In this document: piece after piece, positions 1 to 64,000 of the stretch
Layout: every line of letters begins with the position of its first letter
Numbering within the stretch: position 1 is the first letter of the stretch
Source: Octopus bimaculoides
Lineage: Eukaryota
Reading direction: 5' to 3'
Length of the DNA stretch: 64,000 nucleotides
Assembly: GCF_001194135.2 (NCBI RefSeq)
Contig: NC_068981.1
Location: forward strand, 194,666,937 to 194,730,936
Made by a program: the position numbers and the translations under genes
Notes under the pieces: model-generated
What the model was told of the DNA's origin: nothing
The model's input: the letters and a program-made list of their open reading frames with translations, nothing else
The model's database searches: none

Positions 1-305
1 CCGCCTGAATGGCCTTGTAGGGTTTTCGAGCCAGATCGTTGCCAGTGCCCCTGGACTGGCTCTTGTGCGGGTGGCACATAAAAGACACCATTTCGAGCGT
101 GGCCGTTTTCGTGCGGGTGACACGTAAAAGCACCCACTACACTCTCTGAGTGGTTGGTGTTAGGAAGGGCATCCAGCTGTAGAAACTCTGCCAAATTAGA
201 TTGGAGCCTGGTGTAGCCATCCGGTTGCACCAGTCCTCAGTCAAATCGTCCAACCCATGCTAGCATGGAAAGCGGACGTTAAACGATGATGATGATGATG
301 ATGAT
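1..305 (+). mobile_element. RTE-type LINE 3' tail / associated short retroelement ending in (GAT)n; representative of about 40 full or partial copies in the window
   Basis: Recurrent ...AAAGCACCCACTACACTCT..GAGTGGTTGG..TTAGGAAGGGCATCCAGCTGTAGAAA..AGCATGGAAAGCGGACGTTAAACGATGATGAT; at 41890-42190 the same tail abuts an RT fragment. Confidence 0.75.
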
Positions 306-308
306 ACA

Positions 309-509
309 CAATAATCCCTTGCCATACTGCAGTTCACCTATTGTGGTTTATTATTTACGCTTATGTTGATTCCTCTGTGATGTTGTTTTGCATTAATAAA
401 ATAAATATATACAAGTAATGAAAATAAGAAACAAAAATATACAATACTGTTTCTACTTCTTGGATTTTCACCTGTTGCGGTGGGGTTTGCGATAGTTGAG
501 GGATTACTG
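309..509. mobile_element. Tigger/pogo-like MITE
   Basis: TIR-like ends CAATAATCCCTT / GAGGGATTACTG, followed by TA and a TA/TCTA expansion; related partial copy at 47045-47235. Confidence 0.6.
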
Positions 510-511
510 TA

Positions 512-546
<35 letters not shown>

Positions 547-555
547 ATATCTATA

Positions 556-604
<49 letters not shown>

Positions 605-1697
605 GAAAAAAGTCAAGGTAGAAAATGCTAAAATAATTTTATAAAAAACATTTCAGTACCGTTTCAGTCATTGAGACTTTATCAACTGTAAGTATGGAAA
701 GCAATTAAACAAGAGAGACGGAGACAGGCAGGAACAAGGAAAATGCCCCTTTTTATTTGAATACTATGCCAGATCAGACTGGAGCCTGGTGCAGCTATCT
801 GGTCCACCAGTCCTCAGTCAAATCATCCAACCTATGCTAGCATGGAAAGCGGACGTTAAACAATGATGGTGATGATGATGATGATATATATGTCCTGTTT
901 GCATTTGTATTTGTGTACCATTTCTCGTTTTTTTACCGTCCTTGTTTTCGTATACATTCACTGCTTTCTTCCAAGGAATCTAGTGCTCTTAGCTTAGATT
1001 TTCTTTGGGGTTGGCCAGATTGGAGCCGTCTCGAGTATAACCAGCCAAAACTGCAAAGATAATCTGGAACTTGACTGAGGAAAGAAAACTCTGAATGATC
1101 CGCCCTTGTTTTTTCTTGTCCCTTTTTTGTATCATCTAACTTTCTGGTTGTCTTGTCGCCTGTTGCATTCTTATCCCATTTTTTGTATTCTTTTATATAT
1201 ATATATATATATATATTCACGGTGGTGCACCAGCATGACCGCAGCCACTTGGCTGAAACACATAAATAAATAAATAAAAAAATATATATATACTAATTGT
1301 CATGGCAGATACCAGTGTCACACAAATGGCACCCATGCTGGTGGAACATAAACGCACCCATTACATTCTCAGAGTGATTGGTGTTAGGAAGGGCATCCAG
1401 CTGTAGGGACCATGCCAAACCAGACTGGAGCCTGGTGCAGCCTTCCAGCATGCCAGCCCTGGTCAAACCATCCAACCCATGCTAGCATGGACAACGGATG
1501 TTAAATGATGGTGATGATGATGACAATATATGCATACACACACACACAGATTACAGTGTGTATAAATTTTTGTATTATAAATCATAGTATATCTAAATGA
1601 TAAAATGTATAATGTACAGTATCTGTCTGTCTGTCTGTCATCCATACATCTTCCTCATCTTCCTCACCAAACTAATATTTTCCACTGACCCCATCTT

Positions 1698-2102
1698 ACA
1701 TTATTTACGTTTGATGGATATTTGTCCTCATCTTGTTTGTTGTTATTATTAAGGTCATTGCCTGGAATTGAACTCGGAATCTTGGGCTTCGTGGCCCACG
1801 CTCTTAACCACTATGCCATATGCCCGTGGGCAATTATGGAGTGAATTTTGGGGCTTAGTGGTTAAGAGCACGGGCTACTAACCCTAAGATTCTGAGTTCA
1901 GTTTCAGGCAGTGACCTGAATAATAATAATTACATCGAAAAATATCATAGGAATGAGAACCCAGGTTCAAAATTTCTCCAAGACACCTGATGAAGGCTGG
2001 AGGATATATCAGCTGAAACGTTGTGTTAACAACAGACAAGATGAAGACAAATATCCGTCAAATGTAAATAATGTACATAATTCCTCATCCCTTAAATATA
2101 GA
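1698..2102. mobile_element. Head-to-head palindromic element (tRNA-like head + hammerhead-bearing tail), copy 1
   Basis: Inverted tRNA-like heads at ~1753-1817 and ~1852-1917; flanking direct repeat ACTGACCCCA(T/C)CTT at 1684-1697 and 2103-2116. Confidence 0.75.
1982..2027 (+). ncRNA. Minimal type-I hammerhead ribozyme motif
   Basis: gacac CTGATGA a ggctg-loop-cagct GAAA c gt t gtgtt: stem I gacac/gtgtt, stem II, palindromic ACGT stem III. Confidence 0.7.
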
Positions 2103-4635
2103 ACTGACCCCACCTTTTCTGTGCCACCAGTTATCTCTCCCTTTCCACTGAGTTACATCTTTTGATTGCCATATCTCATTCTTAACAGACTTCATATCTG
2201 CCATCAACTGCATTCTTCCTTTGTTTATCCCTCACTATAGCCATCCCTATGTATCTCTAAACTCCATCTCTGTTGCTGTACCTCTTTCTATTTCTTCCCC
2301 CACCCACCCATCCTGTTCTCCTTTACCCACTCATCTCCATTCATTGTTCTATAATATTCTGCTGTTCCCTAACCCTAACCCTAACCCTACCCTTTGCAGA
2401 CTTCCTCTTACCATCCTCACTTCCTGAGCCACTCCTATTTCTTTTCCATTCTCCCAAGGATTGATATTTACCCTCCCCCCCCCCTCCCCACCTTTGTTCA
2501 CAACTTACTTCATTCACTTCTACCCACCTCTCACTCTCCTACAAACTTAACTGCCCACCCCTCTTGATTCTCAGACTGTATTCTCTCTCATACTTACCTT
2601 CTTGTACCTTTGAGAACATTCCCTGACACCTCATCACTCTCCTGATTGCCTTCTTTCCAGCTATTCCCATCGACCCTTATATGATGTGGGGTAGCCTTGT
2701 ATCTCTTGACTCCCGTGCTTGTCCCTGTATCATTCTTCAGCCTCTCAACACCTGGCAGAGAGTCACTTCCCTCCCTACTACAAACCCACTCACCTGAGGG
2801 GTGTTTGACGATCCTACCTGTACTAGTGCCATGTACAAAGCATTCAGAACACCCTGTAAACTGGCTGCTGCTAGGAAGGGCACCCAGCTGTACAAACTGT
2901 AGAACCATACCAAGGCAGACATTGGAGCTTGATGCAGTTGTGTGGCTTGTTGGATCCTGTTGAACCATCCAACCCTTTCCCGATATGGACAACATACATT
3001 AAAGAATGATGAAATATGACTCTCTCTGCCTTCACACATCCACCTCTCTCTCTCTCTCTCTCTATCAATGACTGGCACCTGTGCCAGTGGAGCATTAACA
3101 GCACTGTTCGAGCGTGATCATTGCCAGGGCAGCTGTCTGGCTTCCATGCTAGTGGCACGTAAATAGCACCATTTGAGCATGGTCGTTACCAGCGTCGCTT
3201 TATTGGCACTTGTGCTGGTGGCACATTAGAAAATCATTAGAGCGAGGTCGTTGCCAGTGCCGCTGGACTGGCTCCTGTGCAGGTGGCACATAAAAAACAT
3301 CATATATATATATATATGTGTCTGGATATATAAAGATATTCTTTTACTTGTTTCAGTTATTCGACTGTGGCCATGCTGGAGCACCACCTTTAGTCAAATA
3401 GATTGACCCCAGGGCTTATTCTTTGTAAGCCTAGTACTTATTCTATTGGTCTCTTTTTGCTGAACCACTAAGTTATGGGAACGTAAACACATCAACATCA
3501 GTTGTCAAGTGATGGTGGTAGGGACAAACATAGACACACAAATATATACATACATGTGCATAAATACAACAGGCTTCTTTCAGTTTCTATCTACCAAATT
3601 CACTCACAAGGCTTTTGGCCGGCCTGAGGCTAAAGCAGAAGACACTTGCCCAAGGTGCCATACAGCGAGACTGAACCTGGAACCATGTGGTTGGGAATCA
3701 AGCTACTTACCACACAGCCACAGCTGTGCCTGTAGATATATATCAATTCAAATATAGAGATAATTGTATATAGATTTATTTGAATGTAAATCTTGAATAA
3801 AAATGGCTGCTGCATTTGTTAGTCTGTCTCATATGCACAATGTCTACACACACGTTTTCACATACACATACATCTGAATATAAACAAATGTGAATATAAA
3901 GATATATTTGGATAAACTAATACACATAGACAAATCTGGTTATAGATATAACGATATTTATTAATATACCAGAAGATAAATATGGGTATAAATGGAGATT
4001 TAATGATATATATTGATACAACATATATGGTTATAAATATAGACATATACATATATAGACACATCCAGCTATAAATGTCGATCCATATTGTAATGTGATA
4101 AAATGGTTTACAGCTGAAGAAATGAGTGAGGAGAGTGACAAGTCTAATTATGATGATAATTTTAATTAGAAAGTGTAAAGTCAATGTCCTGTACTAATTA
4201 TATTTCTGTCATCACATAATTATTTCTGGTTGCAGACAGTGTGAGGAAGAGTCTTGCCTACTCCTCCTCCTCCTCCTCTAGACTGGACATATTTTTCCAC
4301 AGAAGACTGGAACAATCTCACTTGATGTCAAGACAAGAAGACACACAGACACACAAATGTGCGCACACACATATAAATATATGATGGGCTTCTTTCAATT
4401 TCCCGTTCACCAAATTCACTCATAAGGCTTCGGGAAACCTGGGGCTGTAGTAGAAGACATTTGCCTAGGGTGCTGTGCAGTAGGACTGAACTGAAAACCA
4501 CATGGTTGGGAAGCAAGCTTCTTAACCACACAGCCACACATGTACAAACACATCATGAATGTCTCAGCAAAGTTAAACCATTACTATGGATCTTTGAATG
4601 GTTAAAATGAGTTTCTCTCACTGGAATTGCTTTAG

Positions 4636-4749
4636 TTTCAATACAATCTGCTCTCATACCATGTGTTCTAACACCCAATGCTATGAGGGAGTTGTCCCCA
4701 AAATGCTATCAGGCAAGAAATCGGCAAACAAGCAAAACATATACATTGA
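4636..4749 (+). CDS. ROCO gene candidate upstream exon
   Basis: tttag|...TTGA|gtatgt, open in phase 2->2, joins 5205 in frame; no recognisable motif. Confidence 0.3.
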
Positions 4750-5550
4750 GTATGTGCGGTTGATAATTCTTATAAACTAGAGCTGCTTTTAATTTGTAAT
4801 TGAGGCACAAGAAGCCAGAGCTATTTTGAACGAGATCTCACTGGTAGCCATTACCATGTCCAAGACAAGAACAAGATCTTGCCTGCAACCATTTGCCATG
4901 CGCAAGACGACAACGAGGCTCTCATCAGCAACCAGTATTTAAGCAGGAGAATAAGACATTCTCTCTCGTTCCTTCTTGCACTTACACTGAGAAATACTGC
5001 ATAGTCAGCGACTCACAGTGGACTCTTGTCTTGCTCTGACTCCACATGCTTATCTCCAGAGTTAATGAATCTCATGTGTACAGAGTTAGGACAAACCATT
5101 TGTTGCTATAAAGACAGTCACTGAGAGCAAACAATATGAACGAGAACTCTGTAAATAAATGGCTATTGAATTGTACTCTGCTTGTGAACTTCTTTGTGTT
5201 CCAGATCCTTGAAGCTACAAAAAATAATTATAATGGGGAAAGGAGATACTCCCACAAGCATCTTAAACCTTCTATTCCATTATATATGCATCACTATGGC
5301 ATACAAGCATATGGTTCTTACACTGTTTATAAATAGTCATATAGTAAGGCGCTGGCATGGCTGTGTGGTAAGAAGGTTACTTCCCAAACACATGGGTCCG
5401 GGTTCAGTCCTACTGCCTGGCATCTTGGACAAGTGTCTTCTACTATAGCCTTTCGCTGACCAAAGCCTTGTGAGTGGATTTGGTAGCAGCACTGGCAACG
5501 ACCTCATATGTATATCATCATCATCATCATCATCATCGTTTAACGTCCGC

Positions 5551-5593
<43 letters not shown>

Positions 5594-7016
5594 TGATATG
5601 ATCATCATCATTTTAACATCCTGTTCTATTCCCTTTTTACTTCTTTTTCCTCTTCTTTTTTCTTATTCTACTTCTCCTTCTCTTCTACTGACTCTGTCCA
5701 AAAGCCTTTATTTAGTCCAATCGAATCTTTCCTTTCAGTTAGTAAATACACACATGCCCTGTATTTCTTTTACTTGTCTGGAGAATTTGCTACATATCGA
5801 GGAAACCCAAAAGCAACAGGCCATCCATTGGACTGTTCTAAATAAAAACAAAATGTATAATCATCATCATTCATCATTCATCATTCATCATTCAACATCT
5901 TTCCATTCTGACATGGGTTGGATGGCATGACAAAAGTTGCAAGGCCACTTTGCACACCGTTGCTAGCTTTGGCATGGTTTCTACAGTTGGAGACCCTTCC
6001 CAATGCCAACCGTTGTACAGAGTGAACTGGGTGCCTTTTTCCCATGCTACTGACAAGGAAGAGAAGAAAAGAAAAGGGAGAAAAGCTATTACTCCTAAGA
6101 GGGACTATTTAGGAGATGGAGATGGGTGGATTTATGCCAGGTGTCGAGAGGGTAAACCAGTGGTTCCCAACCTGTGGTCCCCTGATGCCTGGTGGTCTGC
6201 AAAGGTAGTACTCGGGGTCTGTGAACATGTTAAGTTTTCAATATTCTGGGGTCCGTGGGAAAACTCATTTAAATAAAAGGGGTCCTTGGTAGTAAAAGGT
6301 TGGGAACTGTATGATTGAGGGACAAGCACAGGTGTTTTGGTAGAGGAGACACATGGCTGAAGGAGATCAAAGGAAAATAGTGATGGAGTGCTAGAGCAAA
6401 CTTCCAAGGACCCCCAGTACTACCTTTGCGGATACAAATGGTGGGTCATGGGAGGGGATGAAAGAGTGGCTACTTTCATAAGTGTGTGAGAAGGGAGTAC
6501 CAGATGGACAATGATAGGGGCAAAAGTGATGATAGCAAGGAACAAGGGCAGAGGTGAGGGTGAAGGGAAACATCAGAATAGAGAGGGGTAAGATGGGAGA
6601 TATATGAGTGGCTTAGGAAGGGGACTAGATCAGAAAGTTATGGGTTGATGTGCAAGGTGTGGGAGAAGTAAAGAGGGAGGGATAGGGATATGTAAGGGAC
6701 TACAGTAATTGGGACAGGATGATAATGATGAATAGAAGTGGCTCAGGGGAGAGGAGAAGGGCGATGGCCAGAAGGGGGATGAGGTAATATGTGCCAGTTC
6801 TGCTCTCAGGTGACTACAGCAGCCAAATGGTACCACAAATGGGGGGGGGGGAATGATAGGTGTAAAGGGATGACTATTTGGGGAAATGTTTAATGCATCA
6901 GAGGCAAGAGAGGGGGCAGGTCCCTGCATGTGCAAGCATAACCAAGTGGTTTTAGGACATGATTTTTGCTGTAATGGGCGATCTTTCATAGCATCGTTAT
7001 CATTATTGCCACCGTT

Positions 7017-7049
<33 letters not shown>

Positions 7050-9518
7050 GTCGTCCTCGTCCTTGTCATCATTTGTCATCATCTAACATCTATTCTCAGT
7101 TCTGGCATGGAAGGATCCAATGTGTCTGAAGATCCATATAGATATTAGATGATACATTATATTATATATCACATATATATATGATATATATATATATGTG
7201 ATATATCATATCAAATTGTATTGTATTATATTTATTATGTTATACTCTGTTGTAGGACTGCAAGGATTTTCCTCTTGGGGACAACAAAGTCTAGCAAAAG
7301 ATCCTTGCTGAAAACTGTGTTAAAGGATCAGTTTCAGGAGTCTGGTGCCAAAGGTGATGAAGGTGTTACACTGTGGCTATGGCATCCTTTCAAGAATCAA
7401 CAAAACTGTAGGTCCTTTACAATGTTATTTTTGTTGTTGAATGTTGTTGTTGTTAAGCCCTAGTTCAGATCTGAATGAGCAGACCTATGATCAGAAACAA
7501 TCCAGCCATGACCATCTCATCATGTTATTCCAGACGTAGCATAACCAAGACTGTTTTATTGTTTTTTTTATATGTTTCAGCCCTCAAGGTTGTGGCCATG
7601 CTGGAGCACTGCCCGTAAAAATATTTTTTAATATGCTGGACTGCCGTGACCAAGATTCAAACCTGGGTTACCACGGCCTCAATGTGGGGTCCTCACCACT
7701 AAATGATCACAACCTTCATTTGGTTTTAATATGAGGGAAACTTGGCTGCTATTTCTGATGTATGCATGCATCTTTATATATGTGTGTGTGCGTGTGTGTG
7801 TGTGTGTGCGTGTGTGTGTGTGCGTGTGCGTGTGTATCATCATCATCATTTAATGTCCTTTTTCCATGCTGGTATGGGTTGGCTGATTTGACAAGAACAG
7901 ACAAGCCAGAGGGCTCTGCCAGGTTCTATGTCTGTTTTGGCAGGGTTTTTACAGCTGGATGCCCTTCTTGATGCCAACCACTTAACAAGAGTTTACTGGG
8001 TGCTTACTTGTGAGTGGATTTGGAAGATGGAAACTGAAAGCAGCCTATCTTATATATGTATGTATTTGTGTGTCTGTGTTTGTCTCCCCCACCATCGCTT
8101 CATAGTCGATGTTGGTGTGTTTATGTCTCCCGTAACTTAGCCATTCAGCAAAAAGAGACCGACAGAATAAGTACTAGGCTTACAAAGAATAAGTCCTGGG
8201 ATCGATTCGTTCGACTAAAGGCAGTGCTCCAGCAAGGCCACAGTCAAATGACTGAAACAAATAAAAGAGTAAAAGAATTTCTTTCAGAGCAGTGAGTTGG
8301 TGGAATCATGAGGGCATCATAAAAAATATCTTGGAACATTTGCTCCAGGTCTGAAAGTTATGAGATCAATTCTGACTGAAGTCAAGAACCAGGGGGGATA
8401 TAAATCATATCACCAACTGCATCCCCACCCAACTATAAATTCCAGGCCCTGTACCTATGTTAGAAACAGTTATTGGTTAATACTTTACATGGTTTTGTAA
8501 CATTAGAGAGCAATATCTTTTCAGGTGATTTAGTGGCAGAATATATGACAGAAGATTTAAAAGACTCACAAATAGAAATCTGGGAACTTTCAGACAATCA
8601 GGTTGGTAGCTTTCGTTTCTTTTACACAAATATTTATGGAGTAAAGATTGTTTGCCAACATAACATGGCAGTCCTGGTTTAGGACGAATGTAATTTAGCC
8701 CCAGGAGACATCGTCTCCAGCTGGCTATAGGACACGATCTGTGTCCTTACATTTTTTGAACAAGGGAATCTAGCACCCCCACTCAGCTCAAAACAATATC
8801 TGTGTATTACGATTTCAGGGTTATTTGCCTTCATCAGCACAGAATAATTGTTTGGCTAGAAGTGGCACTGCCAAATTCCTGTTTGAAATATATAGTTTTC
8901 AACGGGAATTTGGCAGTGCCAAACATTTATTCTAGCCAAACATTTATTCTGTGCTGATGAAGAGAAATAACCCGGAAGTCGTGATACACAGATACTGTTT
9001 TGAGCTGAGTGGGGGTGCTATATTCCCTTGTTCGAAAATATAAGGACACAGATTGTGTTGTATAGCCAGCTGGAGATGATGTCTCCTGGGGTTAAGCTAC
9101 AGCAACATTCGTCCTAAACCAGGAGTGCCATGTTATGATGGCAAATAATCTTTACTACAAAGTACTGTTGCTGAATATCTCTCGTTGTGAGATTTAAAAA
9201 TAGTAATTTTCTAACGAATATTTATAGTCACTGACTTCTCTCCCCCACCTACTCTCTCTCTCTCTGTCTCTATTTCTCTACTTATCACTCTTTCTCCCTC
9301 TTCCCTCCCCCTCTCTTTATGCACCTCATCATTTATGCATACACACACATCTTCTCTGACTTTAGATCTCTGTTTCCCTCTCACTTCGCCTCTGTTTTTC
9401 TCAATACACATCTCTTGCTGAATCCATCCATCCATCAATACATCATTCAATACGCACACACATACAATCATATATAAATATATGTAGATGTGTGTTCTCT
9501 CTCTCTCTCTCTCTCTCT

Positions 9519-9567
<49 letters not shown>

Positions 9568-10291
9568 CATACATATATATATTATAGTGGGGTAGGCTAG
9601 TTTATGGGGTTACTGTGGGTTTCTCACTCATAAGGGATTTAGCTTTACGGCATATCATCAAACCCCAAACGCTGCTAGCCTGAGACTTCTTTAAAATCTC
9701 AGAGGTCCCAGGCCAGCAATGTTTGGGGGTCTGAAGATATATCATAAGGCTAAACCTCTTATGAGCGAGAAACTCAGGGCAACCCCATAAATCACTATAG
9801 TATTAACTGCTCCACATCTTAGAGTCTGCTTCTTCTCCATATTTATGTATTTCTACAAACGATCCTTTATATCTATATATATGATAATAATATTAGGGAA
9901 AAAATTCCAAATTTACAGGGAAAAATTCAATTTAATTTATCAAAATTAAATTAAATTTCATAATATATAAATATATAATTTAGAGAAAAAAACCACAATT
10001 ATTTAATTCATCCATGAAAATCCACAATCATACATATATTTTACTANNNNNNNNNNNNNNNNNNNNNNNNNNNNNNNNNNNNNNNNNNNNNNNNNNNNNN
10101 NNNNNNNNNNNNNNNNNNNNNNNNNNNNNNNNNNNNNNNNNNNNNNNNNNNNNNNNNNNNNNNNNNNNNNNNNNNNNNNNNNNNNNNNNNNNNNNNNNNN
10201 NNNNNNNNNNNNNNNNNNNNNNNNNNNNNNNNNNNNNNNNNNNNNNNNNNNNNNNNNNNNNNNNNNNNNNNNNNNNNNNNNNNNNNNNNNN

Positions 10292-10344
<53 letters not shown>

Positions 10345-11674
10345 TATAATATATCTAAAGTTCTTTAATCACTGGTGTATTATTCTTTGCTGACCACCCC
10401 AACAGGTATTTCAGAAGATCCACCCCATCTATTACACATCAACTGCCCTCTATGTAATCACCTGTCATTCACCAAAGCCCAACTGTAAATCTGTGGTCGA
10501 CTTTATCAATACAGTCCAATGTAAGGTAGGTAATGCTTTCATTGTACCTTAATTACACTTTATTTAGTTTCATTCTGCTCTCATTATATCTTAATTATTC
10601 TTTAACCCTTTAGCATTCAGATTAACCCTTTTGATACCAACCCGGCTGAAACTGGCTCTGGCTCTGTAGTAGAAATGTCCTGTTTCCATAAGTTTTGAAT
10701 TAAAATCTTCCACCAAACCTTAGTCACAATCTATGTTCCTAACACTAGCTTAATGATAACTAAGTCATTTTACTAAATTCTTTGTTATATTTAAAGTAAA
10801 TGAAAGAAACACAGAGCATCTCAAAATAAATAAAGTAACGAAAGGGTTAAAAGTCTTCGTTAACTTTCCACATTTCAATGTCATGTAGTTAGAGTTTTTG
10901 CTCTCTGTATTTAAACCTATTGTTACCAACCCGGTCATTGCCAGAACCACCTGACTGGCACTTGTGCCGGTGGCACATAAAAGCACCCACTACACTCTTG
11001 GAGTGGTTGGCATTAGGAAGGGCATCCAGCTGTAGAAACTTTGCCAGATCAGATTGAAGCCTTGTGCAGCTTACTGGCTTTCCAGACTTCAGTCAAACCA
11101 TCCAACCCATGCCAGCATGGAAAACGGACGTTAAACGATGATGATGATAATTTCATGAAATAATTTGTTTTCAAAAAAATTTTGTTAATTTCAGAATCCC
11201 GGCAGCAGTATATTAATTGTAATGATTGTAAGTGATATAAATGGGGAGGTGAAAGGGACTCGAACCTGCGTCCCTGACCAATACTTCCAATTCCTCATGA
11301 ACAGCATAATAGACAATGAGAAAAACCAACTGGACAGTCTGCAAGAGGAGATGGAACAAATTAGGTGAGACCTCTTCTACTTAGACACTGATCATTGGTC
11401 AGTTTAAGTAAGATAGCCACTGGTGGCCATCATTGGTCAGTTTTGGGTAAAATTTAGTGACTGGTCATTGTTGGTCCATTAATTAAAATAAATTATCTGT
11501 GTTGGTGTTCATAAAAAGCCCCCACAACATTCTAGAAAGTGGTTGGTGTTAAGAAAGGGCTTCCAACAGTAGAAAGCATGCCAAAACAGACAATTGGAGC
11601 CTGGTGCCGCTCTCTGGTTTGCCAACTTCTGTTGAACTGTACAATCCATGCCAGCATGGAAAATGGATGTTAAT

Positions 11675-11708
<34 letters not shown>

Positions 11709-14700
11709 AATGATATGGATGTTGGAATAAATCAAAATCCCAGATAGTCAAAGCAGGAAGTTCAATTGGTTATGACTAATTTCATAAACTGATCAATCAC
11801 ATATATTAAAGACAGAACGCCTGGCATTCTATTTATTTCCTTCTCTGATCAAGTTCAGGATTGAAATCTTGAATATAATCAGAGAAGGAAACAAGTGGAA
11901 TACCAGACTTTCATATTAAGGGCCAGTTACCTATCTATGTTTGTTACCTACAATCATAGAAGGGACAGTTATCTACTCATGTTTATTAAAGGGTCACTTA
12001 CCTACCTATGATTGCTAAAGGATCAGTTTCCTATCTGTGCTTGTGAAAGAGTCAGTTACTTACCTGTGATTACAAACATATGAGATAACAGTCCCTGCAT
12101 TATTAACCCTTTTGTTACCAACCCAGCCGAAACCACCTCTGGCTCTGTAGTACAAATATCTTGTCTTCATAAATTTTGAATTAAAATCTTCCACCAAACC
12201 TTAGTCACAATTTATGTTCCTAACACTAGTTTCATGATAACTAAGTTATTTTACTAAATTCTTTGTTATATTTAAAATTAATTCAAAGAAACAGAGCATA
12301 TCAACAGAAATATAGTAACAAAAGGGTTAAGGTGTTCCAAAGGACCAGTTAGTAAGCTACATTTGTTTACTCTTTCATATTTTATGAAATCCCTTTTAAC
12401 TTTACCAATTTCATGTTCCTTAGGTCCCTTGATGCAAACGAAGAAGCCACAGAGAAGATTAAGTTGTTAACCCAACTGCTACACACTCGGCCCAAGTTGC
12501 CGAAACAAGTCCATGTACTCAATTTTTCAACAAACCAGGTTTGTATAACTTTACTGTTTAGGCAAGGGTGTGGGTGTTTAACAAGTCTGCTTCTCTCATC
12601 CATAGTTTTGTGCTCAGCTCTGATGTAAAGTCAGATTAAGTAATGCCTTGTGAGTGATATTTGCACAGCACTCAAAAGTACCTTGGATCGTAGGGCGACA
12701 TGCTGTGCTTGAGGAGACCTATTGAGTCAAGTACATCAAAACCAAAATCAAATGGAAATTGTTGTTGTGATTCCCGTGCCAGTGGCATGTAAAAAGCACC
12801 ATCCAAACGTGGCTGATGCCGGCGCTGCCTTGATTGGCTTCTGTGCTGGTGGCAAGTAAAAAGCAGCCACTACATTCTCGGAGTGGTTGGTGTTAGGGAG
12901 GGCATCCAGCTGTAGAAACATTGCCAGATCAGATTGGAGCCTGGTGTGGCTTCCTGGCTCACCAGGCCCATTCCAAGCCGTCCAACCCATGCCAGCATGG
13001 AAAGCGGACATTAAATGATGACGATGATGATGATAATGCATACATGTTTACAAGTATGTATGCATGCGTGTATGTATGTATGTAATTATGTAAACATGCA
13101 TGTGTGTATGTATGTAGGTAGGTATGTCTGCATCTATGTATGTGTCCGTGTATATGTGTTTGAGTGTGTGTGTGTGCATGTATAGACGACGAGATGCATA
13201 GGGAGAGTGAAAAGAGGGAGGGAAGAGGGACAAAGAGTGATAGGTAGAGAAATAGAGAGAGAGAGAGTAGGATGGGGGAGAGGGAAATAGGTGGCTGATA
13301 ACGATGACGATGATGATAATGATAATCCTTTCTACTAGAGGCACAAGGCCTGAAATTTGTGGGGAGGGGCATGAGTCAATTACATTGACCCCAGTGTTCA
13401 ACTGGTACTTAATTTATCGACCCTAAAAAGATAAACGGGAAAGTCGACCTTAGTGGAATTTGAACTCAGAACGTAGCAATGGGCGAAATACTGCTAACCA
13501 TTTCGTCCAGCTTGCTAACGATTCTGCCAGTTCATCCCCTTAATGATGATAATGACGACGATGATGATGATTATGCTGATGATGATAAAGTTGATAGGGA
13601 CGATGATGATGATGGTGATGAAAATAATACACTTCTTCCTCTTTTGAAGGATTAAACTTATATTTTACATTTACCATAATAACATTCCAACCAATGATTC
13701 CTTCTCTTTCCTCTTCTCCCCCACCCTCCTCCGCATCTGTGCAGGGTTCTGACATCATACAGTCAGCTCTACTCCGTAACTGTATTGACCAAATGTGTGA
13801 TGCCAAGTGGGAGCATCAAGAGGAGCTGGACATTATAAGAGACAAGATTTTTGAGTTGAAGGAATCAGGAACCGTTTTAGCAACATGGTCCTCTCTTCAA
13901 GAGTATTTCTTCACGAAGACACAAACTACACACCAAAAACTCTTTGAAAAACTGATGTCATTCCTCCACAAAATGGTAAGTCGTTTAGGTTTGGTTATTT
14001 TGTTGTGGAATAACTGTGAGATTATAGTTGTTGTAGTTGTTCTGATTAACAGCTGTGGAAAAAAGGTGAGAAAATGGGAAGGCTGGCTGGAGAACAGGCA
14101 GGGCCCGTGGAGTTATTTGCAAAGCTGCCTATTTCAGTCAGTCTGGGATGAGCATTGGTAACCTACATGACCTGTCTTGACTCATGAACTGAAGATTCCC
14201 AGTCAGCTGTGAGTCATTGCAGCTTTTCCCTTCATGGACTCCAACGAGACATTGAAAGAGAGAACTTCTTGCCATGTTCAGCATGCTTCATGTGCACTTG
14301 AGGACCACCTCAAAGCATTGGTCCCGTCTAGGGACTGTATGCACATATCTGGATTGAAAGGGTTGGCCTTGTCTGTTCTGATTCAGGTTACCGGAGCACT
14401 GGATAGAATGCTTCATGGTAATTGTGTGACTCTCTGTGCTCTGAGTTCAAATCCTGCCTAAGTCAAATTATTTTTCATTGTTGCAAGGTTGACAAAAAAA
14501 TGACTGATCTAGGGTGGTAGATTGAGGGATTGTGAAAAGGTTGCATGGCACGTAAAAAGCACCATTCAAGCATGGTTGATGCCAGTACCGCCTGACTGGC
14601 CCTTGTGCCAGTGGCATGTAAAAAGCACCCACTACACTCTTGGAGTGGTTGGCGTTAGGAAGGGCATCCAGCTGTAGAAACTTTGCCAGATCAGATTGTT

Positions 14701-17700
14701 ACTCTTCTTCCAACTTAGTCAAGGGTTCAAATCTTGCATGTACATTCTGTTTTTTGTCAAGGCACTACTTTTTTACTCTTTTACTTGTTTCAGTCATTTG
14801 GCTGCGGCCATGCTGGAGCACTGCCTTTAGTCGAGCAAATCGACCCCAGGACTTATTCTTTGTAAGCCTAGTACTTATTCTATCAGTCTCTTTTGTTGAA
14901 CCGCTAAGTTACGGGGACATAAACACACCAGTATCGGTTGTCAAGTGATAGTGGGGGGGGGGGACAAACATAAACACACAAACATATACACACACATACA
15001 TACATATATACATATATACGACAGACTTCTTTCAGTTTCCGTCTACCAAATCCACTCACAAGGCTTTGGTCAGCCTGAAGCTATGGTTGAAGACACTTGC
15101 CTAAGGTGCCACGCAGTGGGACTGAACCCGGAACCATGTGGTTGGTAAGCAAGCTACTTACCACATAGCCACTCCATGGTCAAATTGATCTAACAGGTTA
15201 TGCTTAAACAGCTCTTAGTTAACAACTGCAAGGAAAACGTATATTCTCCTTGATGTTATTCATCTTCAGTGACGAGGCATGGCACAGTGGTTAGGGCATT
15301 CAGTCTATGGTCATAAGGTCATGAGTTCGATTCCCAGCAGTGCATTATGTCCTTGAGCAAGACACTTTATTTCACATTGCTCCAGTCCACTCAGCTGGCA
15401 AAAACGAGTATTACCTGTAATTCAAAGGGGCCAGCCTTGTTACATTCCATGTCATGCTGAATCTTCCTAAGAACTACATTAAGGGTATGCCTGACTGTGG
15501 AGCGCTCAGCCACTTGCTCGTTAATTTCACAAGCCGGCTGTTCTGTTGATTGGATCAACTGGAACACTCGTCGTCATAACCGACGAAGAGCCAGTTGATC
15601 TTTAAGTCCAGATGTTGAACAATTGTAATTTCTTAATTCTTTCTTCAGGGAGGTAGTCTTGACCTACAGAAATGTGGATGGAACCAAATCGACCTTGATA
15701 ATCATTTCATCTGTGTGAATCCCATTGTATTCACAAAACTTCTATGTCGATTCCACATTGCAGAAGAAACCCAAGAATTTCGGTTAACATCCACTCACTT
15801 CTGGCCAGACAAACAAAATAAACCAAGTGTGGAGAGTTTGGTTCATGTCTTAGAAACAGTCCAAGTCCGTGGAATTATTCCTGAAACGTTGTTCCCAGTT
15901 TTGTGGCAAGAGTTCCCGACGTTAGATGAAAGTCAGGTGAAGCTTCTACTTCAAGTGTTTATCAGCCTGGGTATGTTGCTTCCGCTTCATTCCAGTGTAC
16001 ATGGTTCATCTTTAACAACATTATCGCTACCCACATATCCAACACTTTCACCCAAGAAATATTATTATGCATCGGTCATTGATTGCTTCAATGACCTTCG
16101 ACCTCAGCTCAACTGGACTCCAAAACCATACCCAGGAGATTTACAGGTAAGAAGACTACACACACATCATCATCATCATCATCATTTAACATTCTTGTTC
16201 TCCGCTGGCAAGGGTTGGATGATTTGACAGGATCCGACAAACCAGAGAACACCACTGAGTTCCAATGTCTTCTTTAAAATGGTTTCTACAGCCAGGTGCA
16301 ATTTGATGCAGTTCTGTGGCTTGTTGGATCTTGTTAAACAATCCAACCCATACCAACATGGAACAAGGATGTTAAATGATGATGATGATGATATATAAGA
16401 AAATATATATAGATGTAAAAGAAAAAATATAAAGCAAAACCTAACTACTTTTAACATTCTCTTCTTTCTAAACCAAATCATGTTAAATTAATAAAACCTA
16501 GTCATTCCCAACATTTTTGATTATCTCCCTTATACTGGAAAAAATCCCTGATTACCTTCCCCTGCCGGGAACTCCATATTTCACAACATAGCGAAGACAT
16601 GACATGGTATAGGTAAAGAAATTTGAGAAACTCGTAAAGAAAATTACGAAACTGGTTATTTCTCCAAAAACAATGTTACTATATGCAAAATTTTCCAGTA
16701 TTTTTCTAACATAACAATTTAAATATATTCTTTAACCATATAGCACAAGCCTTCTGTAATTTTTTCACTCTATTTTGTCTTTTAAACATCCAACCACGTG
16801 CTTTCACATACCAACTCTCTCACCTATTCAAATTAAAATACACACACACACACACACATAAATATAGTAAAGTTTCCATAAAACTTCTATTCCTGTATTG
16901 GTCTACCATGTTGACTTCCCAAACTCTGTACAAAAGGTGTGGTTAACTGACCTTGCTCCTCCAAATAGATTTTATTCCTGTGTCTGTTGTATGACATATT
17001 GTCTCCTCTCCTCAGTCTGTTTATGGTACGGAGTTACATCTCCCTCAGGTCTTTATCCTGTGTTCTCATTTATTAAAAATTAATGATTTAGTCTAGAGGA
17101 AGGGGTTGTGATAAAGAGAGATGAATGGGGTTGATTTTCATCTTAAACAAACTGCAAAGAAAACAAGGACTGGAGGGGTACTTCACTTCGGTAAGAAAGG
17201 GCTGAGTGTAGGGAGTAGGGGAACATAATATGAAAGATGGGAGGAGAGATGAGTGAGGTGGGTGGGATTGGGTGGAGAAGGTACACAATCAACAAACTAC
17301 AAAGAACAGAGGCCATTGTAGTAGCAGTAGAAAGACAAAGTGAGGAATCAGTGTAACTGTGGGTTTCAGAAGTGGACTCCATGGCAATCATTCTTTTTTT
17401 GTTTTATTTGTTTCAGTCATTTGACTGCGGCCATGCTGGAGCACCGCATTCAGTCGAACAAATCGACCCTAGGACACTTATTCTTTGTAAGCCTAGTACT
17501 TATTCTATCAGTCTCTCTTTGTCGAACCGCTAAGTTACAGGGACGTAAACACACCAGCATCGGTTGTCAAGCGATGTTGGGGGCACAAACACAGACATAC
17601 AAACGCACATATATATATATATATATATGCATATATACGATGGGCTTCTTTCAGCCTCCATCTACCAAATCCACTCACAAGGCTTTCGTTGGCCCGAGGC

Positions 17701-20700
17701 TATAGTAGAAGACCCTAACCTTAACTTGCCCAAGGTACCATGCAGTGAGACTGAACCCATAACCATGTGATTGGTATGCAAATTACTAACCACACAGCCA
17801 CTCCTGTTTTATTTCTGTATCCGTTTAGCTTTCTAGCCACTTTCTCATGTTTCTATCTCTATTGACCAATGTCCTTCCAGTGGCCTTGTTCTTATATCTT
17901 ACTGACCAGAAATTTACTATTGACCTTCAATGGATCCAATTTCCTTTCCAGATCAGCTGCTGGTTCCGTTTCATCTTGGGTGATCCCCCAGAGGGTCTGA
18001 TGCAGCGACTGCTGTGTTGCTGTCACCAAGCCATACACAAACAGGCAACTTACCAACACTTATGGAAACATGGAGTGTTGATACGTGCTGGGGAAGTGAT
18101 GCTTTGCATAGAATACACATCAGGAAACATCAAACGCTTCCATATAACTGGTCGCATCAATACAGACTTCCAAGGAAGCGAAGCAACGGCTATACAGATG
18201 ACGTGGCTTAAAATGGCTCCCCTCATTCTGGCGGCCATTTCCATGCTCAGTTCTTTCCATGGTTTAATGTATAGTACCTACCTGGTGCCATTAGGTAAAT
18301 ATTTCTATGAACCCATTGAGACGGCCACTGATTCCACTCACCAACATGTCTTCTCAACTGGAAGCTGTCTAAAAGCATGGACTCACAAAAAGCCTTTGAT
18401 TATTGAAAGAGAAAGAATTCTAAAAGTCGATCATCTTTTTCCATTTGAAGGTAAGTTTTGGTTCATTCCAATCCTGTCCAAATGTTCTTTAACCCCAGGC
18501 TAACCTGGATCCAGCAGATCTATGATCAAAGACATTCCATTTCATTCTTGGACTGTCATGTTTTTTTATTTTTTAATCTTTTACTTGTTTTAGTCATTAG
18601 ACTGTGACCATGTTGGGGCACCATCTTGAAGAATTTCCATTTGAATGATTGAACTGCATTTTTTTTTAAAACCTGGTACTTATTCTGTCAGTTTTCTTTG
18701 CTGAACCACTAAGTCATTGGGATGTAAACACATCAAAATTTCCACTTCTTTCTTTTTTTTTTATTTTTATTTTTCTAAAATTTTCGTTGCGTTTTGCAAC
18801 TTTTTCAATAGAAGACCAATGGAAGAAGCAGCACTGTTAGATCTCAGAATGTCAGATATTGTGGAAGAGATAAGATCATACTGTATGGTAATAGATCTCT
18901 CCCACCCAAACTAGTCTGGGAAAAGGAAGTGAAGTTGACACTGGAGTTGACTTAATTGACTAACCATTTGAGACTAAATTTGTGATCTTGTATCTATGTC
19001 AGAAACAAATATAATTCTGGATTCCAGCAGGGGCATTCATGCATCTACTCTACAACAAAACACCTATATCTGTCCCCTCAATACCTTAAATCTCTCAACT
19101 TGCACAAAACCACAATCCCACAACACTACCCTCCACTCCCAGTTGAAGGGCTTTTGTCTTGCAAGATACTTGGTGACCCTGTCAGTGCTGGGGCCGCATA
19201 AAAAGCACCCTGTACACTCTGTGAAGTGGTCAGCGTTAGGAAGGGCATCTGATCATAGAAACCAGCCCAAAACAGACAGTGGAGCCAGGGACAGCTCTTG
19301 GCCTTGTCATCCACTGCCAAACCATCTAACCCATACCAACATGGAAATCGGATGTTTAATGATGATGATGATGATGATGATGACTTCAATCCTGTTCAGG
19401 ACAACTTTGCCTTTCCTCACAATGGATTTGATGAAGTATCAGTCAAGTACCAGAGCCCTTGGCATTAACATTTTCCCCCCAAACTGCAGGCTTTGTGGTG
19501 GTGCTGGTGGGGCAATGTAATTAACAATCACCTTCTCACTAATAATTACTGGTCTTACACCAGAATTTAAAGCAATTATCATAATAGTTAATGCAATAAT
19601 AAGAACATGGAAGACAAGATTAAAAAAGAGTTAAAAGTTGTAAATTGTTGTATTAATATAATTCCTCCTCTCCCTCCTCCTCCTCATCATCATCGTCATC
19701 ATCACCACCACCACCACCACCACCACTACCACCACCATCATTATTTAACATCCATCTTTCAAGCTGGCATGGATTGGACGGTTTGGAAGGACTCAATGAG
19801 CCAGAGGATTGTACTGGGTGCCAATGTCTGCTTTGGCATGGTTTCTATGGCTGGATGCCCTTCCTAATGCCAACCACTTTACAGAGTGTACTGGGTGCTT
19901 GTTATGGGGCACCAGCCCTTGTGATGTCATCGAATAACTCACAAAACAAAGAAAAAAGACCTTCAACTGGGTAGGGTTACAGTTTTGAGGAAGGTGGCTT
20001 TATGTCAGGAGTTGAGAGGATAAAGTATGATGGAGGGATAGACACATGAAGTCTTCTATACAGAAGATAGATGGCTACCCTGTATTATATAAGGGTGGGT
20101 GGGAACAACTTGAAAGAAGCCAATGATAGTGGTGACGAGGTGTCAAAATGTAATTCAACTCCAAAATACATATTAGTGTATTGTTAGTGGAAATATAGAA
20201 ATATTTACCGATTTCTTGTGATTCTCAGATTGATGTAGTTCCAATTCAATATTGAACTTTGCTTTCTTTTTCTTTGTTGTTTCTAGTACAAAAATCTGTT
20301 GGTTCCATCTCTGTTATGATGGAATTCATCCTCTCCAAGAAGGAAGAAATCTGCTCCCAGAGTGAAGAAAGTCCATTGATTGTTGATAACTACTCAGCAG
20401 CAAGATGTTCCACTCAGATGGCAGTTCCAAAGACCAAAAAGAAAGCGATGCTCCAAATAAAATGGAAATTAGATGAAGAAAATAAAATTGTCCAAAAAAC
20501 GAACAACAACATGGCAGGTGAAGGTTTGTCTGTAAAAGACAATGGTAAGAATTCCTGTATAGGGTCTGATACTTCAAAGGGAACACTTCAGAACCTGAAT
20601 GAGACTGAAACTGGGGTTTCGAATGAAAATGAAATTGATGGAAGAATAATGAATGGTCGAGTGATGAGTGAGGAGAATGAGAAGTCTATAACTGTGAGGA

Positions 20701-20954
20701 TTGCTTCTAGTTTTGTGGCGAGCATAATGGTAATGGCTCTAGCACAGCACCTTGTGGAAGAATCTTCAGTGTCTGTGGGAAATATTGCTAAAATCACAGC
20801 TACAACTGCAACTGCAGTTCAGGCTGGTGACATTGATGCAGCCGTGAATGCAGTGTTTGATGTTGTGAATAAAGTTAACGACATGCTTGAGGTAAAACCT
20901 TCTAGCCCCAAAAATGAGGCCCCCCGCAAAAGTAAGTTTTGTATCTTAATGTAA
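4636..20954 (+). CDS. ROCO-family (Roc-COR, MFHAS1-like) protein gene, spliced; 5' end not resolved
   Basis: Phase-consistent GT-AG chain: 7256-7353, 8525-8601, 10406-10525, 11195-11364, 12424-12538, 13745-13975, 15649-16146, 17952-18450, 20287-20954 (824 codons plus stop). Weaker upstream exons at 4636-4749, 5205-5313, 5739-5854. Roc-like RIFLLGTTKSSKRSLL / IEIWELSDNQVFQKIHPIYYTSTALYVI; COR-like FLHKMG..FICVNP and PPEGLMQRLL..LWKHGVLI. Confidence 0.8.
5205..5313 (+). CDS. ROCO gene candidate exon (SLKLQKIIIMGKGDTPTSILNLL...)
   Basis: Good acceptor ttccag, weak donor ATG|gttctt; phase 2->0 fits the next exon. Confidence 0.4.
5739..5854 (+). CDS. ROCO gene candidate exon (LVNTHMPC...NKNK)
   Basis: tttcag| ... 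AT|gtataa, phase 0->2 matches the 7256 exon. Confidence 0.5.
7256..7353 (+). CDS. ROCO exon, degenerate P-loop (TARIFLLGTTKSSKRSLLKTVL)
   Basis: tgtag| ... AAAG|gtgatg, phase 2->1. Confidence 0.75.
8525..8601 (+). CDS. ROCO exon, G3-like region (IEIWELSDNQ)
   Basis: ttcag| ... CAG|gttggt, phase 1->0. Confidence 0.8.
8799..8843 (-). ncRNA. Hammerhead-like motif (family 2, left arm)
   Basis: tctgtg CTGATGA agg-loop-cct GAAA tcgtaat a cacaga; 6-bp stem I. Confidence 0.6.
8948..8992 (+). ncRNA. Degenerate hammerhead-like motif (family 2, right arm)
   Basis: tctgtg CTGATGA agagaaataacccg GAAG tcgtgat a cacaga; stem II and GAAA mutated. Confidence 0.45.
9583..9800. repeat. Imperfect ~220 bp inverted repeat (old MITE-like)
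   Basis: tttatggggtt..gtttctcactcataag..tttagc..ccccaaac versus gtttgggg..gctaaa..cttatgagcgagaaac..aaccccataaa. Confidence 0.55.
10406..10525 (+). CDS. ROCO exon (VFQKIHPIYYTSTALYVITC...)
   Basis: aacag| ... AAG|gtaggt, phase 0->0; resembles the Roc segment H-x-x-F/Y-x-T-x-x-A-L-Y. Confidence 0.85.
10626..10846. mobile_element. piggyBac-type MITE (~220 bp)
   Basis: TTAA on both sides; CCCTTT...AAAGGG termini. Confidence 0.8.
11195..11364 (+). CDS. ROCO exon (NPGSSILIVMIVSD...EEMEQI)
   Basis: ttcag| ... AG|gtgaga, phase 0->2. Confidence 0.85.
11917..12075. repeat. Degenerate ~30 bp minisatellite
   Basis: Repeated aagggNcagttacctatctatg-like units. Confidence 0.5.
12107..12326. mobile_element. 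piggyBac-type MITE, second copy
   Basis: TTAA flanks; near-identical to 10626-10846. Confidence 0.8.
12424..12538 (+). CDS. ROCO exon (SLDANEEATEKIKLLTQLLHTRPKLPKQVHVLNFSTNQ)
   Basis: cttag| ... CAG|gtttgt, phase 2->0; similar in layout to the MFHAS1 Roc insertion. Confidence 0.85.
13745..13975 (+). CDS. ROCO exon (Roc end / COR start)
   Basis: tgcag| ... ATG|gtaagt, 231 nt, phase 0->0. Confidence 0.85.
14770..15175 (-). mobile_element. tRNA-derived SINE, near full length (same family at 3345-3730, 17395-17800, 49117-49477, 55991-56418 and partial copies)
   Basis: A-box TGGCTATGTGG, B-box GGTTCAGTCCC, internal (TA/CA)n, tail CAGTCAAATGACTGAAACAAGTAAAAGAG. Confidence 0.8.
15276..15600 (+). 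mobile_element. tRNA-derived SINE, second family
   Basis: GGCATGGCACAGTGGTTAG..GAGTTCGATTCCC head, then CCTTGAGCAAGACACTT; 3' part also at 37880-38060 (-). Confidence 0.65.
15649..16146 (+). CDS. ROCO exon (COR)
   Basis: ttcag| ... CAG|gtaaga, 498 nt open frame. Confidence 0.9.
17952..18450 (+). CDS. ROCO exon (COR C-terminal part)
   Basis: tccag| ... GAAG|gtaagt, 499 nt, phase 0->1. Confidence 0.9.
20287..20954 (+). CDS. ROCO terminal exon ending RKSKFCILM* (CaaX)
   Basis: tctag| phase 1 matches the 18450 donor; stop TAA at 20952-20954; AATAAA at 20970-20975. Confidence 0.8.
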
Positions 20955-21531
20955 AAAAACCCCCCAGAAAATAAATGAACTCACAAACACATTTGTTTTT
21001 AATCTTTTCATCAGGGGAGAAGTTAGTGTCTATGACCTGTAACAGGGAACTCTAAGACTAGTGGAGGGGAGGGGAGGTGGATGGAATCCATAAACCATAG
21101 ATCAAATACTAGCTGCAGATTAGACTCTACTTATGGCACCAAAAGTATTGTGGCAAAACGACAGGAGATATGGCTTAATTCTTATGATACCAAATGCATT
21201 TGGACATACGATAGTTTAACATAATAACAAAGAGAGATATATATATATATATATATATATCATTGCTATTACATTAAACTGTCGTATGTCCAAATTTGGG
21301 CAAATGTGTTTTTTGAATTTCTACTTTTGGTTGCGATAGCTGATTCTTTTGGTCAAACTATCGTATCGCCAGCTGCTTCAGATGCCAAGAAATCAAAAAT
21401 TGTTGAAGTGTAGAACAGTTTTTGCTATGGAATGGTGAAACTATTTTTCGTTTTCTGAATAAGCAACGTTTTGAACTTACGACACTTCTGCATAATAGCA
21501 ATGATATATATATATCATCATCATCATCATC

Positions 21532-21576
<45 letters not shown>

Positions 21577-22299
21577 GGTGTCCACAAAGTCTGGGTACAT
21601 GGAGTAAATAAAATCATAACATAAACAATTAAATATAAGAAATAATAATTTCTTAAAATATGTGTTAATCTCCTTGTACCCAGACTTTGTGGACACCCTG
21701 TATATATATGAATGTGTATATTGATTTGTTCATGTGCATGCATGTGTAAGTGCTGAGACATGTCCGTTACATGCATTGGTATATGTTTGACTGTCCATAT
21801 ATGGTATATACACGACAATCATAATCTTGGGCCTAACTGGGTGTCATTGTTTTTGAAATACCTCGATTTGAATGAATCCTACGAACACTTGATTTTATCA
21901 CCATCATCTTTTAACATCTGTTGTCCATGCTGGTATGGGTTGGACGGTTTGACCAGAGGTAGCAAGCTGGAGAGCTGCACCAGGCTCCAGTCTGATTTGA
22001 CATCCAGTCGTAGAAACCAAACTAAAGGAGACAAGAACTTAGTGCAGCCCTCCAGCCTTGCCACGTCTGGTCAAACCGTCCAACCCATACCAGCATGGAC
22101 AATGGATGTTAAAGGATGATGATGATGACGATGATGACGATGATGATGATAAACTCCAATGACCCCAACATTCCTCTTAACAAATACACACACACACACA
22201 CATATGTTTTGTTATAAATAAATAAATAAACAATAAATCAAATACAAGTAGAAAAATTTAATTTTCAGTTTTGAAATTCCATGATATTGAGGACAACAA

Positions 22300-22570
22300 C
22301 AACAACAACAAAAACATGCAGATAAATAAGAGCATGGAAGCGGTGGTGGATATGGCGGTGGCAATGTTTGTTACTGACGATAATGATGAGGATGATGATG
22401 ATGATAGTGATGGTGGTGGTGGTTCTTGTAGTGATGATGGTGATGGTCTTTCTCATAGTGGTGGTGGTGATGCTGCTGCTTATTATGATGATGATGGTGA
22501 TGAAGGCGGTGGTAGTGGTGGTGGTGGTGGTGGTGGTAGTTCTTGTAGTGATGATGCTGATGATGCTTAA
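22300..22570. repeat. (GAT/GGT)n low-complexity tract downstream of the BAP1 stop (probable 3' UTR)
   Basis: Trinucleotide repeats directly visible. Confidence 0.8.
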
Positions 22571-22710
22571 TGTTCATGTCCAGATGACAACCAAACACAC
22601 TGACATCATTGTTGGTCATAACTGCAGGATGCTCCACCACTCCACTACTGACCACCACCACCAACAAAACATGAAACTTTCCCTTGTGCAGCCGATACAG
22701 TACAATCTCC

Positions 22711-22899
22711 TCATCTCCTACGTTTGGTCCGAGCACGTTTGCGTCGGTCAGGTCCACTGCTCGGCAGCTTACTAAGCCGGCCAACACTCACACCTTGTCT
22801 CTTACTGGTCAACATGTGTTGCTCCACCAGTTCGGCCAGATGACCCTCTTGGGCCAGGAAGGACAAGAAAGTACAGATGAACTGGTCATAGCTGTGTGT
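22711..22899 (-). CDS. BAP1: BAP1 last exon (5' few codons hidden in N gap), ULD and basic NLS
   Basis: [28 protein letters not shown]...[16 protein letters not shown] at 22713-22711. Confidence 0.93.
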
Positions 22900-23390
22900 N
22901 NNNNNNNNNNNNNNNNNNNNNNNNNNNNNNNNNNNNNNNNNNNNNNNNNNNNNNNNNNNNNNNNNNNNNNNNNNNNNNNNNNNNNNNNNNNNNNNNNNNN
23001 NNNNNNNNNNNNNNNNNNNNNNNNNNNNNNNNNNNNNNNNNNNNNNNNNNNNNNNNNNNNNNNNNNNNNNNNNNNNNNNNNNNNNNNNNNNNNNNNNNNN
23101 NNNNNNNNNNNNNNNNNNNNNNNNNNNNNNNNNNNNNNNNNNNNNNNNNNNNNNNNNNNNNNNNNNNNNNNNNNNNNNNNNNNNNNNNNNNNNNNNNNNN
23201 NNNNNNNNNNNNNNNNNNNNNNNNNNNNNNNNNNNNNNNNNNNNNNNNNNNNNNNNNNNNNNNNNNNNNNNNNNNNNNNNNNNNNNNNNNNNNNNNNNNN
23301 NNNNNNNNNNNNNNNNNNNNNNNNNNNNNNNNNNNNNNNNNNNNNNNNNNNNNNNNNNNNNNNNNNNNNNNNNNNNNNNNNNNNNNNNNN

Positions 23391-23438
<48 letters not shown>

Positions 23439-24413
23439 TAAGTTGTATATAAACTCAACAACATATACACAAACCCACAAATATAAACACACACACACAC
23501 ACACACAAACACAAATCCACAGACACACAGGTCTTACCTTGTATTTGTTTCTTTTGTCCACTTCATCTTTCAGGTTGTTCTCACAGGTCGTTATCTCTTT
23601 CTCCACGTTCTTCATCAAATCATACAAATCCTGTGCATAAATAAATAAACGATTTATTATTTCTATAGACACCCATTCATACATACATCTACTATATCTC
23701 ATCACCATCATCATTGTTTTAATGCTCAAGGTAGATTTTCTACAGCTGGATGCCCTTCCTGTCATAAACCCTCACCTGTTTCCAAGCAGGGTAATATTTA
23801 CCCATACATGGTTTTCCTTGCAGATGGAAGGGCATCCAGCTGTAGAAACTCTGCCAAATCAGATTGGAGCCTGGTGTAGCCACCTGGTCCACCAGTCCAC
23901 AGTCAAATCGTCCAACCTATGCTAGCATGGAAAGCAGACATTAAACGAGGATGATGATGATGGGAAAGGAAGGATATTGTTTCTATGATGTTAGATATAC
24001 ATATATACACAGATATATACATACATATATCATCATCATCATCATCATCGTCGTTTAACGTCCGCTTTCCATGCTAGCATGGGTTGGACGATTTGACTGA
24101 GGACTGGTGAAACCGGATGGCTACACCAGGCTCCAATCTAATTTGGCAGAGTTTCTACAGCTGGATGCCCTTCCTAACGCCAACCACTCAGAGAGTGTAA
24201 TGGGTGCTTTTACGTGTCACCCGCACGAAAACGGCCACGCTCGAAATGGTGTCTTTTATGTGCCACCCGCACAAGCCAGTCCAGGGGCACTGGCAACGAT
24301 CTCACTCGAAAATCCTACAGGAGCCAGTCAGGCAGTACTGGCAACGGCCACGCTCATACACGTAAATCATAAATATATACACACACAATGTACATACACA
24401 TACATATATACAT

Positions 24414-24446
<33 letters not shown>

Positions 24447-27400
24447 CACACACACTCACACACACAACTAGCTTCTTTCAGTTTCCGTCTACTAAGCTCA
24501 CTAAAAGGGCTTTGGTTGGCCCAGGGTTATAGAAGAAGATACTTTGCCTAATGTACCACATGGTATGACTGAACTCAAGACCACAGGATTGGGAAGCAAG
24601 CTTCTTAACCACACAGCCACACCTGTGTGTGTGTGTGTGTGTGTGTCTTGACATAAATGTGCTAAATGTAAACAAAATATTTTAACAATTTTTCTTTTTA
24701 TACAATTCCTAATAATAATTCATTACAAAAGTTTAATAGGATTTTTTTTAAACACCAAATTATTATGAGGTGGGTGGAGGTGGCCATGTAATTAAATAGG
24801 GACCAAGGGTAAAGAATAATTGAGAACTGCTGATCTAACCCATGCAAGCATGGGAAAGTGGATGTTAAAACAATGATGACGATGATGAGAGCTAACAAAT
24901 CTCTAAGATTTTTGAGCATCTTCAATTCCTTTCTTATTTTGGCTCCAGTTCTTATCCAACATCCACCTCTAACATTAATTAGATCACCCAGGTAACAGAA
25001 ACAACCAACTCTTTGTAGTGAGTTATCTGAGTAGCTCAGGTACTCATCTCTTAGGCACCTCTACATCTAATCACTCCTGCATATCTATCTGTTCATGAGG
25101 TACTCTGTTAATGAAGTACCTTGTTCATGAGGCACTTTTTTCATGTGGTACCCTGTTCATAAGGTACTCTGTTCATGCTGTACCCACATCATGAGGCACT
25201 TTTTTTTCATGTGGTACCCTGTTCATGAGGCACTCTATTCACAAGGTACTCTGTTCATGAAGCACTTTTTCATGTGGTACCCTGTTCATGAGGCACTTTT
25301 TTTCATGTGGCACTCTGTTCATGAGGTACCCTGTCCACGAGGTACTCTAATCATGAGGTACTCTGTTCATGTGGTACCATGTTCATGATGTACCCTGTTT
25401 ATGAGGCACTTTTTTCATGTGGTACCCTGTTCACGAGGTACTCTGTTCATGAGATACCAGTTCACGAGGTACTCTGCTCATGTGGTACCCTGTTCATGTA
25501 GGAGATAAAAATGCTGAAGTAAATAAATAAAAGATTTGTAAAACAAACAAAATCAACAACAACAACAAAAGATATAAAAAAAACAATACGAAGCAATAAG
25601 CATGTTGTTACCTTTGGAGTAAAGGCTTGTCTTGTGTGTTGTTTGGTGCTTGACCGGGGATGGCTTGAGGGGTTAACGGGGTTTGGTCGTGATGCACTTT
25701 CTTCTTTCACCGGCCGTGCACTTGAGGACTCTTTGCTTGGCTGACTGTCACATTCCATTTTCTCTTCTTTCACCGACCCAGCTGGGTCCTTTACTGCTTT
25801 CTCCTGGTGTGGGTCGGCTGGTCTGCTCGGTGTGGCTGCTGTGTCCCCCTCGGACGTCAGAGAACTGTTTAATGTTGAAACAACAGGAACAATGTTGGGC
25901 GAATTGATCACACTGCCTGAATCTGAAGCAGTGTCAGTGCTTTCACTGCCGGGGCCAGACGAGCCCCCAAAACGGGTTTCAATTTTAAGAGGTTTCGTCA
26001 CATCCGTAGAGGACACAGTTTTCGGCAGAGTGACCTCCCCTTCCCTGTCATCAGTGACTGCGATGTGTATTTTGACGTTACTTTCTTTAACGGTGTGTAA
26101 CTGGTGTCGTTGTAGGTTCTCTGCAGAAAGTCTAGTAACATCAGCTTTGGTGGAATGTGGGGGTAAGGTCTGAGGAGGCTGGAGGGTAGCGGATGGAGGC
26201 TGGGGGTTAGGATCTGTTAAGTTATTTTCAGTCTCTTTATCCTCCATTGGTTTCACCTCCTCCAGGATGGGGCTCTTGGCATAATTATGACTGTCGAGAG
26301 CAGCAGGAAGCCTTGCAGTGATCGTGGTCACAAGAGGAGCAGTGCTGGTAGCTGAAGTGGAGGACACTGAAGTGGTGGCATTAGAAGTGTCTTCTGGGGT
26401 GGCTTTGGTCTCGTTTGGTTGTGTTTGGGAATTCAGTTTGGAAGCAGGGTTAGGGTTCTGTTGAGCTGCAGATTTGGAATCTGTGTTTGCGTTTCCTTTG
26501 TCGGAGCTCTGATGAACTGGAGACATGACTTTCACCATCTGTAAATAACGGCATTAACAAACAAGAGAGAATAACAGAGAAAATAGTGGCAAAGATATGA
26601 AGAGCAATTACAATATCAACAACACACACATTACATTCTCTTTCACAATGTTCATGTATTTACACAAACACATACACACATATACATACATACATGTATA
26701 TATATATATATACATCTGACTCACCTACTCTATATCCTACCCTTCTCCCTGTTTTAACTCTACAGCAAGACACCTACTCCTGTCCCTTTATACCTTTAAC
26801 CTTTCATCGACTGGCACAAAACTCCCCTCTTCTCCTCAATACTACTCCCCACCGCCTCTTGGTTGAGGGGATTTTATTTTGCAAGTTGGTGACCCTGTTG
26901 CTGCTGGTGCCACGTAAAAAGCACCCAGTACACACCGTAAAGTGGTTGTTAGCATTAGGAAGGGCAACCAGTTGTAGAAACCACGCCAAAACAGACAATT
27001 GGTGCCTGGTGCAGCTCCCGGCCTTACCAACTCCTGTCAAACTGTCCAACCCAGACTGGAAAACAGATGTTAAATGATGATGATGATGATATCAGGATAA
27101 ATATCAAAGAAAGGAGTTGGAAAATCATTTTAATACTTCATTTACAACCATTCCATCGTTATCCAATACAATCAATCTTGTGTAATGCTGTAATCATTCC
27201 TGCAGCTTTTGATTAATTTTAATATGCCACATAGACTTTCTCTTATAACACATGTTCAACATAATTCCTTGGAATTCTGTAAAAAAATACTATGCCAGTT
27301 GGCTCTGAAATTTCCTAAAAATACACACTCCAAGTTGGGTGTGTCCACAAGGGAATATCTTACTATAATTGGCTTCATGTCTGTCCATCTGTCTGTCTGT

Positions 27401-28467
27401 CTGTCAATGACCTTTTCATGGTCAAACGACTGGTTACACTTGCATGAAACTTGGCAGTCTTACTAAGGACGTCTTGAGAATAGTTTATATCATGTTTAAA
27501 ATATTTTATTGGAAAGATTTGCTACACTGTTTCGATTCGTATGAAACTAAGGAAGCCATTTCCGTATACATAAATAAAAATAAATTGTATGGAAATCAGC
27601 CACAGTAACAAAACAGAACATCTTATTAATGGTAATTTTTTACTGGGTACCTCAGCTAGTATATATNNNNNNNNNNNNNNNNNNNNNNNNNNNNNNNNNN
27701 NNNNNNNNNNNNNNNNNNNNNNNNNNNNNNNNNNNNNNNNNNNNNNNNNNNNNNNNNNNNNNNNNNNNNNNNNNNNNNNNNNNNNNNNNNNNNNNNNNNN
27801 NNNNNNNNNNNNNNNNNNNNNNNNNNNNNNNNNNNNNNNNNNNNNNNNNNNNNNNTATATATATATATATATATATATCATCATCATCGTTTAATGTCTG
27901 CCTTCCATGCTAGCATGGGCTGGGCAATTTGACTGAGGACTGGCAAGCCAAGGGGCTGCACCAGGCTCCAATCAGATTTGGCAAGATCTCTACAGCTGGA
28001 TGCCCTTCCTAACGCCAACCACTCAGAGAGTGTAGTGGGTGCATTTTACGTGCCACCAGCATGAGGGCCAGTCAGGCGGTACTAGCAACGGCCACGCTCA
28101 AATGGAGTTTTTCACGTGCCACCTGTACAGGAGCCAGTCCAGCAGCACTGTCAATGACCTTGCTCGAATGTTTTCCTGTACCACCGGCACAAGTGCCAGT
28201 AAGGCAACGCAGGTAACGATCACGCTTGAATGGTGCTTTTCATGTGCCACCGGCACGGGAGCCAGACAGCTGCTCTGGCAACGATCCTGCTCAGATGGTG
28301 CTGTTAGCGCTCTACTGGCATGGGTGCCAGTCATCAAATTTGGTTCGATTTCGATTTCACTTGCCCCAACAGGTCTTTGCAAGTAGAGTTTAGTGTCCAA
28401 CGAAGGAAAGGTTGGCATGGGCGCCAGTTGTCGAGTTTGGTTCGATTTTGATTTTGATTTCACTTGC

Positions 28468-28509
<42 letters not shown>

Positions 28510-31500
28510 TACATAAATTTTCATAAACCCAAAGGCTGAAAAGTTACAATAATAACCATAATAATATATTATGATAATATATATGCTCCGATTATGTCAC
28601 TTTAATTGGAGTATCATCATAATCATCATCAATTAACGTCTGTTTTCCATGCTGGCATAGGCTGGACAGTTTGACTGAGGTCTGTAGAGCCAGTGGCTGC
28701 ATCAGGCTCCAGTGTGTGTATATATATATATATATATATTTATATGTGCGCAATCACATATATCTGTTTGACACATGTATGTGTGTGTAAGTGTTTATAG
28801 AGATATGTGCGTGTGGGTGTGTGCATAAGTGTATATTGATATACACGGATATAAGTAAACAATGATAAGTATATAAACATACAGAGTCATATATACAGGG
28901 AAAACAGACAGATTTATAAAAATATATCGGGAGAGGATCACTTTTAATAATTACAAATAATATTATCAAAAGATTATTGTTATCAGAATTACGAGGGTGA
29001 GTGAAAAAGTAATGCCATTTTGTTTAGGACAGGTATAATTACCAACACAGGAACATGTATCATACATCAAAATGAAGCTGGTCCTCTGTGGATCACATCC
29101 CTACTTCTCAACATGGTCACCGCTTCTCTCAATAGCAATATTCCACCTTCAAATGAGAGCATGTATCCCTGCTCCATAGAATTCTGTTGATTGTTCTTTG
29201 AGCCACTTCTTCACTACCTCCACTCACCAGGTTTAGCGCCTTCAGACAATCATCTCTTCGGTGCCATGAAAGAGGGTTTGAGAGGCAAACATTATTCCAA
29301 TAATGAGGAAGTGAAAACTGTTGTGAAGAAGTTGCTCAAAGAACAGTCAACAGAATTTTACGGGGCAGGGATACATTGCTATTGAGAGAAACGGTGACTA
29401 TGTTGAGAAGTAGGGATGTGATCCACAGAGGACCAGCTTCATTTTGACGTTTGATACATGTTCCTGTGTTGGTAATTATACCTGTCCTAAACAAAATGGC
29501 ATTACTTTTTGACTCACCCTCAGAGTAGGACCTGACATCTCGATTCAAAATTTAAAACTATCTGCATTAACTCTGGATATTGTTATCAATATTTCATGTA
29601 AACTTCTAAACAGCTGCTATAATCACTAGAGATCAAAAGAAAAATATACGAGCTGTAGAGGACACAGTAGAGGAATGGCAATGGTGGTGGAAAGTAATGG
29701 AGGTGATGGTGGTGGTGGCGGTGTCATCATAATGGTGGTGCTGGGAGTTGAGATATTGGTGTGTTAAGTCGGCCAGTGTGGTTGGCACATTCATTTCCAT
29801 CCCTCTTCTCATCCAGTCACTTTCGTTCTTCTTCAATACATGACTCAACCATTTCAACCTATTTCTCTTCACAACGTCTGTTGCTGGAGAAAGAAAGATG
29901 ATGACTTGCAGAGTATGCTGGGAAATAAATCTCCAGATCAATAAACCCAAGAAACAACAACTATCTCCTGTAACTGTCTTCAGTTTTTCCTCTTCCTGGC
30001 ATAAACCCTAACTGAATTATACTGTGGCAGATTTTCTATGGTTGAATGCCCTTTCTGTCACCAAGCCTCACTTGTTTCCAACTGAGGTAATATTTACATT
30101 ATTTACATTTGATGGATATTTGTCCTCATCTTGTTTGTTGTTAACACAACGTTTTGGCTGATATACCCTCCAGCCTTCATCAGGTGCCTTGGGGAAATCT
30201 CGAACCTGGGTTCTCATTCCTAAGGTATTTTTCGATGTTATTATTATCATTATTATTCAGGTCACTGCCTGGAATCGAACTCGGAATCTTGGGGTTAGTA
30301 GCCCGCACTCTTAACCACTACGCCATATGCTCATGGGCATATGTTAATAATAACATCGAAAACTACCTTAGGAATGAGAACTCAGGTTCGAAATTTCCCC
30401 AAGACACCTGATGAAGGCTGGAGGGTATAACAGCCGAAACGTTGTGTTAACAACAAACAAGATGAGGACAAATATCTGTCAAATGTAAATAAAGTAAATA
30501 ATGTACTTAATTCCTCATCTCCTAAATATAGAACTCTAAGGTAATATTTCCCCATGACCAGACAAGCTTTTGTGGGAAACTGGCAATGATAGTGGCACTG
30601 ATTTACAAGGACTTAGGCTGCTAAAATTGTCTCAAGGGAAGAAATTCTCCTTAGGGACATCATCATCATCGTTTAACGTCCGCTTTCCATGCTAGCAGGG
30701 CTGGACGATTTGACTGAGGACTGGTGAACCAGATGGCTGCACCAGGCCCCAGTCTGCTCTGGCAGAGTTTCTACAGCTGGATGCCCTTCCTAACGCCAAC
30801 CACTCCGAGTGTGTAGTGGGTGCTTTTACGTGCCACCAGCATGAAGGCCAGTCAGGCGGTATTAGGAACGGCCACGCTCAAAATGGTGTATTTTATGTGC
30901 CACCCGCACAAGAGCCAGTCCAGGGGCACTGGCAACGATCTCGCTCGAAAATCCTACGACGGCCAGTCAGGCGGTACTAAGCTGCTTAGTATACCTCTAA
31001 TTAATAAATAATTAATTCCAGATTGAGGAAGCTTTGTGGCCAATTAGAGCAGCAAATATTAGACCATTTGCTGGTCTAATATAAGAAAAAACAAGTTTTT
31101 AGTAACCAACCATGAATGATGACTCAGTATTTGGAGCTGATGATTCACAACAATGCAGAAATGCATGCATCTTGCAATCCAATATCATTCATAGCCCAAT
31201 GGTGTGGTTTTTTCACAAATTTTGTGTATAAGGAGAATTCTTTTGTTTCTGGAAATAGTTTCTGCAGCCTATATCCTTCCATGTCCAAGTGTGCATGAAC
31301 CTATTAAATATGATTATACACACCTATATTTTATTCAATACTTTTTAGTGTGCCTGTAACTTTTACACACACACACATACACACACGTGATGGCTTCTTT
31401 TGCACATAACAGCACATGTACGGTTCAATGTTCTAATACAAGAACCAGAAATTTTTAGTGGCTGTGAAGAATGACCCAGCATCTATAGCTGACAAGGTGC

Positions 31501-33809
31501 AACAATGCAGAAATGCATGCATCCTACAATTCTCTTGAGACAATTTTAGCAGCCTAAGTCCTTCCATATCTAAGCCTACATAAACATGTTAAATATAGTT
31601 GTACGCACACACACACACACATATAAATATATAAATGAAAACCATGAAGAGAGTGGAGATTTATTCACATCCAAAACTTTTTATGATTAAAGTTTCCTAC
31701 AGTATATATAACACTGACCTACATATGTTTCTACTGCAGCAACTGCACAGCTCTGTATGCAATTATGCATCCTAGTCTGGGTTTATTATACCTAATATAA
31801 ATGCAACCACGTAATTTCCTATACCTAGAATTAATTGCTCTAATAAGATATTGACAGTGTTTGGCTGATTCGGGAAAATCATCATCATCATCATCGTTTA
31901 ACGTCCGCTTTCCATGCTGGCATGGGTTGGACAGTTCGACTGGGGACTGGCAAGCTGGGTGGCTGCACCAGACTCCATTCTGATCTGGCAAGGTTTCTAC
32001 AGCTGGATACCCTTCCTAATGCCAACCACTCTGAGAGTGTAGTGGGTGCTTTTTATGTGCCACCGGCACGGGAGCCAATCGGGGGCACTGGCATGGCCAC
32101 GTTTGGATGGTGCTTTTTACATGCCACCAGCACAGGAGCCAGTCAGGACGAAGGGGCTGGTAACAAAAGTTGATTCATATATTGTTTCATCATCATCGTT
32201 TAACGTCCATTTTCCATGCTGGCATGGGTTGGACGGTTCGACCGGGGTCTGGGAAGCCAGGAGGCTGCACCAGGCTCCAGTCTGATCTGGCAGTGTTTCT
32301 ACAGCTGGATGCCCTTCCTAACGCCAACCACTCCATGAGTGTTTCATTCACAATTCAAAAGGTTTTTAAGTTGAATTTCATAAAAAACGAGTCAAATAGA
32401 CCTGTAGCTTATGATGTTGCTTAACAATTTCACATCTCGCTTGAGTGTTTACATTTGGGGGGGAGGGGCACAGGTTTTACAACTGGATGCTCTTCCTGTC
32501 ACCAACTCCTTTACAGAGATTACTGCACTGGGTGTATTGTGCCAACATAAATATATAAATATAGGACAGACAAGGATGTACCTGAATCATATTAGCAATG
32601 TCGACACAAGCATCACAACAACCATGCACCAATGAACAGAAGACAAAGAGAGAGAAAGAAAAGTAGAAAGTTAAATTGCAAGTACCTTTGTATCCAGTAG
32701 CTTCAGAGTGTGGGGGGAATCGAGTGGTTTGGTGGGGGGGAAAAATATAAAGTAGGAAATAATTATTATAGACTTGTTTGTTGGTTAGATACTGAATGTT
32801 GGTGTATATTTGGAGGGTGTGTAACGTGTATATATGTGTATGTATGCATATATGTGTACGAGTGTATATGAATGGTTTAGATATATACATATAAAATATG
32901 TGTGTGTGTATAAATAAATAGTGGCTAGACAGCTAGTAGCCTTTACGTCACAACAGATTTCTTTGGAAACTGTCCGTCTGTAACAGGAGCTTTCTTTAAC
33001 CCTTCCCACAGCTCCTATGATGGACGGAACCAGTAACCCTAATGTCACAGTAACCAAGACATATAGCTTGGCAACAAGGCCTCACTACAATCAGGAAAAT
33101 TGTCTCAATTCCAAGCTAAGTTCCTCTTGACTAGCTCAATATCTTGGAAACACCCTTTGACCACAAGAGTAACATTATCCATCCAAAACTGACCACTCTT
33201 ACCAACAGTATGGAAAGAAATTGCCCATCTACACTAGTGACCCTTTAGGGTACATAGATTCGGCTACTAAATCCTGTGCATGACACCATAAAGACATGGC
33301 CCCTTTCCCTTATAAAACCCTACCAAAAATAGGATAGAAGAATGAGACATGGATGCAAGCCACATTGCAATGGGACAACCCGTATAGCAGTGGTGCTATA
33401 ATAAGATGCCCTCGGTGCCCTCTGTAAAGTGGTTGGTGTGAAGAAGAGTACTGAGTAGCATAAACGATGCCAAAGTGGAGTGAATGAAGAAAGCATGGAC
33501 ATACGTTGCTGCCAAACTGCATTGTTTAGTCCTCATCAAGAAGGGTCGGAACTCTGAGTAAACACTTATATACAGAGTAAGGGGAGATCTGTTGCTCCTC
33601 TTCATATCAAGCAGGAAAGGGCTTTGTAAGACAGACACAACACCAAAATTTGTCGGTTTTCAGTTGGTGTGTGTGTGTGTGTGTGTGTGAAAGATGAAGA
33701 AGACAAAGATGACCCATCTAATCCTTGACAGCAGAAAAACAGACATAAAAGGATGACGATGATGTTCATGAAATATATAACTAAGTTATATCTGTCTGTC
33801 TGTCTCTCT

Positions 33810-33849
<40 letters not shown>

Positions 33850-36326
33850 TAGTCATATCCAAAATCATGAAATTTAAGAGAGAAACTAGTCAACAAGTTC
33901 TAATACATAGCACAAAGAGAAGGTTTGTTAATGTTGTGTGATGAGAGGATAAGAGGCATGGATTTTTATCATGCTTTTTGCAAGATTTTATCATACTTTG
34001 CCAATATTCTTCTTGTTCTTGTTCGTTTTCTTCGAGTGACTGCTAATGAGACTGGATCTCATTAGCTTCATTTCACCCTGTGTATTATTGCCAATAACAT
34101 CGATGTAGCCGAGGGTCTTTGTTTTCTATTAAGGTGCAAAAGCCTTCAAAATACACAACCTGATACAGCCTGGTGATAGCAGTGGTCAGAAAAGCTTACC
34201 CGAAATGGAATAATAATAGTAGAAATGGTTGAGAAGGTGTCCATAAATCTCCTCTTTGGTTTTCGTGCTCACGGCTTGAGGGGTTTTGAGATTCTAGGGG
34301 AATGAACCATCAAGGTGATCTTAATGCTCCTTTTTCATTGTCCAGGTTTCTCCTCCATAGAAGACAATGCTCTCTGCTTATGTTCTGAAGAAGACAAACT
34401 TTATTGACATTTAAATCTTTGGTTGGCAGATGTTTTGGAGCTTATTAAAAGCACTATCAACTAGTCCCTTGCACGTAAGGAAGTCTTTTTGAGTGTCAGC
34501 AAAATAGGACCCTAGGTACTTGAAGTCACTGCCCTCCTTGAGCCAGGTGCCATTATTGGAATAAGAAAGCAAGCGGTTTTTATCACCATTGATGGTCATA
34601 TAAAGAGTGTTCTTTGTAAGGATCTTAGGATGCAGATAAATCTCAAGGAGGGGGTGAATGGCAGCACATACTTCTAGATAACACTCATCCAATCATACAA
34701 ACATCATCATCATTTAACGTCCATTTTCCATGCTGGCATGGGTTGGACGGTTTGCCTGGGGTCTGGGAAGCCAGCTGGCTGCACCAGGCCCCAATCTGAT
34801 CTGGTAGTGTTTCTACAGCCAGATGCCCTTCCTAATGCCAACCACTCCGAGAGTGTGGTGGGTGCTTTTTACATGCCACCGGCACAGAAGCCAGTCAAGG
34901 TGGCACTGGCACCATAAAGAGAATATTAAAAGTGATAGTAACGATGGAAGCTGGGAAGCATTACATGTGCGTATGTGTCTGTGAATGTATGTATGTATAC
35001 ACATTTGAGTCTCTCACCAAATATGTTTCTGTTAAGTCTACATCTGTTGCCGCCCTTGCTTCTTTGATACCTTGTCAATCCTTCTATCACTCACCTTTTA
35101 TTTTCTTGTACCATGCTGCCTGTGTAACACAGAGAAGTATGAAACTTGTTTGACTCTCTAATCCTTCTCACCTAGTCTTCTATCGCTCTACCATACTACC
35201 CCTACAGTAAGTACTGGACTTACTTGTATTCAGTACCCATTACCCATCACTACCATCCTTATAATTCTGCCATCGCAACTGTAGAAGGAACCTGAGGAAG
35301 AGGTAGACTCAGGAAGACATGGGACGAAGTGGGGAAGCATGATCTTCAGATGTGGAGTCTCACGGAGGCAATGACAAGTGATCATGACCTTTGGCGATTT
35401 GCTGTGCTTGAGAGAAGACCCATCAAGTGAAATGAAATCATAGCCATGGCCAGTTCCAGTGACACATAAAAGGGCACCCACTACACTCTTGGAGTGGTTG
35501 ATGTGAGGAAGGGCAGTGGTAGAAACCAAGCCAACTATGACTGGAACCAGTTCCAGTCAAACCATCTAAGCCATGCCAGAATGGAAAAAGGATTCTAAAT
35601 GGCAATGATGACTTGCTCATCATGAGAGGCCTATGTATAAGGACTTGCACTGGTTTTCTTTGTACCTGATGCACTCTACTATTTCTCTTTCTGTATTGCC
35701 AGTCATCACTCCCTCTCTCAGGCCCATTTGTTATTAACATCCACAAATCTATCTTACCACTGTCCACCTATAGACGTGTCGATTGTGCTTACTTCCTTCT
35801 CATCACCGTTTCTACCACATATTCCTACTCCGGCCACCTACAAATTCTAGTTCTTCTGTCATCACTTCACTCTCTCTCTCTTCTATTCATCTTTCCTTTC
35901 AGTTACATTCCTATGACAATATCATAACAGAGTAAAAACTCTTTAGTCTTACAGAATACAAGGCAACCTCACTAGTGCTGGTGCCAACATAAAATACATC
36001 CAGCACACTCTGTAAAGTGGTTTGTGAATGAGCAGGCGCAATGCTAGGTAAGAGGACCCTTTACTCTTGCTGGTGCCAGAACAAAATGCATTCAGGGCAC
36101 TCTATAGAGTAGTTGGTGAGAGAAAGGGCATCAATCATAGAAACCAACTTAGAAATGAAACATGAGTGAGACGAGATACTCTGAACCATTTAGGAGGGCA
36201 GTAACCCTGAGTAGGAACTGACTTGAACTGTAATGACCCATCCAAGCTTTTCCTGCAAGGAAACGGGACATAAAATGATGATGAAAATGGTGACGATGAT
36301 GCTGGTGGTGATAATGATAGAAGCTA

Positions 36327-36373
<47 letters not shown>

Positions 36374-39300
36374 CACATACACATATATTTACACACACAC
36401 ACATCATTGGGGTTTCTCCCCCAATGTGTCTCTGTTAAGTCTATATCTGCTGTCTCTCCTTATACAGTGAAACTGGAGTCAATGCTTGTAAGAGATTTCT
36501 GCACAATGTGGAGATAGAGTACAATTTTGAAGGGTTTCTATGTCTGAAAGGGCAAGTGAAATGTCATGGAAAATATTGTCAGAATCTGGTTGAAAGTTCC
36601 AGACGATAACCCTGGATACCAAGGATCAACAAAACAAGGAATAACAAAGCTGTTGTTGGTGATAGCAGAGATAGTGAAGAATATGAAGACAATAAACCAT
36701 TGCTGAAGAAACTCAGGTTCTCGGCTAGATGAGTTTTCTTTGGATAGTCTTGAATATTGAAGAGGAAAGATGGAGAGCTTCTTACAAGGAGGGAAACGAA
36801 TAAACTTATTAACTTACATATATATATATCAGGCACAAAGGTTCTTCATCAGAAGCAAACTGTCAAGAAATGTTAGACTATTCAGACACTAGAAAATTAC
36901 TATTTTTAAATCTCACAACGAGAGATATTCAGCAACAGTACTTTGGAGTAAAGATTGTTTGCCAACATAACATGGCAGTCCTGGTTTAAGACGAATGTTG
37001 CTGTAATTTAGCCCCAGGAGACATCGTCTCCAGCTGGCTATACGACACAATCTGTGTCCTTATATTTTCAAACAAGGGAATCTAGCACCCCCACTCAGCT
37101 CATGATTTGTAGTGGGCAGTGGTCTTGCAGCTTCAGAGTAAGTGGTGGGGGAAGCAATGGGTGGTCAGTGATCATAGTAGCACCAGCTGTTCTTCAAATG
37201 GTTGCAGAGGTTACTGTGTGTGTGTGTGTGTGAAGGTGGTGATGGTGGACAATAAGCAACTGTTGGTTGGTATCAGTCACAATGGAAGCAACTGCTTGTA
37301 TTTTTGGTAGTGGTGATGGTCGTAGATAGAGCAGCAGTTGGTGACAAATGGACTGGAACAAGCAATAACAACCATCAATATTAGCAATATTTGCCATAAC
37401 AGCATCAAATTATACAATGCCAAACAGCTTCTATAAGCCACTGGCCTCACCACTTTTATGGATGTCATAGGGTTGCTGTCCACACCACAAGCAACGTGGC
37501 TAGTGTCTGAATAGAAAGGCATTTCTTGACTGTTTGCTTCCGATGGTGGGCCTTTGGGCCCGGAAAATACAAAGATTATTAAAAACATTTCTTTTCCACA
37601 TTGTAAGAAGCCCTCAGTCTTCACTATTTTACTTCTTTATCACAACACTTCAAGCAATCTACAAGACTCTCCTGATATTCGGTAATCAATGTTTTTAGAG
37701 TCTGAATGGAACTCATTAATGCATCTACAGGTGTAATGACTCTAAGGTAGACAGGTTTCTTTTATTCAGATTAGGAAATCAATGTTAAAATTTTTAATTT
37801 CTAAGCAAAACAAGTGAGAAACAAATCACAGCTTATGTATCACTGTCCATCATTACACATACAAACGCATACACACACAGAGGCACTCCGTTGGTTACAT
37901 TGACGAGTGTTTCAGTTGATCCAATCAATGGAACAGCCTGCCTGTGAAATTAACGTGCAAGTGGCTGAGCACTCCACAGACACGTGTAACCCTATCATAG
38001 TCCTCAGGGAGATTCAGTATGGCACAGAATATGACAAGGCTGGACATTTGAATGACAGGGACGACTCATTTTTGCCAGATGAGTGGACCTGAGCCATATA
38101 CCCTAACCACTGACCTCCATGACACACACACACACAATAAATACATTCTTCAACCAGACGAGACCTTCTGTTGACTCCACCCACCACTATTGAAGAATTG
38201 CCTTATTCACCATGGTGAGACTGAGGGTTAGCAAGGGTCATTCACAAGAGCCGAGGCAGAATGTGACTCGGAGCTTAAATGATGAAAGGAGAAGTTGATC
38301 ACAGTGAGATTTGATCTCAGAGCACAGACAGCCGAAACAAACACCACAAAACGGTCTTAAGCTGACTCTTTAAAAATGTCAATTTGCTTTCTTCTCTCTC
38401 TCCATAAGCAGGTATACAGTCGTCATCATCATCATCGTTGTTTAACATCCACTTTCCATGCTGGCACAAGTTGAACAGTTTGACCGAGGACTGGCAAGCC
38501 AAGAGGCTGTACCAGGCTCCAATCTGATCTGGCAAGGTTTCTATAGCTGGATGCTCTTCCTAATGCCAACCACTCCGAGAGAGTAATGGGTGCCTTTTAC
38601 GTGCCACCGGCACGGGAGCCAGTCAGGTGGCACTGGCAACGGCTACTACAAAAACTTATTTGGTTTTTTAACTCTTGACACCTGTCTTGTCTTTAATGAT
38701 TCTTAGGTTTCCTCTCCATTCTAGTCAATGGCTTCTTTCTGACCCGTTTCCCTCACACCTTCTGTCTGTATTCATTGCATATAAAGTTGAATGACCATCC
38801 TATCATCTTTTATCTCCATCCTTTCCTTTCTCTCACTAATTCCTATCATTAATCTCTTTTCTCTCCCCAATTCCCTGCTGCATCCCCTCCTCTCTTACCA
38901 TCCCTCATCACCCACTTTCTCTTCTCTCCTATTCTCCTTCTGTTAAAGGGTCCATGATAGGGTTTTTAGCCCCGTAAATCACTGGTACTGATGCCGTGGA
39001 AAAAGCAGCAAGGACACTCTAAATTTGTCGGCATTAGACAGGGTATCCAGTTAAAGAGACCGTGCCGAGGTGGACATGGGAGCAGGACACAATTCTCTCA
39101 AGCCATCCAAACCATGACATCAGGAAAGCTGGACATTAAATGACAAAGATGATGATAATGATTATGTTGATGATGATGACGACAACGATGATGTTGATGA
39201 TGATGGTGATGATGTTGATGATGATGGTGTAAGTCCAAGGGAAAAGTGGATTACATGATTCACAGGTACATGTTGGGGACTTACTTCAATAATCCCTAAA

Positions 39301-42217
39301 AAATGAAAGGCAAAGATGGCCTTGGCTGGATTTGAATCCCTGAATGTGACAGACATTTCAAGAGAATTAACTTAATATCACTAAGAAGTTTATCTGACGC
39401 TCTACCAATTCACCTCTAACCCTGTCGACCTTTGACTCGGGTCACAGCTGCATACAACAGACATTCTGGATACATTCTATCACTCTCTCTTTTATTTGTA
39501 GCCATGTCTTTGTATATGAGACAAGGAGAGAGAGAGAGAGAGAGGGGGGAAGAATAAATAAACCGTTATAACAGATGTACAGGGAACAACTGACAAGAAC
39601 AAAGGTATATATGGGGGAGGGGTACCCGAAAGAAACTGGAATTTTTGCAATGTTATTTTATTCACTTAGTTTTAAATGCTTACACTTTTATTGCCTTCAT
39701 ATTGAATTCTCCATTTGAAGCAATGCATCGGTCCAGGCGCGTTTTCCATTATTCGAAGCAGTCCTGGAATTCTTGCGAAATGATGCCTTTTAACGCCTCC
39801 ATCGTTCCTTTCTTCACCTCTTCCACATCTGCAAATTCCATGGCACCAGCTTTCGCCACCAGGGATGACTTTCGACAAAAGGTCCGGAAATACTTCCAAC
39901 TGTTCTTTCAGTTCACGACACGCATTCAGTCGAGACTGTTTTTGATGTCCAGTGAGGAAGCGAGGCACAAATTTTGCTGCAACTCTTTTCATTCGCAATT
40001 CCTCGCTCAAAATTCGTTGGCAGCAGCTCCAGGACACAACAGTCATATCAACAAGTTCTTCAATTGTTCGGTGACGGCACTCCAAGATCAGTTCATGAAT
40101 TTCCATGATGTTTTCATTCGTTCCGGAGGTCGACGGTCATCTTGAACAAGGTTGGTCTTTAAACGACAAGTGACCATTCCTAAAGCATGGAAACCACTCG
40201 TAAACTTGTGTTCTCCAGCAAGAAACAAAATTTCATGGAAGCCATTCCAGAAATCAATGAACAGGGGAGAAGCATTGCAAAACAAAGACACACCAAGTGA
40301 AGCATGACTCCACGTGCAACCACCAGTCGGCAGACTGATGCCTGAGGGTTGCATCAAGTGGCTTCTAGTAGTGAGAGCCTGAACTACAATGGGTTTGTCC
40401 CACAGTAAACGTTTCTGGTTAAGAAAACGTTCTGGCTAAGGTGGCGAGCTGGCACAAACGTTAGCGTGCCGGGCGAAATGCTTAGTGGTATTTTGTCTAC
40501 CGTTACGTTCTGAGTTCAAATTCTGCCGAGGTCGACTTTGCCTTTCATCCTTTCGAGGTCAACTAAATAAGTACCAGTTATGCACTGGGTTCAATGTAAT
40601 TTACTTAATCCTTTTGTCTGTCCTTGTTTGTCCCCTCTATGTTTAGCCCCCTGTGGGCAATAAAGAAATAATAATTATTATTATGATAAACACACACACA
40701 CACATACAAGGGAGTTCCTTGCCATTTAATGAGTAACTCCAATAGTATGCTTTCGCCACACTGGGTAATACCAGGAAATATGACACACATTTAATAATTA
40801 TAATTTAAATTTCATCACATTTCTTGCTGTTTATACAAAATGACGAAATGAATATTAAGTTTCAAAACCAAGTAATAGTAAAGAAAAAAGAATCTCATTT
40901 GAATAACTCTTCCCACTATTCCTCTAGCATTTACCTCCTCCCCTTCCTGCCTTCTCTGTCTCTTTGATTCTGTATCTCACACTATGTGTGTGCGTGTGTG
41001 CGCATGCATTGCATTCCAATATTCATTGCCTGCCACCAAGCCTAGTATGAACACACATCCACCACTTCTTATGTTAATTCTCTCTGTATCTCTCTTTTAA
41101 ATCTCTCTCTTTTTCTCTATACATTGTAAAGCATGACCAGAAGAATAAAGTTACCAACTAACCAACATATATATATATGAACATATATATATGTGTATAT
41201 ATATATATATATTATTTTGCTTAAAAGAGTTCCAACACTGTCTGTTTTTTATGTTTTATTTATATTCCTGCAGAACTAATGTGGGGTATAGAATATGGAA
41301 TATACAATATATAATATGATATACAATATACAATATAAAATAAAATAAAATAAAAATGGATGGCACCATGAAAGAAAGTATTGAATGTAGATGAAATATT
41401 GAGTGTTCAATATAAAGGATCAAATATATAAATATATAAATATAAATATATATATATATAAAGGCAACTCGAGTTTCAGGGCTATTTCCCTTCGTCATGG
41501 CCGGTATGACAGACTTTAACAGACAGTCTGTTAAAGTCTGTCATACCGGCCATGACNNNNNNNNNNNNNNNNNNNNNNNNNNNNNNNNNNNNNNNNNNNN
41601 NNNNNNNNNNNNNNNNNNNNNNNNNNNNNNNNNNNNNNNNNNNNNNNNNNNNNNNNNNNNNNNNNNNNNNNNNNNNNNNNNNNNNNNNNNNNNNNNNNNN
41701 NNNNNNNNNNNNNNNNNNNNNNNNNNNNNNNNNNNNNNNNNNNNNNNNNNNNNNNNNNNNNNNNNNNNNNNNNNNNNNNNNNNNNNNNNNNNNNNNNNNN
41801 NNNNNNNNNNNNNNNNNNNNNNNNNNNNNNNNNNNNNNNNNNNNNNNNNNNNNNNNNNNNNNNNNNNNNNNNNNNNNNNNNNNNNNNNNGGGGACCCTGT
41901 CAAAGGCTTTCTCCATGTCAACGAAAGCCAGGTACAGAGGTTTATCCTTGGCTAGGTATTTCTCTTGCAACTGTCTCACTAGAAATAAGGCATCAGTAGT
42001 GCTTTTACCTGGCACGAACCCAAACTGCATCTCATCTAAATTGATTCGCTCGTTTAACGTCCGCTTTCCATGCTAGCATGGGTTGGATGATTTGACTGAG
42101 GACTGGTGAAACCGGATGGCAATACCAGGCTCCAATCTAATTTGGCAGAGTTTCTACAGCTGGATGCCCTTCCTAACACCAACCACTCAGCTCATTCATA
42201 CATACCTTCATACATGC

Positions 42218-42268
<51 letters not shown>

Positions 42269-45200
42269 TGTAAGTATGTGCGTATGTATGTGTGCATATA
42301 GTAATGAAATTAACTTACCTGTTGTAAGGTGTCCAGGATAATCTGCCGGTTCTTTTTCAGCGTCATCAGTTTGTTCTCATACAGTTGTCGTCTGTCGGGT
42401 ACGACTGCCATCAGATTGAACCAGATGTCATGGTAAGGTTCCCTTTGAAGACAAAGAGGGAGACATTCGTTAAGCATGACACGTAGTTTAATTGGGAAGT
42501 GGAACACTTGAGGAGTATTCTGCCAGCCTCAGACCAACAGGATACAAGGGTGTCACATCATTTCGTGACACTGTAACTGTGATAAATGTGGCGAGCTGGC
42601 AGAAATGCTAGGATGCCAGGCAAAATGCCTAGTGGTATTTTGTCTGTCTTTACGTTCTGAGTTCAAATTCCGCCAAGGTCGACTTTGCCTTTCATCCTTT
42701 TGAGGGTCGATAAATTAGGTACCAGTTGCATACTGGGGCTGATCTAATCGACTGCCCCCCCCTCCCCCAAAATTCTCCCCGGTGGCACGTAAAAAGCACC
42801 ATCCCAACATGGCCGATATCAGTACCACCTGACAGACTCCTGTGCCGGTGGCACATAAAAAGCACCCACTACACTCTTGGAGTGGTTGGCATTAGGAAGG
42901 GCATCCAGCTGCAAAAACACTGCCAGATCAGATTGGAGCCTGGTGCAGCTGCTGGCTCTCGAGACCTCAGTCAAACTGTCCAACCCATACCAGCATGGAA
43001 AACAGACGTCAAAAGATGATGATGATGGTGGTTTCTGTTATGGAACTACAGGCATTTTCGGGGCCACCAATCAGTTCTGTTGATTCTGAAAAAATATTTT
43101 AATCGCCTCAGAATTGATTTAAGGAAAAGTAGGCCAAGATGGGATTTGAACTCAAAAATTAGCAATGTATGATGCTTGATAGGAACAATGGTAGTTAAGA
43201 AAAGAGTTTGAAAGAGAAATCTTACCCTCCGGTACCCGTACCAAGTCTCTCAGAGATGACCCGACGAAATTTTTCAGTCCAGTCTTCATTTTCTTGCCAT
43301 GGCCCTGAATATGGAGAACAGTAAGTCAAGGAGAGGTGGTCATTGAAGGGGAGATAACTCATATGAATATACACATTGATGTCAAAAGACACTATTACCA
43401 CCAGAAATTCTCCGAGAAAAACACTAGGGAATGTTACTATTACTTTAAGCCCAAAACACAATCATATACGCGGTTAACCAAAATTTTAATTCTTTCTTCG
43501 GCTAGCCTATCATATAGTGTGCTTTTCTCAGAGAATTTATGGTGGTAATAGTGTCTTTTGACATCTATTTTTAAATGCGTGGTGAGGCTCAAGCCAAGCC
43601 CTTGTTATAATTATGTATATAATTATAAAATATTTATAAAATTTACCTGTGAGGTTTTATTTCCCCGTTGACCTCTTGGTAAAAATCATTAATGACTTTT
43701 ACCCTTTATTATCATTAATGACTTTTACCCTTTATTATCATACACATTGATGTCTAGATAGATATGCTTTGTTGTATATAAATACTTTTTTTTAAAAATC
43801 TATTTGATTATTTATTTCCAATATATTCTATATTCTCCATCAAATATAAAAATATAAGGTCATCATCATCATTTAACATCCGCTTTCCATGCTAGCATGG
43901 GTTGGACGATTTGATTGAGGACTGGTGAACCAGATGGCTGCACCAGGCTCCAATCTGATCTGGCGGAGTTTCTACAGCTGGATGCCCTTCCTAACGCTAA
44001 CCATTCCGAGAGTGTAGTAGGTGCTTTTACGTGCCATCGGCATGAAGGCCAGTCAGGTGGTACTGGCAACGGCCATGCTCAAAATGGTGGTTTTTACGTG
44101 CCACCTGCATATAATATATACCAGAGTAAACACATAAATGTGACAAAAAGTGGGAAAAAATAGTACTTGAATACCAGAGGTAAAGTAATACGTTTTAGTG
44201 TTAAAGCTGCAAAAATATCACAAAAATATCGCCAAAAAATCAGAGTTTCACATTCCTGTTTGTTGGACAGATGTGATAAAGAACTTGATCACAACTATTT
44301 ACATTAGACAGATATTTGTCCTCATCTTGTTTGTTGTTAACACAATGTTTCGGCTGATATACCCTCCAGCCTTCTTCAGGTGTCTTGGGGAAATTTCGAA
44401 CCTGGGTTCTCATTCCTAAGGTATTTTTTGATGTTATTGAACTTGAAGCTATGTGGTTGGGAAGCTAACTTTATGATCACACACAAAGACAAAGACACAC
44501 ACACACAGATACAAAGACACACACACACAGACAAAGACACACACATACTCACAGACAACACAATACCGAATATACAGTTGTAAAAGATTTCAAGAAGAAT
44601 ACATACCATGGTCAATGGGGTATGGCTTGAGACCATCCAATTCAAAGAGGTGGCCATTTATAGGTACATAGCTGACAAAATGGAATGCTTCCATGGTTCG
44701 GACAGTTGATATACCTTGTTGTTTCTCTGGGAGGTGACGAGGTTCTGGTCTAAGAAATGATAGAGATACAAATGTGTGACATGGTTATGACACAGGGAAC
44801 AAAGGAAATGTAACATAGATGTGACAAGGGAGAACACAGGAAATGTAACACAGATGTGAAGTGTTACAAAGTGTATCAGGCATGAAAGGAATTGTCACAA
44901 GGTATATATGTCTCTGATCTTTTATTCTTTGCTTGTTTCAGTCATTAGACTGTGGCCATGCTGGGGCACCACCTTGAAGAAGTTCAGTTGAATGATTCAA
45001 CCTTGGTACTTACCTTTTTTTAAGTCTGGTCCTTATTCCGTCAATCTCTTTTGCTAAGCTGCTAAGTCACAGGGACATAAACACACCAACACCGGCTGTC
45101 AAGCAGTGATGGGGGGGACAAACACAGACACACACACATATAGATATCATCATCATCGTTTAATGTCCACTTTCCATGCTGGCATGGGTTGGACAGTTTG

Positions 45201-48200
45201 ACTGAGGACTGGTGAGCCAGATGGCTGCACCAGGCTCTAATCTGATCTGGCAAGGTTTCTACAGCTGGATGCCCTTCCTAATGCCAACCACTCCGAGAGT
45301 GTAGTGGGTGATTTTATGTGCCACCAGCACAAGGGTCAGTCAGATGGTACTGGCAACGGCCACGCTCAAAAGGTGTTTTTTATGTGCCACCTGCACAGGA
45401 GTCAGTCCAGTGGCACTAGCAATGACCACACTCGAATGTTGATTTTCACGTGCCACTGGCACATATGCCAGTAAGGCAACACTGGCAACAATCACGCTCG
45501 AATGCTGTCTTTTATGCGTCACCAGCACAGGAGCCAATCCATGGCCCTGGCAATGATCACGCTTGGATGGTGCTTTTAATGTTCCACTGGCACAAGTGCC
45601 AATCAGGTGGTACTGTCATCGGCCACGTCAGTGATTTTGATTTCACTTTCCTCAACAGGTCTTCGCAAGCAAAGTTTATTGTCCAATGAATGAAGGGTAC
45701 TCATAAGTGGGCTGGTTATACACCATTGGCATAGGCCATGAATTATGGTCTCACTTGGCTTGTCGGGTCTTCTCAAGCACAGCATATCGCCAAAGGTCTT
45801 GGTCACTAGTCATTAACTCAGTGAGGCCCAATGACTACACACACATATATATATATATATCATCATGGATGTGTCACCTACCTTGAATAAAATCGATCGA
45901 TAGCAACATTTTCCTTTTATAGTAAAATATGCACCAAATTCAATAAAATTATGAAGTTTACTCTGATTATTATGCAAGAAATGCGAAACGTTTTATTCTT
46001 TTGTAGATTAGGTAGGCATAATTCACTCCTGCTTTTCAAGTTTCATACCACACAAACACATCTATACCTATATATGCACTACATACATATATCTATAATA
46101 ATAAATGCCAAAATGAATTTCTGTGTGTCAGTGTGTCACATTTTGACCCCCTCTCTCACTATTCAATGACACTTCTACTATTCCTCCTGCTGGGGTGAGA
46201 GTAATGGAAGGCATAGAGATGGAGAAGGTGGTAGTAGATTGACAGTTGTGATGGTAATGGTGTGAGAGTAATAGTATGAGTCGTAGTTATGATAGCGGCA
46301 GAGGCGACAGTGATGATGGTGGTGGTGGTGGTAGCCAAGGCGGTCAGGGATGACAGTAATAGTAAGTGATGTGAAAGACAGTGGTGATGGTGGTGGAGGG
46401 AAAGGCAGGCGAAGTCAAAGGTATTGATGGTGGCGGCATCAGAAGTCTGAATGGTGTGTGTATGGCAGTTGTGGTGGCAATGGTGGTGGTACTGGTGGTG
46501 GTACTGGTGAGATGGTGATGGTTGAAAACAATCAACAAAAAGAGAGAGAGAGAGAGAGGAGGGNNNNNNNNNNNNNNNNNNNNNNNNNNNNNNNNNNNNN
46601 NNNNNNNNNNNNNNNNNNNNNNNNNNNNNNNNNNNNNNNNNNNNNNNNNNNNNNNNNNNNNNNNNNNNNNNNNNNNNNNNNNNNNNNNNNNNNNNNNNNN
46701 NNNNNNGGGAGAGAGAGAGAGGGAGAGAGAATGAGGTTAGACAGAAAATAAAATTGTACTGACCCCGCCCCACCGGAAAGGGGAAGACAAAAAATGTTGT
46801 TTATCATGAAGCTTTGCAATAAGTTCGAAGTTGACAAATTATATCATTGTTTTGATGGAAACCGCTCATTGCTTGAAAAATATTGGTCAAGTTTAATAAA
46901 ATTTAATATGTACTCAATGCATGAAGTGTCATTGTTGGGCTCAAGGCCCAATGAAGAGCCCTCCACAGGAACCAGCTTAAAAGCCACCCGATAGGGTGGC
47001 TTTTAAGCTAGTATATTATATACATACACACACACACTCATATACAGTAATCCCTAACCATATCGTGGTTCACCTATCGCGGTTTACTATTTAAGCTTAT
47101 GTCGATTCCTCCGTGGTGTTGTTCTGCATTTATAATAAAATATATACAAATTATAAAAATAATAATAAAAAATATACAGTACTGTACTGTTTCTACTTCA
47201 CGGATTTTCACCTATCGTGGGGGTGGGGGCGTAACAACAGCGGCAGTCGAGGGATTATTGTGCATACATACATGCACACACGGATATGTACATAGGAAGT
47301 TTAACTATGAGAGATGTGCTGTACATATTTTAAAACTGGGAAATAAACCCTTCAAAAACAGAAATCTTTTTTTTTCGTGTTCTCTCCTTGTGTTAAGTAA
47401 AACATTAGATTTAGTATGAAGAAGTCACTAAGTTACCTGGCATGACTGTTGTGAGCTCGAGCAAGTTCTGGCATATTACCGATAGCATGGCCTTTATCCT
47501 GAGGAGAAAAAAAAAATAATATAAAAATAATTATTCCAAGATGTTATAAAACAAAGGAATTGACATGCGATTAAATCATCATCATCATTTAACGTCCGCC
47601 TTCCATGCTAGCATGGGTTGGACGATTTGACTGAGGACTGGCAAACCAAAAGGCTGCACCAGGCTCCAATCTGATCTAGCAAAGTTTCTACAGCTGGATG
47701 CTCTTCCTAATGCTAACCATTCCAAGAGTGTAGTGGGTGCTTTTTACGTGCCACCAACATGGGGGCCAGTCAGATGGCACTGGCATCGACCATGCTCATA
47801 TGGTGATTTTTATGTGCCACTGGCACAGGAGACAGTCAGATGGCACTGGCATCAACCATGCTCGAATGGTGCTTTTTACGTGTCACTGGTATCGTCCATG
47901 ACTATGATTTCACTTTACTCAACAGGTCATCTTAAGCACAGCATATTGCCCAACGATTGAAGGATACTTTCAAACAAGCCAGTTATGCGACACAGGCATT
48001 GGCCACGGCTACTATCTTACTTGGCCTGCCGGGTCTTCTCAAGCAGCTTCGAAGTATATTATGGCTGCATAACGAAATACCACATACCTACAAGTCATTA
48101 GACGACGATGATGATGAAGAATATTTGGTAGAGAACTTACTTCTGGATTCATGTTCTTGGTAAATTCTTTTAGTTTGGAGAGAGTTTTACCATGTCTGAC

Positions 48201-51200
48201 CTTGTCATTGTTTAGAAGAATACTGAGTAAGGCATGAGTGGCACAAGAGTTTGGTATCACCTGTAAAGGTAAGAAACAGATGCAGGGTGAGGTTTGGTTG
48301 TGTGATTATGAAGCTTACTTCTCAAACACGTGGTCTCAGGTTCAGTCCCATCGCATGGTAGCTTTGTGAGTGGATTTGGTAGATGGAAACTGAAAGAATC
48401 CTCCCTTCCCCTCCACCCACCGGACTACCACATTATCTCCCTCATGTAAAATACCTGTTCTCTCTCTCTCTTCCCTTCTCCTGCAGCGTACCCCCTAAAA
48501 ATGTCATCTCTCCCCTCCTCTTGTCAATTATATCATCATTACTATCCTGTTGTTACCATTCCTCATGGACCACAAGCCATCTTCCACCCCCTCCGTCCAC
48601 CCTTTAACCCTTCTCGATCTTTACAGACGTCTCTTACCCCCTCTTCCATTTCCTCTACCTCTTGCCTCTCCATACACCCTTACGAGTCCCCCCCCCACCC
48701 ACTCCTAGCTTCTCTATTCCCACTCATTTCTACCCACCTCGTACCTTTAGGGGCCATCTGGACATCTCATTACCACCATTTATCTCTTTGCAGCTCCCAC
48801 TGATTCATCCTCTCTCTGTCCCCTAAATGTGAAAAACCATTCAGCTTCTCTACAACAAGAACCTTCCTTGCCCCTGACCCTTTCTCGAGCCCTTTAAACT
48901 CCACCCAGCATACAGATGCCCTTCCCCACCTCCTCCAAGTATTATTAGCTTGAGCCACAGAAACATCTGCTGTTTTGACCCATAATCGGGGCCTTTGACA
49001 AATGCTACCACCCTGGGCCAGAGTAACCCTGAGAGTAGAGGTGACTAAAGAATAACTCCAAACTCCCAAGTTGGATGCAGTTTAATGTGTTGCCCACAAT
49101 TAGTCACCTGTGGGTGCAGGTGTGGCTGTGTGGTTAAGAAGTTTGCTTCCTAACCACAAGGTTCTGGGTTCAGTCCCACTGTGTGGCACCTTGGGAAAGT
49201 GTCTTTTACTATAGCCTTGAGTTGGCCAAAGCCTTTAAGTGGATTTGGTAGACAGAAACTGAAAGAAGCCTGTCATATGTGTGTGTGTGTTTGTGTTAGT
49301 CCCCCCCCACCACTTGACAACCAGTGTCGGTGTGTTTATGTCCCCCGTAACTTAGCGGTTTGGCAAAAGAGACTGATAGAACAAGTACTGGGCTTAGAAA
49401 CCGGTAAGTACTAGAGTAAAAATTCTTCAAGGCAATGCCCCAGCATGGCCACAGTCTAATGACTGAAACAAGATAAAAAATAAACAATTCAACCAAATCA
49501 TTAGCTACGCTCCCCTCCTTCTTACCCCCACCCACCTTCCCGCTCTCCCTCTGCTTTGTCTAAGATGGCATGCAAAGCTACGGGCACCGGCCCTCTCTCA
49601 AAGACAAATGGCTACAAGACAAAAAAAGAAAAAGGTGTGAAGAATTCTTACCTGTTTGGCAAAGAAAATGCTATTGACGGCTTTCTCATCGATCAAGAAA
49701 AACTCCTCTTCTGTATTGGTCTTGCGTCGACATCTTCGCTCTTCAATCCAGCGGAAGAGGAAAATAAAACCATAAACAGGTCTGGAGGGGAGGAGAAAGG
49801 AAAACATGGTGGAGGTTATCTGGACAGGAAACAGGAAGGTGATGATGATGATGGTGGTGATGATGATGATGGTGATGATGATAATGATTATGCTGCAGAC
49901 TATGAGGAAGGCAATATTGTTTGTTTGTGTTGCTTAGCCCCAGGTCAGCTTTAAATGAACAGGTGGCACTGGCAACGACCATGCTCGAATGGTGCTTTTT
50001 ACGTGCCACCGGGACGGGAGCCAGTCAGGCAGTACTGTCATCGGCCACGCCGTGTATGTGTGTGTGTGTGTGTGTATATATATACACACACACACAATGA
50101 CAGGCTTCTTTCAGTTTCTGTCTACCATATACACTCACAAGGATTTGGTCAGCCCAGGGCTATAATAGAAGACACTTGTTCATGGTGTCATGTAGAGGGA
50201 CTGAACCTGAAACCATATGGCTGGGAAGCAAACTTCTCTACCACATAACCAAGCCTGCACCTGAAACTCTTGACAGGATGGGGCCCCAGGACAACAATAT
50301 GCATTCGAGGTGTCTAAGTTCACTAAGTCCTGCAAGCCAGCCATCATACAATAAGCCTTTGATCAAAGACGCTCCAGCTGTGACTATCTAGTGGAATCTT
50401 CAAAAACAGTCTGCCAAACACCAACCGCTTTAGAGAGTGCATGGGGTGCTTTTTACGTGGCACCTGCACAAACGCTTTTTATGTGACACCAGCAATGCAT
50501 CCTTTTATTGTACTGTCCTTTCGAATGTTGGGATTCACAGAGGCAATGGCTGAGACCTTTGGCATTATGTTGTGCTTGAGGAGAAGACCCATTAAGCTGA
50601 GCAAAATCACAGTCATGGCAGATACTGGTGTCATGCAAATGGCACTTGTGCCAGTGGCATATAAAAGCACTTCTCAAGTATTGGGCCTCAATGAGGCAAT
50701 GACCGAGTCCATTTGGCATTATGCTGTGCTTGAGAAAAAGACCCATTAAGCCAAGTAAAACCGCAGTCATGGCAGATACTGGTGTCACACAAATGGCACC
50801 CGTGCCAGTGGCACTGATTACACTCTCAGAGTGGTTATTGTTAGGAAGGGCATCCAACCGTAGAAACCATGCCAAAACAGACTGGATTCTAGCGCAGCCT
50901 TGCAGCTTGCCAGCCCTGGTCAAACCATTCAGCCCATGCCAGTCTGGACAACAGATGGTAAATGATGATGATGATGAATACAAGAGCAGAACTAAGTTTT
51001 GAGACCTTTCACATCTTACAGTCATCAGTTGAACACTTTAAAAGCTTTCATTAGTTTCTTTAATGAAGCTTCTTCTATTAAAGAAACTCACCAATAATTC
51101 TTAGAAAAGAATGCATGAAACTGAGTCGTACCCTTCTATCTGTTTCTGTAGATCATAGATTTCTTCCACCTGGACACCTTGTACACCTAAGCAAAATCAA

Positions 51201-54200
51201 TATAATTAATTAATAATTTACTGTTGATTTCGAATTTGCAAAAACGGATAAAAAAACTTAACATTTGGCTCAAAATTGAAATCACAAGATTAGGAAATAG
51301 CAAAAAACATTTATTTATTATCATCCATGTTTAATCCTTTAGCATTTAACCCTTTTGTTACTGTATTTCTGTTGAGATGTTCTGTATTTCTTTTAATTAC
51401 TTTAAGCATAACAAAGGATTTAGTAAAATAACTTAGTTATCATTAAGCTAGTGTTTCTGTACTATAGAACCAGAGGTGGTTTCAGCCGGGTTGGTATCAA
51501 AAGAGTTAAATTAATCATTTGTTAACCCTTTCATTTCCATATTTCTGTTGAGATGCTCTGTTTCTTTCAATTAATTTTGAGATACTCTGTGTTTCTTTCA
51601 GTTAATCTTAAATATAACAAAGAATTTAGTAAAATAACTTAGTTATCATTAAGCTAGTGTTAGGAACATAAATTGGGACTAAGGTTTGGTGGAAGATTTT
51701 AATTCAAAACTTACCAAAGTCTTCCAGAAGCAATGTGAAGAGACCTACAAAGAAATAAAGAATGGTAAATAAATAACAGAGAAATGGTAAAGTTAATAAT
51801 TTGACTTTAGATTTATTGTTCTATACAGGGGAAAACATAAACTGCTGTTGTTGAGGACATATCAGCACCCTCCTCCTCCTCATTGTTGTAATAGAGTGCC
51901 TTCCAATGCTTTGCTCTGGGTATCGGCTACCAGATGCTATCAGACAGTAGATTTCTCCTTTTACTTGATATACATGTGGAAAAATACATAAATATCCATA
52001 GAATATAAACAAACAAATTTTAATATGAGAAGATGGATTGAACAGGCTTTATTACAAATCACTACAATTGTTTCAATGCATCATTATCAGGTGTTAATTG
52101 CTGAATGTTGCATGTATTATTATATGCAATATTGTATTAATATGATTCAACAACAGCTGTATGCATGTGCCTTATCTTTAGTTTCTCCATATTCTATATC
52201 AAAGAAAAGCATCCAGCTGTAGGAACCATGCCAAAACAGACAAATGGAGCCAGCGGAGCCTGGAGATTATGATTCTGAAAAAAAATTTTTGTCAAATTTT
52301 TTTTTTCAAAATATGTGGAAAAATACAGATTATGATTTGGAAAAAAATTTCAAAACATTTCTGTAGTTACGGTTAGGGTTTTAGGGTTAGGGTTGGGGAA
52401 AAAAGTAAAAATTGAAGAATTTGGGGAGGGGGGAAAATTTAACAATGCCAATTTTTGGCAAATTTTCCGAACCTCCGTATCTAAAAACAGGGGTTCTGGG
52501 CAAAAAATTTTTTTTAAATAAACAAATTTGGGAGAAAATGGTGGTGGTGGTGGGAGGAATGGAAGTCTTTCCGTCCATAAATGACCTTTACAATTTGAAG
52601 AATTCAGAAAACAATGAAAAACAAGGACAACTCAGTAGAGTTTATAGGAAAACAGAGAAAGAAAAAAATAAAGTTTTATTAGGAATATGAGAACACTTCC
52701 ACCTGGGCTCAATTGATTGCACACACAACATCTAGACAATGCAATACAATAAATTGTGGAAGTTGTAAAGATAATTTATGGACACTCTATATATATGTGG
52801 TGAGACAACTCCAAACATGTTTCGGTTGTATTCTCACCTTATCAGTAAAGTATATAATCATCATTTAATGTCCATTTTCCATGCTACCATAAATTGGACA
52901 GTTTGACACGATCCAGCAAGCAGCATTAAGATACAATGTCAGTTTTGGCATGGTTTCTAAGGCTGGATGAACTTTGTAGAGTGTGCTGGGTGCTTTTCTT
53001 GTGTCACTGGTATTAATGAGGTTGCCTAGTGATTTGGTTGACAGCAAAAGAAGAAGAAACGGAGGGAAAAGCCTCCTTGACTATATGTGGGTGGGTTAAA
53101 GTTTGAGAGAGGGACAGGCATGGGTGTCTTATTTCAGTATGGGACTGCCCCATCCCATCCCAGTATAAGATGGGGGTGGGGTGAGGCAGTCTGGTATGAC
53201 TGTCATCGACCACGCTCAAATGGTGCATTGTATTTGCAACTGGCATGGTGTAGGGAACAAATAATGTAAACATGTATACCTACCTACCTACCTACCTGCA
53301 TGCACACACACACAAGGGTTTCACCAAAAGAAATACAAGTAGGCATAACTTTTTGTTTTATATTTCTTTTACACAAGTCGTTCAAACGGCACAAGTTGGT
53401 AGAATAAACTCTTTCTCTGTACGAAGGTACAACTCAGCTTAGTCTCCATCGCTGAACTCAACTCTCAAGTCGTCTTTGAAAAAAAATTCAGATATGCACA
53501 GTTGAGTCCTGATTGAACAAACCTATGCTCAAAGGCGCTCCAGTTACGATCCCCACGCCCTGTTTAATTCCATATCAACCCTGAATGAGAACAGACTTAT
53601 GAACAGTCACATTCCAGCAGTAACTATCTCATCATTTTGTACATCGAGAACTACATTGTTTAATGCATACCTGTTCGTTTAAAGACGACAGGGAGTGACT
53701 TGAGGGAGATTTGGCTGCTATTTCTGATAAGCTCAGTGACCATGTAAAAATGTTCCTTATTGGTTGACGAAGAACCAAGTTTAGTGTAGAGAAGGTGGTA
53801 GCGATGATGTTAGGAGACTAATAATGGTGCGGTGTTGGTAGCCAAATAATGATACTGTGATGGTAAGTAAAGATGATAATGATGTTGTAATGATTGCGTA
53901 CATAAGGCGGGAAATGATGTTGATTTTATTGTGGTAGTTAATAAAGTGGACGATGCGGTAGTCGTTCCTTACTCGAATGAAAGACGACAGACACTGTAAC
54001 AACGTAATATTGTCAGTACGAACAACAACAACATTATCGTATCATTAATCTTATCTTTAAATGAGATGAAATTTATCTTTTTTAATATTTACGTCTGCGA
54101 AGGACAATACATTTGGCAGAATCGCAGACAACATTTCTGGCGGTATTTAGTTACAACTGTTTACGTCCCGTGGTCAGTTTTGCTGTTCAATCCCGTTATT

Positions 54201-54604
54201 TAAAACAAAATACCTGTTAGGTACCGCGGTTAATACAATCGATCATACCCACAGTTCTAAATGGATCGCCTAATCATTATATAAGAAAACAATATTTACA
54301 TCTACACGACGTTTCGATCTGTTATAATTTATTTAGAAATAAAAGGGTCCTAGTTCGAATCCAGTTTGGTATTACTCACGCACACACACAAAGGAATAAT
54401 GACAAAATATAGTCTTGATGTAAATATTAAAAAGAAGAAAACGTTTCATTTCTAAAGATGAAGCAAATTAATTAGAAATTATATTAACACCAATTCATCT
54501 CAGCCGTTGACTCAGTCGTAATTTACAAACTAATATAGAAGATAAATAATAATAAAATATAACAAACCAGGGTCACTTTCTAACTCCAGCCAACCTTTGT
54601 TCAT
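22711..54604 (-). CDS. BAP1: Ubiquitin C-terminal hydrolase BAP1 (calypso orthologue), 12 exons, about 670 aa
   Basis: Starts [24 protein letters not shown]; catalytic Q/C ([13 protein letters not shown]), H (EAFHFVSY) and D (FELDG) present; ULD C-terminus [19 protein letters not shown]...[13 protein letters not shown]. Exon 1-9 sizes 37,30,55,130,120,62,143,79,124 match recalled human exon sizes except exon 4 (one codon shorter). Confidence 0.97.
22900..23390. other. Assembly gap (others: 10047-10291, 27667-27855, 41557-41889, 46564-46706, 60805-60826, 62393-62515)
   Basis: Runs of N; this gap hides the acceptor of the BAP1 last exon. Confidence 1.
23538..23630 (-). CDS. BAP1: BAP1 exon 11 ([31 protein letters not shown])
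   Basis: cacag| ... AAG|gtaaga. Confidence 0.95.
25091..25499. repeat. 16-bp minisatellite, about 25 units (CATGAGGTACTCTGTT variants)
   Basis: Variants CATGAGGTACTCTGTT, CATGTGGTACCCTGTT and CATGAGGCACTTTTTT alternate. Confidence 0.9.
25612..26538 (-). CDS. BAP1: BAP1 exon 10 (927 nt, disordered middle region)
   Basis: tacag| ... AAG|gtaaca, phase 0->0; contains DSHNYAKSP and [16 protein letters not shown]; ends AFTPK. Confidence 0.92.
27358..27659 (+). mobile_element. Probable non-autonomous Helitron (~300 bp)
   Basis: A|TCTTACTATAATT start, (TCTG)n, GCATGAAACTTGG, end CAGCTAG|T; 3' hairpin weak. Confidence 0.5.
28992..29523. mobile_element. Fold-back mariner derivative with ~220 bp inverted arms
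   Basis: TA|CGAGGGTGAG.. and ..CTCACCCTC; encodes [26 protein letters not shown] (YSPDLAPSD motif region). Confidence 0.85.
29780..29950 (-). mobile_element. RTE-type LINE RT C-terminal relic
   Basis: [24 protein letters not shown] resembles the RTE motif RLRWFGHVxR. Confidence 0.55.
30143..30188 (-). ncRNA. Hammerhead motif with core mutation (GAAA->AAAA)
   Basis: Reverse complement ggcac CTGATGA a ggctg..cagcc AAAA cgtt gtgtt. Confidence 0.55.
30403..30448 (+). ncRNA. Minimal type-I hammerhead ribozyme motif, intact core
   Basis: gacac CTGATGA a ggctg gagggtataa cagcc GAAA c gt t gtgtt. Confidence 0.75.
33950..34690 (-). mobile_element. Decayed LINE (RTE-like) RT 3' region
   Basis: [35 protein letters not shown] resembles the FKYLGS motif; stops and frameshifts downstream. 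Confidence 0.6.
36889..37102 (-). mobile_element. Single arm of the family-2 palindromic element
   Basis: High identity to 8638-8790 and 9005-9212; stops before the hammerhead. Confidence 0.75.
37400..37720 (-). mobile_element. Decayed RTE-like LINE relic
   Basis: [12 protein letters not shown]...AFLFRH*..CLWCG resembles RT C-terminal L-x-x-x-W-K...LLYG; in-frame stops. Confidence 0.4.
39612..40400 (-). mobile_element. Internally deleted mariner transposase relic
   Basis: [39 protein letters not shown] (WVPREL and TGDESW equivalents, first Asp lost) joined to C-terminal DRCIASNG; TIR-like GAGGGGTACCCGAAAGAAAC. Confidence 0.85.
40438..40670 (+). mobile_element. tRNA-derived SINE, third family (also 13330-13540 -, 42587-42780 +, 57722-57960 -, 59920-60110 -)
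   Basis: GGCGAGCTGGCA..GAGTTCAAATTC head; GTCGACTTTGCCTTTCATCC; tail GTGGGCAATAAAGAAAT. Confidence 0.8.
41890..42045 (-). mobile_element. RTE-type LINE reverse transcriptase fragment, truncated by gap
   Basis: [46 protein letters not shown]. Confidence 0.9.
42319..42442 (-). CDS. BAP1: BAP1 exon 9 ([18 protein letters not shown]...LQQ)
   Basis: caaag| ... CAG|gtaagt. Confidence 0.95.
43226..43304 (-). CDS. BAP1: BAP1 exon 8 ([22 protein letters not shown])
   Basis: ttcag| ... AGG|gtaaga. Confidence 0.95.
44300..44430 (-). mobile_element. Single arm fragment of the tRNA-head/hammerhead family
   Basis: Contains gacac CTGAAGA a ggctg..cagcc GAAA cat t gtgtt at 44339-44384 (stem III mismatch). 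Confidence 0.7.
44607..44749 (-). CDS. BAP1: BAP1 exon 7 (PEPRHLPEK...[28 protein letters not shown])
   Basis: cttag| ... ATG|gtatgt; catalytic His and Asp. Confidence 0.95.
46092..47011 (+). mobile_element. Non-autonomous Helitron (~920 bp including gap) in BAP1 intron 6
   Basis: A|TCTATAATAATAAATG start; perfect 16-bp hairpin AGCTTAAAAGCCACCC-gata-GGGTGGCTTTTAAGCT ending CTAG|T. Confidence 0.7.
47437..47498 (-). CDS. BAP1: BAP1 exon 6 ([20 protein letters not shown])
   Basis: ctcag| ... CAG|gtaact. Confidence 0.95.
48141..48260 (-). CDS. BAP1: BAP1 exon 5 ([13 protein letters not shown]..., catalytic Cys)
   Basis: tacag| ... GAA|gtaagt. Confidence 0.95.
49652..49781 (-). CDS. BAP1: BAP1 exon 4 ([16 protein letters not shown]...FFAKQ)
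   Basis: tccag| ... CAG|gtaaga. Confidence 0.95.
51132..51186 (-). CDS. BAP1: BAP1 exon 3 ([18 protein letters not shown])
   Basis: cttag| ... AGG|gtacga. Confidence 0.95.
51350..51505. mobile_element. piggyBac-type MITE, internally deleted copy
   Basis: TTAA|CCCTTT start, AAGAG|TTAA end. Confidence 0.75.
51526..51713. mobile_element. piggyBac-type MITE, truncated exactly at the BAP1 exon 2 donor
   Basis: Matches 10626-10846 in reverse up to position +2 of the donor. Confidence 0.8.
51715..51744 (-). CDS. BAP1: BAP1 exon 2 ([10 protein letters not shown])
   Basis: tgtag| ... TTTG|gtaagt. Confidence 0.95.
54568..54604 (-). CDS. BAP1: BAP1 exon 1 ([12 protein letters not shown])
   Basis: ATG at 54604-54602; CCTG|gtttgt. 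Confidence 0.95.
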
Positions 54605-56198
54605 GTTTTTCTTAAGAAAAGACAAACCGTGAAAAGTGGAGCGAGTTAGCCATTGTTTCATACACGGTGTCTATAGAAAATATCCCCATTGATATAGAAT
54701 ACCGGATTACATTTGTACTCTTCTGTATACCTCCGTAGTTTTTTTTTTTTACCAAATTTATGTAAATAATTAAGAAATTATATTTGTTTTATGAATGTAT
54801 GTATATCTGTGCATTAATAATGTACCTTTTCTTATAATATATATCTGTGCTTATAACATATAGTAAGTATAGTTTCTTAATTGTATGTAGTAATTAGCCA
54901 AGAAACAGTGAAAGTGCGATTGGCAATGAAATAATAATGTTAATAAGTTTTGTATTGTAGAAAGTTAAGAGAAAAAAAGTAAGATTTCAAAGTAGGAAAA
55001 TAACAGAAAAATCGCGACTAAATTATTGGCAGACGGCAAAGAATTTTTATGCAAGGGAAATAACTTGTTAAACTTATTGAAGAGTTATCTTCCTTAAATT
55101 CTGCCCCTTTACGCTAAAATGCCAGAGATAAATTTTATTTTTCATTGTCCATGGCGCCCATTATATTGACACTGTATAAATAGCATTTATACAGTAGATT
55201 AATTAACGAGGTATGGTGAGTTCAAATCCATAACAGTCATTTTGTCATTTCTCTGAAACAGACATTTAGTTGTACTGGAGAAATTACGAAATTATCCACA
55301 AATTGTTTGGCGTCTTATCCACGAAAAAGTTTTTCTGTCGTTCAGTTTGTTCAATCGGAACTACAGTTAAGTACTATCCTTGATGACCAGTGTGTGTTAT
55401 TGAACGATTATCGCTGGATAAATCAAACATCAACTTCAGGTGAAATATGCTGTAACACGAAAGATGTATCTTGTAAAACACAACCTTTATAATCACCTAC
55501 TGCCCAAGCTGTAGCAAATCTCTTTTGATTCCTTGCAGAATGAATATCTACCGACTTTACTAGGTCTTTGCTTCTCATCCGTGGTAGTTCTGTAATCTCG
55601 CTGGGAAAGCCTCTACTTTTGTGATCCGATTTATGTCCAACTCTACATTATACACATAAAGTGAATGTCCTTAAAACTATCTCTTCCACTCCATTAAGCC
55701 AAATATGAAAACAACACCTGCCATTTCAAACCAACACGGGGACCATCTCTGATAATGTCCCTCCAGTTACTCTCATAGTGTGCTCCCTATCTTTGCCGAA
55801 TTCATCAAACTATTCATAGGGAACAGGATGACTGCGTGTTTCTTTGCAAAATACAGTCACTATTCATACCAAGAACATAATATTGTATCAGTCCCCGCAT
55901 GATGAACACAGAACTAAATCTCTCAATGTTGATAGAAATTCTACTTTTCTGATGATGTAAAACTTGCCACCATTATATACTAAGAAGATACTCTTTTTTC
56001 ACTCTTTTACTTGTTTCAGTCATTTGACTGTGGCCATGCTGGAGCACCGCCTTTAGTCGAGCAAATCAACCCCAGGACTTATTCTTTGGAAGCCTAGTAC
56101 TTATTCTATCTATCTCTTTTGCCGAACCGCTAAGTTACGGGGGCGTAAACACACCAGCATCGGTTGTCAAGCGATGTTGGGGGACAAACACAGACACA

Positions 56199-56246
<48 letters not shown>

Positions 56247-56694
56247 CATATACATATACATATATACGACGGGCTTCTTTCAGCTTCCGTCTACCAAATC
56301 CACTCACAAGGCTTTGGTCGGCTCGATGCTATAGTAGAAGACACTTGCCCAAGGTGCCACGTAGTGGGACTGAACCCGGAACCATGTGGTTCGTAAGCAA
56401 GCTACTTACCACACAGCCTATATTTTGTCTTTTTTTTATGTGCACGGAAGTCTCATTTTCATAAAATGTTCTCAGCAGCCTATGCTATGTAAATGCAAAT
56501 CCCAACGCTTTATGGTTTAATAATCTTATCAAATTGCAACCCATCCCGTTCACATGGTCACGTTAAGGTGTGTTTAATTATCTCCCTTCTATTTACTGAC
56601 ATGGGAGGTAACTCTTCGTGTTAACCGGAATGAAGGATAAACATTTCCTTTTCACCGTTTCTTAAGAGATCAACATTTGGTGTAACATTGTCCA

Positions 56695-57028
56695 ATGTTA
56701 CCACTAGTATTGAACCCGCGTCACCTTACTAAGTGTGGTAATCATCTCCTGAAAGCCTTATTTCCTCCTCCTCCTCACTACCCGACAAAAGCACGCTTCT
56801 GTAATATAACACAGAGGAGATGGATTCACACGAGAGAAATTGGTGCGTGCCTTTCGTCTTCTCAAGACATCAACATTGGTGCGAACCTTTACCAAACACC
56901 GGACCTTGCTTGTAATTCTTCCTACAGATATCACAGTTCATTCCGTTCTGAACGTAAAGAAGACTTCAGTTCTCTCAAAATGACTCGATTTATGGAAAAT
57001 ATTTTAAACCACGTTATTTACGAAGATG
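56695..57028 (+). CDS. RPUSD-like exon 1
   Basis: ATG 56695; GATG|gtaata, phase 1. Confidence 0.8.
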
Positions 57029-59425
57029 GTAATATATTTACATTTGTCTCCGTTTTGTGTTTACGGTTTATATTTGTGACCCACGTGTGGTTTTGGTACC
57101 TTCTTTGTACCTGTGTCATACAGTCATTTCCTAAAGTGTGTATCTTTTATTTGTTTCAGTCATTGGACTGCGGCCATGCTGTAGCATTGCTTTCAATGGT
57201 TTTAGCCAAACAGATCGACAAGGGATTAAACAGTAACAGCTAAATATTAATAACAGCCACATTAGCACCAGTTGTCTCTATCTACCATGTTCTCTGGAGG
57301 AAAAGACTGTTGATAGCTTTGACCGGTTGCACTACAATGTGGCCGTGACCTTGTCATGTGTTGTCACACTGTCATCACTGCTTGAGAAACCGTTATCACA
57401 CTTTGTTTATGACCTTGACAGACCTTGTAATACTGTGATGGTCACTTTGGCAGATCTTACCTCCCTGTGACCATGAGCTTGATTGGCCCTACCACTGTGG
57501 CTATGACCTTCTTTGAGCTCACCCATCCAACCTTGACCATGTCTAATCCTACCACTCTGATCTTGATCTTGACTGACCATACCAATCTGGTCATCTCCTT
57601 GATAGGCCACACCATACTGTGACCATACACATACCATACTGTGTGTCCATGACCTCTGCAGACCCAAGCAAACTCTGTCCAGCATCGTGGTCAGCCCTAC
57701 CAGACTGTTGCGACTGATGTAGTTTCTTATTTCTTTATTGCCCACAAGGGGCTAAACGTAGAGGAGACAAACAAGGACAGACAAGGGAATAAGTCGATTA
57801 CATCGACCCCAGTGCGTAACTGGTACTTAATTTATCGACCCCCAAAAAGATGAAAGGCAAAGTCGACCTCGGCGGAATTTGAACACAGAACGTAAAGACA
57901 GACGAAATAACGGTAAGCATTTCGCCCAGCATGCTAACGTTTCTGCCAGGTCGCCGCCTTTGATGTAGTTCCTATTTAGTTTTGAACATCTGTAAACCAA
58001 CATTTGTACAAGGAAAATGCATGAGGAACGAGAAACCAAGAAGGTTAGCATTTGAGGGTCACCACCACCACCATCTCCACAAACATCATAGTCATCCTCT
58101 TCTACCATTGTTACCAAGCACCACCACCACCGTCTCTAACCTGTGTTTTCTTCTTCTTCTCATTAGATGATGTCGTTGCCATAAATAAACCCAGTGGAGT
58201 CACAGTTTTTGGTAAGTTGCTATTTATTTATTTCAATATATTTTAGAGAATAAATTATTGAGAATAATTACTCAGGGACCTCCTCCGCCTCATCATCATC
58301 ATCACCACCACCACCACCACCACCACCACCACCATCACCATCACCATCATCATCATTTAACGTCTGGGTGGGACGTTACCACAAGAGCTGACTAGGCCGA
58401 AGCCTGCACCGGGGCTCTGTGACTGTTTTGGCAGGAATTTTACGACTTCCGAACACCAACCACTCAGCAGAGTGGACTTAGTGCTTTTTAAGTGGCCCAA
58501 GCACAAGCGAGGTCAGTTTTGGCAAGGTTTTTACAGCTGGATGCCCTTCCTAACACTGACCACAAAACAAAAAAATAAGCTAGTGTTGATGTATTTCATT
58601 TAAGGGACACTAAAAGGCTAACTTGGCACAGGTGTGGCTGTGTTGTACGTATTCTGTCAGTCTCTTTTGCCAAACCGTTAAGTTACAGGGATGTAAACAC
58701 ACCAACACTGGTTGTTAAGCAGAGGTGGGGGACAAACACTCACACACATATATCATGGGCTTCTCTCAATTTCCGTCTACCAAATCCACTTACATGGCTT
58801 TGGTCGGCCCAGGGTTAAAGTAGAAGACATTTATTGAAGGTGCCACGCAATAGGACTGAACCCGGAGCCATGTGTTTGGGAAGCAAGCTTCTTACCACAC
58901 AACCACTTTTACACCTTACCCCCCTCCCCCATAATATGTGCTGAGAATCACGATGTTCCAGATATGTACTGAAAGTGACCGCGGGTCAAGTGGAAGATGG
59001 TGATGTTGTAGTAAAAGCAAGGAGATTGTGGAGGATTAGGGTTAAATGGTTTGATGGTGGAGGGGCAGACGTTGACCAAGGTCAGTGGTATGAGAAACGG
59101 TGATGTGTGCCACCTGAATAGAACTCCCCAAAGAGCTTTGAGCTTGTGGAATTGTTAATTAAAGAACATAGAAGAGCAGAGATGTATGAAGGTACAAACC
59201 TATCCGACCCATATTACTATACGATGATGATGATAATGATGATGATGACGATGGGGATGATGATTATGGTGGTGGTGGTGCTGCTGCTGATGTCAAAAGT
59301 CATTAAAATTTTGTTTTCATCTCCTTAATTTCTGAAAATCATTTCCATTCAGATATTTTTTCCTGTTTGGGAGAGTGTGATGATATTCTCTGTCTGTCTG
59401 TCTTTCTGCATGTGTGTGTATGTGT

Positions 59426-59462
<37 letters not shown>

Positions 59463-59518
59463 TGTCTGTCTGTCTGTCTCTATCTCTCTCTCTCTCTTTC
59501 TGCATGTGTGTGTACGTG

Positions 59519-59565
<47 letters not shown>

Positions 59566-60487
59566 TTCTCGCTCTCTCTCCCTCTCTCTCCACTTCTCCA
59601 TTGGATTTATCCAAGATTAGGAGGCTGATCTCAACATATCGTTCATCTTATTATTTACAGGTCAGAAAGTCCGTGAACATGAAGATGAGAAAGGTTATTG
59701 CCTCCCGATATTTGCTGATTCGGAACCAGACCCCAATCTTTGTCTGGCTGACATAATGCCACTTCTTAGAAGACATTTCAAATCTCCTGCCCTCACCATT
59801 GTCCACTCAATCAAAATGTAAGCAATAAGGCTTTTTTTTCTTTTTCCTTAATACTTCTTAGAACATTCTATAATTTTTTCTTTCAATCTTCCCATTTTCC
59901 TTGGATATCCCACAATTCCTTATTTCTTTATTGCCCAGAGGGCAATAGAGGGACATAGAGGGGACAAACAAGGACAGACAAAGGGATTAAGTTGATTACA
60001 TCGACCCCAGTGCGTAATTGGTACTTAATTTATCCACCCCGAAAGGATGAAAGGCAAAGTCGACCTCGGCGGAATTTGAACTCAGAACGTAACAGCAGAC
60101 AAAATACCGTGCTAACAATTCTTCCAGCTCCCACAATGCCGATATTTTATGTACCACATCTTATCGAGAACTCTGTCTTTCATCTAGCTAAGATCATTGA
60201 GAGCAATACCAGTGATAATACAGTTCTATATTCAAGAGATGAGGAATTATTTACATTATTTACATTTGACGGATATTTCTCCTCATCTTGTTTGTTGTTA
60301 ACACGTTTCAGTTGAGATACCCTCCAGCCTTCATCAGGTGTCTTGGGGAAATTTTGAACCTGCGTTCTCATTCCTAAGGTATTCTTTGATGTTATTATTA
60401 TTATTATTATGCCCATGGGCATATGGCGTAGTGGTTAAGAGTGTAGGCTACTAACCTCAAGATTCCGAGTTCAATTCCAGGCAGTGA

Positions 60488-60521
<34 letters not shown>

Positions 60522-62347
60522 TAATAATAATAATAATAATAATTAATAATAATAATAATAACGATAAAATCGAAAAATAGCTTAGGAATAAGAACCCAGG
60601 TTCTAATTTCCCCAAGACACCTGAGGAAGGCTGGAGGGTATATCAGGCGAAACATCGTGTTAACAACAAACAAGATGAGGACAAATATCTGTCAAATGTA
60701 AATAAAGTAAATATATACCAGTGATGTTCTGGGGTTCATATTTAATCACCCCACTCTATCATTATCCCACCACACCCTACCATCACCCCACTCCACCTAC
60801 CACCNNNNNNNNNNNNNNNNNNNNNNCAACACCTCACCCCCTACTAACACCTGTAAAGTGACCTCATTTCTCTTGTACCACAAATACTACTGCCCATACT
60901 GCACTCCTCCCACTGCTGTGTCCACTGTTATGGCTCACAGTCGTTTCTGTTTCTCTCCCTCGCTCGCAGGTTCTACAGTGGAGTGTTGTTGCTGGCCAAA
61001 CACAAAACTGGCAAGGACAAAATGATGCAGTCTTTAGACAGAGCCAAGTCTCTGGGCACATTCTACCAGTCTTACTTGTAAGTCACTTTTCGTCATCATC
61101 ATCATCATCGTCATCAGTATTGTCATCATTATTGTCGCCACCAGTGTTGTCATCATCATCATTGTCAATATTGTCACCATTCTCATCGTCATCATCATCG
61201 TCGTCATCATTGTCATCATCATTTTCGTCGTTAGCACTGGTGTTGTTATCATCACTGTCATCATCACTGTCATCATCATCATCGTTGTCGTCAGCATCAT
61301 CATCATCATCATTGGCATCCTCACCATCACCACTGGTGTTGTGATCGTCATCATCGTCATCATCATCACTGTCATCATTATTGTCGTCATCATTGCCATC
61401 GTCGTCGTCATCACCATTGATGTTGTCATCACCATTGATGTTGTCATCACCATTGATGTTGTCATCATCATCACAGTCATCATCATAACATCAAGTGTGT
61501 GTCAATATGTGTATATTTTTATGTAGCCTTGAATGCATGCATGCGTGTATGTGTGTGTGTACTACCACTACTGTTACTACTACTATTACAACCCATTTTT
61601 GTTGTGAATTTTGTGAGAAAATCGCGTGAAATTTCAACATTAAATTAATCATGAAAGATTAATTTAATTTAATTCAGTGTCTTGTCTCTTTTTGCATGAT
61701 TATATTGTTGCCACATAAAAGGCACCCGTGCTGGAACCATGTAAAAAAGCACCCAGTGCACTCTGTAGAGTGGTTGGGATTAGGAAGGGCATCGAGCTGT
61801 AGAAACCATGCCAAAAGAGACGATTGGAATTAGGTGCAGTTCTCTGGCTTGCCAGTGCTTTGTTAAACTGTCCAACTCATGCCAGCATGGAAAAATAGAC
61901 ATTAGATGGTGATGATGATAATGAATTGAAACCGGTCGTATTTTTGTTAAAAATAGACCTTTGGCAATATGCTGTGCTTGAGAAGAAGTCCCATCAAGCC
62001 AAGTGAAATCATAGTGATGGCAGATACCGGTGTCATGCAACTGGCACCTGTGCCAGTGACACATAAAAAGCACCCACTACACTCTCTCAGAGTGGTTGGC
62101 ATTAGGAAGGGCATCCAGCTGTAGAAGCCATGCCAAATCAGACTGGAACTTGGTGCAGCCTTCCAGCATGCCAGCCCTTGTCAAACCACTCAACTCATGC
62201 CAGCATGGACAACAGATGTTAAATGATGATGTTGATAATAATGATGATGACGACGACGATTTTATATGATAAAGTTCTCAAAAAGTTCATGTTTTAAATA
62301 TGAATTTACTTGTGTAAACTGTCATTACTTTTTGCAATATGTATAAA

Positions 62348-62392
<45 letters not shown>

Positions 62393-62515
62393 NNNNNNNN
62401 NNNNNNNNNNNNNNNNNNNNNNNNNNNNNNNNNNNNNNNNNNNNNNNNNNNNNNNNNNNNNNNNNNNNNNNNNNNNNNNNNNNNNNNNNNNNNNNNNNNN
62501 NNNNNNNNNNNNNNN

Positions 62516-62567
<52 letters not shown>

Positions 62568-62698
62568 TAAACACACATATATTTTATATTTAGTGTTTGA
62601 ATAATTGTAGAGCTATAACTGTTGGAATACCAAAGCAAGATGCACCTACCAAGTCAAGTTATTACTTAAAGCAAGAAAATATCCAAGACAGGGTTTTG
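56695..62698 (+). CDS. RluA-family mitochondrial pseudouridine synthase-like gene (RPUSD3/RPUSD4-like), 5' part; continues beyond the window
   Basis: Exons 56695-57028, 58167-58211, 59661-59817, 60970-61077, 62611-62698 join in frame (244 codons). Motif I VIYEDDDVVAINKPSGV; motif II position reads VHSIKMFYSGVLLLAK; YLAITVGIP; basic, acid-free N-terminus resembling a mitochondrial presequence. Confidence 0.85.
58167..58211 (+). CDS. RPUSD-like exon 2 (DDVVAINKPSGVTVF)
   Basis: attag| ... TTTG|gtaagt. Confidence 0.9.
59661..59817 (+). CDS. RPUSD-like exon 3
   Basis: tacag| ... AAT|gtaagc, phase 1->2. Confidence 0.88.
60217..60714. mobile_element. Head-to-head palindromic tRNA-head/hammerhead element, copy 3
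   Basis: Centre TATGCCCATGGGCATA; tRNA-like head at 60424-60488 (+); hammerhead motifs at 60299-60343 (-) and 60616-60661 (+); flanking ATACCAGTGAT at 60206-60216 and 60715-60725. Confidence 0.8.
60970..61077 (+). CDS. RPUSD-like exon 4 (FYSGVLLLAK...QSY)
   Basis: cgcag| ... CTT|gtaagt, phase 2->2. Confidence 0.88.
61090..61490. repeat. Degenerate (CAT/CGT)n trinucleotide tract
   Basis: Directly visible; source of spurious Met/Thr-rich and Ser-rich ORFs. Confidence 0.9.
62611..62698 (+). CDS. RPUSD-like exon 5 (AITVGIP...DRVL)
   Basis: tgtag| ... TTG|gtaagt, phase 2->0. Confidence 0.85.
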
Positions 62699-64000
62699 GT
62701 AAGTTCCAGTAAACATGTTATTATTATATTGATGAAAGATTCTTCTTCTTCTTCTTCTTCAATGCCAACATGGAAAGCAGACGTTAAATGGTGATGATGA
62801 TGATGTTCATGAAATTCCAGTCAGTAAAAGTGACCCAAGTCACTTAACTTCCTAGAAATAACAGTCAAATTACGATCTCATCATCATTTAACGTCCGCTT
62901 TCCATGCTTTCATGGGTTGGACGATTTGACTGGGGACTGGCAAGCCAGATGGCTACACCAGACTCCAATCTGATCAGGCAGAGTTTCTACAGCTGGATGT
63001 CCTTCCTAACGCCAACCACTCCGAGAGTGTAGTGGGTGCTTTTTACATGCCACCGGCACAGGAGCGAGACCATGGCACGGGAGGTTTTTCTAAAATATAT
63101 AAGGCAGTATTTCTCAAACATTTTACCCTTGTATAACACTTAAATTAGATTACATGTCTCAAGGAACCCCTGCACACAAAACAATAAATCATATACCATA
63201 TCTTTCTCATATTTTCTCATCATAGCTCACATAGTAAATCAGCATCATCATCGTTTAAAGTCTGTTTTCCATGCTGGCATGAGTTGGACGGCTCCAATCT
63301 GATCTAGCAATGTTTCTATAGCTAGATGCCCTTCCTAACGCCAACCACTCCGAGAGTGTAGTGGATGCTTTTTATGTGCCACCACGGAAGCCAGTCAAGT
63401 GGGCTTGGCATCGATCACATTCACGTAGTGCTTTTTACGTGTCACCGGCATGGGAGCCAGTCAGGGGGTACTGGCATCGACCACTTTCGGATGGTGCTTT
63501 TTACATGCCATCAGCACGGGAGCCAATCAGGGGGTAAATATCATATATATATAGTTATATTTTTTTTTTTGATAACATAATAGGTTAGATAGGATGATAA
63601 CTATATTACAATAACCAATAATATGTTGTGTATGTATAGTAATATTACGATCATGAAATTAGCATTAGCTTATCTCACTCTTTCTTGTGGAACCCCAGTT
63701 GAAAAATGCTGATATAAGGACACATTTGTAAATGTAATCCTAAGTATACTCATGGCTGCAATATCTTTGATGGTAAGTGGTTAATGTGGTCTGACCTTGG
63801 GCTAAAGAACAACAATTCTCTTTTGTGGTTAAGAAGTTTGCTTCCCAAAAATGTGGTTTCAGGTTCAGTCCTGCTGTGTGGCACCTTGGGCAAGTGTCTT
63901 TTGTTGTGGCTTTAGTAAAGCCTTGTCAGTGGATTTGGGAGATGGAAACTGAAAGAAGCCCATCGTATGTGTGTGTGTGTGTGTCTCTTCTTGTCTTGAC

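What the first reader, a model, noticed from the sequence alone, without database searches (positions are those of the whole stretch)
7256..20954. ROCO protein with all GTPase motifs degenerate and a polybasic CaaX tail: candidate membrane-anchored pseudo-GTPase
Seen: the P-loop position reads GTTKSSKRS (canonical GxxxxGK[S/T]), G3 reads WELSDNQ (canonical WDFAGQ), and G4 reads VMIVSD (canonical VGTHxD). The frame stays intact across nine exons, with a recognisable COR region. A ~220-aa low-complexity tail ends RKSKFCILM*. Knowledge: ROCO proteins (LRRK, DAPK1, MFHAS1) normally rely on Roc nucleotide binding, and CaaX plus a basic patch directs prenylation as in K-Ras. I know of no CaaX in human MFHAS1. 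Inference: a nucleotide-independent, prenylated ROCO scaffold.
Basis: partly seen in the sequence, partly recalled or inferred. Interest (0 to 1): 0.7.

Follow-up and report, generated by a model that had tools for sequence, protein, structure and literature searches.

The report
Lipid-tailed octopus ROCO protein, dead GTPase
This octopus gene encodes a relative of the Parkinson's-disease protein LRRK2 that has lost the residues needed to bind GTP yet is kept by selection, and it belongs to an apparently undescribed, ancient animal subfamily of such proteins that all end in a lipid-attachment (CaaX) signal.

Summary
The nine-exon chain (7256-20954, + strand) has AG/GT at every boundary. Its product equals RefSeq XP_014771313.1 (Octopus bimaculoides LOC106869899, "uncharacterized") apart from an 8-residue start whose exon lies off the window. 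The N-gap (10047-10291) sits inside intron 2 and hides no exon.

The protein is Roc-COR. Pfam Roc scores above its cut-off, and the AlphaFold model's best PDB matches are LRRK1, LRRK2 and Chlorobium Roco RocCOR.

G1, G2, G3 and G4 are degenerate in O. bimaculoides, O. sinensis/vulgaris and Argonauta. dN/dS against Argonauta is 0.18 overall and 0.20 in Roc, so the gene is not decaying.

New here: the gene is not MFHAS1-like. It belongs to a subfamily found in cnidarians, echinoderms, hemichordates, a nemertean, an annelid and molluscs. Members share Roc-COR, a KKKxxEIKWKLD motif, an Ala-rich three-helix C-terminal module and an invariant CaaX cysteine. Most members keep canonical G motifs. Octopods, Patella and one further lineage lost them independently.

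Best reading: a farnesylated, nucleotide-independent membrane scaffold (a class i pseudoGTPase). Nucleotide binding, prenylation and transcription were not tested directly. I rate it a new variant of a known kind, of moderate interest.

The parts
7256..7407 (+). Coding exon 2 of the gene (first exon inside the window). It holds Roc strand beta1, the degenerate P-loop GTTKSSKRS (7278-7304) and the degenerate switch I GDEGV (7353-7367). Base 7256 completes the codon for Arg8.
   Evidence: identical to XP_014771313.1
8525..8601 (+). Exon holding the degenerate G3/switch II motif WELSDNQ (8581-8601). The family consensus is WDxxG[RQ].
10047..10291 (.). Assembly gap inside intron 2 (8602-10405), flanked by TA repeats. 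It contains no coding sequence.
10406..10525 (+). Exon encoding VFQKIHPIYYTSTALYVITCH... (Roc switch II helix and beta4). It is in frame with the exon upstream of the gap.
11195..11364 (+). Exon holding the degenerate G4 motif VMIVSD (11219-11236). The family consensus is [GS][TS][KH]xD. Argonauta has IVNN here.
12424..12538 (+). Exon encoding the end of Roc, including the G5 region VHVLNFSTNQ.
13745..16146 (+). Two exons (13745-13975 and 15649-16146) encoding COR-A and the start of COR-B.
17952..18450 (+). Exon encoding COR-B. A weak Pfam COR-B hit covers residues 467-529.
20287..20954 (+). Last exon. In order it holds: post-COR helices; the conserved basic motif PKTKKKAMLQIKWKLDEE (20427-20480); a variable disordered linker; the conserved Ala-rich three-helix module (20682-20891); a basic linker; the CaaX box CILM (20940-20951); and the stop codon (20952-20954).

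Best explanation
The gene encodes an 850-aa Roc-COR (ROCO) protein of an ancient invertebrate subfamily that is tethered to membranes by its own C-terminal CaaX box.

In octopods the Roc domain keeps the G-domain fold but has lost the residues for Mg2+ and phosphate binding and, in Argonauta, for guanine recognition. It should therefore be a class i pseudoGTPase that cannot switch.

Proposed mechanism, with the status of each step:
1. The cysteine of CILM is farnesylated, because X = Met directs farnesyltransferase (established CaaX rules). The -ILM is then cleaved and the cysteine methylated. This step is inferred.
2. The farnesyl group, the short basic stretch RKSK and possibly the conserved Ala-rich helical module hold the protein on a cytosolic membrane face. 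This step is inferred.
3. The Roc-COR body, frozen in one conformation, acts as a constitutive scaffold or dimer for partners. In canonical relatives (Haliotis, Acanthaster, Lytechinus) those partners are presumably engaged in a GTP-dependent way. This step is inferred.

Shown here: the architecture, the motif loss, its conservation across Octopoda, purifying selection, and family-wide conservation of the CaaX cysteine.
For: Architecture.
- Pfam Roc: E = 2.3e-7, 31.5 bits against a cut-off of 27.
- A family profile finds LRRK2 Roc in the PDB at 5.7e-9.
- The AlphaFold2 model has pLDDT 71.8 and pTM 0.71, with residues 1-650 confident.
- The top Foldseek PDB hits are all RocCOR proteins aligned over about 630-690 columns: LRRK1 8e05 (3.4e-14), LRRK2 8fo9, and C. 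tepidum Roco 3dpu (TM-score on target 0.60).

Motif loss, compared with the family and with LRRK2.
- G1: GxxxxGK[ST] has become GTTKSSKRS. The second Gly is Ser, and the Mg-binding Ser/Thr is Arg.
- G2: the Thr is Asp.
- G3: DxxG has become ELSD.
- G4: THxD/TKxD has become IVSD.
- The Argonauta genome reads GTTKASRKS / WELSDH / IVNN.
- LRRK2 K1347A and T1348N reduce GTP/GDP binding (PMC6320773).

Selection (Nei-Gojobori dN/dS against Argonauta).
- Overall 0.175 (bootstrap 95% CI 0.135-0.223).
- Roc 0.195 (0.116-0.314).
- COR 0.144.
- Last 92 codons 0.111.
- No stop codons in any of the three genera.

CaaX.
- The cysteine at position -4 is invariant in 14 of 14 aligned family tails from six phyla.
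- It is also present in all eight additional C-terminal fragments read.
- The residues before it are predicted disordered (pLDDT below 50 for 824-844).

Orthology. The same downstream UCH-type neighbour is present in O. sinensis, Argonauta and the window.
Against: - No biochemical test exists. In Octopus the P-loop Lys and the G4 Asp persist, so weak or non-canonical nucleotide binding is not excluded.
- Transcript support was not inspected directly. There are only gene models and conservation.
- The basic patch is weak, so farnesyl alone may give only transient membrane binding.
- Pfam COR-B is below its gathering score (18.2 bits against 27) and COR-A gave no hit. COR therefore rests on a predicted structure.
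- The role of the C-terminal helical module is unknown.
Confidence: 0.65

Rival explanations
1. The Roc domain still binds a nucleotide in a non-canonical way, for example GTP without Mg2+, ATP or another ligand. It would then be an atypical switch or a permanently loaded G domain rather than an empty one.
For: Octopus keeps the P-loop Lys (GTTKSSKRS) and the G4 Asp (IVSD), and E can partly mimic D in G3. The Roc domain is under purifying selection. It is only mildly more diverged relative to COR than in canonical members.
Against: Argonauta has Arg at the P-loop Lys position and NN in place of SD at G4, so these residues are not conserved within octopods. The Mg-binding Ser/Thr is Arg or Lys in all octopods. 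The G2 Thr and the G3 Gly are both gone.
Confidence: 0.12
2. The C-terminal CxxX is conserved for a reason other than prenylation. Membrane attachment, if any, is made by the hydrophobic helix of the C-terminal module, either as a monotopic or tail-anchor-like insertion or through palmitoylation.
For: The helix ITVRIASSFVASIMVMALA has a Kyte-Doolittle mean of 1.9 over 19 residues and almost no hydrophobic moment. The basic patch before the CaaX is weak.
Against: The hydrophobic core is only about 14-16 residues and is flanked by charges. It is shorter still in other species. The cysteine is always exactly four residues from the end. Position a2 is aliphatic in all listed tails, and X is M, L, A or F. 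That is the CaaX pattern, not a generic cysteine.
Confidence: 0.1
3. The locus is a decaying or non-functional copy of a canonical ROCO gene, or a gene-prediction artefact.
For: The loss of all G motifs could be read as decay. The original O. bimaculoides gene set had only an 89-aa mis-modelled fragment here (P0022). Transcripts were not inspected.
Against: The frames are intact and the splice sites conserved in Octopus bimaculoides, O. sinensis and Argonauta. dN/dS is 0.18-0.21 with confidence intervals far below 1. The last 92 codons are at 0.11. The window holds no second copy, and the family search found no canonical octopod paralogue.
Confidence: 0.03

Closest known systems
LRRK2 / LRRK1 Roc-COR (human ROCO kinases)
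   Same: These are the best sequence match to Roc in the PDB (5.7e-9) and the best structural matches over Roc, COR-A and COR-B. The order and spacing of the G-motif positions are the same.
   Different: The octopus protein has no kinase, ARM, ANK, LRR or WD40 domains. Its G motifs are destroyed. It carries its own CaaX lipid signal, whereas LRRK2 is recruited to membranes by prenylated Rab GTPases (PMC6337361). It also has an extra C-terminal helical module.
Group 1 ROCO proteins (LRR-Roc-COR: MFHAS1, Chlorobium tepidum Roco)
   Same: Both have a minimal Roc-COR core without a kinase. Non-molluscan members of the subfamily (Lytechinus, Tubulanus, Owenia) have LRR-Roc-COR. NCBI auto-names the starfish member 'MFHAS1-like'. 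C. tepidum RocCOR 3dpu aligns with a TM-score of 0.60 on the target.
   Different: Where an LRR is present it is of the RNI / F-box type (Pfam LRR_6 and LRR_At5g56370). Molluscan members, including this one, have no LRR. All members have the C-terminal module and CaaX. From memory, MFHAS1 lacks both. Orthology to MFHAS1 was not tested.
Prenylated small GTPases with a basic hypervariable tail (K-Ras4B, RhoA, Rap1)
   Same: Both have a G-domain fold followed by a disordered basic linker and a CaaX box. Here the box is CILM, and X = Met is the farnesyltransferase class, as in K-Ras4B CVIM (established knowledge). A conserved Ser lies three residues before the Cys in a basic context. This recalls the phospho-switch serines of K-Ras4B, RhoA and Rap1 (from memory; a lead only).
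   Different: About 630 residues (COR, linker and helical module) lie between the G domain and the CaaX. The basic patch is far weaker. The G domain is inactive.
Class i pseudoGTPases (for example the AAGAB N-terminal domain, CENP-M)
   Same: The GTPase fold is retained while the G-motif residues are absent. The domain is kept under selection, presumably as a protein-interaction module. The definition is in PMC12490416.
   Different: In the literature I could search, none is described within a Roc-COR tandem or with a CaaX tail. Here the same subfamily also contains canonical members, so paired comparison is possible.

Membership tests
ROCO proteins | Roc (Ras of complex proteins) G domain recognised by profile | tested here: met
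   Pfam PF08477 Roc: E = 2.3e-7, 31.5 bits against a gathering score of 27, residues 3-126. LRRK2 Roc is the best PDB sequence hit at 5.7e-9.
ROCO proteins | COR domain (COR-A plus COR-B) immediately C-terminal to Roc | tested here: met
   By sequence profile alone the result is inconclusive. COR-B scores 18.2 bits against 27, and COR-A gives no hit. By structure the feature is met. The AlphaFold model is confident over 1-650, and Foldseek aligns 630-690 columns to the RocCOR of LRRK1, LRRK2, C. tepidum Roco and M. barkeri Roco2, with E down to 3.4e-14.
ROCO proteins | Functional guanine-nucleotide binding motifs G1-G4 | tested here: not met
   The motifs read GTTKSSKRS / GDEG / WELSD / IVSD. 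The family consensus is GxxxxGK[ST] / PT[ED]G / WDxxG / [TS][KH]xD. Actual nucleotide binding is not testable here.
MFHAS1 orthologues | N-terminal LRR domain preceding Roc | tested here: not met
   The RefSeq protein starts 8 residues before Roc strand beta1. All molluscan members lack an LRR.
MFHAS1 orthologues | Phylogenetic grouping with vertebrate MFHAS1 rather than other ROCO groups | not tested
The name 'MFHAS1-like' on the starfish member is automatic.
CaaX prenylation substrates | Cys exactly four residues from the C-terminus, aliphatic a1/a2, and X specifying the transferase | tested here: met
   The box is C-I-L-M followed by the stop codon, at 20940-20954. The Cys is invariant in 14 of 14 family tails and is present in eight further fragments.
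CaaX prenylation substrates | The protein is actually prenylated, proteolysed and methylated | not testable with these tools
   This needs labelling, mass spectrometry or inhibitor experiments.
Class i pseudoGTPases | GTPase fold retained, and the domain maintained by selection | tested here: met
   The fold is supported. Roc dN/dS is 0.195 (95% CI 0.116-0.314) against Argonauta.
Class i pseudoGTPases | No nucleotide binding and no hydrolysis | not testable with these tools
   Predicted from motif loss only. The definition is in PMC12490416.
CaaX-tailed ROCO subfamily (unnamed; defined here) | Roc-COR, then a KKKxxEIKWKLD motif, then an Ala-rich helical module (R.AS.FVAAILA...GD.DAAA.AV), then S-[KR]-x-CaaX | tested here: met
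   All four elements align with Haliotis, Tubulanus, Patella, Acanthaster, Babylonia, Saccoglossus and Lytechinus, among others.

The most novel reading that the evidence does not exclude
There is an ancient ROCO subfamily, dating to the cnidarian-bilaterian ancestor, that has not been described. It is anchored to membranes directly by its own CaaX prenylation signal, next to a unique Ala-rich helical module. Within it the Roc GTPase has been inactivated independently at least three times: in octopods, in the limpet Patella and in a bivalve-like lineage. Meanwhile COR, the module and the CaaX stay under strong constraint. This would mean that the core job of this Roc-COR scaffold at membranes does not need a nucleotide switch. 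It would also provide natural active/dead pairs for asking what the Roc cycle contributes in ROCO proteins such as LRRK2.
Probability: 0.5. Interest if true: 0.65.

Novelty: new variant of a known kind. Interest (0 to 1): 0.55.

Why it matters
How the Roc GTPase cycle and membrane recruitment control ROCO proteins is the central open question for LRRK2 biology. LRRK2 has to be brought to membranes by prenylated Rab GTPases.

Here a branch of the same superfamily appears to solve membrane targeting with its own lipid anchor. In several lineages it has also dispensed with nucleotide binding altogether while remaining under purifying selection.

That gives naturally matched pairs. Canonical members are Haliotis, Acanthaster and Lytechinus. 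Dead members are Octopus, Argonauta and Patella. With these one can test what Roc-COR does with and without a switch.

The finding also adds a candidate member to the short list of pseudoGTPases, and it gives a function-level hypothesis for a set of 'uncharacterized' genes across at least six animal phyla. It has no direct medical or applied consequence, and everything beyond sequence and predicted structure is still untested.

Tried and rejected
Searches that led nowhere.
- I looked for the start exon in the window. ATGAGGT occurs at chance frequency (11 found, 12 expected). The site at 6779 lies in a window-specific insertion. The real start-exon sequence has no match within 3 mismatches, and O. 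sinensis DNA around it has no match either. I conclude it is off the 5' end.
- A second word-indexed protein search with the four-sequence alignment added nothing.
- P0011 (Logan) proved to be a genomic read-through, not a spliced mRNA.
- Pfam on the C-terminal module of five species gave only sub-threshold, mutually inconsistent hits.
- Foldseek of the isolated module gave nothing better than E = 1.5.
- Pfam COR-A gave no hit in any member.

Readings considered and rejected.
- A transmembrane reading of the hydrophobic helix is unlikely. The hydrophobic core is about 14-16 residues, and both flanking parts need to be cytosolic.
- Accelerated evolution of the dead Roc domain is only mild. The Roc/COR identity ratio is 0.63-0.86 for octopus against about 0.8-1.0 for canonical pairs.

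Literature. There were no hits for ROCO plus pseudoGTPase, for 'ROCO proteins' plus CAAX (one irrelevant paper), or for the LOC/XP identifiers. Two Roco reviews mention prenylation only for Rabs.

Phylogeny. The neighbour-joining tree does not resolve where the octopod branch attaches (7-42% support).
Full report
1. WHAT IS IN THE SEQUENCE

The window is octopus DNA. Reading the + strand between 7256 and 20954 gives nine open segments that join with AG/GT at every boundary and with compatible phases:
- 7256-7407
- 8525-8601
- 10406-10525
- 11195-11364
- 12424-12538
- 13745-13975
- 15649-16146
- 17952-18450
- 20287-20954, stop included

The 842-residue product is 93% identical to O. sinensis LOC118766001. 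It is identical to residues 9-850 of RefSeq XP_014771313.1, 'uncharacterized protein LOC106869899 [Octopus bimaculoides]'. The window is therefore O. bimaculoides, and the gene is already modelled but unnamed.

Base 7256 is the third base of the Arg8 codon. The first coding exon (MAVTVSM plus 2 nt) lies about 6 kb upstream in O. sinensis and has no counterpart in the window.

2. THE ASSEMBLY GAP

The N run at 10047-10291 lies inside intron 2 (8602-10405), between TA microsatellites. Three results show that nothing coding is hidden:
- The junction WELSDNQ|VFQKIHPIYY is the same in O. sinensis.
- It is colinear, with no missing residues, with Owenia (WDLSGRPVLQGAHQAY) and LRRK2 (WDFAGREEFYSTHPHF).
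- O. sinensis genomic DNA aligns to window 6973-9882 and then directly to 10313-10850.

3. IS IT A ROCO PROTEIN?

Pfam Roc passes its gathering score (31.5 bits against 27, E = 2.3e-7). COR-B is sub-threshold (18.2 bits against 27), and COR-A is not detected in any family member.

A 19-sequence alignment gave an AlphaFold2 model with pLDDT 71.8 and pTM 0.71. Residues 1-650 are confident, 650-750 are disordered, and 751-823 are helical at low confidence.

Foldseek against the PDB returns only RocCOR proteins at the top, aligned over about 630-690 columns:
- LRRK1 8e05, E = 3.4e-14
- LRRK2 8fo9
- C. tepidum Roco 3dpu, TM-score on target 0.60
- M. barkeri Roco2

So Roc plus COR-A/COR-B is supported: by sequence for Roc, and by predicted structure for COR.

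4. THE G MOTIFS

Alignment to LRRK2 Roc and to canonical family members gives:
- G1: GTTKSSKRS against GxxxxGK[ST]. The second Gly is Ser. The Mg2+-binding Ser/Thr is Arg. The Lys is kept.
- G2: GDEG against PT[ED]G. The Thr is lost.
- G3: WELSD against WDxxG. D has become E, and G has become D.
- G4: IVSD against [TS][KH]xD. Only the Asp is kept.

The Argonauta protein model is wrong at its N-terminus, but the genome holds every exon. It reads GTTKASRKS, WELSDH and IVNN. The two residues that survive in Octopus are therefore not conserved within octopods.

LRRK2 K1347A and T1348N are reported to reduce GTP/GDP binding (PMC6320773). By inference, the octopod Roc cannot bind Mg-GTP. [quoted passage not shown]

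5. NOT DECAY

Codon alignments of all nine exons against the O. sinensis and Argonauta loci show no stops or frameshifts. Nei-Gojobori dN/dS values are:
- Against O. sinensis: 0.208 overall.
- Against Argonauta: 0.175 overall (bootstrap 95% CI 0.135-0.223).
- Roc 0.195 (0.116-0.314).
- COR 0.144.
- Variable tail 0.325.
- Last 92 codons 0.111.

The same UCH-type gene lies downstream on the minus strand in all three genomes, which supports orthology. The window holds no second copy.

6. THE UNEXPECTED PART: A WHOLE SUBFAMILY

A profile search of 1.84 billion representative proteins found full-length relatives in:
- Gastropods: Haliotis, Batillaria, Babylonia, Patella, Elysia, Biomphalaria
- Bivalves: Ylistrum, Argopecten
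- A chiton
- A nemertean: Tubulanus
- An annelid: Owenia
- Echinoderms: Acanthaster, Lytechinus, Antedon
- Hemichordates: Saccoglossus, Glandiceps
- A cnidarian: Nematostella

All are 'uncharacterized' or carry automatic names such as MFHAS1-like, LRRK2-like or roco4.

They share the following elements:
- Roc-COR.
- A basic motif, KKKxxEIKWKLD.
- A variable linker.
- An Ala-rich module, R.AS.FVAAILA...AAxxTAxAA.A.Q.GD.DAAA.AV..AV.
- A C-terminal S-[KR]-x-C-a-a-X.

The cysteine is invariant in 14 of 14 aligned tails, and the serine three residues before it is at least 90% conserved. A further search with the module alone returned 25 short last-exon fragments. The eight that I read all end in CaaX.

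X varies: Met in octopods, Tubulanus and Acanthaster; Leu in most others; Ala or Phe in two. The lipid class is therefore probably not fixed.

Non-molluscan members carry an N-terminal RNI / F-box-type LRR (Pfam LRR_6 and LRR_At5g56370). Molluscan members start just before Roc.

Most members have canonical G motifs. For example, Acanthaster reads GGTGSGKTS / WDLAGRK / GTHVDK, and Haliotis reads GDVGCGKTS / WDMTGRQ / STKADK.

Patella (GDCEEKKSR / WNLKYKQ / AIEND) and P0023 (GGTFSERQD / WNFSD / TNVSQ) are also degenerate. In a neighbour-joining tree, Patella nests inside canonical gastropods (93% support) and P0023 groups with scallop (92%). The octopod branch is unresolved. Motif loss has therefore happened at least three times, while the CaaX and the module were kept.

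7. THE TAIL

Residues about 691-752 are variable and predicted disordered. The KKK..KW motif and the last 92 residues are the most constrained part of the protein.

Modelled alone, the module forms three helices (pLDDT 66, pTM 0.39). It has no Pfam family and no structural neighbour.

Its first helix is hydrophobic (Kyte-Doolittle 1.9 over 19 residues, hydrophobic moment near 0) but short. I read it as a core or membrane-proximal helix rather than a transmembrane segment.

The basic patch before the CaaX is modest, at net +4 over 20 residues.

8. MECHANISM

Shown:
- A Roc-COR fold.
- Destroyed G motifs that are fixed across Octopoda.
- Purifying selection.
- An invariant CaaX preceded by a disordered linker.

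Inferred from established CaaX rules:
- Farnesylation of the Cys of CILM, because X = Met.
- -ILM cleavage and methylation.
- Membrane association helped by RKSK and perhaps by the helical module.

Inferred:
- With Roc frozen, the protein works as a constitutive membrane scaffold or dimer.
- Regulation may have moved elsewhere. One candidate is the conserved Ser next to the prenyl-Cys, by analogy with K-Ras4B, RhoA and Rap1. That analogy is from memory and is only a lead.

Confidence is about 0.65. Rivals:
- Non-canonical nucleotide binding (0.12).
- A CxxX that is not prenylated, or helix-mediated anchoring (0.10).
- A dead gene or artefact (0.03).

9. COMPARISON AND NOVELTY

The protein works like a hybrid of a ROCO core and a Ras-type lipid tail.
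- It is a ROCO by domain architecture, but it fails the functional G-motif criterion.
- It is not an MFHAS1-type protein by architecture.
- It fits the sequence definition of a CaaX substrate and of a class i pseudoGTPase.

I found no description of a lipidated ROCO, of a ROCO pseudoGTPase or of these loci in the searchable literature. Two Roco reviews list three domain groups and mention prenylation only for Rabs. Subscription-only papers, such as earlier ROCO phylogenies, could not be checked.

I rate it a new variant of a known kind, with interest 0.55.

Noticed in passing
window 22000-48305, minus strand (exon 48042-48305; long ORF 25465-26553): A ubiquitin C-terminal hydrolase gene of the BAP1/UCHL5 type lies downstream on the opposite strand. 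The exon at 48042-48305 hits Pfam Peptidase_C12 (2.2e-11). The same neighbour (Peptidase_C12 plus UCH_C) follows the ROCO gene in O. sinensis and Argonauta, so synteny is conserved.
   Followed up: partly
window 8540-8601, 10406-10525 and 11553-11744: UniProt A0A0L8HN20 (O. bimaculoides, 89 aa) is a mis-modelled fragment of this gene from the original gene set. It reads exons 3-4 and then runs into a repeat-derived open frame (HGKWMLIDDDDD...).
   Followed up: yes
L002:19831-19995 and L002:20468-20608 (Argonauta hians): The deposited Argonauta protein (Ahia01_000211400, 769 aa) has a wrong N-terminus and skips the exon equivalent to window 10406-10525. Both true exons are intact in the genome.
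   Followed up: yes
window 15649-16146 (exon 8 of 10): The O. vulgaris protein CAI9714706 (678 aa) lacks exactly this 166-codon in-frame exon (part of COR-A/COR-B). This is either an exon-skipped isoform or a lift-over artefact.
   Followed up: no
P0008 (Patella caerulea) and P0023 (unnamed source): Two other members of the subfamily have independently degenerate G motifs. Patella reads GDCEEKKSR / WNLKYKQ / AIEND. P0023 reads GGTFSERQD / WNFSD. Patella keeps the C-terminal module and CaaX (CRLL).
   Followed up: partly
window 20427-20480: The motif PKTKKKAMLQIKWKLDEE (family consensus KKKxxEIKWKLD) is conserved from sea urchin to octopus, in an otherwise disordered stretch about 170 residues before the CaaX. 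No function is known. It could be a membrane, import or docking signal.
   Followed up: no
P0025 (Nematostella vectensis EDO29795.1): The cnidarian member carries a TIR domain (Pfam TIR_2, 1.4e-6) between the COR-like region and the C-terminal module with its CaaX. In the deposited model it appears to lack Roc. This hints at an innate-immunity-type signalling context for the subfamily, or at an old mis-model.
   Followed up: no
window 4601-6973: About 2.4 kb in the first intron has no counterpart at the orthologous position in O. sinensis (L001 14672-15717 maps to 3545-4601, and 15713 onward maps to 6973 onward). It is probably a lineage-specific insertion of repeats.
   Followed up: no
many places, for example window 10933-11151, 12775-13035, 14546-14697, 42781-43030 (+), and 3337-3742, 14774-15175, 17402-17805, 56001-56418: At least two abundant interspersed repeat families, SINE-like and about 200-420 bp, fill the introns. 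They give long spurious open frames (...[14 protein letters not shown]..., ...LWPCWSTAF...).
   Followed up: no
window 39675-40136, minus strand: A 154-aa open frame (…[41 protein letters not shown]…) looks by eye like the N-terminal part of a mariner/Tc1-type transposase. Pfam gave no hit at E up to 0.01, so this is unverified.
   Followed up: partly
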